A DNA stretch of 64,000 nt from a virus. Position numbers and translations under genes: made by a program. How positions within the stretch are numbered: position 1 is the first letter of the stretch; every line of letters starts with the position of its first letter. Shown one piece after another: positions 1 through 64,000 of this stretch. The notes under the pieces are model-generated. The model was not told the DNA's origin. It did not search any database and saw nothing but the letters and a program-made list of their open reading frames with translations. The stretch spans positions 19,182 to 83,181 of IMG/VR virus record IMGVR_UViG_3300031521_000040, one strand, 5' to 3'.

Positions 1-576
1 AGTGCCATTAAATGTAGTTGCTGTTATTGAAACAGTACCGCTTCCAGTACTTGCGCTGTAGGTAATTGCTTTAAACGTTTTTGATATTCCACTAAATGCA
101 GTATCACTATATTTAGTAAATCCGCCAAATACAACGCCAGTATCACCTGATGCATAAATTGAAACGCCTAAGTAAGTATTATTGGTATATGATGCTGTGG
201 TAACACCTGTAGCACCTTTACTTACAGTTGATGGATCAATACCAGCATTTAATGTAAGTGCCCAAGCTTTTCCTGCATTATATCCGCTTAAACCCAATAC
301 TCTAGTTACCCATAATTGATTAGTTTCTTCCAGATATGAATTAGCTACATATGGTAATTGATATTGAAGATTACCGTTGGTAAATCTTTGGGTTGTTTGT
401 GCTCCAAATCTGTTAGCAAATTCAGTTTTGTCCTGTACGTAAACCTTCTCAAAGGCAGGTCCTTTAAGGGTTTCGCCAACAAGTCCTAATGTTGTAATAC
501 CTACGTTTCTTGTTACAAAGGTTAGGTCTTGTTCTTTAAATTTATACCCCGGTGAGGTAAATACAAATTCTGCCAT
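1..576 (-). CDS. Tail sheath protein (gp18-like), N-terminal part; truncated by the window edge
   Basis: Manual translation from ATG at 576: MAEFVFTSPGIKFKEQDLTFVTRNVGITTLGLVGETLKGPAFEKVYV..., the SPG-x-x-x-E-x-D / GLVG..KGP start typical of sheath proteins. Confidence 0.85.
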   Translation of the reverse strand, partial: MAEFVFTSPGYKFKEQDLTFVTRNVGITTLGLVGETLKGPAFEKVYVQDKTEFANRFGAQTTQRFTNGNLQYQLPYVANSYLEETNQLWVTRVLGLSGYNAGKAWALTLNAGIDPSTVSKGATGVTTASYTNNTYLGVSIYASGDTGVVFGGFTKYSDTAFSGISKTFKAITYSASTGSGTVSITATTFNGT

Positions 577-884
577 GTCTAATATTTATTTATTTTTTTT
601 ATTATTATTTTAATTTTAAAGCTGTTTCCTGCTTTCTACAATAAATACTAAAAAATAACGCAAAAGAAGTTTTAGTAAAATTATTATCACATTGCTATTC
701 TTGCTAATAAACCTAAATTTTGGATTTTTTTAATTTTTTTTATTCATATTTTTTTCTTTTTTTAGTTTTTATATTTAAAATTTTCGTTTTTTAGCTAAAA
801 AATATTTTTAATTTTTTTTAAAATAAATTATTGATAGATATGGTTTTCCTAGTTTTAGTATTTATAATAAACGTTTAAATAATC

Positions 885-2990
885 ATGAACAAATCACAAC
901 AAATTTATTTTGATAGTGGCAATACTGGAAATGATATTCATACAAAGATAAGACTTGAACAAAATATTAATAGTATTGAATTTCTTAGCTTAAGCATAAG
1001 CGCTGAAGATGCTTATCAAAATTTTAATGCTGATTATGGCGTATTAATTGGAAGGGTAATTGCTAATGGTGGTATTGGCGTTCCAAATGCAAAAATAAGT
1101 ATCTTCATTCCAATTAGTGATACCGATTCATTGAATGGTGACATTGCTAGTGTCTATCCATATAAAACACCTAGAGATAAAAATAATGAAGGAAAAAGGT
1201 ATAATCTATTACCACGAACTTCAAAAATTAGCCCATTGACAGGTCAATGGTCGCCTAAACAGCCATTTGGCTCGTTTCCAATTAAAGAAGAAGTTGTAAC
1301 TAATGATATATTACTAAGTGTTTATAAAAAATATTATAGATATACTGCATTAACTAATGATTCGGGCGATTATATGATGTTTGGCGTTCCCATAGGAACT
1401 CAAACAGTACATATGAGTGTAGATATTACTGACATTGGAAGATATAGTATGAATCCAGCATCAATGGTAACTAATTTAGGATACTCACCTAATTTATTTA
1501 CTGCCGATAAAACCAAAATAAAACCTAATAATGACCTAAACGATTTACCTAATATTGAAACACAGGAAATTGATGTGGATGTTATACCTTTTTGGGGTGA
1601 TGCTACTAATTTCGAAATAGGTATAACTCGACAGGATTTTAGAATTAGATCAGTAATTGCAAATACTTTCGTTATTTTTGGAAGCGTGTTTACTGATGGT
1701 GATAATGCAATGTGGGGTGCTAATCCTAGTGGAAGTAGACGAATTTCGGAATTATTTCGTGCTAGAGACGATGCGAATACGACTATCGGCATATTCTCAA
1801 AGAGAACAGGTAAGGTTACCGAAAAAATATATTACTATCCATCTAGCGTTAGTGATGATACAATCGATTCTGGAAATGCTAAGAATGATGGTAGCGACAT
1901 GTTATTGTTAGACCCTAGTGAATATTCATTATATAGTGAAAATGGTAATTTTGTTGCCATAATAAATTGTAACAGAAATAAAGTTATAACGAATAATGGT
2001 GTTGAAACACCTGTTGCTGATAATTCGCCTAATGGAGTATATACTAAATTTAGGGGATTTATGACAATTGAAATATTACCAGATGACGTACAAATGAATT
2101 TCACTGGTGATATTGGCGTTGATACGACACTTGTACCATTCAGATATATCTTAAAATTTCCACAATACGCTGAAAGAAATCAATCATTTATACAGCCAGA
2201 TAGGTCAACAAGTAAAGATTTTCCCAATACGAATCAATGGAGAAAGCAATCATACACTTTTACAGGTGGAAGCTTCTATAGTTTATCTAAATTTCATGGA
2301 ACAGTATATAATGACTCCGCAACTGATGCTAATCAGGGTACAAATAATGGATTTTATAATCACGATACAATTAATAAACCACTCAATCAAGACCCTTTCT
2401 GGAATGTAGGTATTATTGCTACAAATACTTATGATGAAAAGTATCCTAACGATGCACTTAAGTTTCCAACTAATTCTAATATTACTGGCACATTAAAAAC
2501 ATTTGGTGCGAATTGGATGAATTTAAGTATTTATCTACCACAAGTTGGATTTCTGCAGGATGGCTCTAAATTTGTTTATCGTGTTAGATCAGCAGATCAT
2601 TTCACACGTCAAATTCCAGACGATAACGATCAGGGAAACAATGCATATTATTTTTACGATAACGATCAAAAAATTGCTGCTGGTGATATTAATACTAAAT
2701 GGTTTGCACGTTCAGATTTAAACTGGACTGACTTTATCAATGTGCCAATTAATGATATTGTATATATGAAGGGCAAAGATAAGGGATTTAAGACTAATAC
2801 GTTTGAATTAAGTGGTAAATATCGAAACGGTACAATAATACCTCATGGATGGTCACACCCATGTCCAATGGATGGTGGAAAACTTGATGGTGATCCATTA
2901 ATGTCAGCAGACCCTGCAATCTATTTTTATAAAGGATTGGATGAAGTAGACTGTATTGAGTTTTTATATAAGTTAGGACTAATTAATTAA
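885..2990 (+). CDS. Putative virion structural (tail/baseplate) protein
   Basis: 701 aa ORF; N-terminal GRVIANGGIGVPNAKISIF resembles a beta-sandwich; AGTATTTAT motif at 857-865. Confidence 0.5.
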   Translation: MNKSQQIYFDSGNTGNDIHTKIRLEQNINSIEFLSLSISAEDAYQNFNADYGVLIGRVIANGGIGVPNAKISIFIPISDTDSLNGDIASVYPYKTPRDKNNEGKRYNLLPRTSKISPLTGQWSPKQPFGSFPIKEEVVTNDILLSVYKKYYRYTALTNDSGDYMMFGVPIGTQTVHMSVDITDIGRYSMNPASMVTNLGYSPNLFTADKTKIKPNNDLNDLPNIETQEIDVDVIPFWGDATNFEIGITRQDFRIRSVIANTFVIFGSVFTDGDNAMWGANPSGSRRISELFRARDDANTTIGIFSKRTGKVTEKIYYYPSSVSDDTIDSGNAKNDGSDMLLLDPSEYSLYSENGNFVAIINCNRNKVITNNGVETPVADNSPNGVYTKFRGFMTIEILPDDVQMNFTGDIGVDTTLVPFRYILKFPQYAERNQSFIQPDRSTSKDFPNTNQWRKQSYTFTGGSFYSLSKFHGTVYNDSATDANQGTNNGFYNHDTINKPLNQDPFWNVGIIATNTYDEKYPNDALKFPTNSNITGTLKTFGANWMNLSIYLPQVGFLQDGSKFVYRVRSADHFTRQIPDDNDQGNNAYYFYDNDQKIAAGDINTKWFARSDLNWTDFINVPINDIVYMKGKDKGFKTNTFELSGKYRNGTIIPHGWSHPCPMDGGKLDGDPLMSADPAIYFYKGLDEVDCIEFLYKLGLIN

Positions 2991-3015
2991 CAAAATGTTG
3001 AGGTATTTATAGAAT

Positions 3016-4170
3016 ATGGATAATCAAGTTAAAATATTACTTAATAGCAATCAGAATGTTAATTCTGTCAATGTAGATATGTATGAAAAAGTCAGTTTAA
3101 ATAATAATATTTCCGAAATCAATGAATATGATATTAGAAATAGTATTAGCGCAACTGAAATATTTGATATTGAGAGAAATAGAAATAGTATCTATAGAAT
3201 ATATGGAAAAATTGAATATTTATCATTACTTAATGGACTTCGTAACAACTATAGTAAATTTGAGGATTTTTTTTCACCACAAATAAGTGATGGTAAAAGT
3301 ATATTAAATTCATTTGATTTTTATTTAGTGAGAGCAACAACTGGATATACTAAGATTGTGGGAAGTGGCTCAACATGGGTTAGATATTTTAATGTTGTGT
3401 CAACACCAAAAGATTTCGAACTATTTCCAGTAGGATTTTCTAATAATATATATGGTGAACAAGAATATTCATTTAATTTTAATGCTGATTTTAATGTTTC
3501 TAAATATTATGACGAATTTGGATTTCCAGTTACCGAATTATTTCTATATGCTCAATATAAAAAGGCTGCCAATCCAGTAGAAACATTATATTCTACAATG
3601 TGGTCAAGCTATGGCATTTCGGGAAAAACAATAACAAATACAATTCCATTAAACATTGGTGATTATGTAAAAAACAGTGTAGGTCAAAAGATTGGTGACT
3701 TAATTGAATATATTAAAGATGATTTCAGTCAGATAGAACTATTTCCACAGGTTTATTATATAACAACGCCATGGACAGGCGGTAGTCTTCAATGGTGCTA
3801 CAATCCGTTTATACCAATAAGACTAAGATATTTAACAGATAATGTATATACTGCTAATACGGGGAGTACTACATATGATCTAGTTGAATCCATACCATCA
3901 TATGCAACAAAAATTGATAATAATGGAAATTTTGTTTGGAGAGATATCATGCCTGAAGGATTTATTGATCCATTAACTGGAATAGGTACTGACTATCCGT
4001 TTATTAATGGAAAAAGATATTTATTTACATCGATCATATTTGATATTATTCCAAATCTGGAAGATGCAGTAACAGCACACGCATTTAGTGATGTATGGTA
4101 TACAAGGAACGCTAATAATTCAAGCATAACACCAACAGGTAATATTAATGATATAGGTAAGCCATGTTAA
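3016..4170 (+). CDS. Hypothetical protein, putative structural
   Basis: 384 aa ORF; GTATTTAT motif at 3003-3010. Confidence 0.45.
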   Translation: MDNQVKILLNSNQNVNSVNVDMYEKVSLNNNISEINEYDIRNSISATEIFDIERNRNSIYRIYGKIEYLSLLNGLRNNYSKFEDFFSPQISDGKSILNSFDFYLVRATTGYTKIVGSGSTWVRYFNVVSTPKDFELFPVGFSNNIYGEQEYSFNFNADFNVSKYYDEFGFPVTELFLYAQYKKAANPVETLYSTMWSSYGISGKTITNTIPLNIGDYVKNSVGQKIGDLIEYIKDDFSQIELFPQVYYITTPWTGGSLQWCYNPFIPIRLRYLTDNVYTANTGSTTYDLVESIPSYATKIDNNGNFVWRDIMPEGFIDPLTGIGTDYPFINGKRYLFTSIIFDIIPNLEDAVTAHAFSDVWYTRNANNSSITPTGNINDIGKPC

Positions 4171-4943
4171 TAAAAGAAACAATATTTAATAGAGGAATTG
4201 ATATGAGCTTAAAAATTAATATAGGCTCAAATGATAGCTTTTTAGGATATCAGCAAGAAATTGATAATATTGTTGAAGAAGTATCAGCAGGATTAATTAA
4301 CTCAATTGTTGATGCGGAAAAACGAAAATTTAGTTTAAATTCTACAATACCTAATACCAAATTGCAATTTAATTTTAATGGTTTTAATACATTTATTGGT
4401 GCTGGCTTTACTGTTAAGGAAGTAATAACTAATAGCCAGACAATGCTAAACAGTTTTTTTATATTAGATTTTTACGATACGTTTGACCCTAACACACAGC
4501 AAAAAATATTCACCACATACTTGACTAAGGTTGGTTATATACCGAACTATAATATTAGCGCAAGCACTAGTAATCAATTATACTATTGGTATATACCAAT
4601 TTCATATACAACTGTACAAACAGGCAGTACAGCGATTGGTTATGTTAAATTTAGTTTCTATAATGCTAAGTCAGGCATAACCACGCAATTTTATAACCAA
4701 TATAATTCAAGTTTAACAACAGCAGAGAAAATGTACTTCAAATGCGAACTAAATCTTTTAGATAAAACATGGAGATTTTTGAATATGCCTAATTCAGTTG
4801 TAATTGCTAACGAATTAACGAACAGTATATTATATAACGATAAAATCAATAACACATATAATACGTTTAATAAAACAATACAGGTTTTTCCAACAGGTAA
4901 TAGCTATAATTATGTTGATAACAAATATAGGCTAATTACATAA
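4164..4943 (+). CDS. Hypothetical protein, putative structural
   Basis: 259 aa ORF overlapping the previous stop. Confidence 0.45.
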   Translation: MLIKETIFNRGIDMSLKINIGSNDSFLGYQQEIDNIVEEVSAGLINSIVDAEKRKFSLNSTIPNTKLQFNFNGFNTFIGAGFTVKEVITNSQTMLNSFFILDFYDTFDPNTQQKIFTTYLTKVGYIPNYNISASTSNQLYYWYIPISYTTVQTGSTAIGYVKFSFYNAKSGITTQFYNQYNSSLTTAEKMYFKCELNLLDKTWRFLNMPNSVVIANELTNSILYNDKINNTYNTFNKTIQVFPTGNSYNYVDNKYRLIT

Positions 4944-5700
4944 CGCTATAACCAATTCTTGGCTTTCTCATTGTTTTAACTATTTCAAATTCTTTTTCGT
5001 CTTGAATAAAGCCTAGAATTTTTAACGCATATTTTGAAACGAAAAATCTATCGCCATCAATATTTTCAATAGGATTTGATTCTGCAAATCCTTCAAACAG
5101 TAATGGCAATGGATTACCCTTTATATATACGTATTCTTGTTGTGATGCAAAGTTCTTCAATACTTGTTCATCATACTGATTTACATCAACTCTATATTTA
5201 GTAAATAGAGTAACTTCATATGTCATATCAACGTTTGTTGGTTCAGGCATTTTAAATCGCAAGTATATAATTTCGCCATTATCTAATATAGGTACATCTA
5301 AATACCTGAATTTACGTGGCTGTGGAATTCTATTTTTATTACCAATTCTAGTACCTCTTTGTTTATCAATACGCCTGACAGTAACGTAAGGCGTTGGAAC
5401 GTTTTTATCATTATCCACGAATTTCCATGTTTTACTGAATTCTCCCCAACGATCATTTTCTAAATAGAAAGTAGGTACTGGTGTATTATCAATTACTGGC
5501 TTCATATTTCCAGTATCAACATATGAAAAAACTGCTTGATCTAAATCTTCTAATAATATAGTTCTTGGCAAATATTTGGTATTAACATCGGTTTCGTTCA
5601 TAAGTTCTTCTATCCTATCCATTCCATAGTGAAGGTATTCAGTACCGATTTTGGGTGGATTAACATCTAAGGTTAGTTTAACTTTTTTTGGTAGTGCCAT
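4936..5700 (-). CDS. Tail completion / sheath stabilizer-like protein (gp15-like)
   Basis: 254 aa; MPEPTNVDMTYEVTLFTKY..DVNQYDEQVL resembles the gp15-type terminator fold; structural context; late motif at 5715. Confidence 0.5.
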   Translation of the reverse strand: MALPKKVKLTLDVNPPKIGTEYLHYGMDRIEELMNETDVNTKYLPRTILLEDLDQAVFSYVDTGNMKPVIDNTPVPTFYLENDRWGEFSKTWKFVDNDKNVPTPYVTVRRIDKQRGTRIGNKNRIPQPRKFRYLDVPILDNGEIIYLRFKMPEPTNVDMTYEVTLFTKYRVDVNQYDEQVLKNFASQQEYVYIKGNPLPLLFEGFAESNPIENIDGDRFFVSKYALKILGFIQDEKEFEIVKTMRKPRIGYSVM

Positions 5701-5792
5701 ATTAATATTTTTATATAAATACTTGTGTGGTAATATTATTTTAAACGAAGTAATAAGTATAAAAATAATTATCAGGTATTTTATAATAATCC

Positions 5793-5823
5793 TTTGACTT
5801 TAAATATATAATAGTTACATTTG
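5793..5823 (+). promoter_or_regulatory. Bacteroidota sigma70-type promoter
   Basis: TTTG (5793) and TACATTTG (5816-5823) with 19-nt spacing, ahead of the nucleotide-metabolism operon. Confidence 0.65.
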
Positions 5824-5840
5824 CGTTATAATTTAATATT

Positions 5841-6182
5841 ATGCTAATAGAACGTAAAGAATTCGTAGAAGAAAGTGGAAAAATTGGGTACGTTGAGTCA
5901 GTATTTGAATCAGGCAACGTACTAAAAACAACATATTTTCCTGAATCACAAAGACTCTATATTGCATTCAATAGAGGTCACACGTATTCATATGGTAATA
6001 TATCGCAGGATATGTATAATGAATTTGAAAGTAATGAATCGCAGGGAATTTTCTTTCAGAAAAGGATAAATAATAATAGTCGATATCCCTTCCGTAAAGA
6101 ATTTACATTATATCCTACGGAAGTTACACTTCTAAAAGAAATCATCACTAAAAAACGAGCTGAAAATGACAACAATGAATAA
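5841..6182 (+). CDS. KTSC-domain protein
   Basis: ESGNV...Y...LYIAFNRGHTYSY.NI....YNEF....SQGIFF pattern of KTSC. Confidence 0.7.
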   Translation: MLIERKEFVEESGKIGYVESVFESGNVLKTTYFPESQRLYIAFNRGHTYSYGNISQDMYNEFESNESQGIFFQKRINNNSRYPFRKEFTLYPTEVTLLKEIITKKRAENDNNE

Positions 6183-6438
6183 TATAGAAGATTACCAAAA
6201 CCTAGTTGAATTACTTAAAATGGCACTAGAATTTTATGGTAATGCTGAGAACTATAAAACAGAAAGAGGTGTATTTAATATAATTAATATTGATGGTGGT
6301 TCACAAGCTCGTTTTGCGCTGGATAAGATTAAAGAATTAGAAAAAACATACGTTGATATGAAAACCGAATATGTTGACGTAGGTAATAAAACACCTGAAG
6401 AAATTTTTAATATAATTGATAAATTAAAAAATGGATAA
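6166..6438 (+). CDS. Hypothetical protein
   Basis: 90 aa ORF coupled within the operon. Confidence 0.6.
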   Translation: MTTMNNIEDYQNLVELLKMALEFYGNAENYKTERGVFNIINIDGGSQARFALDKIKELEKTYVDMKTEYVDVGNKTPEEIFNIIDKLKNG

Positions 6439-6814
6439 AATAAAAACATTTGGGGAATATCAGGCTAAGGCGGTTGATTTAAAATTTTCGCTGAATAAAT
6501 TAGTTGAAAAGCATCCAGACTTAGATAGAAACATATTATTCATTCTAGCTGTTAATTATGACTGCTTAGGACTTGGAGAGGAAGCTGGTGAGGTATCAGG
6601 TAAGGTTAAAAAAATCATAAGAGATAAAGGTGGTATATTCACTGATAAAGATATAATCGAAATAAAAAAAGAAATTGGTGATACTTTCTGGTATTTAACA
6701 TCTTTATGTGAAACACTTGAAATTACAATGGAAGATGTTGCAACTGCGAACATTGAGAAATTACAATCAAGGCATGCACGTGGGACAGCTCATGGAAGCG
6801 GAGATAATCGTTAA
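6431..6814 (+). CDS. MazG-like NTP pyrophosphohydrolase
   Basis: LGLGEEAGEV..KVKK..RD, KEIGDTFWY, NIEKLQSR..RG...GSGDNR. Confidence 0.9.
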   Translation: MDKIKTFGEYQAKAVDLKFSLNKLVEKHPDLDRNILFILAVNYDCLGLGEEAGEVSGKVKKIIRDKGGIFTDKDIIEIKKEIGDTFWYLTSLCETLEITMEDVATANIEKLQSRHARGTAHGSGDNR

Positions 6815-6826
6815 AAACATACATAT

Positions 6827-7279
6827 ATGAAATATAATATAAGTGAAGATAGTGGCACATCAATAACAGTAGCCCCTACACAGATAAAATTTAAGAAATT
6901 AATACCTGAAGCACAAGTGCCATTTAAAAAATATACACCTGATGCTGGATTTGATCTCTATTGTACTTCAATAGTTAAAAAGAATAAGTATATAGAATAT
7001 CACACAGGACTTGCTATGGAAATACCTGTTGGTATGGTTGGTATTATCGTCCCAAGAAGCTCGATAACCGACTATGATTTAATGCTTAAAAATTCTTTGG
7101 GTATTATTAATTCAGGTGTTTCAGAAGAAATTATTCTATATTTCAGTGATGTTAAGGAATATAGTATGACACAAAAGAAAGAAATTTATAGTGTTGGTGA
7201 TAGTATTGGTGTTATTTTTTTTATTGAAGTACCTAATGTTAATTTATGTGAAGTAGAGGACTTCGATGAAATACAATAG
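6827..7279 (+). CDS. Degenerate trimeric dUTPase-like protein
   Basis: DAGFDL and PRSS motifs present; motif 3 altered (GIINSGVSEEI); C-terminal motif 5 absent. Confidence 0.75.
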   Translation: MKYNISEDSGTSITVAPTQIKFKKLIPEAQVPFKKYTPDAGFDLYCTSIVKKNKYIEYHTGLAMEIPVGMVGIIVPRSSITDYDLMLKNSLGIINSGVSEEIILYFSDVKEYSMTQKKEIYSVGDSIGVIFFIEVPNVNLCEVEDFDEIQ

Positions 7280-7358
7280 ATTAATGAAAAATTTACATGT
7301 AATTATTGATTATTCAATAACACCTAATATTTATAATAAATAAAAACATTATTGTTGA

Positions 7359-7973
7359 GAAAAATGTAAAATATGTGGAATAGATTTTTCTGTAATTAAC
7401 AGTAGAAAAGATAGTGCAAAATATTGTTCAAGGAAATGTTCCGCATTAGAGAAAAGAAGTCATGATAATATAATATGTACCGAATGCGGTGAACTTTTCC
7501 ATATGAAAGAGTCTCGTATTAAAAGATATAAGAGGACACAAGGATGTTTTTGCTCAACAAAATGCGTAGCTGATTTTCGAAAAAAGGCATATATAGGTGT
7601 TAATAATCCTAATTTTAGAAATGCTGAAAGAGATGGTAAATATCTATTAGATAAATTGCCGAAATTTGGGCGAATTAAATTACATCATAAGGTTGCATTC
7701 GAGTGTCATAATATCGATAAAATACCTGACAACCATTGTATTCATCATAGAGATTGTATTATTGATAATAATGATGAAGAAAATTTGGTTTTAATAACTT
7801 GGAGTGATCATAGATGGTTACATAAGAATTTTGGTAATGCTACATTATGGGCATATATAAATAATAAAGTAACTCTGGATGAATTATGTACGTGGTGTAA
7901 AGAGCCAAATAAAGCGAGATTATTATTACCGTTAAACATAATACAACAAAAAATACTATATGAAAAAAGTTAA
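7359..7973 (+). CDS. HNH homing endonuclease with N-terminal Zn fingers (5' end frameshifted or start unclear)
   Basis: IHHRDCIIDNNDEENLVLIT..DHRWLH; the frame stays open upstream of ATG 7503 (KCKICG...YCSRKC...CTECG) back to a TGA at 7356. Confidence 0.8.
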   Translation, partial: EKCKICGIDFSVINSRKDSAKYCSRKCSALEKRSHDNIICTECGELFHMKESRIKRYKRTQGCFCSTKCVADFRKKAYIGVNNPNFRNAERDGKYLLDKLPKFGRIKLHHKVAFECHNIDKIPDNHCIHHRDCIIDNNDEENLVLITWSDHRWLHKNFGNATLWAYINNKVTLDELCTWCKEPNKARLLLPLNIIQQKILYEKS

Positions 7974-8385
7974 AATAAAATATTTAAATGCTAACACTTG
8001 TTTGCCTAAAAAGGCTATTGATGACGATGCTTGTTATGATGTGGTAGCTGTATCTAAAAAGGAATATGGCGATGGAAGAATTGAATATGGATTGGGATTT
8101 TCATTGGAACTACCCCTAAACACTCAGCTTGATCTAAGACCTAGAAGCTCTATACATAAAACTGGACTTATTTTGAGTAATTGCATTGGAACTGGTGATG
8201 AGGGGTATCGTGGTGAATATAAAGCAGTTTTCTATCATATAATACCAACATTAAAGCCATATGATGTTGGAGATAGAATATTACAAATACAATTGAGAAC
8301 TAGAGAAGATATGAATTTAATAGTATCAGAAGATTTGTCTAATTCACAAAGAGGTGATGGCGGATTTGGTCATTCAGGCAAATAA
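7960..8385 (+). CDS. dut: dUTPase
   Basis: DACYDV, RPRSS, GTGDEGYRGE, GDRILQ, RGDGGFGHSG motifs. Confidence 0.92.
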   Translation: MKKVKIKYLNANTCLPKKAIDDDACYDVVAVSKKEYGDGRIEYGLGFSLELPLNTQLDLRPRSSIHKTGLILSNCIGTGDEGYRGEYKAVFYHIIPTLKPYDVGDRILQIQLRTREDMNLIVSEDLSNSQRGDGGFGHSGK

Positions 8386-8418
8386 TTAAAAAGTATAAAA
8401 CAATAAAAACTATAATAT

Positions 8419-8607
8419 ATGTCACTACTAAAATTAAGAAGAGAAACAGCAAAACAAAACCTAGAAGCACAGCTTTTACGTGGAAATAAACCTGAAAAGG
8501 TTGATGGTAAAACAACAGATAAGCACATCCCGCTTTCAACACATGATATTGAGCGAATCAATCGTGAAATTGAAGCAATAAATAATCCTAAGAAAAAAAC
8601 TGCATAA
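8419..8607 (+). CDS. Small hypothetical protein
   Basis: 62 aa ORF in the operon. Confidence 0.55.
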   Translation: MSLLKLRRETAKQNLEAQLLRGNKPEKVDGKTTDKHIPLSTHDIERINREIEAINNPKKKTA

Positions 8608-8608
8608 C

Positions 8609-8770
8609 ATGAGTTCGTATCAAAAAGAGGTATCTGATGCTGATATAAGATATCAGCAATATCTGGAAAAACTTGCAGCAGCTAAGAAGTCATATGCTCA
8701 AGATATAAACAATGAGCCGATTCCAATGGATTTTGAGCCGATTAGCAAAGAAGAATATTTAAGATCATGA
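8609..8770 (+). CDS. Small hypothetical protein (53 aa, not in the ORF track)
   Basis: MSSYQKEVSDADIRYQQYLEKLAAAKK...; ATGA overlap with thyA. Confidence 0.55.
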   Translation: MSSYQKEVSDADIRYQQYLEKLAAAKKSYAQDINNEPIPMDFEPISKEEYLRS

Positions 8771-9873
8771 AGCAATATTTGGATTTAATCGACAACATCA
8801 TCACGAATGGCGTTGAAAAAGAAAGCGGTAGAGCCAACATGCCTAATACTATTGGAATATCACATGGCGTTATTAAAATGAATTTAGCTGATGGATTTCC
8901 ATTGCTAACAACAAAAAAAATGTACTGGAAAGGTGTTGTGCACGAATTACTATGGTTTCTCAGAGGCGAAACCAACATCAAATACTTAGTAGATAATAGT
9001 GTAAACATCTGGAATCCTGATTCTTATAGATGGTATCTGAAGCAATGTAAAGATAATAATCTTGAAGTTTATTTTGATACGATTGAAAAATTTGTTGATT
9101 TTATAAAAAATGATAGCCTTGCGTATTACACGAATCTTACTAATAGAGAGTTTAAAGTAATTGATGGTATACACGATATGAGTCTGATAAGTCATATCAT
9201 GAATTTGAGTCAATTTAATTATATTATTGGTGACTTAGGTAAAGTTTATGGTTATCAATGGAGAAATCAAAACGGTGTTGATCAAGTTAAAGACGTTATT
9301 GATGGCTTGAAAGCTAATCCGTTTAGTAGATATCATATTATTGATGGATGGAATAAAGCAGATTTTAATGAAATGGCATTACCACCATGTCATCTGTTAT
9401 ATCAATTTATTGTCAGACCAATAACTCTTAGCGAGAGACAAAACATATTACATTATTCTGACGATTATGTTGACATATATAATGATACTGAGGAAAGCTT
9501 AGATACTCTCAATGTACCAAGATTCTATCTTGATCTTAATATGTATCAACGTTCTTGTGATTCGGCATGTGGAATTCCATTCAATATTGCATCAATGAGC
9601 TTATTATTAATGTTATTTGCTAAAGCAAGTAATATGATTGCTGGCGAAGCAACGTGGATTGGTGGTGATACACATCTATATTTAAGCCACATTGAAACAG
9701 CCAAGGAGCAGTTAAAAAGAGAACCATTTAAACTACCTGAATTGATTATAAATAAGGATTTATATGATCTTGATGACATATTAAATTTAAATATTGATGA
9801 TTTTGAACTCCTTAATTATGAATCACATCCTGCGATAAAATATGAATTATTTGTCGGACTGAAAAAAAAGTAA
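8767..9873 (+). CDS. thyA: Thymidylate synthase
   Basis: GFPLLTTKK, ELLWFLRGETN, LGKVYGYQWR, MALPPCH, YQRSCD..G.PFNIAS, GDTHLY. Confidence 0.97.
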   Translation: MKQYLDLIDNIITNGVEKESGRANMPNTIGISHGVIKMNLADGFPLLTTKKMYWKGVVHELLWFLRGETNIKYLVDNSVNIWNPDSYRWYLKQCKDNNLEVYFDTIEKFVDFIKNDSLAYYTNLTNREFKVIDGIHDMSLISHIMNLSQFNYIIGDLGKVYGYQWRNQNGVDQVKDVIDGLKANPFSRYHIIDGWNKADFNEMALPPCHLLYQFIVRPITLSERQNILHYSDDYVDIYNDTEESLDTLNVPRFYLDLNMYQRSCDSACGIPFNIASMSLLLMLFAKASNMIAGEATWIGGDTHLYLSHIETAKEQLKREPFKLPELIINKDLYDLDDILNLNIDDFELLNYESHPAIKYELFVGLKKK

Positions 9874-9888
9874 ATATAACTACATTGA

Positions 9889-10131
9889 ATGACAATATTA
9901 TATATAATAATCTTTATGTTGTTAGTGATAATTTCATTACTCTCACTAACGTTATATGTTTTCATAAGGAAAAATGTATATATTTCCGATAAAGAAAAGG
10001 AATTCATTTTCTTTGTAATTGATATTTTTAGAGATTTTGGTTCAGAATTGGGAATTCAATCGAAAGAACAACACGAAAAATTGGTTGAAGAATTAGAAAA
10101 AATTAAAAATAAATATAATAAAAAATTATGA
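9889..10131 (+). CDS. Small membrane protein
   Basis: N-terminal hydrophobic helix. Confidence 0.55.
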   Translation: MTILYIIIFMLLVIISLLSLTLYVFIRKNVYISDKEKEFIFFVIDIFRDFGSELGIQSKEQHEKLVEELEKIKNKYNKKL

Positions 10132-10406
10132 CTAAATTAGAAATCATATACGAGCAATATCCTGATGAAGTATTCATGTCGGCAGATGGATTCGATGCTG
10201 CGGTTATTGGCGTTACCACAAATAAAGCAACATCTGAATTAGTTCTGGTTTATTCCAGAAGCTTAGCCTTAATGGTTTTAATGTTAAATATGCCGTATGA
10301 AGAAGCTATAGAATATTTTGATTTTAATGTCGAAGGCGCATATATGGGCGATAAAACACCGATATGGGTTGACGATGAAATGTTTACTGATATGATGGAA
10401 GAATAA
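10128..10406 (+). CDS. Conserved phage hypothetical protein
   Basis: ADGFDAAVIG...EEAIEYFDFNVEGAYMGDKTPI. Confidence 0.65.
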   Translation: MTKLEIIYEQYPDEVFMSADGFDAAVIGVTTNKATSELVLVYSRSLALMVLMLNMPYEEAIEYFDFNVEGAYMGDKTPIWVDDEMFTDMMEE

Positions 10407-10436
10407 AAAGGGAAGCTAATTTAGCTTCCTTTTTTA
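10406..10436. terminator. Bidirectional intrinsic terminator
   Basis: AAAAGGGAAGCTA-ATT-TAGCTTCCTTTTTT between convergent genes. Confidence 0.8.
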
Positions 10437-10438
10437 TT

Positions 10439-11251
10439 TTATAATGTGAAAACACTATCATCCTTATTCCAATTATCCCAATTGAATGGGTCAATACCTT
10501 GCTTTTGTAAATATTTTGTTGTTACAACAGCAACATCTTTAGGATTAATCTGCATATCTCTTATATCATTGAAAAACCAACTATTTTTACCTGTTTTTAA
10601 ATCTTCTGAATCATATCCTCTATAATCCCAACCATTTACAATCTTATTTGTGCCTTTAATCACTGCAAAATGAGTGTATCCTCTGAACACGCCATTACCT
10701 TTATCATGAGCAACATCATCACGCATTCCTCTTGGCTTCGTTCCAATCATTTTCTCATTCATGCTAGGGTTAAATGCTTTACTATTGTTTCCTGATGCAT
10801 TAATATAAACCCTTCCATCATCACCAACGTATATATCTGCTTGATTGAATTTCTTTGCAATTTCTTGTAATTGATCATTATTATCATCAAAGAAGCCAGC
10901 GCCATGACCGTTCCTACTTAGCCAAAAATTATGACCAATACCAGTTGCATCGTATGTGTTTAATTCATCAGGTGCTTGCTGTTTAGCAATTTGTAAAAAT
11001 TGAATAATATCGTTTTTAGCTTCTTGTATACTAGCTTTATCGAATTGATAAACCGTTTTTGAATATAATTCGTTATTTTCATCGCTTTCAGCCCACAATG
11101 CTGTTTCCAGATAACTATTCAACACTTCATCTACATTAAGATTGGTTTCTGTTGGTTGAGTATTAAAATCTTCATTTAATTTAGGCTTAAATGTTTTATC
11201 AAGTCTGCCCATAACTTCCATTATTCTATTTTTGCTACTGTTGGTTTTCAT
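10439..11251 (-). CDS. Hypothetical protein with putative capsid-targeting N-terminus
   Basis: KNRIMEVMGRLDKTFKPKLNE leader; GHNFWLSRNGHGAGFFD motif; late motif at 11266. Confidence 0.55.
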   Translation of the reverse strand: MKTNSSKNRIMEVMGRLDKTFKPKLNEDFNTQPTETNLNVDEVLNSYLETALWAESDENNELYSKTVYQFDKASIQEAKNDIIQFLQIAKQQAPDELNTYDATGIGHNFWLSRNGHGAGFFDDNNDQLQEIAKKFNQADIYVGDDGRVYINASGNNSKAFNPSMNEKMIGTKPRGMRDDVAHDKGNGVFRGYTHFAVIKGTNKIVNGWDYRGYDSEDLKTGKNSWFFNDIRDMQINPKDVAVVTTKYLQKQGIDPFNWDNWNKDDSVFTL

Positions 11252-11369
11252 GTTTAAAATTTTCTATAAATACTTTATTATTTTAAAATTACATGGCGTT
11301 TTATCCTTTTTGATTTTAATTACATGATTTCTCTCCAATAAAAAAATTTCTAGTATTTATATAAAACAA

Positions 11370-12413
11370 ATGATTATGATTGAATTAAATTGCTGTGGAA
11401 TATATAAAATAACTAATAATATCAATGGTAAATATTATATTGGTTCATCACATGAAGTAAAACATAGAATACAAAAACATTTTGAATTATTGAAACGTAA
11501 ATGTCATCATAGTATACATTTTCAAAACGCATATAATAAATATGGAAAGGACGTATTTAGTGTTGAAATATTGGCTGAGTGTAAGAGAGATGAGCTGTTT
11601 ATTTATGAACAGCAATATTTTGATGAAATAATAGATTGGCAGTGTACATATAATATGTCTAAAATTGCTGCTGGTAGTAATTACGATTTAAATAATCATC
11701 CTAATGAAAAGGAAATCAGTAAAAAAATAAGCCTCGGCAATACAGATAAACATACCAAACCATTCTATATTAATGGCATTAGATATGAAAAATTAATAAA
11801 TGCTGCTGTTGTTTTTAATGTAGATATTAAAACAATATCAAACAGGATAAAAGATTGGAAAACTAAAAATTATTATTATGAAAATAAACCGAAAATTGGT
11901 GAATACGATAAAATCATAAATAATATCTATACTAATAAATTATTTAAAGAAAAACATAAACATGTTTATAGATGTGAATGTGGGGTGGAAATAAGTAAAG
12001 ATTCTAAGTTCTGTGTTGGCTGTCGTAAAACAAGAAAAGATAATAGAAAATATATTAATCCTGTTACAATAAATAATGTAAAATATGATTCTGCTAAAGA
12101 AGCATCAAAAATACTAAATATTGAATATGCCACTCTAATATATAGAATTAATACAAATACCATCACATATAAGGATTATTTTTACACTAATAATCCTAAA
12201 AACATTTATGAGTTAATTACAATTAACGAAATAAAAATCAAGGCATCAACAACAAAAATTGATAATAATAGTTCGAACAACAAAAAGTCTTTCATTATTG
12301 ACGGAATTCAATATTTAACACTTGGTGATGCATCAATAAAACTTAATTTAAGAAAACAACTTATATGGGATAGATTAAGAAGCAAAAAGTTTAAAAATTA
12401 TATATATGTTTAA
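11370..12413 (+). CDS. GIY-YIG homing endonuclease with NUMOD-like repeats
   Basis: GIYKITNNINGKYYIGSS...RIQKH; repeated I.INGI.Y..L..A helix-turn-helix modules. Confidence 0.9.
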   Translation: MIMIELNCCGIYKITNNINGKYYIGSSHEVKHRIQKHFELLKRKCHHSIHFQNAYNKYGKDVFSVEILAECKRDELFIYEQQYFDEIIDWQCTYNMSKIAAGSNYDLNNHPNEKEISKKISLGNTDKHTKPFYINGIRYEKLINAAVVFNVDIKTISNRIKDWKTKNYYYENKPKIGEYDKIINNIYTNKLFKEKHKHVYRCECGVEISKDSKFCVGCRKTRKDNRKYINPVTINNVKYDSAKEASKILNIEYATLIYRINTNTITYKDYFYTNNPKNIYELITINEIKIKASTTKIDNNSSNNKKSFIIDGIQYLTLGDASIKLNLRKQLIWDRLRSKKFKNYIYV

Positions 12414-12415
12414 AA

Positions 12416-12970
12416 TCAGTCGCCTTTTTCTCCGTTATTAAAGAAAGCTATTACATCACTGTGGACAGGAACACCCGTTACTCGCTTCCAGTAATTTTTA
12501 AATCCACCGATGGTTTTTTTTGTTTCGGCTGAAACGTTATTAGCACTCTCAACCTCATAATATCTGCTCTTTTCACCACTCATATTATATTCAATAACAT
12601 CCCCACGACTAATTTCTAAATGCTTTTCTTCTAGTTCTTTAAGATATACACCGAATGAAATATTACCACTATCATCACGTGCTATACCACCCTGACCTGA
12701 GCCGTAATTCTCTTGCTTACCATCTTCAACATTAACCATTACACTTATTCTAACAGGTGGCATAAACTTTTTATCCTTAGCTTTTGCTTGACCGTATAAT
12801 GTATGTGTTTTGGTTTCAATAACGTTTATCCTGTGAATTATTACTTCTTGTGCATTATCTGTTTCTAAGAAATTTCTTCCATACATAACGTCTAGGTCGA
12901 ATGAGTTATCCGACATGAATAAGCCATACCTTTGATTCTCTAAATCGATTATTTGTTTTTTTTGTTTCAT
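12416..12970 (-). CDS. Neck / head-completion protein (gp14-like)
   Basis: TLYGQAK..KKF, GDVIEY; lies next to the gp13-like gene. Confidence 0.5.
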   Translation of the reverse strand: MKQKKQIIDLENQRYGLFMSDNSFDLDVMYGRNFLETDNAQEVIIHRINVIETKTHTLYGQAKAKDKKFMPPVRISVMVNVEDGKQENYGSGQGGIARDDSGNISFGVYLKELEEKHLEISRGDVIEYNMSGEKSRYYEVESANNVSAETKKTIGGFKNYWKRVTGVPVHSDVIAFFNNGEKGD

Positions 12971-12971
12971 T

Positions 12972-13508
12972 TTATTTCATAATCTTAAACCCTTCATCTT
13001 CTAATTTATGTATGTTTGCCATATATGATTGATATTGGCTATCAATTGCTTCTGGTGGAACATTTGCTCTATCCACACCATTAGCTAAATCATTGGCAAT
13101 TCTTTGTTTACTTACTTCTGGATTTCCTTCAAATATTTTAGCATATAAATCAAAATCAGTAGATGTGTTATCTTTAATATATTCGATATTTTTTCTACGA
13201 CCTCTTGAGCTAACATTTAATGCATCTAATACCACATTCTTTCCAGCATTTAGCGCATCGATAATTCTTTTATATGCGATTGCTCTTACTTCTTCACTTG
13301 TACTATGATCATTAACATCACCAGTTAATTCTCTTCTTAAATTATCAAACGATACTATTACATAATCGTTTTTACTTAACGAATTAATCCATGTAGATTT
13401 ACCACTTCCAGATATACCTACTGTAAATATTAATTTTGGCTTTGCCTGTGTAAAATTGGTATTTGTCATTTCCATTAATTCAAATAATCGTTGTTTGTTG
13501 TTTTTCAT
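12972..13508 (-). CDS. Polynucleotide kinase (P-loop, T4 PseT kinase domain-like)
   Basis: LIFTVGISGSGKSTW, VSFDNLRRELTG, NVVLDALN...R, R.NVPPEAI. Confidence 0.85.
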   Translation of the reverse strand: MKNNKQRLFELMEMTNTNFTQAKPKLIFTVGISGSGKSTWINSLSKNDYVIVSFDNLRRELTGDVNDHSTSEEVRAIAYKRIIDALNAGKNVVLDALNVSSRGRRKNIEYIKDNTSTDFDLYAKIFEGNPEVSKQRIANDLANGVDRANVPPEAIDSQYQSYMANIHKLEDEGFKIMK

Positions 13509-13653
13509 ATTAACTATATACGTATTAATAGCATAAAATGTTACAAGGTATTGTTTTAAATATAAATACTGATTAATAAAAGATAATTTGGAAAATTTGG
13601 TGGTTGTTATACTTTTTAACTACGATGCGAGTATTTATGATAAATATTATACC

Positions 13654-14811
13654 ATGGATAGAAATGAACTTAAGAAATATTTAGAATCAGATAACAAGTC
13701 TGGATATAAAACACGTGAAAAACACATAAAATATAAATTTCCTGAAACATATGAGAATATTGTTAATATTTGTCATGAGCATTGGTTTACTGATTTATAT
13801 AATTTTGTTAATAATGTTAGTGGTAAGACATGTGCTGAATGTGGTAAAGCTTTAGAGGTTAAAATTTTTAATCTTGGCTATCCTCAGTTTTGTTCTGTTA
13901 TTTGTAAGAACCAAAATACTGGTTTTAAAGAAAAGGTGAAAAAATCTGTTTTTTTAAAATACGGTGTCGATAATCCAAGTAAGTCTGATATTGTTAAGAA
14001 AAAAATAAAAGATAAGTTATTTACTGATGGAAAATGGTATGTTGAAACAGATGAGTATAAGAAAAAATCGAAAGAGACTTGTACTAGTAAATATGGCACT
14101 GATTCGTATAGTAAACTCGCTGAATATCATGAAAAGGTAAAACAAACCAGTGTTGATCGATATGGAGTTGATTCATATAATAAAACAGACGAATATAAGG
14201 AATATTGTAAAACAAAAAATTTGGAAAAATACGGCACTGAATGGTTTCAATCTACTGAAGAGTTTAAAGAAAAATCAAAAAAAACTAATCTAAAAAAACG
14301 TGGTGTTATAAGTCATACTAAAACGGATGAATATAAATTGAAAATGAAAGCATATTATTTAAATAAATATGGCATTGAACATCATATGCAAACGGAAGAG
14401 GGAAAGAAAAAGGTCTACGATGCTATGATTGAAAAATATGGAGAATTATGGTTAAAACATATTCCATCATATAACGCTAACTCCATTATCTATTTAGATA
14501 TGCTCTCAGAGAAACTAAAATTACCGATACAACACGCATTGAATGGCGGTGAGAAGAAATTTATTAGATATTGGGTTGATGGTTATATTCAAAAATATAA
14601 TATTTGTATTGAATGGGATGAAAAGCATCATAACTCAGAACGCCAAAAAATACGTGATGCTAATAGAGAAGAGTTTCTCATTAGCAATTTTAATTGTAAA
14701 ATTTTTCGAATTAATGAAAGAGAATTTTTTAAAAATATAGTGACCAGCATTGATGATATTGCTGGTCACATAATAAATTATATTGCTATGATCGGGAACA
14801 TGGGTGGCTGA
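13654..14811 (+). CDS. Putative homing endonuclease (KYG repeats plus C-terminal PD-(D/E)xK/Vsr-like domain)
   Basis: Repeated KYGVD/KYGTE units; YWVDGY...ICIEWDEKHH; start moved to ATG 13654 behind AGTATTTAT at 13630. Confidence 0.7.
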   Translation: MDRNELKKYLESDNKSGYKTREKHIKYKFPETYENIVNICHEHWFTDLYNFVNNVSGKTCAECGKALEVKIFNLGYPQFCSVICKNQNTGFKEKVKKSVFLKYGVDNPSKSDIVKKKIKDKLFTDGKWYVETDEYKKKSKETCTSKYGTDSYSKLAEYHEKVKQTSVDRYGVDSYNKTDEYKEYCKTKNLEKYGTEWFQSTEEFKEKSKKTNLKKRGVISHTKTDEYKLKMKAYYLNKYGIEHHMQTEEGKKKVYDAMIEKYGELWLKHIPSYNANSIIYLDMLSEKLKLPIQHALNGGEKKFIRYWVDGYIQKYNICIEWDEKHHNSERQKIRDANREEFLISNFNCKIFRINEREFFKNIVTSIDDIAGHIINYIAMIGNMGG

Positions 14812-15896
14812 TATTGCAAATGTTTGTTTACATTCTCAGCTATTTTAGCTCTGTTTTCGGTTAAGATAACTTGACTTATGTTTGTTAGTTGTTCCAATAT
14901 GATTTTTTCAGTATCTTCTTTTAACTTAGTACCTTCATCAAGCAAATGACGATAATCCATTGTAAGTTGTTTTTCAGCTACACCTAATTCGCCTGTATAA
15001 AAACCACGTACACCACCAATAACCATTTTAACCTTAGCAATAAGTAAATTTCTTATTTGTTGTTTAGCAACATCATTTAAATTAGTCCATTGAAGTATTT
15101 GTGTAGGTGGGTCTGATGGAAGTCTTACGATATCATTGTTAGCTTCTAAACATTCATCCCTGTTAGATGGATTTGTTTCATAATACCAGTAATACACTCG
15201 TCTGCCACTATAATGTTTTCCCCATGCACTGGAAATCTCGTATCTATCCCCGGGAATTGGGTACAGATGCAGTATTTTTTCACCATTAGCAGTACCTGTT
15301 ATTCTATATGTTAAGATTGATTGCAATATTCTTTGTTTCATACGTCGATCTTGTGCAGATAATAACATTGAAAAAGTTGGTTGGACGTATTGTGATGGAC
15401 GACCATTCATCGACCAACCCATCATGCCAGAGGATGTTGTATTCATCGCAAACGGGTCCATTAATCCACCATCAATTTGTGGTGGAGTTTCCCATAGTAC
15501 TTCATTAACTTCTCTACCAGCAGGTATTATATAATGTTGTGTATCCTCAGTAGTTGTAATAAAATCACGTTTAAGTTCCCACCCTGCCGATGCAGGTGCA
15601 TTAGTTCCTTGCCCAACTTGTTTAGAATATGCATACGTAAACGATTCCATATAATGATTCGATTTGTTAGTATATGCTGAAAGAAAATCACCATTTTCCT
15701 TGCTAAGTCCTTCTAATCCAATCCATTGTTGCTGAATCAACCAGTTGTTTAGTATTGATGAATAGTCTTCAACAACCATTTCGAGATATGAATCCATCAT
15801 TTCGTCTTTTAATTCGAAAGGTCTTAAAGGGAAACCTAATTCATGTTTTATGTGGAGATATAATTTATTTTTATCAACCGTTGCTATTATTCCCAT
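14778..15896 (-). CDS. Neck protein (gp13-like)
   Basis: LYLHIKHELGFPLRPFEL.DEM N-terminus and MDYRHLLDEG...E C-terminus typical of gp13-like proteins. Confidence 0.65.
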   Translation of the reverse strand: MGIIATVDKNKLYLHIKHELGFPLRPFELKDEMMDSYLEMVVEDYSSILNNWLIQQQWIGLEGLSKENGDFLSAYTNKSNHYMESFTYAYSKQVGQGTNAPASAGWELKRDFITTTEDTQHYIIPAGREVNEVLWETPPQIDGGLMDPFAMNTTSSGMMGWSMNGRPSQYVQPTFSMLLSAQDRRMKQRILQSILTYRITGTANGEKILHLYPIPGDRYEISSAWGKHYSGRRVYYWYYETNPSNRDECLEANNDIVRLPSDPPTQILQWTNLNDVAKQQIRNLLIAKVKMVIGGVRGFYTGELGVAEKQLTMDYRHLLDEGTKLKEDTEKIILEQLTNISQVILTENRAKIAENVNKHLQYQPPMFPIIAI

Positions 15897-15933
15897 AATT
15901 ATTTAATTTTGTAATTATAAATACTTAAACAGA

Positions 15934-16422
15934 TTGATTATGCTAAAAATAGAATACAAAATTGATTTAAACAAATCTGGCAGACCATGTATTGATTTGC
16001 CTATGGACTATGAGCATAGACCAGAAGATAAATTTTTCGCTATTGAAATGGCTAGATATTTTTTACAATCAATATCACCTAAGACAATTGGATTGCTCGA
16101 TGAACATACACATAATAAATTAAATGAAAGTATTGGCTTGTTGGGACAACTTGGTGATCAAATGGCTGAAATCGTTTATAATAATCTAAAATCATTGGGC
16201 GATATGCACTCCATGATAAACAATGATTATGATTTCAGTGTTGAAACCATTAATGACTTGAATAAATTAGGTGATCGTATAATTACTGATGGTAAAATAT
16301 ATGAAAAACATCAAGGCTTAAAAGTTTTCGTGGTTGAAAATAATAAAACATATAGGTTATATGTAGACGATAATTGGATAGAGGTTGAAGATGATGATAC
16401 AACAGAATATAGAACTAGATAA
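15934..16422 (+). CDS. Hypothetical protein
   Basis: 162 aa ORF. Confidence 0.55.
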   Translation: MIMLKIEYKIDLNKSGRPCIDLPMDYEHRPEDKFFAIEMARYFLQSISPKTIGLLDEHTHNKLNESIGLLGQLGDQMAEIVYNNLKSLGDMHSMINNDYDFSVETINDLNKLGDRIITDGKIYEKHQGLKVFVVENNKTYRLYVDDNWIEVEDDDTTEYRTR

Positions 16423-16436
16423 TTTATAATAACTCA

Positions 16437-18983
16437 ATGGATCACAAGCCTACTCCTGAACAAGAAAGAATATTCCTTTTTATAAAGAAAAGAACTGAAA
16501 ACATTGTTATTAAAGCCTTTGCAGGCACTGGTAAAACTTCTACCATAGTTGAAGCAGTTAAGCTGCTGCCCAAAGACAAGCAAATCATGTTCTTAGCATT
16601 TAATAAGCACATCCAAGTCGAATTGCAGGAAAAGTTACCCAGCCACGTGCGCACTTACACTACTTATGGTTTAGGTACATCAGCCATTAAAAGGAAATAT
16701 GGTGATAGCATTCAATTTGATGAATTTAAAATAGATAAAATCATCCAGAAGAAAGCTAAGTCATGGGATTTAGACGATGAGTTTAAAACAGAAGAAGAAA
16801 TATTTGTTTATTTAAACAACATTAAGAAATTAGTTAACCTTTGCAGACTAACACTTACTTTAAAGCCCGAATACGTGCCTTACGTGGCAGAACGTTATGA
16901 AGTTAATATAAGCAAGCCAAATGATATTAAAAGGGTTCTAAAGGTCTTAAATGATGCAACGCTGGATAGGAAGTCTTTTGATTACACCGATATGATATAT
17001 TTACCAGCAGTTGATAACAGTATTTGGATGTTTCCACAAGATTATGTGTTTATTGATGAATGTTTGCCAGCTAAAACATATATTTCAACAATAGAGGGTA
17101 AAAGACAATTAGGTGCGCTTTATTATTTGAGCAAGAAAAATATTACATTACCTGATATTATTACTTATAATGAAAAAACCAGCCTTTTTGAAAACAAAAA
17201 AATTAATAAAATTTGGTGTACAGGGAAAAAAGATGTTTATTATGTTGTTTTAAATGGAAAAAGAAAATTAAAATCGACTGTTAATCATAGATTTTTAACA
17301 TTATCTGGCTGGAAAAGATTAGATGAACTAAAAATTGGTGATTCTGTAATTTCAAATTATAATAATCAACCATATCATGAAATATTCAATGAAACCCAAA
17401 AGAATATAGTAATCGGATCAAAGCTTGGTGATGGACATCTTGGAAAAATTTCTGATGACATATATAGACTAAGTGTAATACATGGCGAAAAGCAGAAAGA
17501 ATATTGTGAATGGAAAGCATCCTTTTTTGATTCTAAAATAAAAAATTTAAAAAATAACGGCTATGCGAAAAAGCAAGCATATTCCTTTACGACCAAAGGA
17601 TTTTATTTTAATATATGTGAAAGTGAAATCATCAATAACATGTCACTACAATCATTAGCGATATCTTGGATGGATGATGGTAATTTAGCAAAAAATGAAT
17701 TGAGTTCCACTCTTTACTCAACAGCTAAGAGTGTGAGATTGTCTCAATTACTTTCCGATAAAATTAATGGTCTTTGGAATATTTCATCAACAGTTAGAAA
17801 ATCTAAAAGCTCAACAACAAAAAACCCATATTATCGGTTATTGTTTAATAAAGAAAATACTCAAAAAATTTCAAGTCTTTTGGCGCAGTATATTCACCCA
17901 AGCATGGGGTATAAGTTATGTACTAATGATAGAAATAAATTTAATGAAACACTATGGCTTAATGAAAAAATAAATTTAGGATGTATGGTTGTTACATCTG
18001 AGCATAAATTTTATAAATATGAAAATACTTATGATATGTCCGTTGAAGATAATCACAATTTCATTGTAACATCCGAAAGTTACATAAATGGTGCTGCTGG
18101 AAATTTTGGAATAATAACACATAACTGTCAAGACCTTAACAGATGTCAGATTAAAATCATTGAGAAAATATTGAAAAGAGATAAACTAAGCGGAAAAATT
18201 ACTGGCAGACTGATTTCTGTTGGTGATTATTTTCAAGGAATTTATGGTTTCAATGCAGCGGATGATAAATCTTTCGAATGGTTTGAAAAATTCCCCAATA
18301 CTAAGGTATTGCCTTTGTCAGTATCATTCAGATGTGCTAAAAATGTTATACTAAAAGCTCAAGAGATCGTCCCTGATATTAAAGCATTAGATGATGCACC
18401 CGATGGACTTGTAAGGGATGGAAATGTGCTTACAGAGGCTGAAAGCGGTGATTTCGTTATATGTAGAACGACAATGCCATTGGTTAAGCTATTTTTCGAG
18501 TTTCTAACACAACATAAAAAAGCAGTTATTAAGGGTAGTGATATTGGCATTCAATTAATTGAATTAATAGGTAAAATCGATACGATTGATAAGCTTAAAA
18601 CATTTTGGGAAGGTGAGCTACATTCGTTTAAAAAAGAGTTGAAATCAACAGGCATATTGAATCCATCAGAGCATAGTGGATATTCAGCATTAGAAGATAA
18701 AGTAATGACATTGTTGTTTTTAGCTAAACTATCCACTAACATTACCGAATTAAAATTAAACATCAGAACTATTTTTACTGATGAAATTGTGGGAATATGC
18801 TTAAGTACAGTGCATAAGATCAAAGGACTTGAAGCTAATCGTGTTTTTATAGTAAGACCCGATTTACTGCCATTACCCAATGCTCATGGTTGGCAATCTA
18901 TACAAGAAAAGAACCTAGCCTACGTAGCGTATACGAGAGCTAAGCTAGAACTTATATTTGATAGAGAATGGAGCGATGAATAA
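16437..18983 (+). CDS. UvrD/Rep-like SF1 helicase containing an intein
   Basis: AFAGTGKTST, FIDE|CQD, VGDYFQGIYGFNAA, LSVSFRC, LSTVHKIKGLE, EKNLAYVAYTRAK. Confidence 0.93.
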   Translation: MDHKPTPEQERIFLFIKKRTENIVIKAFAGTGKTSTIVEAVKLLPKDKQIMFLAFNKHIQVELQEKLPSHVRTYTTYGLGTSAIKRKYGDSIQFDEFKIDKIIQKKAKSWDLDDEFKTEEEIFVYLNNIKKLVNLCRLTLTLKPEYVPYVAERYEVNISKPNDIKRVLKVLNDATLDRKSFDYTDMIYLPAVDNSIWMFPQDYVFIDECLPAKTYISTIEGKRQLGALYYLSKKNITLPDIITYNEKTSLFENKKINKIWCTGKKDVYYVVLNGKRKLKSTVNHRFLTLSGWKRLDELKIGDSVISNYNNQPYHEIFNETQKNIVIGSKLGDGHLGKISDDIYRLSVIHGEKQKEYCEWKASFFDSKIKNLKNNGYAKKQAYSFTTKGFYFNICESEIINNMSLQSLAISWMDDGNLAKNELSSTLYSTAKSVRLSQLLSDKINGLWNISSTVRKSKSSTTKNPYYRLLFNKENTQKISSLLAQYIHPSMGYKLCTNDRNKFNETLWLNEKINLGCMVVTSEHKFYKYENTYDMSVEDNHNFIVTSESYINGAAGNFGIITHNCQDLNRCQIKIIEKILKRDKLSGKITGRLISVGDYFQGIYGFNAADDKSFEWFEKFPNTKVLPLSVSFRCAKNVILKAQEIVPDIKALDDAPDGLVRDGNVLTEAESGDFVICRTTMPLVKLFFEFLTQHKKAVIKGSDIGIQLIELIGKIDTIDKLKTFWEGELHSFKKELKSTGILNPSEHSGYSALEDKVMTLLFLAKLSTNITELKLNIRTIFTDEIVGICLSTVHKIKGLEANRVFIVRPDLLPLPNAHGWQSIQEKNLAYVAYTRAKLELIFDREWSDE
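17061..18125 (+). mobile_element. Intein with LAGLIDADG endonuclease (355 aa)
   Basis: Begins CLPAKT, block B STVNHRFLT, GSKLGDGHL and SWMDDG endonuclease motifs, ends YDMSVEDNHNF...IITHN with +1 Cys. Confidence 0.93.
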
Positions 18984-19270
18984 TGGAGTTTAAGCTAACA
19001 AATGAAATATTAAAAAGTTATAAGTCATATGATGACTTATTAAATGTAATCATTCAATCAAAATCGGCTGAATGTTGTGAATTTTGCCTTGATTATGATG
19101 GAATATGGAAAAGACTAACCTTAAAATGGATGATTGATTATTTTATTGAAAAGGAAGAGTATGAAAAATGTATTATTGTTAATAATTATATACTGACTGA
19201 TTATATTGCTAACGATTTAAGACAAGATGAATTAAATACAAAGTTGAATGAAATTACAAAAGCCCTTTGA
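18983..19270 (+). CDS. Hypothetical protein
   Basis: 95 aa; YFIEKEEYEKC UVR-like motif. Confidence 0.55.
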   Translation: MEFKLTNEILKSYKSYDDLLNVIIQSKSAECCEFCLDYDGIWKRLTLKWMIDYFIEKEEYEKCIIVNNYILTDYIANDLRQDELNTKLNEITKAL

Positions 19271-19323
19271 TAATTCAATTATTATATATATATTTGCATC
19301 TTATTAATTATAAACATAACAAA

Positions 19324-19527
19324 ATGAAAAAAATCCTAATTCTATTGGTAGCATTAATTGCTATTGTTGCATTTTCATGCAAGCCATCAACAAAGGTTGA
19401 TGCTAAACAAGTTACAGCTGACTCAATCGCCAGAGTAGATTCAATTGCTAAGGTTGACTCAATTGCTAAAGCAGATTCAATCGCCAAAGCAAAACCTGTT
19501 AAGAAAAAATCAGCTAGGAGACGATAA
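19324..19527 (+). CDS. Small lipoprotein with DSIAK repeats
   Basis: MKKILILLVALIAIVAFS-C lipobox; four (A/V)DSIA(R/K) repeats; TATATTTG promoter element at 19289. Confidence 0.75.
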   Translation: MKKILILLVALIAIVAFSCKPSTKVDAKQVTADSIARVDSIAKVDSIAKADSIAKAKPVKKKSARRR

Positions 19528-19584
19528 TAAATTTGTCCCATATATAATATATATATATGGGACAAATTTAAATAATTATTAATT

Positions 19585-19863
19585 ATGGAATGGAAAGTAT
19601 TAATTGAAGGAAAACCTAATTTAAGAATCATGGTTAAATTTCTTCCACTAACAGAACAAATCGCCTTTATAGGTCAGTTTAAAAGAACTAATTTGGAATG
19701 GGTGAATTTTTGCATTGAGGAACATACTATGTATATTGATTTAGATCAAATCAATGAAATGTTGGTTAAAACATATGATACTATGACGACAAGAATTAAT
19801 ATGTATAATGAAGTTGCCGAAGGTTTCACTCTTATTAAGGTGATTGAAGTTAAAGAAGATTAA
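19585..19863 (+). CDS. Hypothetical protein
   Basis: 92 aa ORF. Confidence 0.55.
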   Translation: MEWKVLIEGKPNLRIMVKFLPLTEQIAFIGQFKRTNLEWVNFCIEEHTMYIDLDQINEMLVKTYDTMTTRINMYNEVAEGFTLIKVIEVKED

Positions 19864-21593
19864 TCGGTAATTAATTTAAATTCAAAAAAGTCATAATACC
19901 ATGGCTTGCCTGTTTTCAGCTCAATTTGTTTTCTTTTAAATTTTGATTCTAATATAAAATCTGGATATGTTTCGGTAATATGTATGGTCAAACAGCCTGA
20001 TTTATTTATATAATCAGTAAATACTCTACCTGTTTTTTTACATGTTAAAACATAATGATTTACTGAATTGTAATTGTCATCGACAGGTTTAGCTCTTTTG
20101 GTGAAAATTCCACTGAGCGTCGAAAAATTAATATCATATTTTCTTGAAATTTCCCTGATTGGCATATTATCTTTTTCATAATCACTATATATGCACTTCA
20201 ATTCATCCACAGAGAATTCCTCTAATGTTCTATGTTTTTGAGAACTAAATGATTTTTGTGTGTTATTAATATAGTCCTCTTCGTAGCACCAATAAATGTT
20301 TTGATTATTTTTTGTATGTCCCAAGCATTTCCTCAGAATTTGTTCATGTGATAGTCCATCGATATTATTTCTTCCAGCATCAGCTAAAGATGAATATCTT
20401 TCAATAATGGTATCAATATTTCTATCAATTTTAATAACAGGCTTGGATACTTGAATAACTCTTTTCTGAATCCATTCTTTACTTTGCTTGACATTTTTTC
20501 TAATTCTAGATAATTTTTCTTTGGTTTCATCATGACTAAAAGACCTTATTCCACCAAATTCAATATTATAACCCAAATTTCTATTAGTTGAGTCGTATTC
20601 ATAAATATATTTAATTTCTTTATAGTTTAATTCATCAGTTGTTTGTGCAGTATCTATAATATTAAACTTAAATTTATCGAATCCATATTTGTCGAAAGCT
20701 TTTAATACATATAAATTACAACACTTAGCTCTGTTTTTGTATTCATTATATCTATCGTTAAAGCCTCTTGTTGTTTGACCTACATATTTTTTATTATTTA
20801 CAGTATTCTCAATTAAATAAATTATACCAGCAATTTCGTTGTTTTTTTTAGGGTATTCTAATTTTATGTGCTTAATCGATTCAAGAAATTTTTTATTTTC
20901 TACTTTATTACCTATAAAATAGAAGTATCTTCTTTTTCTATATTGTGAAAGAAAAATTGCATTAGGATATTTTTCTAATATTACATCTTTTTTAATTGTT
21001 CCAAATTCTTTCCTGATAGAGCGTGAATGTTTCAATTTTCCATCGATAAAAACCGAGAATCTCTTGGTTTCTCTTCCGTTTTTTCCGTAGTTTCCTGTCA
21101 TGAGACCAACATAGTGCCAATTTAGTGATTGATATATAATACCTATTTCACCAGCTGATGGGTCAACACTTGCTGTTATTATTTTATATTCTGTATTTTT
21201 TTTAAGCCAATCAGCTGTCTTAGAAATAAAATAGGAAGCTGTATTTTTTGGTGTCCACCAAAGGCATGTACCTCGACTTAATAATATTATTTTATTTGTA
21301 TACCCATACTTATCCCAAGTAGTAGATTTATTTGCTGAGTATTCTTCTGAATATATAACAACGCCACCTAAATGGTATTCATTATCTATATTAAAATATA
21401 TTCCAAAAAAATATCTATTAAATAACGGCATTGTTTTAAGCCATTCATATTTTAAAATAATATTTCTCGCTGTGCTAAAATCTATTAGTTCTATTTTTGT
21501 ATTAGATAATGCAGCTTTGCCATAATCAAAATCAATTGTTGCGGATTCGATTTCTTCTTGTTTTTTACGTACTTTATATTGATATGCTTCCAT
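19860..21593 (-). CDS. Mom-like acetyltransferase fused to GIY-YIG endonuclease/NUMOD domains
   Basis: N-terminal LSRG...PKNTASYFISK...ITASVDPSAGEIGIIYQSLNWHYVG; then GIIYLIENTVNNKKYVGQT; probable start MEAYQY. Confidence 0.75.
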   Translation of the reverse strand: MEAYQYKVRKKQEEIESATIDFDYGKAALSNTKIELIDFSTARNIILKYEWLKTMPLFNRYFFGIYFNIDNEYHLGGVVIYSEEYSANKSTTWDKYGYTNKIILLSRGTCLWWTPKNTASYFISKTADWLKKNTEYKIITASVDPSAGEIGIIYQSLNWHYVGLMTGNYGKNGRETKRFSVFIDGKLKHSRSIRKEFGTIKKDVILEKYPNAIFLSQYRKRRYFYFIGNKVENKKFLESIKHIKLEYPKKNNEIAGIIYLIENTVNNKKYVGQTTRGFNDRYNEYKNRAKCCNLYVLKAFDKYGFDKFKFNIIDTAQTTDELNYKEIKYIYEYDSTNRNLGYNIEFGGIRSFSHDETKEKLSRIRKNVKQSKEWIQKRVIQVSKPVIKIDRNIDTIIERYSSLADAGRNNIDGLSHEQILRKCLGHTKNNQNIYWCYEEDYINNTQKSFSSQKHRTLEEFSVDELKCIYSDYEKDNMPIREISRKYDINFSTLSGIFTKRAKPVDDNYNSVNHYVLTCKKTGRVFTDYINKSGCLTIHITETYPDFILESKFKRKQIELKTGKPWYYDFFEFKLITD

Positions 21594-21630
21594 TATAAAT
21601 AATTTGATTTTACTCCAGAAAACAAAGGTA

Positions 21631-21661
21631 AAAAAAGACTTGCATATGTGCAAGTCTTTTT
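21631..21661 (-). terminator. Intrinsic terminator after the major capsid gene
   Basis: AAAAAAGACTTGCA-TATG-TGCAAGTCTTTTT. Confidence 0.8.
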
Positions 21662-21684
21662 AAAAATATTCATATCAATTAAGA

Positions 21685-23370
21685 TTATTGAAGATCACCG
21701 ATTCCGAAAGTCTGAAGACCATCACAATAGATTCTACCATAATAACGGTTAAGAACCATTTTCTTTGCATAACGTGTCATAATTCCACGAATTGGTGTAA
21801 AATCGAATGGGTTATACATGACCGGCGTAAGCTGCATTGGTACGTAAGGAGCGTAGATGTAACCTGTTTCCAAGATACTAGTACCCTTATGTCCGATAAG
21901 AATTGTGTTTGCTGGTGAATATGGGTCACGATACACGATGTAACGACCACTTAAGCTACCGATTTTTTCGATACCCATGTTGTATTTGTCTTCTTCTGGA
22001 GAAGCATTGCTAACGTGGAAATATTCCAAGTCATCAAATACTGCTGATACTTCAGGAGATACAACTACCCAACTAGCGCCACCACGAAGGGTTGCTTTAT
22101 GAATCTGAGCTGAAATCTGGTTGATCTTTGTGATAAGAGTCTGATTCCAGTCTTTTTGTGTTCCATAATAAGTATTAGCTTGTCTACGAAGACCATTATA
22201 GTCCCAACGTGCAGTCCAAGCAGCACCTCTACGTAAGTCACGTAAAATCTCACGATCAATCTCAGCAGCCATTTGCTCTGACAATAAAGCTGTTAATTCA
22301 GCTTCAGCATCAATATTATGAAACGCTGAAACGTCCTGAGCAAGCTCTGGAGTCCACATAGCTCTCATTTTACGTGTTTCAACAGAAACAGTAACTTGAT
22401 CTAACTGGAATGTTACTTCTGCCATACGTGAATCTTCTTCAAGATCACTATAGCTTCTGTATTCATAGAAGAAACTTGTTGTTCCTGATGTAACAGCGCT
22501 TAATGGCTGATAACCGTTTGTTCCTGCATATTGAAGGTCAACTACTAATACGATATCACCTTGTTTGTTAACAATAGCTTGTCCGTATTTTTGTACCTTA
22601 ACATTGAAAGGAAGTGAATGTCCTTTAAGAACGTTTTGTTCTGTAAAACCTGCTGGTGCTACAAAATCTTTGTTAGATGTAATTTTCAAACTTGAAAGGA
22701 ATGATTCAGTGTCCATCTGAACACCTGCAGGACCTACCAATTTACCTGAGTCGCTTACCAAGAAGCCATGAATAACAACTTGGATGAATTTTTCGCCAAC
22801 TGTCCATGATGCACCTGTTGTTGTACCAGTGTGAACTGACATATCGCCTTTTGAACGATCAAACAATGAAGCACCTTCTTCGTTATATTCTGTTGCATAA
22901 AATGCATCATACAATGAACGAGTTTCGAATTGTGTTCTTTCTCCAGCAGGTTTGTTTGCTGCATTGCCATAAGCACCGTTAGGTGATGTATGTTGATTAC
23001 CAGCTGTTGTTGTGTGAGTGTCATCTTGTACTCTAACACTTGCTTTTGGATTTATGTAGTACAATTTACCAATAGGTAAATTAAGTGCCTGTACAGACAC
23101 GATATCATTTGCTAAAAGCTTAGCAAATACCCTACGAATAACTGGAAACGCTACTGTTTCGAATTGTCCTGATGAAGCTGAATCTGATGATTCATTGATC
23201 ATATAAGATAACTGATTTTCAAAAAGCTGTGCGCAATTTTCTTTCACGTTACCATCTAATCCTTCTAGCAAGCCGATTTTTTCCCAACGGTTTGTAGTTA
23301 TTTCTCTTTGTTCACGAAGTTGTTTTAATCCAATATTGCCAACTTCGGCTGATTCCATTAAAAATCCCAT
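21685..23370 (-). CDS. Major capsid protein (T4 gp23-like)
   Basis: RRVFAKLLANDIVSVQAL, RKMRAMWTPELAQDVSAFHNIDAEAELTALLSEQ..AEIDREI, YAPYVPM, FTPIRGIMTRYA. Confidence 0.97.
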   Translation of the reverse strand: MGFLMESAEVGNIGLKQLREQREITTNRWEKIGLLEGLDGNVKENCAQLFENQLSYMINESSDSASSGQFETVAFPVIRRVFAKLLANDIVSVQALNLPIGKLYYINPKASVRVQDDTHTTTAGNQHTSPNGAYGNAANKPAGERTQFETRSLYDAFYATEYNEEGASLFDRSKGDMSVHTGTTTGASWTVGEKFIQVVIHGFLVSDSGKLVGPAGVQMDTESFLSSLKITSNKDFVAPAGFTEQNVLKGHSLPFNVKVQKYGQAIVNKQGDIVLVVDLQYAGTNGYQPLSAVTSGTTSFFYEYRSYSDLEEDSRMAEVTFQLDQVTVSVETRKMRAMWTPELAQDVSAFHNIDAEAELTALLSEQMAAEIDREILRDLRRGAAWTARWDYNGLRRQANTYYGTQKDWNQTLITKINQISAQIHKATLRGGASWVVVSPEVSAVFDDLEYFHVSNASPEEDKYNMGIEKIGSLSGRYIVYRDPYSPANTILIGHKGTSILETGYIYAPYVPMQLTPVMYNPFDFTPIRGIMTRYAKKMVLNRYYGRIYCDGLQTFGIGDLQ

Positions 23371-23396
23371 GGTTATTTTATTTATTTATAATTTTA

Positions 23397-24890
23397 TTAT
23401 TTTTTACCTCTATGTTCTACGTAATCGATAAGCTTTCTCATTTTGACCATGTGCGCATCGTTTGCATAGGCTGTTTTTTCGACCACTTCTTCAAGTTTTT
23501 GTTTTGATGAAGGTTGTATTGAGGCAGAAACCTTATTTTCAATACTTTCAGAAATAGTTTTTTTATTATTTTTCATTTCAGATAAAAATGATTTGTATAC
23601 ATTTTGTGAATCAGCAATGCTATTAACTTTTTTGAATTCATTGATAATCTTGATTTTATCGTCTTGAGTAAGTGCTAGACTTTCATTAACGAAAAGATTA
23701 TTTGAATGTGCAAGATTAGTGTTGAAAATTGCCATTTCTTTTAATTGTACACGATATTTACCTAAAGCTGTTTTATATTCTTCATTTAATGAAGTTGATG
23801 TCTGAATCTGCTGTTTAGCTTCGTTTAGTTTTTTTGTTAATTTTTTGTTTTCTTCGATCAAACGACTAAGTTTTTTCTCCGATTCTCCAAAACGTCTTCT
23901 ATTAGCTTCGCCAGTTGATAAATAATCATTGCTTGGAAGTTTACTATTCATTGTTGTTCCAGCTGAGAATGATACTCCGTGTGTTTCGTCTACAGGCATT
24001 TCATTTCCGCTTCCACCGCCACCGATTACTGCCTCAATATCCGCATCTGTAAATTCAGTTTCGCTTAATGACGATAAATCATCTTCACCTTCTTCTTCCA
24101 TTCCTTGGTTTTGATCGCCATTCATACCATTAATCATTTCGTCTAATTTGTTTCTCATGGCTACTAATTCTTTAAATGCGTCTCCGCCTTGATTTGCGGG
24201 TGTTCCGTATTTAATACCGTTTGGGTTTGGAAGGTTTTCACCTAAATTTTCCATTTGTGATATTTCTGCTTCGATTTCATCAATAGTAATAATTTCGTCA
24301 TCATCATTAGCATTACCCAATGCTGAATCTACGCTATTACCATCAAGTCCTGATATATCAAATTCTTCTTTTAGATTTGAAATTGGTTTTTGTTTACCTT
24401 TAATATTGATATCAAACGCAATGCCTTTTTGTTTGCCTTTTTCCTGATTAGGAGTTTCAGCTTCAACATCAGCAACGAAATCTTTTTCACGTTCTTCTTC
24501 AATAGCCTGTACGCCTTTTTTAGTATTAAAAGGATCGCTTTTTCCAACAGTGTTGGTGATTTTAACATCTTCCTTAACTGAAACAGCTTTGCCATCAAAG
24601 GGTTTACCTTTTCCAACTGTATCTATAACCTTTACGGTCTCTTTTACTTGTTTTTCCATATCAGATTCTTTGTTTAATTCATCATCATTTTCAGATTCTT
24701 TTGCATTGTCTATTTTTTTATAAGACTCTTTAGCCGTTTTATTTTTATTAATTTCTTCTTTCAATAATTTTTCAAAGCTGTTTGGAAATTCTTCAGCCAG
24801 CTTTTTCTTTGCATTAATTGCAGCAGCTTCTACGATTGTATTATAATCAGTCAATGCCTCTTTAATTATTGATGGTTTATCTTCTTTCAT
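23397..24890 (-). CDS. Prohead core/scaffold protein (gp22-like)
   Basis: Acidic coiled-coil protein between protease and capsid genes; many L/I-x-E sites. Confidence 0.7.
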   Translation of the reverse strand: MKEDKPSIIKEALTDYNTIVEAAAINAKKKLAEEFPNSFEKLLKEEINKNKTAKESYKKIDNAKESENDDELNKESDMEKQVKETVKVIDTVGKGKPFDGKAVSVKEDVKITNTVGKSDPFNTKKGVQAIEEEREKDFVADVEAETPNQEKGKQKGIAFDINIKGKQKPISNLKEEFDISGLDGNSVDSALGNANDDDEIITIDEIEAEISQMENLGENLPNPNGIKYGTPANQGGDAFKELVAMRNKLDEMINGMNGDQNQGMEEEGEDDLSSLSETEFTDADIEAVIGGGGSGNEMPVDETHGVSFSAGTTMNSKLPSNDYLSTGEANRRRFGESEKKLSRLIEENKKLTKKLNEAKQQIQTSTSLNEEYKTALGKYRVQLKEMAIFNTNLAHSNNLFVNESLALTQDDKIKIINEFKKVNSIADSQNVYKSFLSEMKNNKKTISESIENKVSASIQPSSKQKLEEVVEKTAYANDAHMVKMRKLIDYVEHRGKK

Positions 24891-25008
24891 ATTCTTAAAA
24901 TATCGTATCTAATACTATAATTTTTATATAAATACATAATCTTTGTGAAAAAGTATGTTATTTAAAAAAAATGTTGTTATGTAAATGATAATATGTTACA
25001 AAATAACA

Positions 25009-25710
25009 TTATAATAAAAATTTGTTAGTTGCTGAAATTATTTTTTTTTCGTCTTCCCTTAGATAAATGCCGTTTTTATTAACGTATGTTTCTGCAAATG
25101 TCTGACTGCCTGAATCTGGTGAAAATAAATATCCACCGGGGGTACTAGGTGTAGTAACCAAATCAAAACCAATTAATTCAAAATCTCCTTGAACAAGGTT
25201 TTCACCATTAATTTCTTTTAATGTTCCTACTCCACGTGATGAAATACCCATCTTGATTTTATTCTGTAGGTATAGCACAATTTTATCGCCTACGACAGAA
25301 ACAATACCGTACTTAATGTAACCGGGACTAACAATTATTTTAAGCTGACCATATAAAACATTTTCGTATTCATTCTTACCCCACCACATTTTCGTTATCA
25401 TATGCGAGATATTCTGTAATGAAATTATTGATGATTCGGGATGATCTGCTTCTGAAACAGCACTATTTGTATCGACTAGTTGTTGATATATTAAAACCTG
25501 TGGAACTAAGACATCTTTAGGATATATACGACCATTTTTATTTTTAACTCCCCACTTTTGCAGTATACAGTTAACTAAAACTGGTTCGTTGGGTTTAAGC
25601 TCGAATGACTCATTGATAAATGTAGGGTTTAAATCAGAATTAACATAACCAGCATCATATTCAATTATAATACCAAATCCGCTTTCCCCTGCTTGTAGTA
25701 TCTTACTCAT
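25009..25710 (-). CDS. Prohead core protease (gp21-like)
   Basis: NKNGRIYP, EADHP, ISHMI, GISSRGVG, FDLVTTPSTPG. Confidence 0.93.
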   Translation of the reverse strand: MSKILQAGESGFGIIIEYDAGYVNSDLNPTFINESFELKPNEPVLVNCILQKWGVKNKNGRIYPKDVLVPQVLIYQQLVDTNSAVSEADHPESSIISLQNISHMITKMWWGKNEYENVLYGQLKIIVSPGYIKYGIVSVVGDKIVLYLQNKIKMGISSRGVGTLKEINGENLVQGDFELIGFDLVTTPSTPGGYLFSPDSGSQTFAETYVNKNGIYLREDEKKIISATNKFLL

Positions 25711-25899
25711 ATTAGTATCTTTCTCTATAAATAGTTTTATTTGTTGCTTTATTTTTGCGAATAAATCTTTTCTTTTTATGTATCATTTTTGCCGTATTAT
25801 CAACAGTGTTAATAAAAATTTGCGTTTCTAAATATTCGTTCATGCTTTTCAGTAACATATTGATTTCTAATAAACTTTCTAATTTAGTTAACATGATAT

Positions 25900-26312
25900 T
25901 TAATATTGTTTAGCATTCTTTGCAATATGATTATTAATTTCTTCTAGCTTAGCTAAAATTTTTGTTGATTCTAATTTATTAAATTTTTCGCTAAGGTCTA
26001 ATAGCTCAGATACGCCACCTAATACATGTAGTGTTTCCTTTTCAGACTCAATCCATTGACGAGTTCTTTCTTCTTCTCGTCTAAGCATTTCCAATCTGAT
26101 TTTTTCTAATGCTTCTGAATGCTCCTTTCGAATAATATCAATTTTAGCTATTTGTTGTTTTAAATCCCGATTATTTTCGTTAGTCTTTTTCAGTAATTTA
26201 TTACTGAAATAGGCAATTCCTACCACGCCTAAAAAAATTAGTAGCATTGATACATAGAAAAATCCGTTATTAAATATTGTTAGTGTATCGATTGGAATTG
26301 GAGTCTGTGTCA
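25900..26312 (-). CDS. Membrane protein with coiled coil (holin/spanin-like candidate)
   Basis: One transmembrane helix then a coiled coil; probable start MTQTP behind the motif at 26330. Confidence 0.4.
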
Positions 26313-26384
26313 TTTCATCGTTTATTAGTATAAATAGTTGAAATGACTCGTTTCTCACTACATTTTTCATTATATCGTATTTAT

Positions 26385-29300
26385 ATGAAACCAAATGAAA
26401 TGCCAGTAATCGATTATTTGAATGACCCCGATAGCGTTAACATTAACCCTAACATAATTAACGCTATTCCACAATATCAAGATATGCATATTTTTGCTGA
26501 ATTAACAGCATCTAGAAGGGCTAGAAGTGTTATCGTAATAGGTGGCGACACTCAATCAACACCAGATTTCAAGGTTAATTTCATTGGAAATAATCAAAAT
26601 CAAAATAATCCGAATTATTTAAATTTTACGACAAATTATTATGATGGTAGTACACGTGATAATGAGGAACAGTTTGAATCTTTCGGTATTGCGAGTATTA
26701 AAGTTGTTGTAAATTCATCATATATACCAACTGTGAGTATACAGTTTGTTGATATACGTGGTTTATCTTTTTTCAATAACGAAAATTCTAAATATAGGAT
26801 TTTATTTGATTTTCCACCACCCGTTTTTAATTTAAAAATTAAAGGGTATTATGGTAGAACATTATCATATGATTTGCATTTAGTCAAATACACATCAGAA
26901 TTTAAATCAGAAAATGGTAATTTTGTGATTGATGCCGAATTTGTTGCAATTACATTTGCGCCATTAAGTGATGTATTGTTTAGATATGCAATTAATTTTC
27001 CGTTAATCGAGGATTTTAGAAGCGAAAGCACTATCATAAGTGATCCAAAACTACCACCTAAAAACACATATGAATTCATATTAAAAATAAAAAATTTGCT
27101 TCCTGAAATAAAGAACTACCTTAATACCGAATCTGAAACAGGTGATTTTAAACGACTTTCAGATCAGCTTACGGCAAATAATTCAACGCTTGCTCTATTA
27201 TATGCATATAATGAACATTTAAAACATGGCACTCCATATATATTTACAGTGGACGATTCAGTAATTAACGAACAAGGAGAAACCAATAATTCTTCAGTTA
27301 GACCTCTAAATAGTTTCAGCGATTATGATAAAAATATAAAATCAAACATAACTGGAATAAAATTATATATTGGCTTCATAACGGAATCTAATAGTTCACA
27401 AGAAATATTCAGCTTTTCAGGGTCTACTCAGTCAATGATTAGTACATTACAATCAAATGAATTGAAAGCATATGCAAAAGAATTAAATGATAGGGGCATT
27501 AAAGGTAGCGTTGGAAATATTGCAACCGAAAGTGAAATTTCCAAACCAGAAATAATTAATAATACGTTTAATATTTCTATTAAGCAACATTCTAATATAC
27601 AAACATCATATCAAGTAATTGATATTACTAGTTTTTATACTAAATTATTTAAAACAAATTATGATATTGCAACCAATAGAACAACCGTTGCAAAATCACT
27701 TAACACAAAAATTAATAATAATATTATTGGTACATTAGGAATGAACCCTACCATATATAACGTCTTTAAGTTAATATTGGATGATGTAGATACGTTTTTT
27801 AGAAAACTACGAAAAACATCTCAAGATGCACAAGATCATCATAATAGGGCTGATAATAAAGGAAAAATATTAAATGGTGGTATGAAAGATGTTGGAAGTA
27901 TGAAGGCTAGTCAGCCAATCTATTCTTTTCCGCTATTAATTAAAATAACGTGTGGTAATAAAGAAGAAAAAACATCACCTACAGCTATCAACCAAAAGCT
28001 ATCACCGACAGAACAATTTCCTGAATCAATATTAATTAGCGATTTTATAGATACTTTTTCAAAACAAAAACATAATGTAATTAATAATAACATGAAAAAC
28101 GAAAAAGATTCTGAAGGTAATAATATATGGATTCCAATTTCCCCTCAAGATTCAACTATTGTTAGTGGCGATACGAGATCACCATACTTTGGCTTAGATT
28201 CTAACACATCACAAATTAATATGAATGAGGATAAAATAATAAATCAATATTTAACTGTTATTTTAAATAGATTTTATGTTCTTAGCGAAGGTATAATTCC
28301 AGATAAGTTATACGGTGATAAAAACAATCCTTACTTAAAATTTTATTCACAATCAGAAGCATTAAATTTAAAGCTATCTGTTTTTAATAAAGATGTTGTA
28401 GGAATTCTAAAGAAATTTGCTTTAGATAATGCTAATTACACTAACTTCTATACTTATTTAAGCACTCACCTTCACAGTTTATATAAATTCCAGAATAATG
28501 AAAAATCTGTTATCAATGGCGTTTATAGTAATAAAGGTGATGTAAACTTTAGAGGTGTTTTTTTATCAGATGGCGTTGTTGATATTCAAGCACCCACTAG
28601 TGATACAAATAAACCGATTAATACTTTTATAACTAAATCACAAAGAAGCTTTTTTGAAAGTCCCTTTAGTGGATCATTGCCCGAAGCATATTTTCAATTT
28701 ACAGTTCAAAATATTATATATATTTCAGATAATTTTGTGAACAGCAAAGGTAATAGCTCATCTGATGAATCTAAGGTATCTAATGGAATTCATTTGCAAA
28801 CGAGATTTTTACTCCCATCTAATTCGTCTACATTTAATTCATCTGAAAGTATTTCACTCTCAAATATTTTAAATCAAGGTAATGCTGCTTTTATTGGATC
28901 AAGATCAAGCATCGGCAGTAAAAACGAATTTGTTGATGTGGTTGATGTATGGGTTAATACACTTGCAGCCAACGATACATTTTTATACGATAAAGTTATA
29001 AACACCCATAGTCGTCTCAGTTCAGTACTATTACTTTCTAATTTTGGTCATACATTAAGTCCGTTCAGTGTTTTCAAGAGCCTAAATAAAACCATTTTTC
29101 AAACGCCATCTGTTGTAGAAGTTCCATATTATCTATCTTCATATGTTGGAGCTTTAGTGTATGTGATTGAAAATAAAATGATAAATGAGTTAATGGATTT
29201 TTTTAATTCCAAGAGTAATTTGATCAAAATAGGTATATTAATAATTGCAGATATTCATGATATACAAAAATATTTATCAAAAAACGATAAGGCTATGTTT

Positions 29301-31241
29301 TTAAGCAAATATGAAAATTTTTACGATAATAGTTATGTTGGAATAATAAATGATTTAAAATTCGTGTGTGATAAGATAATAAAAATGGATTCTATTAAGG
29401 AAAAATATATTGCATATAACACATATTTAAATCCACGTGCAACAAATGTTATTAACTATGGAAGTCATTTTAAAGATATTTTAGTTCCATTGTTAACTAA
29501 AACAAATGTGATAATTTATGGTGAGAATACATTTAAGCCTGTTATCACTACGCAATCATTTTATAAATCATTGTTTTATGTGGATACCGAAAAGGGGGGG
29601 GCAAAATTAGATATAAATAAAATATACTTTAATAGCTTTTGGTCTTCATTGTATGGTCTATTGGATGATAGAGAAAAAGAACTAATAAAAGAGGAGGGCG
29701 AACAGAAAAAGCTGAAAGGAGATGAGGATATTGTTGCTCAAACATACTACTCGTTTAAAACAATAAATGATAAGTGGCTATGTAGTCCAGAAAATAATAG
29801 TGACGGATACCCATATAATATTGCAGGAAAAAAATTAATTGATTCGTTTGCGTTTGTTGATCGTGCTATGAATCCTGCTGGTGATATTATAATAAATCCA
29901 GAAATATTACTAAATGCATATGATGACACAAATATTTCTGTTTTTTCAATACTATCTCAAATATTATCATTAAATGGATTTGAATTTTTTCCATTGCAAA
30001 ATTTTATGAATGATGATAATGGGTGGAATGATACATTTAAAATAGATACTAATGGCGAAGTGAGTAAACGACCAGCTTTTGTATGTATGTATGTTGGTGG
30101 TTCATCTAGTTACCCATCCAACACATCCAACGGTTTTGAAAATGACGGTATTATTGATATAAATAATGGTGTTCCCAACGATTTTAATGCGGACTGTCAA
30201 CAAAATCCCGAATCAGATATGCAATCCGAAAACAACAAAGACTTTCCGTATCGTAAAATTCGTGCTTTTAATGTAAAATTCGCACAACAAAATCAGTCAA
30301 TGTTTACTGACATGAAAATTGAAAGTAAAGAGTTTCCTGAAACAAATGAATCACTTCAAATTTTAGCAAGATTAGCTGGTGATAGTAGAGATAATCCAGC
30401 AATCCCTAAAGGTCAGAATCTATATAATTTATATGAAAACCGTGCATACCGAGCTACCATAACTGGTCTAGGTAATGCAATGATTCAACCAACACAATAT
30501 TTTCAATTAGATAATGTACCTATGTTCAATGGAGCGTATTTAATATTATCTGTGGAACACAATATTGTTGCAAATAAAATGACTACATCGTTTTCAGGTA
30601 CTAAAATATTGAGATACCCCATGCCAAAAATAATAAATCCTATGTCGGTATTGGATTTTGAGGGGACAAGTGTTTCTGAATATATAGAAGCAGCAGGTAC
30701 TGTAACATCGGTTGATTCTCAACCAAATCCCACTACATTCATTCCGTATGTTCCCAATGGGGGCGTAATTCAAATAAATGCGCCAATAAATCCGCAGTTG
30801 GTAAGATTCTCTAGTGGATATGGTGAAAGAATAATCAAGGGTGTTAAGGGATTTCATTATGGAAATGATTTTGCTGCAACTAAAGGAACTCCAATTTGGG
30901 CTGCTCAAGATGGAAAAATTCATAAGCTTTTGCATCAAGGACATGGTGAAGGATTAAGTGGAGGGTTTGGTGAATATGTAACTATTGACCACGGAAATAA
31001 TATTTATACTGCATATGCACATATGATGCAATGGGCAGATAGTTTAAGGGTTGGAACAAATGTGAAGGCAGGTGAAGTAATTGGTTGGGTTGGTGACACC
31101 GATTCCCCCAAGGCATTTCATTTACATTTTGAATATAGAAATGGTGCTGATAATGAATTTGACGGTCTTAAAGTAACTGCTGTTGATCCTAAACCACACT
31201 TATTAAGATCAATGAAATCTGTATATGCTAAAACTACTTAA
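26385..31241 (+). CDS. Large tail/baseplate protein with C-terminal M23 peptidase
   Basis: About 1620 aa; C-terminal FHYGNDFAA..GTPIWA, YAHM, HLHFEYR; LGNAMIQP...F.L.NVPMFNGAY.I..V.H hub-like segment. Confidence 0.8.
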   Translation: MKPNEMPVIDYLNDPDSVNINPNIINAIPQYQDMHIFAELTASRRARSVIVIGGDTQSTPDFKVNFIGNNQNQNNPNYLNFTTNYYDGSTRDNEEQFESFGIASIKVVVNSSYIPTVSIQFVDIRGLSFFNNENSKYRILFDFPPPVFNLKIKGYYGRTLSYDLHLVKYTSEFKSENGNFVIDAEFVAITFAPLSDVLFRYAINFPLIEDFRSESTIISDPKLPPKNTYEFILKIKNLLPEIKNYLNTESETGDFKRLSDQLTANNSTLALLYAYNEHLKHGTPYIFTVDDSVINEQGETNNSSVRPLNSFSDYDKNIKSNITGIKLYIGFITESNSSQEIFSFSGSTQSMISTLQSNELKAYAKELNDRGIKGSVGNIATESEISKPEIINNTFNISIKQHSNIQTSYQVIDITSFYTKLFKTNYDIATNRTTVAKSLNTKINNNIIGTLGMNPTIYNVFKLILDDVDTFFRKLRKTSQDAQDHHNRADNKGKILNGGMKDVGSMKASQPIYSFPLLIKITCGNKEEKTSPTAINQKLSPTEQFPESILISDFIDTFSKQKHNVINNNMKNEKDSEGNNIWIPISPQDSTIVSGDTRSPYFGLDSNTSQINMNEDKIINQYLTVILNRFYVLSEGIIPDKLYGDKNNPYLKFYSQSEALNLKLSVFNKDVVGILKKFALDNANYTNFYTYLSTHLHSLYKFQNNEKSVINGVYSNKGDVNFRGVFLSDGVVDIQAPTSDTNKPINTFITKSQRSFFESPFSGSLPEAYFQFTVQNIIYISDNFVNSKGNSSSDESKVSNGIHLQTRFLLPSNSSTFNSSESISLSNILNQGNAAFIGSRSSIGSKNEFVDVVDVWVNTLAANDTFLYDKVINTHSRLSSVLLLSNFGHTLSPFSVFKSLNKTIFQTPSVVEVPYYLSSYVGALVYVIENKMINELMDFFNSKSNLIKIGILIIADIHDIQKYLSKNDKAMFLSKYENFYDNSYVGIINDLKFVCDKIIKMDSIKEKYIAYNTYLNPRATNVINYGSHFKDILVPLLTKTNVIIYGENTFKPVITTQSFYKSLFYVDTEKGGAKLDINKIYFNSFWSSLYGLLDDREKELIKEEGEQKKLKGDEDIVAQTYYSFKTINDKWLCSPENNSDGYPYNIAGKKLIDSFAFVDRAMNPAGDIIINPEILLNAYDDTNISVFSILSQILSLNGFEFFPLQNFMNDDNGWNDTFKIDTNGEVSKRPAFVCMYVGGSSSYPSNTSNGFENDGIIDINNGVPNDFNADCQQNPESDMQSENNKDFPYRKIRAFNVKFAQQNQSMFTDMKIESKEFPETNESLQILARLAGDSRDNPAIPKGQNLYNLYENRAYRATITGLGNAMIQPTQYFQLDNVPMFNGAYLILSVEHNIVANKMTTSFSGTKILRYPMPKIINPMSVLDFEGTSVSEYIEAAGTVTSVDSQPNPTTFIPYVPNGGVIQINAPINPQLVRFSSGYGERIIKGVKGFHYGNDFAATKGTPIWAAQDGKIHKLLHQGHGEGLSGGFGEYVTIDHGNNIYTAYAHMMQWADSLRVGTNVKAGEVIGWVGDTDSPKAFHLHFEYRNGADNEFDGLKVTAVDPKPHLLRSMKSVYAKTT

Positions 31242-31243
31242 AT

Positions 31244-31271
31244 AAAAAAACCCCGATATCGGGGTTTTTTT
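31244..31271. terminator. Bidirectional intrinsic terminator
   Basis: AAAAAAACCCCGA-TA-TCGGGGTTTTTTT. Confidence 0.85.
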
Positions 31272-31273
31272 AT

Positions 31274-32050
31274 TTACAACAAACCTTTTTTTAATTCATG
31301 TAATTTAATTATATCGTCTTCAACATCAGTTTTTTTGTATTTCATTTCTTTTATTTTTTGAATTGTTTTTGAAATGTTGTCCTCAACGTTATTCTTATTC
31401 AATTTTTCAAGTATTAATAAATTTTCGTTTTTATATTCTTCTAACAGCGCTTGTTTTTCTTCATTAGTTGATTTGGTTAGTTTATTAAATAGGCTTCTAT
31501 CGCTTTCATCCAGTGATTTGTATTTGCTGTTGAACTTATCAACAGCCATTTCAATAATATCATCATTAATTCCTTCGTGTTCAACGCTTTCAATTAGTTT
31601 AGTCTTTGGCTCTTTAATGTGATTTAATACTAATGTAAATGATTCATGTACTATATCAACATCAATTTCATCGTAATTACACAGTGATTCGGTTATTAGA
31701 TTATCTATTGCATTATAGAGAGCAATCTTGCTATTCATTGGTATTGTTGCTTCAGTAATAAACGGTTTTAATTTTTTACGCTCAGCATTAATTTCATCAA
31801 TAGTGTATACTTCAAATAACTTTATTGAATTATCAATATATCGTGATGCTGTTAATTCATTATCAATGAATTTATTTTCTATCCCACTAAAGACTTTGAA
31901 TTCGAGTTGTAGTATAGGCGAATTTTTCACTATTGAATAAAAATCAAAAGTTTGCTTTTTAGATTCTCCTAGAAGCTTGCTGTCGAAATAAGATTCTTTC
32001 AGTTTATTTGAAATCATGAAATTAACAATTCCAATGTTGATATTTTTCAT
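31274..32050 (-). CDS. Hypothetical head-module protein
   Basis: 258 aa, downstream of portal, late motif at 32071. Confidence 0.55.
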   Translation of the reverse strand: MKNINIGIVNFMISNKLKESYFDSKLLGESKKQTFDFYSIVKNSPILQLEFKVFSGIENKFIDNELTASRYIDNSIKLFEVYTIDEINAERKKLKPFITEATIPMNSKIALYNAIDNLITESLCNYDEIDVDIVHESFTLVLNHIKEPKTKLIESVEHEGINDDIIEMAVDKFNSKYKSLDESDRSLFNKLTKSTNEEKQALLEEYKNENLLILEKLNKNNVEDNISKTIQKIKEMKYKKTDVEDDIIKLHELKKGLL

Positions 32051-32114
32051 ATAATTTATTTTGATTTTTTATAAATACTGTATTAATTTGTAAATTATCA
32101 TTATATTGAATATT

Positions 32115-34100
32115 TTATGGAATATCAATATGTGTTATATCGATATCATCGTCATCATTATTTTTTTGTTTATTATTAATTGTATCTGAATTCTGAAGCA
32201 TCTTATCGATTTCTTTGATCATACTATGAGCTTTTATGTTCATATCTTCGTTTGCTTCCATGTTTTCACTAATGATTTTTTTATGTTTAGCTTCATTAGC
32301 TCTTTTGGGTTCTAGATTTCCACCAAATACCATCTTCTCAACATGTTTAGTGAATTCTTCTTCACTTAATCTTCCTTGCATTTCAGCTAATGGTGGTAAT
32401 TCACCACCACTTGCTTCACCACCCACTGGTGGCATTCCACCCGCTATCGGTGGCATTCCACCCACTGCTGGCGGTGGTGTTCCCCCTGCTGGTGGCGCTC
32501 CTGCTGCTGGTGGCATTCCACCTTGAGCAGTTGCTCCACTTGCTTCACCACCCATTACTAATTCGGGTTGAGCAAATCTTTTATCAATATCAGTAAATAA
32601 ACCTGATTTCTTTATTGTAACTGGTGCATCAGCAAGCTCTTGCATAACAACCTTTTCCATTTTCTGTTGTTTAAGGTCATCAACGATTTCCTTATCACTC
32701 ATATTAAATATAATACGTTTTGCATTGGTATGTGACATTGCTGCAATTCCGTTTTCACCACGTGTTAATTCAGTATAAGATTGCGCTTTATCACGTAATA
32801 GTTCCGATTTAAGCAATTCTTGCTGTGTTGATGGATTTGTTAATGTTAACTCAAAGCTGTTTAAATCTTCGTTGCTATAACCTAATAAGTATAAATGTAT
32901 CATAGCCATTTTATTAAGCTCCTGAATCATTGCTTGTTGAATACGACTTACTTTTTTTGCAAAACGTATATCATATTGTGCCATGTTTTTACCAGCGCCA
33001 GCAGCATCTTGAAAACTTAAAAATGGTTTAGGAACGCCAAGACCAATAAAAAGATTATCTCTTAAATATTCTATATCTTGAATTGCATCGAGATTACTAG
33101 CCCCGGGCAATGTATCAATACCTGTTTGTGAATTGCTATTTCTCATTGGAAGGAAATAATCTTCATCATTCCCCAATATATTAAATCTATAGTCGATTTG
33201 TCCATCATTAGGATTCACCTGACCTACTTTTTTAAATTTAGTTGCAACCTTATAAATATAATCTTCAATATCGTCTTCATCGATATTACCAACATCTATC
33301 TTAAACACTTTTTTCTCACCAGCACGAACAATACGATAGGTTAACATGGCATCTTCAGCCATTACAAGCTGTCTAAAGACCCTACGAACCTTATTTAATA
33401 TGGAACTACCATAGGGTAAGTACTTATCATCCCCAAGTAGTCTAAAATGCGCTATTTCAAAGACGTTGAATTCATCACCTGTCATTCTTTCCTTAAATTT
33501 GACTAATGGTTTACCGTTTTGAATTCTTTCAAATCGTTCAATTTCATAGTTAACCATTTGTTTGACGTGTGTTATACCTTTTTTTCTTTCGCCATATAAT
33601 AAGACAAAATTATCACCATATTTTACAGTATTTCTAACCCAAAATGGTAAATTAACGTTAACATTAACAATATCATAGAAAAATTCTTCCAATAATGATT
33701 TAATACGTTCTTTGTTTGAATATATATTAAGCATTTTGCCATTAACACCGATGGTTGTGGCTTCTTCCATGAATAAATCCAAGGCTGAGGATATAATTGG
33801 GTAATATTCCATACCCTCATAGTCTATGTATGCGGGCAGACGTGCTGCCTCATATTGAAGTGCCTTTTGGAATCCTCTATCTGTTGTACGAAAGAATTTA
33901 CTTTGAAGTTCTTTCTTTTGTTGTAATTCTAAGCCTTTTTGATGAATTTCTTCAGGTGTATTACCTTTGATGATAATCTTAGTTTCCTTAGCGGGGGTGG
34001 ATTGTGATACTGATGGTTGTGTCTGTTGTCCACTAAAATCACCGAGATTAAAAAATCCATTAAGTTGTTGATATATTGTTCCTTTTTTTTCTTCAGCCAT
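32115..34100 (-). CDS. Portal protein (gp20-like)
   Basis: MEYYPIISSALD, EDAMLTYRIVRAGEKKVFKIDVGN, EDYFLPMR, IDTLPGASNL..I.DIEY. Confidence 0.95.
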   Translation of the reverse strand: MAEEKKGTIYQQLNGFFNLGDFSGQQTQPSVSQSTPAKETKIIIKGNTPEEIHQKGLELQQKKELQSKFFRTTDRGFQKALQYEAARLPAYIDYEGMEYYPIISSALDLFMEEATTIGVNGKMLNIYSNKERIKSLLEEFFYDIVNVNVNLPFWVRNTVKYGDNFVLLYGERKKGITHVKQMVNYEIERFERIQNGKPLVKFKERMTGDEFNVFEIAHFRLLGDDKYLPYGSSILNKVRRVFRQLVMAEDAMLTYRIVRAGEKKVFKIDVGNIDEDDIEDYIYKVATKFKKVGQVNPNDGQIDYRFNILGNDEDYFLPMRNSNSQTGIDTLPGASNLDAIQDIEYLRDNLFIGLGVPKPFLSFQDAAGAGKNMAQYDIRFAKKVSRIQQAMIQELNKMAMIHLYLLGYSNEDLNSFELTLTNPSTQQELLKSELLRDKAQSYTELTRGENGIAAMSHTNAKRIIFNMSDKEIVDDLKQQKMEKVVMQELADAPVTIKKSGLFTDIDKRFAQPELVMGGEASGATAQGGMPPAAGAPPAGGTPPPAVGGMPPIAGGMPPVGGEASGGELPPLAEMQGRLSEEEFTKHVEKMVFGGNLEPKRANEAKHKKIISENMEANEDMNIKAHSMIKEIDKMLQNSDTINNKQKNNDDDDIDITHIDIP

Positions 34101-34214
34101 TTCTATAATTTTTTATAGTTTTTTATAAATACAAATATTTTCTGGAAAATACTTTCATATAAATACTATTTGATCTACATTTGTAAATCTAATTTAATTA
34201 TCAGGGATATAATA

Positions 34215-35654
34215 ATGAAGGTCAATAGGTTTATTGAAAGAGGAAATTTAAAACATAATGGATTTTATGACTATTCATTAGTTATTGAAGCACAAATCAG
34301 AGAAAAGTTTAAAATTATTTGCCCAATACATGGCGTGTTTGAGCAAAGAGGTGATGCACATTTATCGGGACAGGGATGTGGTAAATGCAAAAAATCCATA
34401 TTAAAATCTCAAAATGAATTCGTTATAGATGCTAAAATAAAACATGAAAATTATTATGATTATACTCTTGTTAATTATGTAAATTCAAAGTTATGTGTTG
34501 ACATTATTTGTCCTGTACATGGGGTTTTTAAACAAACACCTGATAATCATCTAGCTGGTCATGGATGTGCTAAATGTGCATTTGTATTAAATTCATCTAT
34601 AATGAAAAATGTTTCAGCAGATAAATTTGAAAATGAAGCAAACGAAACACATAACGATAAATATGATTATCAAAATTCAATATATACTAGAGCAAAAGAT
34701 AAGATAAATATTAGCTGTAAAATACACGGGGAATTTAAACAAACACCGAACGATCATTTATCTGGAAAAGGTTGTCCTAAATGTGGAGTGAACCTATCGA
34801 TAGGCGAAAATGAAGTACGTGACTTTATCGAAAATGAATTAGGTTTTAAAACAGATAAAATTAGAATAGAAAGTAAAGAAATTGATATTTTTATTCCAGA
34901 AAAAAATGTTGGCATTGAATACGATGGTCTATATTGGCATTCGGATAATTTTAGGGATAAAAAATATCATTTAAATAAGACCTTATTATGTGAAGAACAT
35001 AATATTCAACTACTTCATATTTTTGAGGATGAATGGATTAATAAAAAAGAAATTGTTAAATCAATAATCAGGTCTAAATTAGGCGTTGTTAATAATAAAA
35101 TATTTGCTAGAAAGTGCATTGTAAAAGAATTGAAAGTAACTGATGTTACAAAATTTCTGTTTGTGAATCATTTACAAGGCAATGTAGGGGGCTGTGCTAG
35201 ATATGGATTGTACTATAATGACGAGCTAGTGTCATTAATGACATTCGGTAAAAAAAGAGCATCAATGGGTGTTAAGATTAGAATTGATGATGAATATGAA
35301 ATGATGAGATTTTGTAACAAACTCAACGCAACTGTTGTTGGTGGAGCAAGTAAATTATTAAAACATTTTATAATAGAACATAATCCTGCCTCAATTCTAA
35401 CATTTGCTGATAGAAGATATTCCAATGGTAATTTATATCTAGAATTGGGTTTCAAGCATGTCGGGTATAGCGACCCTAACTATTTTTATTTTTCTAAAAA
35501 CAGTCTAAAACGTGAATATCGTTTTAAATACAGAAAAGATATTCTTATTAAGCAGGGATTTGATGCATTAAAAACCGAGCATCAAATCATGCAAGAAAGA
35601 GGGTATTATAAAATATTTGATTGTGGTCATATAAAATTCATCATGCGTTTTTAA
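34215..35654 (+). CDS. Homing endonuclease (Zn-finger repeats, PD-(D/E)xK nuclease, GNAT-like C-terminus; Hef-like)
   Basis: Three C.xHG.F.Q...HL.G.GC..C repeats; EIDIFIP...IEYDGLYWH; RFCNK...GGASKLL...FADRRYS. Confidence 0.8.
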   Translation: MKVNRFIERGNLKHNGFYDYSLVIEAQIREKFKIICPIHGVFEQRGDAHLSGQGCGKCKKSILKSQNEFVIDAKIKHENYYDYTLVNYVNSKLCVDIICPVHGVFKQTPDNHLAGHGCAKCAFVLNSSIMKNVSADKFENEANETHNDKYDYQNSIYTRAKDKINISCKIHGEFKQTPNDHLSGKGCPKCGVNLSIGENEVRDFIENELGFKTDKIRIESKEIDIFIPEKNVGIEYDGLYWHSDNFRDKKYHLNKTLLCEEHNIQLLHIFEDEWINKKEIVKSIIRSKLGVVNNKIFARKCIVKELKVTDVTKFLFVNHLQGNVGGCARYGLYYNDELVSLMTFGKKRASMGVKIRIDDEYEMMRFCNKLNATVVGGASKLLKHFIIEHNPASILTFADRRYSNGNLYLELGFKHVGYSDPNYFYFSKNSLKREYRFKYRKDILIKQGFDALKTEHQIMQERGYYKIFDCGHIKFIMRF

Positions 35655-35670
35655 TGTTTACATAAAATAT

Positions 35671-37710
35671 TTACTTTTTTTCTTTGATTCCATTATACAG
35701 CCAATCATTTACCATATGTGGATTATATGGTGAATTGCTGTTTGGCGAAATATATGGTTGTGTTCTATCAGCCATTGACCTTTCCTTAACTTGATTAAAA
35801 CTTATCATAGCGTTGATCAGTTTTTCACTAAGACTTTTACTTTGTTTAAACCTAACCATATCAAAATTATATGTAAAGAGTCCAATTGCCAATCCCATTA
35901 TGGAATCATCATGAAATGAACGTTTATGGTCTGCAACTCTGTTACCATTAACAGTAACAAATGTTTTTAATTCGTTTAATAATCTTACTGATCTGATTGT
36001 TATGTCAGCTAAATTTATTGCTCTTTGCAATTCTAGCAATACTGATGCACGATTGTTTCCGATAAAGAACCCCGGGATTAAATCCACTGATATTATAGCA
36101 CCATCAGGCATTGTTTTCTGTCCTTTTTTGATGTATCCTTGAAGTCTATCTCTTGACGGTTTATGTGTAACTTCTGCATAATGAACGTTTTCATACCCAA
36201 TTTCAAGTAATTTTTCAACTGTTTGAATGCCAATACCTCCTGTTATATCAACAACGCAATATGCATTATTATATCGTTTCCCGAATTGATATGCTATTTC
36301 GGATAACATCTGTGGTGTTACTTTGCCATAATATTCGGCAACTTGTTCTAACTTATGCCTTTTTATCTTAACATCTTTTGTTTTTCCGTTTTTTGTTATA
36401 GACCTGATTTCAATAATTTCATCAACCTTCATTATGTTAATGGTAGAATTATCCTCACCATGCCCAGCAGATGCATCAATACCCATAATATAGTTTTGAT
36501 CTGGAATTGCATCTTCCCAAATCCACATGTTCAAATCAATATATTCTTGACGAATAGGTGTTCTTACTTCAAAATCTTGAATACGTTTAATATATTCTTC
36601 AGCAATGAAGTTATCACCAGAACCAAGGAAACTACATAAAAGTTCTTGTGCGATTGCCTTCATATCTCCATTGGCATCCTTGACTTGTTCTTCAAACCAT
36701 GGTGAGCTTGCTTCCCAACCATCATCCATCATTTGAATTCTTCGTTTAGTATCCCAATTTTCATCAGGTAATCTAATTTCAGTTTCTTTTCCTTTGTTTT
36801 TAAGCCATGAAAGATTTTTATTATATCTTGGGTCGTTAAACCACCACAACTCAACGGCTTTCCAGTTGTTTTCACCTCTTCTTGCACCATCAAAGTGTTT
36901 GTAAAATACTGCATCTAAACCAGATGGAGTACTAACCATGATTGCTGCACCACCAGTACCTAATGTTGGTTTAGCTGCTTTCCAAAACTTATCACCCTTT
37001 TCTGTCCATGCGGTTTCATCCCAAAATATTAAAGTAGGTGTCATACCACGTAGACCTTTAGATGAAAATGCACCTAATCTAGAACCATTATCGTATATTT
37101 TTAGCTTTTGAGTATCTTTAAGATTTTCTTTGGTTTCTCTACCCGTTTTAGGTCTAAGCCATTCAGGACAACCTTCTATAAATAATAAAACATCACTCAT
37201 GATTTCATCACGTGCTGTTTCTAATTTATCCGCAACAATAGCTACTTGTCTATTTTCATTAAAACAAATATACCATGCTATATAAGCACACGTTGTTGTT
37301 GAAATACCAGCCTGACGATATTTATTGGCAACAACAAATCTATTTTCTCTATAGGATTTAATTAAATCTTTTTGAAAGTCGAATAGGCTAAATGGAACGA
37401 TTAATCCTGCAGTTCCTTGTGTTTGGTCAAAGATCGTTAAGTATGTTTCAATGAAGTAAATTGGGTTTATTGCACAACGGACAAATTCTTGTTCTTTTTC
37501 TGTTTGTGTTAGTTGAGTAACCTTTTTAACAGTACCATCATTGGTTGTGATAATAGGTATTATTTTTCCTGATTTTTTTCTTAATTCTTCGCTTAATTTT
37601 CTGGCATCCTCTTTTTGCTTTTCTCTTTGCGTATTATGAGGTATTATTGGTATATGTTCGGGAAATAAATCATCATCATCAACTTCGGGAACATTTTTAT
37701 TATCTTTCAT
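35671..37710 (-). CDS. Terminase large subunit (gp17-like)
   Basis: KYRQAGIST Walker A, IFWDETAW Walker B, VSTPSG, MGIDASAGHGED, HDDSIM. Confidence 0.95.
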   Translation of the reverse strand: MKDNKNVPEVDDDDLFPEHIPIIPHNTQREKQKEDARKLSEELRKKSGKIIPIITTNDGTVKKVTQLTQTEKEQEFVRCAINPIYFIETYLTIFDQTQGTAGLIVPFSLFDFQKDLIKSYRENRFVVANKYRQAGISTTTCAYIAWYICFNENRQVAIVADKLETARDEIMSDVLLFIEGCPEWLRPKTGRETKENLKDTQKLKIYDNGSRLGAFSSKGLRGMTPTLIFWDETAWTEKGDKFWKAAKPTLGTGGAAIMVSTPSGLDAVFYKHFDGARRGENNWKAVELWWFNDPRYNKNLSWLKNKGKETEIRLPDENWDTKRRIQMMDDGWEASSPWFEEQVKDANGDMKAIAQELLCSFLGSGDNFIAEEYIKRIQDFEVRTPIRQEYIDLNMWIWEDAIPDQNYIMGIDASAGHGEDNSTINIMKVDEIIEIRSITKNGKTKDVKIKRHKLEQVAEYYGKVTPQMLSEIAYQFGKRYNNAYCVVDITGGIGIQTVEKLLEIGYENVHYAEVTHKPSRDRLQGYIKKGQKTMPDGAIISVDLIPGFFIGNNRASVLLELQRAINLADITIRSVRLLNELKTFVTVNGNRVADHKRSFHDDSIMGLAIGLFTYNFDMVRFKQSKSLSEKLINAMISFNQVKERSMADRTQPYISPNSNSPYNPHMVNDWLYNGIKEKK

Positions 37711-37739
37711 TATATTATTTTATAATAAATACTATAATG

Positions 37740-37912
37740 TCAGTAAAACCGCAAGGCTCGGCTAATATCTGGATTAGTCGAGCCTCGAAACCTAGTGTTC
37801 CGAATAAGGCAACATAGGCAATTATTAATAATTTAAGCAAAAAACGATGTATATCGTGACACATCGATTTTCGATTTCCTTCCCCCGAATGGTGGGATGA
37901 ACTCATTTATGC
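37740..37912 (-). ncRNA. Candidate structured ncRNA upstream of terminase
   Basis: GC-enriched intergenic stretch with four hairpins; own promoter elements at 37914-37921 and 37930-37938. Confidence 0.5.
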
Positions 37913-37948
37913 ACAAATATAATGCAATTATAAATACTATGCAATAAT

Positions 37949-38437
37949 TTATTTAAGAGATATCGATGTTGTTTCAATAAATTCATTATCTCTTAATATG
38001 ATTTTTCTTGACTCAAGCATTTCTTTTATTTTATCTAGTGATGTGCCATAGTGAAATACCAATAATGGTGAATCATCATTATCACTGCTACTAAACATTT
38101 TATCATAATCACTGACACCATCATCATCATTTATTGATGGAATTTCATATGCTAGTGCATGTATTGTATGATAGCCATGCATATATTCTCTATCAGTAGC
38201 TTCATGTAAACAGAATAAATCAAACGACTTGGTTTTTAAGCTAAATATGCCATTAACAAAACTTTCTTCTGGTGGAATTGCATGATCACACGCTGGTGAT
38301 ATATCCCAACACCAACCTTCCATATCAATATTTGTTTCATCTAATGAAAAAATGAATTCATACAAACCTTCGTCTTTAGAGTTATATCCTATTTTCAATA
38401 CATATATCAGTTTCAATTTATCTCCTTCGTATTTCAT
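37949..38437 (-). CDS. Hypothetical protein
   Basis: 162 aa; late motif at 38451. Confidence 0.6.
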   Translation of the reverse strand: MKYEGDKLKLIYVLKIGYNSKDEGLYEFIFSLDETNIDMEGWCWDISPACDHAIPPEESFVNGIFSLKTKSFDLFCLHEATDREYMHGYHTIHALAYEIPSINDDDGVSDYDKMFSSSDNDDSPLLVFHYGTSLDKIKEMLESRKIILRDNEFIETTSISLK

Positions 38438-38520
38438 GATATTGTTTTCAATAAATACTATCCATAAAAAAAGCCACCACTTTTTTAAGGTGATGGCTAG
38501 GGTTCTAAGGCGATTCTTTA

Positions 38521-41175
38521 TTATTTCTTCTTCTTAGCTAACGATTCGTATACTTTGAATCTTTCATCAATCATCGAATCAAGCTTTTTGAATGCATCAG
38601 ATTTCTTGTTTTCATTTATGCTTGGTTTTTTGAGTCCAGCTTTTTCTTCAAGACGACCACGTACATATCTTCTAAGTTTTTGCTCACTCTCATTCAAGTT
38701 TTCTTCGAGTTCATTTGGTGTTGGTTGTCTATCGTCTCTGTTCATGTTTAGATCAGCTTTTATTTTAGGTAAAGCATCTTTTAGTTTTCTCAATGCAAAT
38801 CCATTAATTTCATGGATACCGCCATCTACAATATTATATGAATTACGATCAACAGAAATTGTTGCAATTCCATTTGTATTGTTTGCAGCTACATCAAATG
38901 CGATACTATCACCATTTTTACGGATATTAGTAAAACCTTGATTTTCCAAATACTGTTTCATTTCTGGATTAATGTATCTACCAAAAGTGGTACTTTGTGA
39001 TTGACCTATTTGAGCAGTTACTGGATCGTTATGATTGTTAGGACCGCTATTTGCATTATACTTATCGAGACCCTTCCAACTTGCATTATTTGCTAAACCA
39101 GTTGAAATTTCATTAATCATGTTCGTTAATGAACCCAATTGTTTTTTGGCTTCAGCTAATTTAATGTTTATCATCTTGTTTTGACCATCAACATTTACAT
39201 CAATACCAGTTGTTGGAGCACCTATTGGTTTAACAACACCTGCGCCTAATGATTGACCAGCGGGAGCAAATTTGATATCATCATTGAATTCTTCAGTATT
39301 TTTCATACCATCAGTATTTTCAACATTCTCCATGCTTTCGATGTTTTCGATATCGTCCTGTTTTTCATCATCTTCATCACCGTCTTCTTTTAACATTGTT
39401 TGTGTCTCAACGTTTGCGGGATCGATGTTTTCTCTTTGGATTTGACTACCAGCTTTAGTACCAGCTAAGCTAGCACCCTTACCTGCAGTCAATTGATTAG
39501 TAATACCTCTTAAAATGCCTTGTACGTTAACTGGTTCTTGACCAGCTTTAACTAATCTAGCATTTAAAGCAGCTACTTGTGCACCTAAATCAGATGCCAT
39601 TTTTTCTAATTTTTTTACTTCCCCACCAACTTCTCCTTGATGGTACGTTTGTTGAATACCTTGTGCAGCATCACCAACAGCATTTACACCAGCCTTAATA
39701 CCACCAGAAACTGCTTGTCCTGCTTTACTGATTCCAGAACCAACAGCATTTGCTGCGTTAGCACCTGCTTGCCCAACTCTTTGAGCGCCACCTGCAACTG
39801 CACTGCCAACTGCTTGACCAGCATTACTAATACCAGAGCCAATAGCATTTGCACCAGCTTTTAAGCCACCCATTGCTGCTTTTCCTAATGATTTCAAACC
39901 ACCAAACAATTCATTTAGTTTAGCTATATTTTCTTCATCAGTACTTTCATTCATTGAATCAACTTGTGGTTGAAGTTTTTCTGCATATTCTTCATGACCG
40001 TAATCATTTTTTAATGTGTTTAATAACTCAGGATTTATCACCTTTATAACTAAAGCAACACCTTCGAGATCACCATCATTCATGCCATCATTATGTGCAT
40101 TAGCGTAGCCACTGATAACGTTACCAACTTCTTCTTCACCACACTCCATTAATGATTCTGCGCTGTTATAACCTCTTGATTCAGCATATCTTGCGAAAGT
40201 ACCACATTCTGAACACTGTGCTTCTTCAACGCCTTGTCCTTCTTCGTGATCTTCAACATTCTGTCCTAAATCCTCGATATCTTCAGGGGGTACAATTTTC
40301 AATATTAAATTTGCAATATCTTTTCTTTCTTCAATTTCAAGTTCAGGAAGCTTATCTTTAAATGCTTGAATAAATGATTTAAGATATGATTGAGTTTGTG
40401 ATGGTTCTAAATCAGTTTTTCTGATTGTATTAGTAATTTTACCAATACCCTTTTCTAATTCTCTAATGCTTTCATCTTCACCTTCACCAGCAGCAGACAT
40501 TTCTTCGCTACCGTCACCAGCAGGCATTCCTTCTTCGCTACCATCACCAGCAGGCATTCCTTCGCCACCATCGGGTGCGGGCATTCCTTCTTCGCTATCT
40601 GGAGCAGGCATTCCTTCACCACCATCAGGAGCTGGCATTCCTTCGCCACCGTCACCAGCTGGCATTTCAGTGCCATCAGCTTGTGCAGGCTCTGCTTCAT
40701 TACCAGCAGCAAATTCAGCTGAATTAGTTTGATCTTCAGCAGCAGTTGCAGCATCCAAATCACTTAATTTATTTTCTGCGTTGTCGATTTCCTGACCTGC
40801 GATATCTTCATTAAGTCTTTTTTTGCTACCAGTTTTATTTTGTTTCAAAGAACCAGCTTCATTAATTGTATGCATTATCATATTTCTGTTTTTATCAGCT
40901 TCTGACAATGATTTATATTGAAAATTAGTGATGTTAGCTAGTCCACCAATATATGCAAAATCAGATACATCTGGATCAGATTTGATACCTGCTTTTTTAA
41001 TATAGTAGTTGTGATTTTCCTTAATGATACCGTAGGCAACACCATCAGCAGCTCTTTTGTAATCAATTAGATTGCCTAGTGTGCGATTTTTTGTTTCCTT
41101 AATCGATTTTTTATTAATGTCAGCTAAACCTCTTAATCTTTCCAAGTAAGCCTCTCTTGATGTTTGATTTTTCAT
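38521..41175 (-). CDS. Large acidic low-complexity protein, putative head/internal protein
   Basis: 884 aa; EGMPA repeats; Gly/Ala-rich segment; many L-x-E sites; late motif at 41220. Confidence 0.6.
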   Translation of the reverse strand: MKNQTSREAYLERLRGLADINKKSIKETKNRTLGNLIDYKRAADGVAYGIIKENHNYYIKKAGIKSDPDVSDFAYIGGLANITNFQYKSLSEADKNRNMIMHTINEAGSLKQNKTGSKKRLNEDIAGQEIDNAENKLSDLDAATAAEDQTNSAEFAAGNEAEPAQADGTEMPAGDGGEGMPAPDGGEGMPAPDSEEGMPAPDGGEGMPAGDGSEEGMPAGDGSEEMSAAGEGEDESIRELEKGIGKITNTIRKTDLEPSQTQSYLKSFIQAFKDKLPELEIEERKDIANLILKIVPPEDIEDLGQNVEDHEEGQGVEEAQCSECGTFARYAESRGYNSAESLMECGEEEVGNVISGYANAHNDGMNDGDLEGVALVIKVINPELLNTLKNDYGHEEYAEKLQPQVDSMNESTDEENIAKLNELFGGLKSLGKAAMGGLKAGANAIGSGISNAGQAVGSAVAGGAQRVGQAGANAANAVGSGISKAGQAVSGGIKAGVNAVGDAAQGIQQTYHQGEVGGEVKKLEKMASDLGAQVAALNARLVKAGQEPVNVQGILRGITNQLTAGKGASLAGTKAGSQIQRENIDPANVETQTMLKEDGDEDDEKQDDIENIESMENVENTDGMKNTEEFNDDIKFAPAGQSLGAGVVKPIGAPTTGIDVNVDGQNKMINIKLAEAKKQLGSLTNMINEISTGLANNASWKGLDKYNANSGPNNHNDPVTAQIGQSQSTTFGRYINPEMKQYLENQGFTNIRKNGDSIAFDVAANNTNGIATISVDRNSYNIVDGGIHEINGFALRKLKDALPKIKADLNMNRDDRQPTPNELEENLNESEQKLRRYVRGRLEEKAGLKKPSINENKKSDAFKKLDSMIDERFKVYESLAKKKK
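40480..40680 (-). repeat. Tandem 30-33 bp coding repeats (EGMPAPDGG / EGMPAGDGSE)
   Basis: About seven imperfect GGCATTCCTTC-containing units. Confidence 0.8.
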
Positions 41176-41254
41176 TTTTATATTTTTAGTGTTTTTTGTT
41201 ATTTATATTACATTTTTTTATAAATACTTAATTGAGAGCAAAAAAATGTTTTAA

Positions 41255-41503
41255 CTATATTATTTCATAATTTTCATTTATTATCTTATGCTTAGTAAGC
41301 ATTTCGAAAACCTTTGGCGTAATAAGCATTTTCCTTCTATAATTATCAATCACTGATTGATTTGCTTTTTCATGTGATACATTTTCATTTAGAAGTTTTG
41401 TATTCATATGTAAATGTTCTAATATGTCATAGAAAATTTTATTTGCTTTTCTTCTATCAACATACTCAACTAACTGCTCTTTTTTAACTATAAATTTTTT
41501 CAT
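41255..41503 (-). CDS. Hypothetical protein
   Basis: 82 aa ORF. Confidence 0.55.
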   Translation of the reverse strand: MKKFIVKKEQLVEYVDRRKANKIFYDILEHLHMNTKLLNENVSHEKANQSVIDNYRRKMLITPKVFEMLTKHKIINENYEII

Positions 41504-41505
41504 AA

Positions 41506-42378
41506 TTATATCATGAATTCGTTTAAACTTAATTCGTTTTTTAAGTAATTATTCTTTAATGCAACCAATTTCTCAAGGTATCCACTGTTTCTTAATATTT
41601 TAAAAACCAGATTTTCTACTGAATATTCACCCTTTTTATCTAATCCTGATTGCCTATACTTTTTTATTTTATTTTTAAGCTGATCAATTTTAATTAAAAA
41701 ATTAGCTTCATCTTTATTCGTTTCTAAATCATCAATCGTATTCATAATATCAGCCGATTTTAATTGCACATCAGCAGTATCAATATTAACGATTTTTTTT
41801 AACGGTTTGCGAACCCAATCATTTTTCATGATTGAATATGTTCCTGATGAATGATGTGGTTCATCGATATCTTGAAAATATAACTCAACATCAAATCCCT
41901 TTACTTGAATAGGTAATTTATCAGACCATAATTGCTTTTTAAGCTTCAAAAAGTCGCCCACAAATTCTTTGTTTTCAGATATTTGTGAAAAATCGAGTAC
42001 TATATGTATATCTATATCTGAATTTTCATTATAATTATAATTTGCCATACTGCCTGTAAATATAATATCCTTAAACTTTAAATTTTCTACATCTGAAAAT
42101 TCAATAAATCTTTTAGCATTTAATAATAATATTTTTCTTATTTCAGGCTTTAGTATTTCGTTTTTATCCCATATTAGCGGACACAGCGTATCGTGCATCT
42201 GAATTGACGATACATCAACACTATCAGGCTCAATAACCTCTTTTAGTAAATCAGATATATTGGTTTTAGCCCAATACTTGGATGACCAAAATCTTGGCAT
42301 CTTAGTGTTTTGCTCGTTATTACCATTGATTGAATTACTTGATTGAACGTCACTTTTCTCCACGTTAATAATTTTCAT
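41506..42378 (-). CDS. Pol-beta superfamily nucleotidyltransferase
   Basis: FTGSMANYNY...SDIDIHI, GFDVELY, GEYSVENLVFKILR. Confidence 0.8.
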   Translation of the reverse strand: MKIINVEKSDVQSSNSINGNNEQNTKMPRFWSSKYWAKTNISDLLKEVIEPDSVDVSSIQMHDTLCPLIWDKNEILKPEIRKILLLNAKRFIEFSDVENLKFKDIIFTGSMANYNYNENSDIDIHIVLDFSQISENKEFVGDFLKLKKQLWSDKLPIQVKGFDVELYFQDIDEPHHSSGTYSIMKNDWVRKPLKKIVNIDTADVQLKSADIMNTIDDLETNKDEANFLIKIDQLKNKIKKYRQSGLDKKGEYSVENLVFKILRNSGYLEKLVALKNNYLKNELSLNEFMI

Positions 42379-42435
42379 ATAAATACATAATTATTAATTA
42401 AAGTAAAGGAGTATTTATTATAAATTCTAGCACAG

Positions 42436-44445
42436 ATGAATTTAGAATGTTTAAACAACATAATTACAGATAACTTAGTAATTGACATTGATTTGACTAA
42501 TGTTAATTCATGGATTAATTTTAACAGCGATTTGACTGCATTTAGCCTTACAAAATGGAGCGAAGCTATTGTTGATAATATTAATTTAAATGATTTTGGG
42601 TTAACTGATTACGACAACGGAAAAACAGATATTATGTGGAGTGGAATCACGCTTACACCTAATAATGATTTATTTTCAGTATATAAAGTTGGATATAACA
42701 CAGTTATCAATCCAACAACAGGTCAAACAAGCGGATTTACATCAACAACACATTTTCTTCCAATTACAGGTATCACAAGTACAACTGGAAATTATTTTAA
42801 TTTAAATGGCGGATATGTGCAAGGATTTTTCAAACTACAAGATTATAATTATACGTTATTACCTTCCAGATATGGAAAAGGTATAACAATTGAAACAATA
42901 CTTAAATTATCGTCTAGTTCTCATGGTATATTTTATATGATGGGAGCACGTGCTGAAGATAAATATAATTCATATTTTAGTGGTGAAACTAAAACAGGCA
43001 GTACTACAACAGGCATAATAACTAGTGAGGGAAATTATTTGAACGCTTTGATTGGTGATATTGTTACTAAGAAGAGTTTCCAAAGACCTGAAGAAAATAC
43101 AGAAACCATTTATAGCGAAACAGCTCAAATCAATAATCTGAAAAATAACGTTATTGCATTTGAAATAACAACTGATAGAAGACTTGGTTACAAATACTTG
43201 AATAATAACGGACTTGTCGTAAGTGAAGAATCACCAATAAAGATAACCGCAACTGGTTTTACTATGATTGACTTAACGTTCACGCCATATGAAAACATAT
43301 ATGACTTAGGATTGTTAAAATGCATGAAACAAAGAATGGGTACATTAATGTTTTACGTAAATGGTCGTGCTGTTTGGATTATAAAGGATTTTCCTGAATT
43401 CTATTTTCATGGTTTCAGTAATCAAAAGGAAAAGGTATTGGGAATTCCATATTCAATAAGTTGGGGCGGTGGGTCTTTTGGATTGAAATATTCATGGCAT
43501 TATGATTATCAAAAATATAATATATATGATAATCAAGATAATACCTATATTACAACACATTTTTCTGTTCACGATAATCCCTTAGTATCAAATAATTTAC
43601 TATCTGGAATTTCATTAAGCGCAAATACTAATGCTTTTAATGCAACAGTAATGGAAATTGTATCGACAGGTGCAACAGGTAATACTTACTTTGTTAAATT
43701 TAATAATCCAATCTCTGTTCTGTCGAATAGGAATTATACATTTACATTATCACTTAATAATCACGGCTTATTTAAAAACACTAATAATATAGGTGAAGCT
43801 GTTAATAATAAATTATCTATTTTAGCATATAGTGATACTGTTGATGTTAGTTTTATGAATAGCATTGAATATGTATATCCTATTACAAGCCTACGTATGG
43901 AGGAAATACAGGCACTAGGGTTACATCCGTTTCAAGATAACCAAGAATATCAATATATTTATCCTAATGGCGTTATGTATTATGGTGAAACAGGTATCCC
44001 CGTTCTCGATGAATTCGGAAATGAAAATACATTTGGTTATGAAATGCCAATTAATCTAACTGGTAATACTTTATGGTATACAACTGGTGTAGATATGTGG
44101 AATGAACTTAAAGCAGTAATTAGAACATCTGATAATACAGGTCAGAGCTTTATTAATGTTGGCTTATTGATTGAAACAACTGATACTTTAAATCTTAATA
44201 GTCCGCTATTTATCAGCGGATTTACATATACTGCATCAGATATCTTAGTACATGATACTAGAAAAAATAATCTAACCATCGAAGAAAATTTCAACACATC
44301 GTTTATTGGTGGAATTCAAAAACTAAGAATATATAATAATGCGCTAACATCGCCAGAGGTGTTGCATAATGCGTTAATGGAAACCAAAGTTAATCCAAAT
44401 ATTATTGTAAGTAAGGGTGGAAGAATAATAACATATAGAGTATGA
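42436..44445 (+). CDS. Putative structural protein (LamG/concanavalin-like)
   Basis: LMFYVNG and FIGGIQKLRIYNNALT motifs; late motif at 42410. Confidence 0.55.
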   Translation: MNLECLNNIITDNLVIDIDLTNVNSWINFNSDLTAFSLTKWSEAIVDNINLNDFGLTDYDNGKTDIMWSGITLTPNNDLFSVYKVGYNTVINPTTGQTSGFTSTTHFLPITGITSTTGNYFNLNGGYVQGFFKLQDYNYTLLPSRYGKGITIETILKLSSSSHGIFYMMGARAEDKYNSYFSGETKTGSTTTGIITSEGNYLNALIGDIVTKKSFQRPEENTETIYSETAQINNLKNNVIAFEITTDRRLGYKYLNNNGLVVSEESPIKITATGFTMIDLTFTPYENIYDLGLLKCMKQRMGTLMFYVNGRAVWIIKDFPEFYFHGFSNQKEKVLGIPYSISWGGGSFGLKYSWHYDYQKYNIYDNQDNTYITTHFSVHDNPLVSNNLLSGISLSANTNAFNATVMEIVSTGATGNTYFVKFNNPISVLSNRNYTFTLSLNNHGLFKNTNNIGEAVNNKLSILAYSDTVDVSFMNSIEYVYPITSLRMEEIQALGLHPFQDNQEYQYIYPNGVMYYGETGIPVLDEFGNENTFGYEMPINLTGNTLWYTTGVDMWNELKAVIRTSDNTGQSFINVGLLIETTDTLNLNSPLFISGFTYTASDILVHDTRKNNLTIEENFNTSFIGGIQKLRIYNNALTSPEVLHNALMETKVNPNIIVSKGGRIITYRV

Positions 44446-44645
44446 GTGTATTAAATGAAATATTTGAAGGTTGGAAAAATCTGATTTTTGAAGATGATAA
44501 GGTTGAGGAAGAAGCCAAAAGAAGAATGGCTATTTGTGTTGGCTGTGATAAATTTACACGTGTAAAATCATGTGAACTATGCGGTTGTTATATGCCAGCA
44601 AAAGTACGATCTATGAAAAGCAAATGTGGTGATAATAAATGGTAA
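44442..44645 (+). CDS. Small Cys-rich protein
   Basis: RMAICVGC..CELCGCYM.AK......C. Confidence 0.6.
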   Translation: MSVLNEIFEGWKNLIFEDDKVEEEAKRRMAICVGCDKFTRVKSCELCGCYMPAKVRSMKSKCGDNKW

Positions 44646-45071
44646 TTAATTCTTACTGTGCGTTATAACATATGTATCTTCTAAAGCATATGCTTCAAAT
44701 TCATCAGTATTAAAATACATTTTACTATATGATGTAAGCTGTTTCGTGATATTGTTAATAATAAAATCAATTCTTCCTGTTAGACATATTGCAGAATGTA
44801 CATAATCACGTTTAGCTAATTTAATCTTTGTGTCTTTTGGAATGAAATGTAATACTGTAACATCATTAGTATTTTCTTCGTTGGGTACTCTTTTAAACCT
44901 AATCTGTTCGTTTTCACTACAATACCCCCAATTATTGAAATACCTCACTACAACTCCATCGCCAATTTCATGTATATATGGAAAATTTTGAAGCATTTCC
45001 GATTTTCTCTTATCGAGTAATTTATCTATTCTATCTATAATATATTTTTTTTCTTCGTTCATTATTAACAA
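44646..45071 (-). CDS. Hypothetical protein (cupin-like?)
   Basis: 141 aa; ALEDTYV C-terminus. Confidence 0.4.
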   Translation of the reverse strand: MLIMNEEKKYIIDRIDKLLDKRKSEMLQNFPYIHEIGDGVVVRYFNNWGYCSENEQIRFKRVPNEENTNDVTVLHFIPKDTKIKLAKRDYVHSAICLTGRIDFIINNITKQLTSYSKMYFNTDEFEAYALEDTYVITHSKN

Positions 45072-45664
45072 TATTGAGTAACAATGGAATTATTTAGGTT
45101 GTCGTGTATGTCCATAGTTGTACGATCAACAATTAGCTGCTCAACATATTCTTTTACAAATAATTTACGTATATTAATAGGTGCTCTTTCAAATGCAGTA
45201 AATTCAATCTCACTACCATCAGCAAATAATGATGCATTGATAGCCTGCCAATCGATATTACTAAACCAAGCTTCGTTTGCTGGCGGAGTATCATATGTGC
45301 CACTATCCGATGTGCCATCTGCACTAACTGAGACATTGTCACCGTGGAATCTTACATCGAATATAATTGGCTTTTCATTAGAATCATATAAGTATTCAAT
45401 ACTTATATTATACTCAATCGATAATTTAGTTACATCTTCTAATTCATTAGATTCCCAATTTCCGCCAATATGTGAATCATCAACATGTATAATTTTTATC
45501 TTAGCGTTTTTTGCTAAAAGTGAATCACATATAAATTGTTTTTGTAGGTCTTCGTTATTCAGTAATTCAATATTAGCCTCATCTTTATGAGATTCGTCAC
45601 TACCAAGAAAATCGAATTTTTCAATTTCTTCATTAACTAATATTATAAAATCTTTTTTTTTCAC
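45065..45664 (-). CDS. Hypothetical protein
   Basis: 199 aa; LVNEEI N-terminal motif; late motif at 45680. Confidence 0.55.
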   Translation of the reverse strand: MKKKDFIILVNEEIEKFDFLGSDESHKDEANIELLNNEDLQKQFICDSLLAKNAKIKIIHVDDSHIGGNWESNELEDVTKLSIEYNISIEYLYDSNEKPIIFDVRFHGDNVSVSADGTSDSGTYDTPPANEAWFSNIDWQAINASLFADGSEIEFTAFERAPINIRKLFVKEYVEQLIVDRTTMDIHDNLNNSIVTQYC

Positions 45665-45778
45665 AGGATAGATTTTATGATAAATACTATATTTTTCTAT
45701 AAAATTTTTAGAAATTCATGGGCAATATGTTTATTTATGCTTTTCACTTGATTTTAGTATTTATGAAAAATTGTATAT

Positions 45779-46192
45779 ATGAGCAAAGATTCGAAAAAAA
45801 TGCTGTTTGAAATGATGGAAAAAATAAATCCTAAGTTTAAACAACTCGAAATAGACGAAATAACAGGAGGATTACCGCCACAAGCTGGTGTAACACCACA
45901 AGCTACTACAACGCCACAGGCTTCACCTAATGCACAGCCAGTACAATCACCAGCCGTTACTCCACAACAGCCAGTAAATGCGCCTAGTGACGTTAGAACA
46001 GTTGCTAGAATGGCACAATCAGCTACTGCACTTCAAGGTGCTAATAAAAGGATTAATACAGCTACTGAATTTCCGCAAGCATTTAAAGATTGGTTTGCAT
46101 CATTGGGGTATAAAGCTGACAATCCTGCAATTTCGATAATGAAAGTAATGACTGAAGTTAAAAAGGCTATGACTGAAATGGGTTTTAAATAA
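45779..46192 (+). CDS. Putative internal head protein
   Basis: KKMLFEMMEKINPKF leader; Pro/Gln-rich linker; late motif at 45756. Confidence 0.55.
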   Translation: MSKDSKKMLFEMMEKINPKFKQLEIDEITGGLPPQAGVTPQATTTPQASPNAQPVQSPAVTPQQPVNAPSDVRTVARMAQSATALQGANKRINTATEFPQAFKDWFASLGYKADNPAISIMKVMTEVKKAMTEMGFK

Positions 46193-46198
46193 TATATT

Positions 46199-46810
46199 AT
46201 GGGAAATAAGCAAAGACTGTTTGAGATAATGGGAAAGGTAAATCCTGAATTTATTATTAAAGAAGACGTACCAGCAAGAGACCCTTCATGGATTGATGAT
46301 AATTCATTAAGTGTTGGTGAATTAAAGGAAGCAATCAATATTTATTCTCATTCGAAAAGTAAAGAAGAAGCATTAGCTAGAGCAAAAAATAGTGGCGTTG
46401 ATATACTAAAGTGTGTTGTAGGATTAATTGGCGTTGCAGGTTTCATTGCTGGAACAGCAGGAATAGGCGGTGCAGTGGTAGCAATTGCTGGTGGTGCTGC
46501 TGTAGGCGGTGCAGGTGCTGCATCTACATTGGATGATGTTCGCAAAGTTTTTAAGAAATTACTAGGTCCTAAAACCAAAACTGCACCTAAAACCCCAACA
46601 GGTTTTATGCAATTATTAAATATTGATCCAGAGGTTTCAATACTATTAGACGATAATATTGAAAACGAATTTATACAATTTGCAGTAAATAAACTCAATT
46701 CTATGCAAGATACCGAACCAGTTCCTAATTTTTTTAATGAATTAAGAGAATTTATTAAGGAAAAGTATGCACAAGTATATAACATAGGATACGGACAATC
46801 AGTACAATAG
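46199..46810 (+). CDS. Putative internal head protein with Gly/Ala hydrophobic segment
   Basis: KQRLFEIMGKVNPEFIIKE leader. Confidence 0.55.
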   Translation: MGNKQRLFEIMGKVNPEFIIKEDVPARDPSWIDDNSLSVGELKEAINIYSHSKSKEEALARAKNSGVDILKCVVGLIGVAGFIAGTAGIGGAVVAIAGGAAVGGAGAASTLDDVRKVFKKLLGPKTKTAPKTPTGFMQLLNIDPEVSILLDDNIENEFIQFAVNKLNSMQDTEPVPNFFNELREFIKEKYAQVYNIGYGQSVQ

Positions 46811-46839
46811 AAATTATTATAAATTATTTTTGAAAATAC

Positions 46840-46882
46840 TTTGCATTTCTTGTAACTTTTACTACCTTTGTTACGTATTTAG
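46840..46882 (+). promoter_or_regulatory. Nested promoters of tRNA array 1
   Basis: TTTG-N19-TACCTTTG; TGTAAC-N17-CGTA; GTATTTAG. Confidence 0.75.
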
Positions 46883-46927
46883 TTATGTCATAATTAATGT
46901 AATTATAATTTTTAAGAAAAAATCAAC

Positions 46928-47002
46928 ATGAAAAATTTAAACAACATACAACAACAACCGCAACAGCATCCACAAATGTCTGAACGGGGAAGTTATGTTT
47001 AA
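46928..47002 (+). CDS. Attenuator leader peptide 1 (MKNLNNIQQQPQQHPQMSERGSYV)
   Basis: 24-aa ORF with a Gln/Pro/His run upstream of the terminator and the Pro/His/Gln tRNAs. Confidence 0.8.
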   Translation: MKNLNNIQQQPQQHPQMSERGSYV

Positions 47003-47029
47003 ATTTATCATGAGTTTAAAGCATTATAG

Positions 47030-47060
47030 AAACCCTGTTCGAAAGTTCAGGGTTTTTTTT
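47030..47060 (+). terminator. Attenuator terminator 1
   Basis: AAACCCTG...CAGGGTTTTTTTT; its 5' arm can alternatively pair with GAACGGGG (46982-46989). Confidence 0.8.
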
Positions 47061-47085
47061 ATGTATATATGTTCTTTGAAAAGTA

Positions 47086-47320
47086 TTGAAGAGGTGACTG
47101 AATGTTAAAGTTAATCAGGTGAAGGAGAGCCTTATGCTGGTAAAGTCAGTGTCTGCAACAAGACACTGGTGACTGCACCGAGGGGTGGGGTGAAATACCC
47201 ACACTGACCTAAAACGAGGCGTAGCACAAAGTATGGTTATTGTTCGGTGTACAACGATAATAATTTGAAATCGACCAACGCCTATCCTCACTCTGTGGGT
47301 TAAAGTCCCACCCTCTTCAA
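47086..47320 (+). ncRNA. Large tRNA-like RNA (about 235 nt)
   Basis: TTGAAGAGG/CCTCTTCAA terminal stem, D-like arm, T-like arm GTGGG-TTAAAGT-CCCAC; about 170 nt structured insert. Confidence 0.6.
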
Positions 47321-47325
47321 AATAT

Positions 47326-47415
47326 CTAGGCGTAGGTCTGTAGTTGGTAGCAGTCCTGTCTTGGAAGCAGGTAGGGTAAAACCTCTCGTCAGTTCGAATC
47401 TGACCGCTTAGACCA
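47326..47415 (+). tRNA. tRNA-Pro(TGG), long variable arm
   Basis: CCTGT-CTTGGAA-GCAGG anticodon arm, GTTCGAATC, encoded CCA. Confidence 0.85.
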
Positions 47416-47423
47416 ATTAATAT

Positions 47424-47495
47424 AGAGTAGTAGCGCAGTGGTAGCGTACATGGTTTGGGACCATGTGGTCGTGGGTTCGAGTCCCACTTACTCTA
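47424..47495 (+). tRNA. tRNA-Pro(TGG)
   Basis: CATGG-TTTGGGA-CCATG; canonical cloverleaf. Confidence 0.92.
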
Positions 47496-47506
47496 CAAGA
47501 TCACAT

Positions 47507-47578
47507 GGGACGATTGGTGTATCGGTAGCACGGAAGTTTGTGAAGCTTTTAGAGTGGGTTCAAACCCCACATCGCCCC
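47507..47578 (+). tRNA. tRNA-His(GTG)
   Basis: GAAGT-TTGTGAA-GCTTT; G-1/C73. Confidence 0.88.
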
Positions 47579-47587
47579 CTAAATTAT

Positions 47588-47659
47588 TGTTGTATAATAC
47601 AATGGTTAGTATAACTGACTTTGAATCAGTTTATTGTGGTTCGAATCCACATACAACAA
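47588..47659 (+). tRNA. tRNA-Gln(TTG)
   Basis: ACTGA-CTTTGAA-TCAGT. Confidence 0.9.
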
Positions 47660-47729
47660 CAAAATATTGTTCGATTTTTTATAAAATGATTCGAACTTTC
47701 ATATGTTTTCAGTATTTATGATAAAACAT

Positions 47730-48299
47730 ATGAAAGAAGAAATATTAAAGTTAAGATCAGAAGGTAAAAAATATTATGAAATACAAAAAGCGTTAAATTG
47801 TTCTAAATCAATTGTTTCGTATTATTGTGGCGTTGCTCAAAAAGACAAATCTCGGAAAAGACAAGCTGAAAATAGAATGAAATGCAACGAAACAACCATT
47901 ATATGTAAAACAACTAATTTCAAATATTGTAGAATTGATAAGTCGAAAAAACTAAGAATTTCATCAACTAGTTTTCAAAAAAGACCTAATAAAATTTATG
48001 AAAAAGATATTACATTAACATTTGATTGGAAGGATGTAATCGATAAATTTGGTGAGGATACTTTTTGTTATTTAAGTGGTGAAAAAATAAACCTTATTAA
48101 TGATAAAAATTATAATCTTGATCATATTGTACCAAAAACCAGAGGTGGCGAAAATAATTTAGAAAATTTAGGAATTCTACATGAAACAGTTAATAAAATG
48201 AAAGGAGCATTGTTGAATGAAGAATTATTTGAGTGGTGTATAAAAATATTGAAGCATAATGGATATGATGTAGTAAAGAATAAAATAATAAACGATTAA
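47730..48299 (+). CDS. HNH endonuclease with N-terminal HTH
   Basis: CYLSG...LDHIVPKTRGGENNLENL...VNKMK; AGTATTTAT at 47711. Confidence 0.85.
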   Translation: MKEEILKLRSEGKKYYEIQKALNCSKSIVSYYCGVAQKDKSRKRQAENRMKCNETTIICKTTNFKYCRIDKSKKLRISSTSFQKRPNKIYEKDITLTFDWKDVIDKFGEDTFCYLSGEKINLINDKNYNLDHIVPKTRGGENNLENLGILHETVNKMKGALLNEELFEWCIKILKHNGYDVVKNKIIND

Positions 48300-48309
48300 A
48301 TATAACAGC

Positions 48310-49128
48310 ATGTATTACATAGTCCAGAAGAACGTCTTTAGAGAAGAAAATTACGATAATTTAATATTGGCTTTAGATCGATTAAAACTATCATACGAAA
48401 TAGTTGATGTACTACCATTTATTGAAACATTCGAGTTTCATTGTAAAGACAAAAATGTGTTTCCTTTTGGGTCAACGAAAATGGCTAGACTGTCTAAGCT
48501 ATATGGCTGGACACCCGGTTCTCAATTGAATGATAATCATGATTATCAGGTGTATAAAAACTTTTATGGTGATAATTTATTGAATTACGATTCACTTATT
48601 TATAAATTCGATGATGAATTTTTTGTTGACAAACCCTTTTTCGCCAGACCAACTAAAGATAGTAAAGCGTTTACTGGTAAGGTATTCGACATGGAAACAT
48701 GGAGAAAATTTAGAAACACTGCCTTAATCAATATACTTGATAAAGATACTGAAATTCAGGTATCATTAGTTAAAGTTATTCAAAAAGAAATAAGATTCTG
48801 GATAGTAAAAGGAAAAATTGCAACTGCAAGTCAATATAAACTAGGAACTAGAGTAGTGCTTAGCGACACCGTAGATCAGCCAGCATATGATTTTTGTAAT
48901 AAAATGATTCAATTGTTTCAATTAAACGATGCATTTGTAATGGATTTGTGTTTGGTTAATGATGAATATAAGATCGTTGAGTGTGGGTGCATTAATTGTG
49001 CTGGTTTCTATCGAGCTGATCTACAGAAATTATTGGTTAAACTAGAAGAAGCATTCTCAAACGATTATTTTGATCGTTGTTATCCGTCATTTTGTAATCC
49101 CATGGATCAAAACTTCTTGCGTTTATAA
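48310..49128 (+). CDS. ATP-grasp protein (R2K-like)
   Basis: FARPTKDSKAFTGKV, EIRFWIVKG, FVMDL, KIVECGCINCAGFY. Confidence 0.75.
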   Translation: MYYIVQKNVFREENYDNLILALDRLKLSYEIVDVLPFIETFEFHCKDKNVFPFGSTKMARLSKLYGWTPGSQLNDNHDYQVYKNFYGDNLLNYDSLIYKFDDEFFVDKPFFARPTKDSKAFTGKVFDMETWRKFRNTALINILDKDTEIQVSLVKVIQKEIRFWIVKGKIATASQYKLGTRVVLSDTVDQPAYDFCNKMIQLFQLNDAFVMDLCLVNDEYKIVECGCINCAGFYRADLQKLLVKLEEAFSNDYFDRCYPSFCNPMDQNFLRL

Positions 49129-49159
49129 AATTTAATAATTACTTTTGCAATAAAACGAT

Positions 49160-49405
49160 ATGAGAGCAGTTGTACCCTGTAATATCGACAATTCTGAAGA
49201 TATTGTCGATACAATAAAATACAATACTATAGGCATTTATGAAGATACAATATCTTCATTCAAAGACTATGTACTACCTGAAAATTCATTAGAACCAACA
49301 ACTACCACAATCTTTTTTCATAAAAGAGAAGATGAACATGGGTTTCTTCAACAAGTTACTATAACAATTAAAACAGAAGTCTTATTAGGATTTCAAAAAT
49401 ATTAA
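49160..49405 (+). CDS. Hypothetical protein
   Basis: 81 aa; TACTTTTG promoter element at 49140. Confidence 0.5.
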   Translation: MRAVVPCNIDNSEDIVDTIKYNTIGIYEDTISSFKDYVLPENSLEPTTTTIFFHKREDEHGFLQQVTITIKTEVLLGFQKY

Positions 49406-49408
49406 TAT

Positions 49409-49873
49409 ATGCAGTACAATCTATATTTAGATGACTTCAGAATGCCATTGGATTCGTTCAATTATACTAACAATAAAATATATAATATTGTTAATTGGAA
49501 GGTTGTGCGTAATTATGATGAATTCGTTGAAGCGATTCTAACTAATGGATTGCCTGAACGAATTTCCTATGATCATGACTTATCATATGAAGATATCAAT
49601 AAAGAAACTGGCTTTACTGAAAAAACTGGCTTGGATTGTGCTAGGTGGCTTATAAACTACTGTATGGATAATAATTTAGATGTGCCAGTTGAAATTTATA
49701 TTCATAGTATGAATACCGTTGGTGCATTAAATATTAAATCATTATTTACTACCTATTATAAGGTATACCCAACCGATAACGACTTTTATATTAATGATGT
49801 CTATATTAAAAACGGATTCTATTCTTATAATTATAGTCGTGGCTTTAATATGTGGAATGAAGATATTTATTAA
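49409..49873 (+). CDS. Cyclic-phosphate-processing receiver-domain protein
   Basis: LYLDDFR, VRNYDEF, ISYDHDL, TGLDCARWL, IHSMNTVG. Confidence 0.8.
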   Translation: MQYNLYLDDFRMPLDSFNYTNNKIYNIVNWKVVRNYDEFVEAILTNGLPERISYDHDLSYEDINKETGFTEKTGLDCARWLINYCMDNNLDVPVEIYIHSMNTVGALNIKSLFTTYYKVYPTDNDFYINDVYIKNGFYSYNYSRGFNMWNEDIY

Positions 49874-49921
49874 GCATGCGTTTTTAAATAAAATAAGTAT
49901 TTATGAAAAAATATATATTTT

Positions 49922-50344
49922 ATGCAAAAAATAGGTAAAGACAGACTTTTCGAAGTCCTAAGTAGGTTAGATAAAACATTCAAACTCATAAATGAAGAAC
50001 AACTACATCATTATAATGATGCTAACGAAACATTTGCACCCGATCAAAATGGCAATGAAGTTACAGATACTGTAAGTCCTGCTACAAGTACAGCACCACT
50101 TAACGAAGATCAATCAGAATCACCTATTCATAAATATGTTTACTTTGCATTTAACTATCCTAATGATTTTATTGAGCAAACATGGGCTGATGATGAAAAT
50201 TTAATGACCCATCTTAAATCTAAATTCCAAGGATATTATAATAAGTATGGTTCAGCTTCAGTAATGAATTATTTTTATACTGAACTTGATGTTCAAAATC
50301 AAAGGAAATTGGATGATTGGATTATTAATAATTATAATGGCTAA
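49922..50344 (+). CDS. Putative internal head protein
   Basis: KDRLFEVLSRLDKTFKLINEE leader; late motif at 49896. Confidence 0.55.
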   Translation: MQKIGKDRLFEVLSRLDKTFKLINEEQLHHYNDANETFAPDQNGNEVTDTVSPATSTAPLNEDQSESPIHKYVYFAFNYPNDFIEQTWADDENLMTHLKSKFQGYYNKYGSASVMNYFYTELDVQNQRKLDDWIINNYNG

Positions 50345-50350
50345 TATGTC

Positions 50351-50560
50351 ATGAATGAACGCAGGGAATATATCAAAGTAGGTAGGAAAGCTTCTAAACG
50401 TGGCGATAGAGCTATAGCTTCTTCTTGTAAATATGATAGCTATTGGACTCAACCTTGTAATAAATATTGGAAAAGACAGGCAAATAAAAAGGTTAGATGC
50501 TCAAATATCATCAATAATATGGGATATAAAAGGATTTATGATAGCTTTTACTGGTCTTAA
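50351..50560 (+). CDS. Small basic protein
   Basis: 69 aa; KYWKRQANKKVR. Confidence 0.5.
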   Translation: MNERREYIKVGRKASKRGDRAIASSCKYDSYWTQPCNKYWKRQANKKVRCSNIINNMGYKRIYDSFYWS

Positions 50561-50613
50561 AACAATTGATATTTAATGAGTTAAAAATTATTATTAATTA
50601 TTTTTAAAAATAC

Positions 50614-50656
50614 TTTGCATTTCTTGTAACATTTTATACCTTTGTTACGTATTTAG
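50614..50656 (+). promoter_or_regulatory. Nested promoters of tRNA array 2
   Basis: Near-identical to 46840-46882. Confidence 0.75.
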
Positions 50657-50724
50657 ATATACAAACAACAATAAGTAATTATTGAAATTTATTAAAAACA
50701 ACGAATATTAAAAACAAAAACGAA

Positions 50725-50814
50725 ATGAAAAATTTACTCGAAACTTTATTAGTAGCAATGGTAGCCGACCTATTATGGTTGGATGCAGAGGATATGTTAT
50801 GTGATGTCGGGTAA
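50725..50814 (+). CDS. Attenuator leader peptide 2 (MKNLLETLLVAMVADLLWLDAEDMLCDVG)
   Basis: 29 aa; 21 residues are L/D/E/V/A/W, matching the downstream tRNAs. Confidence 0.8.
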   Translation: MKNLLETLLVAMVADLLWLDAEDMLCDVG

Positions 50815-50850
50815 AGGAAATAATAATATTGTTCACCTTTCTTTTTATAA

Positions 50851-50884
50851 AAGACCCGACTATTAAAACCAGTCGGGTTTTTTT
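50851..50884 (+). terminator. Attenuator terminator 2
   Basis: AAGACCCGACT...AGTCGGGTTTTTTT; ACCCGAC can alternatively pair with GTCGGGT (50806-50812). Confidence 0.85.
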
Positions 50885-50928
50885 GTTTTAGGTGAATAAG
50901 TTCTTTGACATGCTGGAAAAAATAAAAT

Positions 50929-51008
50929 GGTCTTAGGGTCTGCTGGGCGTGGACGACACCCTGTCACGGTGTTCAATCAGGTCGATTCGAATTCGACTAG
51001 GACCGCCA
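50929..51008 (+). tRNA. tRNA-Asp(GTC)
   Basis: ACACC-CTGTCAC-GGTGT, G73, encoded CCA. Confidence 0.85.
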
Positions 51009-51015
51009 TTAATAC

Positions 51016-51088
51016 AATGCTATAGTTCAATTGGCAGAATAACTGACTGTCTATCAGTGGGTTGCGGGTTCGAGTCCCGTTAGCATTG
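51016..51088 (+). tRNA. tRNA-Asp(GTC)
   Basis: ACTGA-CTGTCTA-TCAGT. Confidence 0.9.
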
Positions 51089-51148
51089 CACGGTTTACTG
51101 GAAGGTAAACTAATCAGAGTTATATAAAACGTGATAAATTAACTCTGA

Positions 51149-51218
51149 AGTCTCGTAGTTTAGAGTGGATATGAATGCCCTGAAGGGGTGGTTGCTGGTT
51201 CAACGCCAGTCGGGACTG
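51149..51218 (+). tRNA. Degenerate tRNA, anticodon undetermined
   Basis: Acceptor, D and T arms present; anticodon arm shortened (GCCC-TGAAG-GGGT). Confidence 0.5.
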
Positions 51219-51228
51219 CTTTTAAAAT

Positions 51229-51303
51229 GTTGCCGTTGATAAATTGGCGAAATCACCTGACTTTCAATCAGGTCATATGTGGGTTCAAGTCCCATCGGCA
51301 ATA
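51229..51303 (+). tRNA. tRNA-Glu(TTC)
   Basis: CCTGA-CTTTCAA-TCAGG. Confidence 0.88.
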
Positions 51304-51309
51304 CAATAT

Positions 51310-51382
51310 GTCGCTATATGCTAATTGGCTAGGCAATAACACCTTCACTGTTATGGTGTGAGTTCGATCCTCACTAGCGATA
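51310..51382 (+). tRNA. tRNA-Glu(TTC)
   Basis: TAACA-CCTTCAC-TGTTA. Confidence 0.8.
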
Positions 51383-51403
51383 CAATTTTTAAATAAAAAC
51401 GTT

Positions 51404-51541
51404 ATGAAACCATTAAAAAGAAAATTAACCTCAACTGAATTTAGTAAAAAGCAAGAGAACGCAGCTAATTACGGAAAATTCATTAAAACAACTTTAGTTG
51501 AAAGAGGTAAACAGAGAAACATTTTCAAAATTAAGAACTGA
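51404..51541 (+). CDS. Small basic ORF (45 aa) inside the tRNA array
   Basis: MKPLKRKLTSTEFSKKQENAANYGKFIKTTLVERGKQRNIFKIKN. Confidence 0.4.
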   Translation: MKPLKRKLTSTEFSKKQENAANYGKFIKTTLVERGKQRNIFKIKN

Positions 51542-51599
51542 TAACATATAAGCGGTTAATAGCCTGTGAGACATTAACGGCTAATATATTATTACTTAT

Positions 51600-51674
51600 G
51601 TTCCCTTAGCTTAGCTGGTTTAAAGCACTTCTCCTACAAAGAAGATACCGTTGGTTCAAATCCAACAGGGAACA
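51600..51674 (+). tRNA. tRNA-Val(TAC)
   Basis: CTTCT-CCTACAA-AGAAG. Confidence 0.88.
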
Positions 51675-51741
51675 CAAAACATAACAATAAGTGTTTTCGC
51701 TTATATTCATATTTAATAAGCGAAAACACTTGTAAATATAT

Positions 51742-51823
51742 CCTTTTGTGGTGGAATTGGTATACACGGCAGCCCAAGAAACTGTTGTCGAAGGACATGC
51801 GAGTTCAAATCTCGCCAAGAGGA
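51742..51823 (+). tRNA. tRNA-Leu (AAG by register; class II)
   Basis: Leu-type D arm GTGGAATTGGTATACAC, GCAGC-CCAAGAA-ACTGT, long variable arm. Confidence 0.75.
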
Positions 51824-51989
51824 CTGAGATGTAATATGGTAATAAAGACGATGGCTGAGTGAGGCTATAGCGTGTCCAAAGCGCCAATAGACCACCAGAG
51901 GTTAACTCCCGATGCAATATCTGGCAACCTCACTCCCATATTACGGAAAGATGAATTATCGTCTGGAGATTCCAGACGGAAAATAATAT

Positions 51990-52064
51990 GCTGGTGTAGC
52001 CGAATGGTAAATAGGCAACTGACTTAGGATCAGAAATTTGCGAGTTCGAGTCTCGCCACCAGTA
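51990..52064 (+). tRNA. tRNA-Leu(TAG), short variable arm
   Basis: CTGA-CTTAGGA-TCAG. Confidence 0.82.
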
Positions 52065-52069
52065 CATTT

Positions 52070-52158
52070 GGGGATGTGATGAAATTGGTAGCACATGACA
52101 AGCTTAAACCTTGTTGCGAAATAATAGTAGCGTGTCAGTTCGAGTCTGACCTTCCCTA
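52070..52158 (+). tRNA. tRNA-Leu(TAA)
   Basis: ACAAG-CTTAAAC-CTTGT, long variable arm. Confidence 0.88.
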
Positions 52159-52169
52159 CTGAAATACAT

Positions 52170-52241
52170 GGGGTGTGAAGTGTAATTGGCTGCACAAAAC
52201 ATTTGCAATGTTTTAGAGGGGTTCAAGTCCCACACGCTCCA
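52170..52241 (+). tRNA. tRNA-Ala(TGC)
   Basis: AAACA-TTTGCAA-TGTTT; G3:U70 pair. Confidence 0.85.
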
Positions 52242-52305
52242 CAAGAAATTTTGAGTTCATTCAATCTTTTCTCCACAATTAAAGTATTTATGATAAAATA
52301 TTATT

Positions 52306-53097
52306 ATGAATATATGTAAAAATTGTGGAATTGAAATCGAATCACATCGTAAATATTGTTCATTGAGATGTAGAAATATATATGTTAATGAAAATCTTAG
52401 AAACTATAGTAAAAACGGTGATTCTATTAGCAAAAAATTTGTTGATGAATATAATTCACATCCAAAAAAATGTAAAGCATGTGATAAAATTATACCATAT
52501 GCGCTAAGGGAATGGGTTTTTTGTTCTAAAGAATGTAAAAAAACTGGATTAATTAAGTGGAATGAAAATCGAAAAGGCGAAAAGCGTAGTTTTAGTAAAG
52601 AAGGAATTGATAATATTATTATAGCAAGACGATTAAGATTAGATACTAGTTTTGAGGATTACATGTCTAATCCGAAACTTTGTAAAGAATGTGGTGAAAA
52701 ATTGCCGTTTGACCATAAAGCACGAATTTTCTGTAATATTAAATGTAAACGAATTTATGATAGTAAAAACATATCCGAATATCAAATTTATTATAAAAAT
52801 TGTCAGTTTAAATTTAATTTATCTAACTATCCAGAAGAATTTAATTTCGATATGATAAATGAATATGGTTGGTATAAAGCAAAAAATCATGGTGATAATT
52901 TAAATGGTATTAGTCGTGACCATATGATTTCAGTAAAATATGGTTATGAAAATAATATTAGCTCAGATATTATTTCTCACCCTGCTAATTGCAAACTAAT
53001 GCCACATAGTAGTAATTCAAAGAAACATAGTAACTGTTCGCTTAGCTTAGAAAACTTGCTACTAAAAATCAATGAATGGAATTTAAAATATTATTAG
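52306..53097 (+). CDS. HNH-like endonuclease with Zn-finger repeats, inserted in the tRNA array
   Basis: Three CxxC...(Y/F)C..C modules; SRDHMIS...HPANC.LM....NSKK; late motif at 52283. Confidence 0.75.
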   Translation: MNICKNCGIEIESHRKYCSLRCRNIYVNENLRNYSKNGDSISKKFVDEYNSHPKKCKACDKIIPYALREWVFCSKECKKTGLIKWNENRKGEKRSFSKEGIDNIIIARRLRLDTSFEDYMSNPKLCKECGEKLPFDHKARIFCNIKCKRIYDSKNISEYQIYYKNCQFKFNLSNYPEEFNFDMINEYGWYKAKNHGDNLNGISRDHMISVKYGYENNISSDIISHPANCKLMPHSSNSKKHSNCSLSLENLLLKINEWNLKYY

Positions 53098-53135
53098 AAA
53101 TAAATAAAATCGTCTGGAAATTCCAGACAAAACAT

Positions 53136-53218
53136 ACGTAAGTTGCCGAGTGGTTAAAGGCGGTGGTCTCCAAAACTACTAGAGAAATCTTTCGTGGGTT
53201 CGAATCCTACCTTACGTG
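53136..53218 (+). tRNA. tRNA-Trp(CCA), long variable arm
   Basis: GTGGT-CTCCAAA-ACTAC; G73. Confidence 0.85.
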
Positions 53219-53240
53219 CTTGATAATCAACAAGTTATAT

Positions 53241-53314
53241 AGCCCTATATGCCAACTGGTAGAGTGAGGTGTTTCAAACGCATCGTAGTGAGAGTTCGAA
53301 TCTCTCTAGGGCTA
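53241..53314 (+). tRNA. tRNA-Leu(CAA), short variable arm
   Basis: GGTGT-TTCAAAC-GCATC. Confidence 0.75.
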
Positions 53315-53403
53315 CATTTAGTCATCGGGAATCTCCAGATGAAATTAATTTAATATTTTTGTAACATTTCGCTATAGTTATACGTATAATAATTAAAATA
53401 TTC

Positions 53404-54171
53404 TTGCTTATTATTATCATTATCATTACTTTTAACAAAAATTATCACATGTATATTATTTCAAATAAGAAAAAAGATTATTATGATGGCGTTGCTGGTA
53501 CAGTAGGCATTGATAAAACCATTGTATATAATCGTCAGCAAATTGAAATAGGTGAAAAGGACTTACCTTCTTTATTTAAAGTTGATATACATAATCATAA
53601 CAATTCTTCATTCACCAAATTGGATGCTTATCACATTAAAGATGAATATTCTAAAGATTTTTTTAATTATTCATGTGATATTATTGGATTTTGTGGTAAG
53701 ATTTATTTTTGTTGGAATTTCTATTATAAGAAATATAATAGGTTTACGCATGCTGATGAAACAGTTACTCATATTACATATGATATTACTGAAGCTAAGG
53801 ATATTTTAACAGATAAAAACTATTATGGTAATCTTGCTGACAATATCAACGATGTTCTAAATTATGATGCAATGCATTTGTTTAGAGAATTTAAAACACC
53901 TGTATTTGTTTATTCAGATGACCCACATGATTCGGTTTTGCTTGATAGGCGCAGATATAGATGGGCAAAAAAGATCATATTGAATCCAATATTAAATGAT
54001 TTCAACTTCTATTCTGAGTTTGATTCATTTCAAGCATTTCAAGAAATTCAGATGTTTATCGGTGGCGTACTAGGTTGTAATGAAAAAGATATTATTGAAG
54101 TTGCTGATAAATATAAGATTGCGCAGCACGGATTTGATAAATTTAGTTTTAGAAAGGATAAGGAAAAATGA
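53404..54171 (+). CDS. Conserved phage hypothetical protein (likely start near 53449)
   Basis: KKDYYDG...FQAFQEIQMFIGGVL...KIAQHGFDK.SFR. Confidence 0.6.
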   Translation: MLIIIIIITFNKNYHMYIISNKKKDYYDGVAGTVGIDKTIVYNRQQIEIGEKDLPSLFKVDIHNHNNSSFTKLDAYHIKDEYSKDFFNYSCDIIGFCGKIYFCWNFYYKKYNRFTHADETVTHITYDITEAKDILTDKNYYGNLADNINDVLNYDAMHLFREFKTPVFVYSDDPHDSVLLDRRRYRWAKKIILNPILNDFNFYSEFDSFQAFQEIQMFIGGVLGCNEKDIIEVADKYKIAQHGFDKFSFRKDKEK

Positions 54172-54440
54172 AACCTGTTATAAACAAAATATTTTTCATA
54201 CCTGCTAAGTTCGTGGAAGTTCGTGGCGATAAAGTAGTTCTCGATTGCTTGCTTACAGCAAATCATCAGGGTATTGAAAGAAGAATTTTCGATAAAATAT
54301 TGTTTGACGATATTGATAATCCAAATCTAATTATGATTGCAATGATATCAGGCTTTATGTGTTTTCAGATTAATGTAATGTCTGCCGATGAATATATGTA
54401 TTTGTATAAGAAAAAATGGTTTTGGCTGTTAAAAAATTAA
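54168..54440 (+). CDS. Hypothetical protein
   Basis: Operonic ORF. Confidence 0.5.
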   Translation: MKPVINKIFFIPAKFVEVRGDKVVLDCLLTANHQGIERRIFDKILFDDIDNPNLIMIAMISGFMCFQINVMSADEYMYLYKKKWFWLLKN

Positions 54441-54913
54441 TCATGGAACAATTAGATAAGAGAAAAATTAAATTTAGGATAGTTGAACACCAATATGATA
54501 ATGGTAGTAAAAGTTTCACACCTGAATGGTATTGCTATATTAAACAAGCATGTAATTTTGGATGGAATCCTTGCTATGGTTCTAATTTAACTGCGGAAAC
54601 CGATACGCATGAACAGGCATTAAAAAATATCATTTTTTTTGCTGGTTGTATTGGATTATTCGTATCCAAGCCTAAAGAAATTATACATGAAATAAACATA
54701 GGTAATTTATTTGATATCAATAAAGACTGTAGAAAAACACCTGATATTGAAAAAACAGATGAAATACTTGCTGAGCTTAAATTAAGAAAAAGAAGAAATC
54801 TCATGAATCGAGCACTAAACAATAACGCTTCAGAATTCGCATATAGTGAAATTGAAATCACGGTTTTGAATGATTTGATTAAGTACGTTCAAGATTTAAT
54901 AAATAGCAAATAA
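54416..54913 (+). CDS. Hypothetical protein
   Basis: Operonic ORF. Confidence 0.5.
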   Translation: MVLAVKKLIMEQLDKRKIKFRIVEHQYDNGSKSFTPEWYCYIKQACNFGWNPCYGSNLTAETDTHEQALKNIIFFAGCIGLFVSKPKEIIHEINIGNLFDINKDCRKTPDIEKTDEILAELKLRKRRNLMNRALNNNASEFAYSEIEITVLNDLIKYVQDLINSK

Positions 54914-55076
54914 TGAAAAAAACTGAAAAGATATTACTGGCGCTTAAGGCAGACAGAAGATTAAATGATACTCATTGTACTTTAAACAACTGTTCACCTT
55001 CACAATATATGCAAGGTAGTAATAAAATATTGGATGATTACATTATATATGTAGAAAATTTAATAAATAAGAAATA

Positions 55077-55364
55077 ATGGACTTTGAATCGGGTGATATT
55101 GTTTTAGTTAAAAAAGGAACTACTGTATGGCTAGTTAATCTTGGCTTAGGTATGATACTTGCGTATGACATATTGGTTGAAATTGATTGTTATTTTGGCG
55201 GTAGTTATTTAGGTAAAAGAAAATTGATATGGGAAAAGGACGATGATTTTGAATTAATAGATAATGCAGCAGCTTTTGAACTATTTAAAGATGATCTTAA
55301 AGACCTAATCAAATACGATACACTTACATATGAAGAAAAATTAGCACTTACCAAATACATTTAA
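55077..55364 (+). CDS. Hypothetical protein
   Basis: Operonic ORF. Confidence 0.5.
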   Translation: MDFESGDIVLVKKGTTVWLVNLGLGMILAYDILVEIDCYFGGSYLGKRKLIWEKDDDFELIDNAAAFELFKDDLKDLIKYDTLTYEEKLALTKYI

Positions 55365-55368
55365 TATT

Positions 55369-55701
55369 ATGAAAATCAGGAAAATATGTGGATTCATGCG
55401 GTTCTTTTTAGGTGACAGCGTTTTAGCTATTACATTAGCTCCTTTTGGCATATATGTTAAACCCGATTATGATATAACAGAAGATACCATCAGACATGAA
55501 ACGATACATTGGAAACAACAAATGGAAATGTTAATAATTCCATTTTATCTCTGGTATTTTGCTGAATACATCATACGTGTGATACTTTTCGAAGATAAAC
55601 CATATATGAACTTGTCAATGGAGAAGGAAGCATATCAAAATGAAAACAACGTTGATTACTTAGCAACTCGCAAGCATTTTGCTTGGTTTAAATATTTATG
55701 A
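55369..55701 (+). CDS. HExxH-motif membrane-associated protein
   Basis: AITLAPFGI, IRHETIHWKQQME, SMEKEAY. Confidence 0.65.
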   Translation: MKIRKICGFMRFFLGDSVLAITLAPFGIYVKPDYDITEDTIRHETIHWKQQMEMLIIPFYLWYFAEYIIRVILFEDKPYMNLSMEKEAYQNENNVDYLATRKHFAWFKYL

Positions 55702-55855
55702 TTATGAAAAGGATAGTAAATTGGTTTAAGAAGTGTTATTTGAATTACCAGATAAGCGAGAATGATATCGCATTAACTATTCAAGCCATAACATATGAAG
55801 AATATTTAATAATTGACGATAAGTTAAAAAAAGAACTTGAAAAAATAAAATAATC

Positions 55856-56581
55856 ATGAAAGTAAAAATAGGTAATAGAGTATTTGATGCTGATGATCAG
55901 CCAATCATGCTTTACTTTGAAGACAGTAGTGAGTCACAAACGGTTGCAATGCAATTGTTTAATATGGCAACTGATTCTCGAAAATATTGCATGTATCCTG
56001 ATGACACTGATGCCACCAAGATTTTAAATTTCATGAATACCGATAAGTATGACGAACAAAAAAGATGCAACGATCAATGGATTTCGTTAATAAAGCAAAT
56101 TGGTTTTTCAGATAAGAATATTAAAACAGTGCTGAAATATGTTAAGCTGCATACAAGATATGAAATAGCTGGAATGGTTATTGATAAAAACATTACTTCT
56201 CCAAGTGACATACCAGTACCAACACTATATTTAGCATTAAAGGTTTTATTTGAATTGGAAAAACAAGGTCTTTTCAACAGGTTATTTTTCATTGATAGAC
56301 CGACAATAAGCACTTATAAATTTAACAGAAAATCATATTCTTTTAATGTTGCAACTAGTATTATGAAGTTCAAATTAAATCCTTATGATGATTTTCCGAT
56401 CTCAATGCTGGAAACAGGACTTGATGATGTAATAGTTAATGAAACGGTTTTCATATTGAAAAAGCAATTGGATTCGACACCATTATTAATATTCATTCTC
56501 TTTTCAGATAGAAGTATAATTGATGGTAAAGAATTAATAATAAGCCACAGATATTCAGTGGGTAAAATAAACGAACAATGA
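55856..56581 (+). CDS. Hypothetical protein
   Basis: 241 aa ORF. Confidence 0.5.
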   Translation: MKVKIGNRVFDADDQPIMLYFEDSSESQTVAMQLFNMATDSRKYCMYPDDTDATKILNFMNTDKYDEQKRCNDQWISLIKQIGFSDKNIKTVLKYVKLHTRYEIAGMVIDKNITSPSDIPVPTLYLALKVLFELEKQGLFNRLFFIDRPTISTYKFNRKSYSFNVATSIMKFKLNPYDDFPISMLETGLDDVIVNETVFILKKQLDSTPLLIFILFSDRSIIDGKELIISHRYSVGKINEQ

Positions 56582-57018
56582 GAAAAATTACAGTGATAAT
56601 TGAAGATGGGTTCAATACTTTAAGTCAAACAATTAAATGTGATGCCATTTGCTTTGCAGCATCAGGTGTTGGTGCATTAAGCAGTCATTTAAATCATGAA
56701 ATGAATATGCTTATTGAGTCTCAAAAGGATTGGATTGCTGAAGAGCCAAAAGATTGTAAATTTGTCATAGCGTGTAGATATAGTGATGTAATTGCATGTG
56801 GTATTGATACATCGTTTGATGCTTTATGTGTATACATTGGTGAACATTTCAATAATGTATGCAAGAGAAATCCTAGCTATTCAGATAAATATACAAAAGA
56901 AGAGCATAAGAAATTTTGGTATCATTTATTAGAAGTAAATGAAAGTGAATGTGAAAATTTAATGAGAGATCACATTGATAATGCTCATGAAAATAAATGG
57001 TTTCATTATAGTGCTTAA
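56578..57018 (+). CDS. Hypothetical protein
   Basis: 146 aa ORF. Confidence 0.5.
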   Translation: MRKITVIIEDGFNTLSQTIKCDAICFAASGVGALSSHLNHEMNMLIESQKDWIAEEPKDCKFVIACRYSDVIACGIDTSFDALCVYIGEHFNNVCKRNPSYSDKYTKEEHKKFWYHLLEVNESECENLMRDHIDNAHENKWFHYSA

Positions 57019-57027
57019 ACTAATATT

Positions 57028-57480
57028 ATGAACGAAGAAAGCTGGAAAACACTAAATAAATTCCATGATGATCTAATAATTGCAATTGAAGAATATGAAA
57101 ATTCTCCTGAAGGCAAGACAGCTAATGCATGGAAGAAATATCTTGAAGAATTTCAAGAAGAACGGTTTCAACAATTTGAAAAATGGTTAGAACATAACGA
57201 TTTTGATAAATTGATATATCGTTTAATATCGGAACATGATGCTGACTATCGTGATAGCTGGTATGAAAGAGGTATTGAGCCACAGCCGAATAATAAACTA
57301 CAATTTTTACTCGATTATGTTGATAATAGGTGTAAAATAACTAACGTGAAAAAGCTTGATTGTGGGTTCAACAACCAAATACGATTATTTAAGGGTTATT
57401 ACTTTCAAACAACACATGGTCAAGGGACTGTTACTGATATCTATAACAAAAAGAAACTGCAACACTTATTACACGTATGA
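57028..57480 (+). CDS. Hypothetical protein
   Basis: 150 aa ORF. Confidence 0.5.
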   Translation: MNEESWKTLNKFHDDLIIAIEEYENSPEGKTANAWKKYLEEFQEERFQQFEKWLEHNDFDKLIYRLISEHDADYRDSWYERGIEPQPNNKLQFLLDYVDNRCKITNVKKLDCGFNNQIRLFKGYYFQTTHGQGTVTDIYNKKKLQHLLHV

Positions 57481-57785
57481 AAATATATAATAAATTAGTT
57501 CGTGATAAGATATTGAAAATATTGAAAAAAGCTGGTGTAAAGCATAAATATCATATTGCTGATGATGCTGAATACTATACTAAACTTCACGATAAACTAC
57601 AAGAGGAAATTCAAGAATTTGTTGAAAACCCATGTATGGAAGAATTTGCTGATATTTTGGAAGTATTAGAAGCTATTGGTAAATATCATAAACTTGATTT
57701 TGGTGAAATTAAAACAATAAAAGGAATTAAACAAATTGAACGTGGTGCATTCTATAATAAAATAATTTTAGAATCTACAGATTAA
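57477..57785 (+). CDS. MazG/HisE-like all-alpha NTP pyrophosphohydrolase
   Basis: YNKLVRDKI, KLQEEIQEF, EEFADILEV, ERGAF. Confidence 0.8.
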   Translation: MKIYNKLVRDKILKILKKAGVKHKYHIADDAEYYTKLHDKLQEEIQEFVENPCMEEFADILEVLEAIGKYHKLDFGEIKTIKGIKQIERGAFYNKIILESTD

Positions 57786-57790
57786 AATAT

Positions 57791-57878
57791 GGGGGTGTGA
57801 TGAAATTGGTAAACATAACAGACTTAAAATCTGTCGGTTAGCTTAAGCGCCTTGAGGGTTCAAGTCCCTCTACCCCTA
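57791..57878 (+). tRNA. tRNA-Leu(TAA)
   Basis: ACAGA-CTTAAAA-TCTGT, long variable arm. Confidence 0.9.
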
Positions 57879-58076
57879 CAAACCTAAATGAAATGAAAGC
57901 TAAACCAAAAGAAGATGATTGTAATTGTGGTAAACCATTGAAATTAGATGATCCACGAAAGAAAGCATTAGAAGCAAAAAAAATTATTAAGAAAAGAAAT
58001 CTACTTAAATAAAAGTATTTATTATTATGAAAAAACTATGGGAATTCTTGTAACGCTCTAATGCGTATACGGGATT

Positions 58077-58364
58077 ATGAGAAATAAAGAAACTATGGAT
58101 GCCACTGACAATCGTGGCGTATTCAATCGTGCATACAAGGAATATCTTGAGCACAAAGGAAAAATTCATTGCAGCTATTGCAAATATCATAAGGGTGAAA
58201 ATTACAAGGGTAATAGCTATGGAGGATATGGGAAAGTTAAGCTTCCTAATTGGAAGCTAGTATCGAAGAACCCTAAACAATGGATGAAAAAACCGATGAA
58301 AATCGTTGAAAAACCAACACATCACCCAATGTATAATATGTTTTATACTGAAATCAAATTTTAG
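58077..58364 (+). CDS. Small basic hypothetical protein
   Basis: CSYCKYH; 95 aa. Confidence 0.5.
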   Translation: MRNKETMDATDNRGVFNRAYKEYLEHKGKIHCSYCKYHKGENYKGNSYGGYGKVKLPNWKLVSKNPKQWMKKPMKIVEKPTHHPMYNMFYTEIKF

Positions 58365-58372
58365 TATAATAT

Positions 58373-58443
58373 GCGGATATCGTTCAAAGGTAGGACTGCT
58401 CCCCCATAAAGAGTAGATATGAGTTCGATTCTCATTATCCGTA
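58373..58443 (+). tRNA. tRNA with CAT anticodon (Met or Ile2), atypical
   Basis: GCTCC-CCCATAA-AGAGT; intact acceptor and T arms. Confidence 0.65.
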
Positions 58444-58447
58444 CAAA

Positions 58448-58906
58448 TTAAAATGTAACTGAGCAGATATTGGTTTTAAAATCAAAATCTAAGCCAGATA
58501 CATACAATCCACCACCTGTGTTTAAAACAGCATCACCTACATTGAATTTCCAAGGCTGTTCCGCTATGTTTTTATCTGTTTCATTTTCTAATGCATCGGT
58601 ATGCTTATTGTAGGATGCGAGCTTATATGTTCCCTCTACACCGTCTATTGATATAATGAAGTTCTCAACGCCAAAGTCATTCAACCAAAACGAAATATGC
58701 CAACTAATAAAAATATCACTATCATTGATGTCTGCATCAAAATCTGATGAAAATACTTCGTAATTAAAAAATGTTGAATCTTTTATTTCTTGACGAAATC
58801 TAAAATTATCGTTTTCCATTACAAAACCTTCGTTAAGAAATTTTTTAATCTCTTCATTAAGAATTGTATCTATGTTTTTTCCAGCGTTTAATGTTTTAAA
58901 ACTCAT
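58448..58906 (-). CDS. Hypothetical protein
   Basis: ILNEEIKKFLNE N-terminal motif; late motif at 58921. Confidence 0.55.
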   Translation of the reverse strand: MSFKTLNAGKNIDTILNEEIKKFLNEGFVMENDNFRFRQEIKDSTFFNYEVFSSDFDADINDSDIFISWHISFWLNDFGVENFIISIDGVEGTYKLASYNKHTDALENETDKNIAEQPWKFNVGDAVLNTGGGLYVSGLDFDFKTNICSVTF

Positions 58907-58980
58907 GTCAGTATTTTTCTATAAATACACTATGATTGTTAAAAATTCTTCATTATATTTGCAACATAATATATTGAAGT

Positions 58981-59995
58981 ATGATTGAAAGCAATGAAGT
59001 GTTTGTAAATGAAAAACATTGGCGAAGTATGAGTGAAAATGAATTAAGTGCATTGCATTAAAGATTTTCTCTTATTATAGAGAACATGGATTTCCATATT
59101 ACCCAACTGATAATGAAATAAGAAGAAAAGATTTTAATAAGCTTAAAAACTTTAACTTTCATAATGCACAGGATAGGGCAGTAATAAATCAAACAATGCA
59201 TGGACTTGGTTTAGCTTGGTCATATTTTCCACATGCTTTTGATGTTAAATCTAATGGTATGATGACTCCTTATGAGGCATTCATGAATGATGAAATATTT
59301 ATGAAAGTCATATTGAAAAGATTGAAGATGGGAACATATATTTCTGATTCTGGTATAAGAAAAATGTTAAAAATTTATACTGGTGTTCAAGGAGTATCTA
59401 ATTTCAGACCAACAGCAGCAGCGTGTTTATATGATGAATTTGGAAAAGATGGTGTCGTGTGGGATATGTCTGGCGGATGGGGTGGTAGATTGCTTGGCGC
59501 AGCTATTAGCAACGTTAATAAGTATATAGCTACCGAACCTTCGACTAAAACATTTAATGGTCTTAAATCGCTTGCAAATGACTTTTCTGGCAATATGATA
59601 TGTGAAATCAATCATTGTGGTAGTGAAGATTATGTTCCCGAAGTGAATAGTTTGGATATGTGTTTTACATCGCCACCATATTTTGATCTGGAACAATACT
59701 CAAGCGAATCAACACAAAGCTATATTAAATTTAATAATATTGAAAAATGGAGAGAAGGTTTTTTAAAACCAACATTTGATAATTGTTACTATGGACTAAA
59801 ACCTGAAAAATTCATGTTAATCAATATTTCAGATAAGGTTGGTAACAATATTAAGCTTGAAGATATTACAATTGAAACAGCAAAAGAAGTTGGATTTACA
59901 ATGTATGAAAATACTGGCTTGCTCTTTCAAATATAAATTTAATGGATAGTGGAATAAAATTTAAATATGAACCAATATATATTTTTAAAAAATGA
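58981..59995 (+). pseudogene. Amino-DNA methyltransferase with two apparent frameshifts
   Basis: WDMSGGWGGRLLG (SAM binding), FTSPPYF; frames shift near 59053 and 59908. Confidence 0.75.
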
Positions 59996-60051
59996 TCATT
60001 TTATGGTTGTAAAAAATATGAAGAGTATTTATATCTATAAAACTATATGGC

Positions 60052-60996
60052 ATGGGAAAAAAATGTTTTTTTGAAGAAAATGAAATTATTGATATTATTA
60101 AAAAATACACTATTGAAAACCTGAGTTGTGAAAAAATTGGAATTTTATATAATGTTTCATCGACCACCATATCACGAAACCTTAAAAAAAATAAAATTGA
60201 AATTAAAAAATGTAATGAGTATAAAAAATACACAGTAAATGAAGAATTTTTAAAAAATGTTAATGGTATTAATTCATATTTTATTGGGTTAATGGCATCG
60301 GATGGAAATGTTAAAAAGAATTTCAGGTGTTTTTCAATATCACAGTCAGGTATAAACGGCATGAAATTGATTGAGCAAATTTCTAATTGGTTAGCATATT
60401 CAGGGAAAATTTATCATGCAAGAACGTCATGTAAAATATCACATGGAATTACTATTACTTCGGAAAAATTGGTTTCCGAAGTAATCAAACACAATATAGT
60501 GCCAAATAAATCAGCAATATTCTATTATAATAATTTAGCCTTATTAAAAGAGTTTTTACAGGGATATGTTGACGGAGATGGATGTGTTGGCATTTACAAA
60601 AAAAACGGAAAAAATTACTATTATATTAGTTTTTTTGGTACTACAAAATTTATGAAAAGTATTATTTCATTAATTCCGATAATACCTACTTGTTATAAGA
60701 TAAATGAAAACTATCATGAAATTAAGTTTTTTGGTAAAAAGGGTATTGATTTCAGTAATTGGCTATGGGAATATCCAGTATATAGCGATAGTATAAAATA
60801 TAAAAAATATGTTTTATTTAAAGCCAATGAATACCTTAACAGTGAAAAATATCAATATAATAAACTAAATATTGATATTATGAATATGTTGGATAAAAAT
60901 TTTACAGTAAAAGAAATTTGTGATAAGCACAATATTAATAAAAGAACAGTTTATAATTTAAAATATAATAAAAAAAATGGAAGAGGTACTTACTAA
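60052..60996 (+). CDS. LAGLIDADG homing endonuclease
   Basis: YFIGLMASDGNV and FLQGYVDGDGCV; late motif at 60024. Confidence 0.88.
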   Translation: MGKKCFFEENEIIDIIKKYTIENLSCEKIGILYNVSSTTISRNLKKNKIEIKKCNEYKKYTVNEEFLKNVNGINSYFIGLMASDGNVKKNFRCFSISQSGINGMKLIEQISNWLAYSGKIYHARTSCKISHGITITSEKLVSEVIKHNIVPNKSAIFYYNNLALLKEFLQGYVDGDGCVGIYKKNGKNYYYISFFGTTKFMKSIISLIPIIPTCYKINENYHEIKFFGKKGIDFSNWLWEYPVYSDSIKYKKYVLFKANEYLNSEKYQYNKLNIDIMNMLDKNFTVKEICDKHNINKRTVYNLKYNKKNGRGTY

Positions 60997-62062
60997 AATC
61001 GATTGGAATGTATTAAATACTTATATTGAAAATAATTTAATTGTATCAAATAAACATCCAGAATATGATATTTGGATACTAAATTATTCGCCAAAGGCAC
61101 AGTCAAAAAAGTTTTGGGATGAATACACCATGTCCTGTAGAGGCTTAGTTGTAGATATTGATGGTAATATAATTAGCCGATGTATGAAAAAGTTCAAAAA
61201 TTATGAAGAACATGATCCATCGGAAATTGATATGTTACAGTCATTCGAAATTTTCGAAAAGATGGACGGGTCAATGATTTCTGTTTTTTGGTACGATGCA
61301 CGTAACGAATGGATTGTAGCCAGCAGGGGGTCTTTTATTTCGGAACAGTCTGTGGAAGCCAGAAAAATACTGAGTAATAAATCTGTTTACTTGGAAAAAA
61401 ATAATACATATATTTTCGAGGTAATATATCCTGAAAATCAGATAGTTGTCCACTACAATGGAATTCGTAGCTTAGTACTACTTACTGTTATTGAAACTAA
61501 GTCAGGCATCGAAGCACCATATGATAATGTATTAAATAACTATGTTGATTATTTTACTATCGTTAAGAAATATGATATTAAGAATATCAACAACTTAAAC
61601 GATTTAAAAATACTTGAAGAAGAAAATCATGAAGGTTTTGTTGTGAAATTTGCCGATGGATTCCGAGTTAAAGTAAAATTTAATGAATACATCCGATTGC
61701 ATGGTATTTTAACTAATGTTTCAAATGTTGTAGTTTGGGAACACTTAATGAATAACTATAACTTTGATCTATTATTAGATAGAGTTCCTGATGAATTTTA
61801 TGACTGGTTGAGAAGAACAGTGGGATCGCTACAATTGCAATATAATGATATTGAACGATTGGCTTTGAAGGATTTTATCAGAATTTATCATATAAATAAT
61901 ATATCAGATCGTAAAGCATTCGCAATGGAAGCTATAAAAACAGAACATCGTTCGATATTGTTTAGACTTTATGACAAAAAGCCATATGATGTATTAATCT
62001 GGAAACAAATTCGACCTGTATTTTCGAAGCCATTCAAAGATGGCTATGAATATGTTTCATAA
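60977..62062 (+). CDS. RNA ligase (T4 Rnl1-like)
   Basis: CRGLV, KKFKNY, EKMDGS (motif I), ASRGSF, FEVIYP, EGFVV, VKVKFNEY. Confidence 0.9.
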   Translation: MEEVLTKIDWNVLNTYIENNLIVSNKHPEYDIWILNYSPKAQSKKFWDEYTMSCRGLVVDIDGNIISRCMKKFKNYEEHDPSEIDMLQSFEIFEKMDGSMISVFWYDARNEWIVASRGSFISEQSVEARKILSNKSVYLEKNNTYIFEVIYPENQIVVHYNGIRSLVLLTVIETKSGIEAPYDNVLNNYVDYFTIVKKYDIKNINNLNDLKILEEENHEGFVVKFADGFRVKVKFNEYIRLHGILTNVSNVVVWEHLMNNYNFDLLLDRVPDEFYDWLRRTVGSLQLQYNDIERLALKDFIRIYHINNISDRKAFAMEAIKTEHRSILFRLYDKKPYDVLIWKQIRPVFSKPFKDGYEYVS

Positions 62063-62097
62063 AAAACGGTCATGCTGCAGAGTATGACCGTTTTTTT
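62062..62097 (+). terminator. Intrinsic terminator
   Basis: AAAAAACGGTCATGCT-GCAG-AGTATGACCGTTTTTT. Confidence 0.75.
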
Positions 62098-62122
62098 AGT
62101 ATTTATAAGAAAATCAAATACT

Positions 62123-62914
62123 ATGAAACCATTCACCTACTTAAAAAAATTATTTAAAAAAAAGAAAACAATCAAATTCGGGTGGAAAAAAGATAATCTA
62201 GACCCAAGAGACATTAAATTTAAAATTGAACAACAACACGCATTACCGCCGATGGTTGATTTAAGATCCTATTGTCCACCTGTTTATGATCAGGGTAATA
62301 TAGGTAGTTGTACTGCAAATTCATTGGCTGCTGCTTATCAGTTTGAGGAAATGAAACAAAAGGGTGAAAATTTTATCCCATCAAGATTATTTATCTATTA
62401 TAATGAAAGAGCATTAGAAGGAAATGTCAATACTGATAGTGGTGCTGCAATCAGAGACGGCATTAAAACAATGGTTACTGATGGCGTATGTCCTGAAACA
62501 ATATGGAAATATAGCCCAAATAAATTTGCAATAAAACCAACTAAAGAATGTTATGATGCTGCATTAAATAATCAGGTTGTAGAGTATTTAAGAATTACTC
62601 CACATAATTTATATGAAGTTAAACATTGCATTTCTGATGGTTATCCAGTTGTATTTGGTTTCATGATCTATGAATCATTTATGGATGCAGAAGTTGCACG
62701 TACTGGTATTGCGCCTATGCCTAAATCTAATGAAATATTACAAGGCGGACATGCTGTTCTTGCTGTTGGATATGATGACTCAATGGAAGCGTTAATTGTT
62801 AGAAATAGTTGGGGAAGTGATTGGGGCATTGATGGCTATTTTTATCTTCCATATGGGTTTGTTACTGAAGAAAACTTATCTGCCGATTATTGGACAATCA
62901 GATTGGTTGAGTAG
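62123..62914 (+). CDS. Papain-like cysteine protease (C1A)
   Basis: DQGNIGSCTAN, GGHAVLAVGY, RNSWG; start behind the late motif at 62098. Confidence 0.9.
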   Translation: MKPFTYLKKLFKKKKTIKFGWKKDNLDPRDIKFKIEQQHALPPMVDLRSYCPPVYDQGNIGSCTANSLAAAYQFEEMKQKGENFIPSRLFIYYNERALEGNVNTDSGAAIRDGIKTMVTDGVCPETIWKYSPNKFAIKPTKECYDAALNNQVVEYLRITPHNLYEVKHCISDGYPVVFGFMIYESFMDAEVARTGIAPMPKSNEILQGGHAVLAVGYDDSMEALIVRNSWGSDWGIDGYFYLPYGFVTEENLSADYWTIRLVE

Positions 62915-63023
62915 TATTTATATGCACGAATTAAATATTTTGTTAAATTAAACGATTTGGCTAATTCGTGCATTATCTTTGTACAAAATCTAATACAGTA
63001 TTCATTAAACATATAAACTAAAT

Positions 63024-63365
63024 ATGAGAAATATCTTTGAAATCATCAATGAAGAGATTGACACATTAAATATCAATAGCCAACAGAATAACAATCCAGA
63101 ACCTGATTATGGTTGGGCTATCTTTAGAATAGCAAACGGACATAAATATTATGTTATTAAAATAGATACGCAGTCTGATAAAATTATTATGTATGATAGC
63201 GGTGTTAAGTATTCGGATAGAAAAGTATTGAAGTTTTCGGAAAAAAGAGCAGCACAAATAATAAAAAAGAACATGAATGTTGATAAAAAATATGGAATTG
63301 TCAACAGTAGAGGTGTTCAAAAACTGTATGATTGGAGTATTCGTTACGATAATGGCTTAAGCTAG
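63024..63365 (+). CDS. Hypothetical protein
   Basis: IFEIINEEI N-terminal motif. Confidence 0.5.
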   Translation: MRNIFEIINEEIDTLNINSQQNNNPEPDYGWAIFRIANGHKYYVIKIDTQSDKIIMYDSGVKYSDRKVLKFSEKRAAQIIKKNMNVDKKYGIVNSRGVQKLYDWSIRYDNGLS

Positions 63366-63414
63366 TGTTGATAATCAACCAGTTAAAAATAAATGAAAAA
63401 TAATTGCAATTTTT

Positions 63415-63458
63415 TGTAACATTTTGCTTGTCTAATACGTATTTATGGTATATCTTTG
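63415..63458 (+). promoter_or_regulatory. Nested promoters of tRNA array 3
   Basis: TGTAAC-N17-CGTA, GTATTTAT, TATCTTTG. Confidence 0.7.
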
Positions 63459-63489
63459 TTAAATAAAACAAATAATAACAAAACAAACA

Positions 63490-63582
63490 ATGAGAACATT
63501 TGGTAAAACATATCGTGGTTATAAATCTTATAAGAAAACTCTTATGGAATCGGGATTGCTTTGTCAAATAAAAACAACTTAA
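63490..63582 (+). CDS. Attenuator leader peptide 3 (MRTFGKTYRGYKSYKKTLMESGLLCQIKTT)
   Basis: 30-aa ORF; codons 2-17 encode only R/T/F/G/K/Y/S. Confidence 0.75.
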   Translation: MRTFGKTYRGYKSYKKTLMESGLLCQIKTT

Positions 63583-63610
63583 AATAGTTTAATAGCATTT
63601 AGACATTATC

Positions 63611-63644
63611 AAAAACCCCGATTCATTAGAGTCGGGGTTTTTTT
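63611..63644 (+). terminator. Attenuator terminator 3
   Basis: AAAAACCCCGATTC-ATTA-GAGTCGGGGTTTTTTT; CCCGATTC can alternatively pair with GAATCGGG (63547-63554). Confidence 0.85.
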
Positions 63645-63845
63645 GTTCTTTAAAATATTGATGAAATGAAAGTTGTTTGAAATTATTATTGAAAGTCTGA
63701 AGGAAACTACATGGGAGACATACGCAATCGTGAGATAAAAAACGTGAGCAGTGGAAGGCGCTGACAGGCACAGAAGTTAAGAAATGTATTAGTAGATCAA
63801 ATCAGTATGTAATGAGATTAGAATGACGAGTAATCACACTAACGG

Positions 63846-63933
63846 GATATCTGTAGCTCAGTCAGGTAGAGCAGGAGACAGCGTTTGCGTATTAGAAACT
63901 CCGTGTCATAGGTTCAAATCCTATCTGGTGTCA
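63846..63933 (+). tRNA. tRNA-like gene with an expanded (about 21 nt) anticodon loop
   Basis: TAGCTCAGTCAGGTAGAGC D arm, GGAG...CTCC stem, ATAGG-TTCAAAT-CCTAT T arm. Confidence 0.6.
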
Positions 63934-63955
63934 TAAACCGTTGGTGTGTAATTTT

Positions 63956-64000
63956 GCCTTCGTAGCTCAATAGGTAGACGCACCTGACTTTTAATCAGGG
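63956..64000 (+). tRNA. tRNA-Lys(TTT), truncated by the window edge
   Basis: CCTGA-CTTTTAA-TCAGG. Confidence 0.85.

Follow-up and report, generated by a model that had tools for sequence, protein, structure and literature searches.

The window analyzed here is a stretch of 64,000 nt from a phage of roughly 300 kb (genome 31% G+C), and its end, which coincides with a contig end, falls inside tRNA cassette 3. All parts of this cassette are on the plus strand. It begins with a promoter-associated box, TTGTAAC-N15-TACGTATTTA (63414–63445), which is conserved, is common to all cassettes and some protein genes, and has four matches in the window against 0.07 expected. The box is not cassette-specific, as a copy at 13515–13546 (minus strand) precedes a gene for an AAA_33 P-loop kinase (12972–13508, minus strand; found by domain search), and the tRNA cassettes of relatives begin with the same box. 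Just 3' of it lies TATCTTTG (63451–63458), a candidate -7 element read from the sequence, which matches TAnnTTTG, presumably the Bacteroidota -7 consensus. An equivalent TAnnTTTG is present 3' of the box in the Lys/Tyr cassettes of relatives G001, G004, G005 and L083, and transcription likely starts a few nt 3' of TATCTTTG. A gene for a T4 Rnl1-like RNA ligase (60977–62062, plus strand; PF09511, E = 1.7e-17) is located 1.4 kb upstream of cassette 3.

The promoter region is followed by a leader ORF of 30 codons plus stop (63490–63582, from the ORF list and the sequence; stop codon at 63580–63582), in which codons 2–17 specify R, T, F, G, K, T, Y, R, G, Y, K, S, Y, K, K and T. The first-pass annotation had remarked that this segment uses only seven residue types, none of them served by arrays 1 or 2, and the ORF, its composition and the tRNA list all agree: arrays 1 and 2 and the stragglers in the window are for Pro, His, Gln, Asp, Glu, Val, Leu, Ala, Trp and Met only. 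Among 22,005 windows of 16 residues in the long ORFs of the phage, none is made solely of R/T/F/G/K/Y/S, and 130 (0.6%) have at least seven K/Y. Lys and Tyr make up 7/16 of codons 2–17, against a K+Y background of 13.3% in the long ORFs (binomial p = 0.003), and this enrichment marks out leader codons 6, 8, 11, 12, 14, 15 and 16 (63505–63537) as a putative sensor stretch. The other 9/16 codons are T, F, G, R or S, none of which is served by array 3. Over the entire leader the K/Y share is only 28%, and whole-leader residue fractions mislead for the K/Y class, where chance alone lets the array-4 set of eight amino acids match just as many residues, so enrichment over background was used in their place.

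Between the leader and the tRNA genes is an intrinsic terminator (63611–63646), with a stem of 14 pairs at 63611–63642, a T-run to 63646 and a folding energy of about -18.8 kcal/mol; a terminator occupies this position in all relatives too. Directly 3' of it is GTTCTTTAAAA (63645–63655), boxA-like by sequence likeness and a candidate rrn-type antitermination site for NusB/NusE. Related motifs are found 3' of the terminators in cassettes 1 and 2 of this phage and, in relatives, of those in arrays 2 and 4. The Lys/Tyr cassettes of G001, G002 and G004, in which the first tRNA comes 10–25 nt after the terminator, lack the motif. A conserved spacer element (63723–63807) separates terminator and array; it is 86% identical to a sequence at the same position in G005, its consensus fold is weak, and it has no Rfam match. 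Next is a tRNA-shaped element with an anticodon loop of roughly 21 nt (63847–63932), which scores 37.4 bits with the Rfam tRNA model (gathering score 29) and is matched in G005 by an element at the equivalent position (39.3 bits). ARAGORN misses it by default and calls it under two settings only, which disagree: allowing introns gives Leu(tag) with a 12 nt intron, lowering the threshold gives Ala(agc), and both assignments were rejected as unreliable. The last feature of the window is the 5' 45 nt of a tRNA-Lys(ttt) gene (63956–64000; Rfam tRNA, 60.1 bits). The first-pass annotation had named Lys(TTT) as the first recognizable tRNA downstream of the leader, which is right for the gene at 63956 and passes over the tRNA-shaped element that precedes it.

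Sequence past the window end was recovered from two metagenome contigs. Contig L081 matches window positions 60234–64000 with 100% identity over 3,767 nt and extends 158 nt further; it completes the tRNA-Lys(ttt) gene (L081 3723–3797), followed by tRNA-Tyr(gta) (L081 3806–3885) and the start of a third tRNA (L081 3894–3925). The 32 nt available of this third gene have as their best ungapped matches a pair of Lys(ttt) genes and an Asn gene, all three at 21/32, which is not decisive, and an exact search of IMG/VR with the same 32 nt returned no match. A 492 nt contig from another peat sample corresponds to window positions 63832–64000 followed by 221 letters and a promoter-box look-alike. With the next promoter box some 221 nt beyond the end of the window, array 3 must be short, comprising the tRNA-like element and about three tRNA genes.

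In eight related cassettes (G001, G002, G004, G005, L080/L090, L082 and L083) array 3 holds Lys and Tyr genes only, one to four in each, one of the contigs ending after the first tRNA gene. The leader ORF is likewise retained: an ATG-initiated ORF of 27–33 codons is kept in nine cassettes, each 30–100 nt 3' of the conserved box, even though the DNA of G002 and G004 is barely alignable. Codons 2–17 contain 7–11 K+Y out of 16 across five lineages (p = 0.003 to 5e-7), with the proviso that the relatives share ancestry and counts across cassettes are not independent events. Conservation of the leader is limited to this K/Y richness, and the T, F, G, R and S positions vary between lineages. Searches further afield added little; a metagenome scan with the leader pattern gave 11 matches, six of them chance matches in unrelated DNA, an IMG/VR protein search with the 113 aa upstream ORF found no relatives, and the sole match in the GenBank phage collection was 223 nt at 69% identity (LR756511.1). 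Runs listed as containing this DNA include peat metagenomes and no RNA run.

The first-pass annotation had predicted that the array past position 64000 would be dominated by Lys, Thr, Tyr, Arg, Gly, Ser and Phe tRNAs. Its Lys and Tyr part is borne out by L081 and by every related cassette. The other five specificities occur in array 3 of no relative; their genes lie instead in a separate fourth array, 6–18 kb downstream in relatives, which has its own promoter box, terminator and T/S/I/N/G/F/R/C-rich leader (G001, G002, G003, G004 and L082). A leader that sensed all seven amino acids ahead of an array carrying tRNAs for all seven would account for the confinement of codons 2–17 to these residues, and it draws on two further points, that the third tRNA of the phage's own array is read at its start only and that most non-K/Y residues in leaders of this class belong to the array-4 set (30/36 in codons 2–17 of the five main lineages, against about 51% expected). 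This reading is nevertheless extremely unlikely, given that the five specificities already have a leader-gated array of their own, that the next promoter box leaves space for a single further gene, and that it is K/Y richness, not the T, F, G, R and S positions, which is conserved between lineages. The array-4-type residues in K/Y leaders, which count against a Lys/Tyr sensor as well, could mean cross-talk. As a direct sequence test of the attenuator model's prediction, cassette 3 yields a narrower rule, in which the conserved bias of a leader, and not each residue in it, predicts the array.

The same correspondence extends to the other cassettes. Together, the four cassettes of the relatives cover all 20 amino acids, divided as P/H/Q, D/E/V/L/A/W(+M), K/Y and C/I/S/F/G/N/T/R, and the assignment of each leader to its own array ranks first among all permutations in 6/6 genomes. 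In G002, Leu(tag/aag/gag) genes are in array 4, and the sole Leu codons of that leader are CTA and CTC; G001 has all its Leu genes in array 2, and no Leu codon occurs in its array-4 leader. Judged from this pair of genomes, leader and array content change together. G003 departs from the pattern, having a lone Tyr gene behind a terminator, no recognizable K/Y leader and no Lys gene.

Besides the terminator itself (regions 3 and 4), two strands within the leader can form alternative helices. Region 2 (63547–63569), delimited by duplex energy and folds, has a core, GAATCGGG at 63547–63554, which pairs with CCCGATTC at 63617–63624 in the terminator 5' arm (-13.2 kcal/mol, with 1/500 shuffles as good), and an extension to 63569 that pairs with region 1. 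Region 1 (63498–63520) is the 5' strand of a predicted 1:2 helix, or anti-antiterminator, seen in full-length minimum-energy folds. A small tip hairpin (63528–63547), formed in the folds by the Y14-K15-K16 codons and those that follow, is 100% paired in six leaders. In the same number of leaders, 90% of the cells of the 1:2 helix are paired against 32–54% in slid controls, and the changes comprise one that is compensatory and three that are one-sided, the structure itself having been derived from one of the six; G002 and G004 have only short equivalents of this helix. In the close sub-clade the F-G-K codons also make up the 5' strand predicted to pair with the antiterminator strand, a function that can account for their conservation with no need for sensing.

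The 2:3 pairing is invariant in six close leaders, where it gives no covariation signal, and exists overall in three sequence versions: GAATCGGG with CCCGATTC (G000, G001, G005 and L08x), GGATCAGG with CCTGATTC (G002) and TAAGACTGG with CCGGTCTTA (G004). Each has an energy of -12 to -13 kcal/mol, with at most 8/500 shuffles as good. An alignment of eight sequences with MAFFT misaligned the terminators of G002 and G004, so these were compared by folding. Transcripts that end before region 4 fold 2:3 in all nine leaders with no ribosome modeled in, and full-length transcripts fold 1:2 plus 3:4. Because the truncated transcript without a ribosome prefers 2:3 over 1:2, the default state of an untranslated leader is uncertain, and because the terminator is always more stable than the antiterminator helix at equilibrium, we infer that the switch is kinetic.

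Much of cassette 3 might also be expected with no regulatory device present, if the ORF were a small ordinary or untranslated one, the hairpin ended an upstream transcript or insulated an array with its own promoter, and the Lys and Tyr codons came from an AT-rich genome. Lys (AAA) and Tyr (TAT) codons are indeed AT-rich in a genome of 31% G+C, the promoter box heads protein genes too, and a conserved TTGACA-containing motif 3' of several array 2 and 4 terminators could be a promoter. In the phage's own ORFs, however, only 0.6% of 16-residue windows reach the K/Y content of this leader, and GC-containing codons (Pro, Gln, His; Asp, Glu, Val, Ala, Trp) abound in the remaining three classes of leader, where they too match the leaders' own arrays. 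A gap of 10–25 nt between terminator and tRNA in G001, G002 and G004 leaves no space for a promoter. The complement to the terminator arm has been kept through three sequence versions, and is nearly confined to terminators near tRNA genes: a short ORF with an internal complement of -10 kcal/mol or stronger was found at 19/21 tRNA-proximal terminators against 3/172 others (six genomes; Fisher p = 4e-21). The absence of any device is, on these grounds, unlikely.

A different possibility is that the switch is real and is set by something other than a ribosome, either an RNA-binding protein of phage or host, or uncharged or cleaved tRNA that binds directly in the manner of a T-box. The alternative helices are there under any such trigger, and the spacer and tRNA-like elements are conserved RNA elements close by. 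Rfam searches of window positions 44000–64000, L081 and L074 gave no match to T-box or any other riboswitch family at E <= 1, and a tRNA-docking fold would call for longer and less variable leaders. This explanation, which also leaves no role for the conserved ORF of constant length, its start, its stop at a fixed distance and its array-matched codon bias, is very unlikely. Hits to Rfam Thr_leader (20–31 bits against a threshold of 55) and PyrR (29 against 54) over the attenuators were sub-threshold and terminator-driven, and were rejected as evidence of membership.

Cassette 3 is likely to control a short Lys/Tyr tRNA operon through ribosome-mediated, leader-peptide attenuation of transcription, a model that is well supported by comparison of the related sequences. 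Transcription would start at the conserved promoter box, and the 30-codon leader, with its seven Lys/Tyr codons at positions 6–16, would be translated while the polymerase advances. If Lys- or Tyr-tRNA were scarce, the ribosome would stall on region 1, leaving GAATCGGG free for the terminator 5' arm; the 2:3 pairing would then let the polymerase enter the array of tRNA-like element, Lys(ttt), Tyr(gta) and one further tRNA. With fast decoding, the ribosome would cross region 2 and come to stand between regions 2 and 3, at the stop codon 25 nt past region 2, and the terminator would form. It would form as well if the leader were not translated, by pairing of region 1 with region 2. The phage would thus probably make Lys and Tyr tRNAs only when ribosomes read Lys and Tyr codons slowly, and its own tRNAs would close the switch again, giving homeostasis. 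It had been cautioned earlier that the timing may differ in cassette 3, as the antiterminator strand ends about 25 nt before the stop codon. The distance is confirmed (GAATCGGG ends at 63554 and the stop codon is at 63580–63582), and the stop codon lies 21–36 nt 3' of the antiterminator strand in all five main lineages; the gap is probably harmless, since a terminating ribosome would stand between regions 2 and 3.

A wider interpretation, which is plausible and falls a little short of probable, is that the cassettes act as a four-channel sensor of decoding speed, in which four leaders split the 20 amino acids and each induces the tRNA block for its slowly read codons. Host anticodon nucleases classically cut tRNA-Lys and the Tyr/His/Asn/Asp group, and the Lys/Tyr channel beside the Rnl1-like ligase may answer such nucleases; stalling would detect a tRNA-targeting defense, to be met by on-demand tRNA synthesis and repair. 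The ligase and the P-loop kinase may form a tRNA repair pair. If the model is true, the virus gauges how fast defined sets of codons are decoded and makes replacement tRNAs only on need. Its cassettes would then report in a simple way on the depletion or cleavage of host tRNAs in infected cells, and offer a compact, portable sensor of how well specific tRNAs are supplied.

Many phages carry tRNA genes, which can act as a counter to the loss of host tRNAs, and little is known of how their expression is controlled. In T4, Pnk and Rnl1 repair tRNA-Lys cleaved by PrrC, tRNA-Lys being a classic anticodon-nuclease target, and the present phage is similar in having Lys and Tyr tRNAs, an Rnl1-like ligase and a P-loop kinase; we found no literature account of demand-sensing control of phage tRNA genes in host-tRNA-loss or T4 repair systems. 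A cellular counterpart is the cryptic long tRNA array (trn operon) of Anabaena sp. PCC 7120, which is induced under translational stress and is controlled at its promoter, where tandem 9 nt direct repeats spanning the -10 box and the start of transcription are bound by the RHH repressor TrcR (PMC8421152, PMC10272220). The text of PMC8421152 contains none of the words 'attenuat', 'leader' or 'terminator', and the mechanism proposed for cassette 3 differs from that of the Anabaena operon, which is not amino-acid-specific and is without a leader peptide. Control of the pheST/thrS type and by T-boxes resembles cassette 3 in that genes of the translation apparatus are turned on when a particular charged tRNA is short. 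T-box RNAs, however, bind uncharged tRNA directly, and cassette 3 is without a T-box signature.

The pheST attenuator regulates a synthetase and not tRNA genes. Textbook examples of leader-peptide attenuation come from amino-acid operons and from a synthetase operon; no published case of trp-operon-style attenuation of tRNA genes was found in the literature. The closest likeness is to the trpL, hisL, leuL, pheL, thr (Thr + Ile) and ilvGMEDA (Ile/Leu/Val) attenuators, which share with cassette 3 a short leader enriched in regulatory codons, translated in those operons and predicted to be so here. They also have an intrinsic terminator, a region 2 that competes for its 5' arm and a region 1, in cassette 3 a predicted one, that overlaps the regulatory codons and can sequester region 2, and the multivalent examples sense more than one amino acid per leader. 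The stop codon lies before or inside region 2 in the amino-acid attenuators and about 25 nt beyond it in cassette 3. Amino-acid operon attenuators regulate biosynthetic enzymes, whereas cassette 3 carries tRNA genes, the product of which would act directly on the decoding speed that is sensed. Unlike them, cassette 3 is viral, and it belongs to a set of four leaders that divide the whole amino-acid alphabet.

The leader ORF of cassette 3, which together with a promoter box and a terminator lies near the end of the window, was confirmed at 63490-63582, and its codons 2-17 (R,T,F,G,K,T,Y,R,G,Y,K,S,Y,K,K,T) use only seven amino acids, as stated in the first-pass annotation. ARAGORN called 17 tRNA genes in the window (G+C 31%), all on the plus strand, serving only Pro, His, Gln, Asp, Glu, Val, Leu, Ala, Trp and Met; by this list, arrays 1 and 2 hold no tRNA for any of the seven leader residues, again as claimed. 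Lys and Tyr make up 7 of the 16 codons; their share across the long ORFs of this phage is 13.3% (p = 0.003). Among 22,005 16-residue segments of those ORFs, 130 hold at least seven Lys/Tyr and none is built solely from the seven residues.

The window runs to the end of an 83,181-nt IMG/VR record (27% complete by CheckV), of which it makes up the last 64,000 nt, so sequence beyond 64000 lies outside the record. A metagenome collection was scanned with a 19-nt pattern taken from the leader, and contig L081 (3,925 nt) matches window 60234-64000 at 100% identity and continues for another 158 nt, completing a tRNA-Lys(ttt), followed by a tRNA-Tyr(gta) and a third tRNA, cut after its first 32 nt. 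The third gene best resembles the second-type Lys(ttt) genes of two related phage fragments, G004 and G005, although at 21/32 identities, with an Asn gene tied, the match is not decisive. The viral DNA of the window is present in several peat metagenomes, and Logan contigs from four of these were compared with the cassette 3 region. No leader variants were found among them, and a 492-nt contig comprises window 63832-64000, 221 further letters and a promoter-box look-alike, which places the end of the array about 200 nt beyond position 64000. Here array 3 thus comprises an odd tRNA-like element followed by Lys, Tyr and a further gene. Lys(ttt), starting at 63956, had been called the first recognizable tRNA, but it is preceded by a tRNA-shaped element (63847-63932) that scores 37.4 bits against the Rfam tRNA model (threshold 29). 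This element is not called by default ARAGORN, has an anticodon loop of about 21 nt, and gives conflicting calls when ARAGORN is forced. In two phages it is the first element of the Lys/Tyr array (counterpart L074:13122-13206(-)), with compensatory changes between the two copies in the acceptor and T stems. An 85-nt element of weak predicted structure (63723-63807) lies between the terminator and the array; it is 86% identical at the same position in G005 (L074:13244-13328(-)) and absent from G001, G002 and G004.

The box TTGTAAC-N15-TACGTATTTA is common to all three window cassettes, and a scan of IMG/VR for it gave 14 DNA stretches, mostly from phage contigs about 325 kb long or from parts of such contigs, with a tRNA array downstream of the box in most. 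Three complete genomes (G001-G003) and the two fragments were compared. Array order is identical and on a single strand in all five: array 1 (Pro/His/Gln), array 2 (Asp/Glu/Val/Leu/Ala/Trp), in most genomes a lone Met gene, array 3 (Lys/Tyr) and, 6-18 kb further on, array 4 (Cys/Ile/Ser/Phe/Gly/Asn/Thr/Arg). A short ORF and terminator precede each array, and the four leader classes, each dominated by the residues of its own array, jointly cover all 20 amino acids. Lys/Tyr leaders were found at window:63490-63582, L018:6673-6762(-), L039:5205-5288, L070:2566-2667, L074:13462-13554(-), L082:1270-1365, L083:754-849(-) and L090:7009-7104(-). The arrays behind those of the relatives hold only Lys(ttt/ctt) and Tyr(gta), 1-4 genes each (L083 ends after the first Lys). 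G003 departs from the pattern of leader and array: a lone Tyr gene follows a terminator there, and there is neither a Lys gene nor a recognizable Lys/Tyr leader. The Thr, Arg, Gly, Ser and Phe tRNAs belong to array 4, which has its own box, leader (e.g., L017:18895-19014(-), L070:12020-12145 and L082:7319-7435) and terminator.

The observations behind the first-pass annotation therefore hold as a whole, but of the seven specificities it predicted for the array past 64000, read from codons 2-17, only Lys and Tyr are borne out, by L081 and by the relatives; the Lys/Tyr attenuator part of its interpretation is supported and the Thr, Arg, Gly, Ser and Phe part is not. Genes for these five are probably also present in the next 5-10 kb, but in a separate transcription unit that would also contain Cys, Ile, Asn and Met genes among them, the arrangement seen in L082.

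Lys/Tyr richness is the sole feature of leader codon content kept between lineages (7, 9, 7, 11 and 10 of codons 2-17 in five lineages), while the positions of T, F, G, R and S vary. The leaders of G002 and G004 are too divergent in DNA to align with the rest, yet are Lys/Tyr-rich. The F-G-K codons conserved in the close sub-clade form, in predicted folds, the 5' strand of a helix with an extension of region 2, so that RNA structure can explain their conservation. The array-4 set supplies 30 of the 36 non-Lys/Tyr residues in codons 2-17, against about 51% expected, an excess from five lineages that are not independent. Assigning each leader to its own array ranks first among all permutations in every genome. 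In G002, Leu(tag), Leu(aag) and Leu(gag) lie in array 4, and CTA and CTC are the only Leu codons of the array-4 leader, whereas in G001 all Leu genes are in array 2 and that leader lacks Leu codons; judged from these sequences, leader and array content change together.

The cassette 3 terminator is a 14-pair hairpin with a T-run (63611-63646). Within the leader ORF, GAATCGGG (63547-63554) is complementary to CCCGATTC in the terminator 5' arm (-13.2 kcal/mol, equalled by 1 of 500 shuffles), and the stop codon does, as noted earlier, follow about 25 nt after the end of this antiterminator strand. In predicted folds, transcripts lacking the terminator 3' arm form the antiterminator (2:3) helix in nine of nine leaders, and full transcripts form the anti-antiterminator (1:2) helix, a small tip hairpin (codons Y14-K15-K16) and the 3:4 terminator, the same four-region layout as in the trp leader. 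The 2:3 pairing occurs in three sequence versions (GAATCGGG/CCCGATTC, GGATCAGG/CCTGATTC and TAAGACTGG/CCGGTCTTA), each far stronger than shuffles of its own leader; it does not vary among the six close leaders and is hence uninformative there. The 1:2 helix is 90% paired, compared to 32-54% in slid controls, and shows one compensatory change, which lends it modest support as a model, the structure having been derived from one of the compared sequences. The stop codon lies 21-36 nt past region 2 and 21-31 nt ahead of the terminator arm in all five main Lys/Tyr lineages. If a ribosome is assumed to protect about 15 nt behind its A site and 12 nt in front of it, one stalled at codons 2-15 would cover region 1 and leave region 2 free, and one at the stop codon would sit between regions 2 and 3 and should separate them while 3:4 forms.

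A hairpin finder listed 193 terminator-like sites across six genomes. At 19 of the 21 sites within 450 nt of a tRNA, but at only 3 of 172 others, a short ORF ends 12-45 nt upstream and the 5' arm has a complement of -10 kcal/mol or stronger; one of these three is a Lys/Tyr terminator read on its opposite strand. A GTTCTTTGA(C/A)A-like motif, termed boxA-like in another part of the first-pass annotation, occurs downstream of most attenuator terminators (window 63645-63655, 47071-47082 and 50900-50910, and arrays 2 and 4 of relatives); it is conserved in relatives and absent from three Lys/Tyr cassettes.

Other features accompany the arrays. A structured RNA of about 235 nt (47085-47320; counterpart L019:4899-5144(-)) lies after the terminator of cassette 1 and ahead of its first tRNA-Pro; it is 89% identical in G001, with a consensus fold of -79 kcal/mol, four compensatory pairs and no Rfam match at E <= 1. 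In G004 alone, a GC-richer, structured-looking insert of about 250 nt separates the promoter box from the Pro/His/Gln leader (L015:9060-9330). The window and G001-G005 carry tRNAs of 80-93 nt with long variable arms (e.g., window 47326-47415 and 50929-51008) for normally short-armed specificities (Pro, Asp, Gln, Lys, Val, Thr, Gly, Cys, Asn and Met), usually adjoining a normal-length gene with the identical anticodon. ARAGORN also called amber-reading CTA-anticodon tRNAs (labelled Pyl) in G001 (33976-34047(-)) and G002 (157717-157787(+)), possible suppressor tRNAs.

Upstream of cassette 3 is an Rnl1-like RNA ligase gene (60977-62062; PF09511, 1.7e-17), its start overlapped by a LAGLIDADG/HTH protein (60052-60996) that is probably a homing endonuclease, and followed by a papain-like C1 peptidase (62072-62914). 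The promoter box of the tRNA cassettes also drives an AAA_33 P-loop kinase (12972-13508(-)), and ligase and kinase may act as a pair in tRNA repair. In T4, tRNA-Lys cleaved by the anticodon nuclease PrrC is repaired by Pnk and Rnl1, and by analogy a tie between cassette 3 and tRNA-targeting defense is plausible. TAnnTTTG-like elements near the promoter box, which we take to be the Bacteroidota promoter consensus, and a leader 5' region that is A-rich and lacks a Shine-Dalgarno sequence fit a predicted Bacteroidota host.

The best reading, and one we consider likely, is that cassette 3 is a putative leader-peptide attenuator, specific for Lys and Tyr, that gates a short operon of Lys/Tyr tRNAs; it would be one of four such channels in this phage family. 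Cassette 3 is not a T-box riboswitch, Rfam having given no T-box match for it at E <= 1, and a full-text literature search turned up no description, phage or cellular, of tRNA genes under leader-peptide attenuation. The closest published stress-induced spare tRNA array is the trn operon of Anabaena, where control is instead at the promoter, on which the repressor TrcR acts (PMC8421152, PMC10272220). In its predicted working, cassette 3 resembles the multivalent leader-peptide attenuators of amino-acid operons, and it carries the features that define these at the sequence level, with the 1:2 helix a candidate among them.
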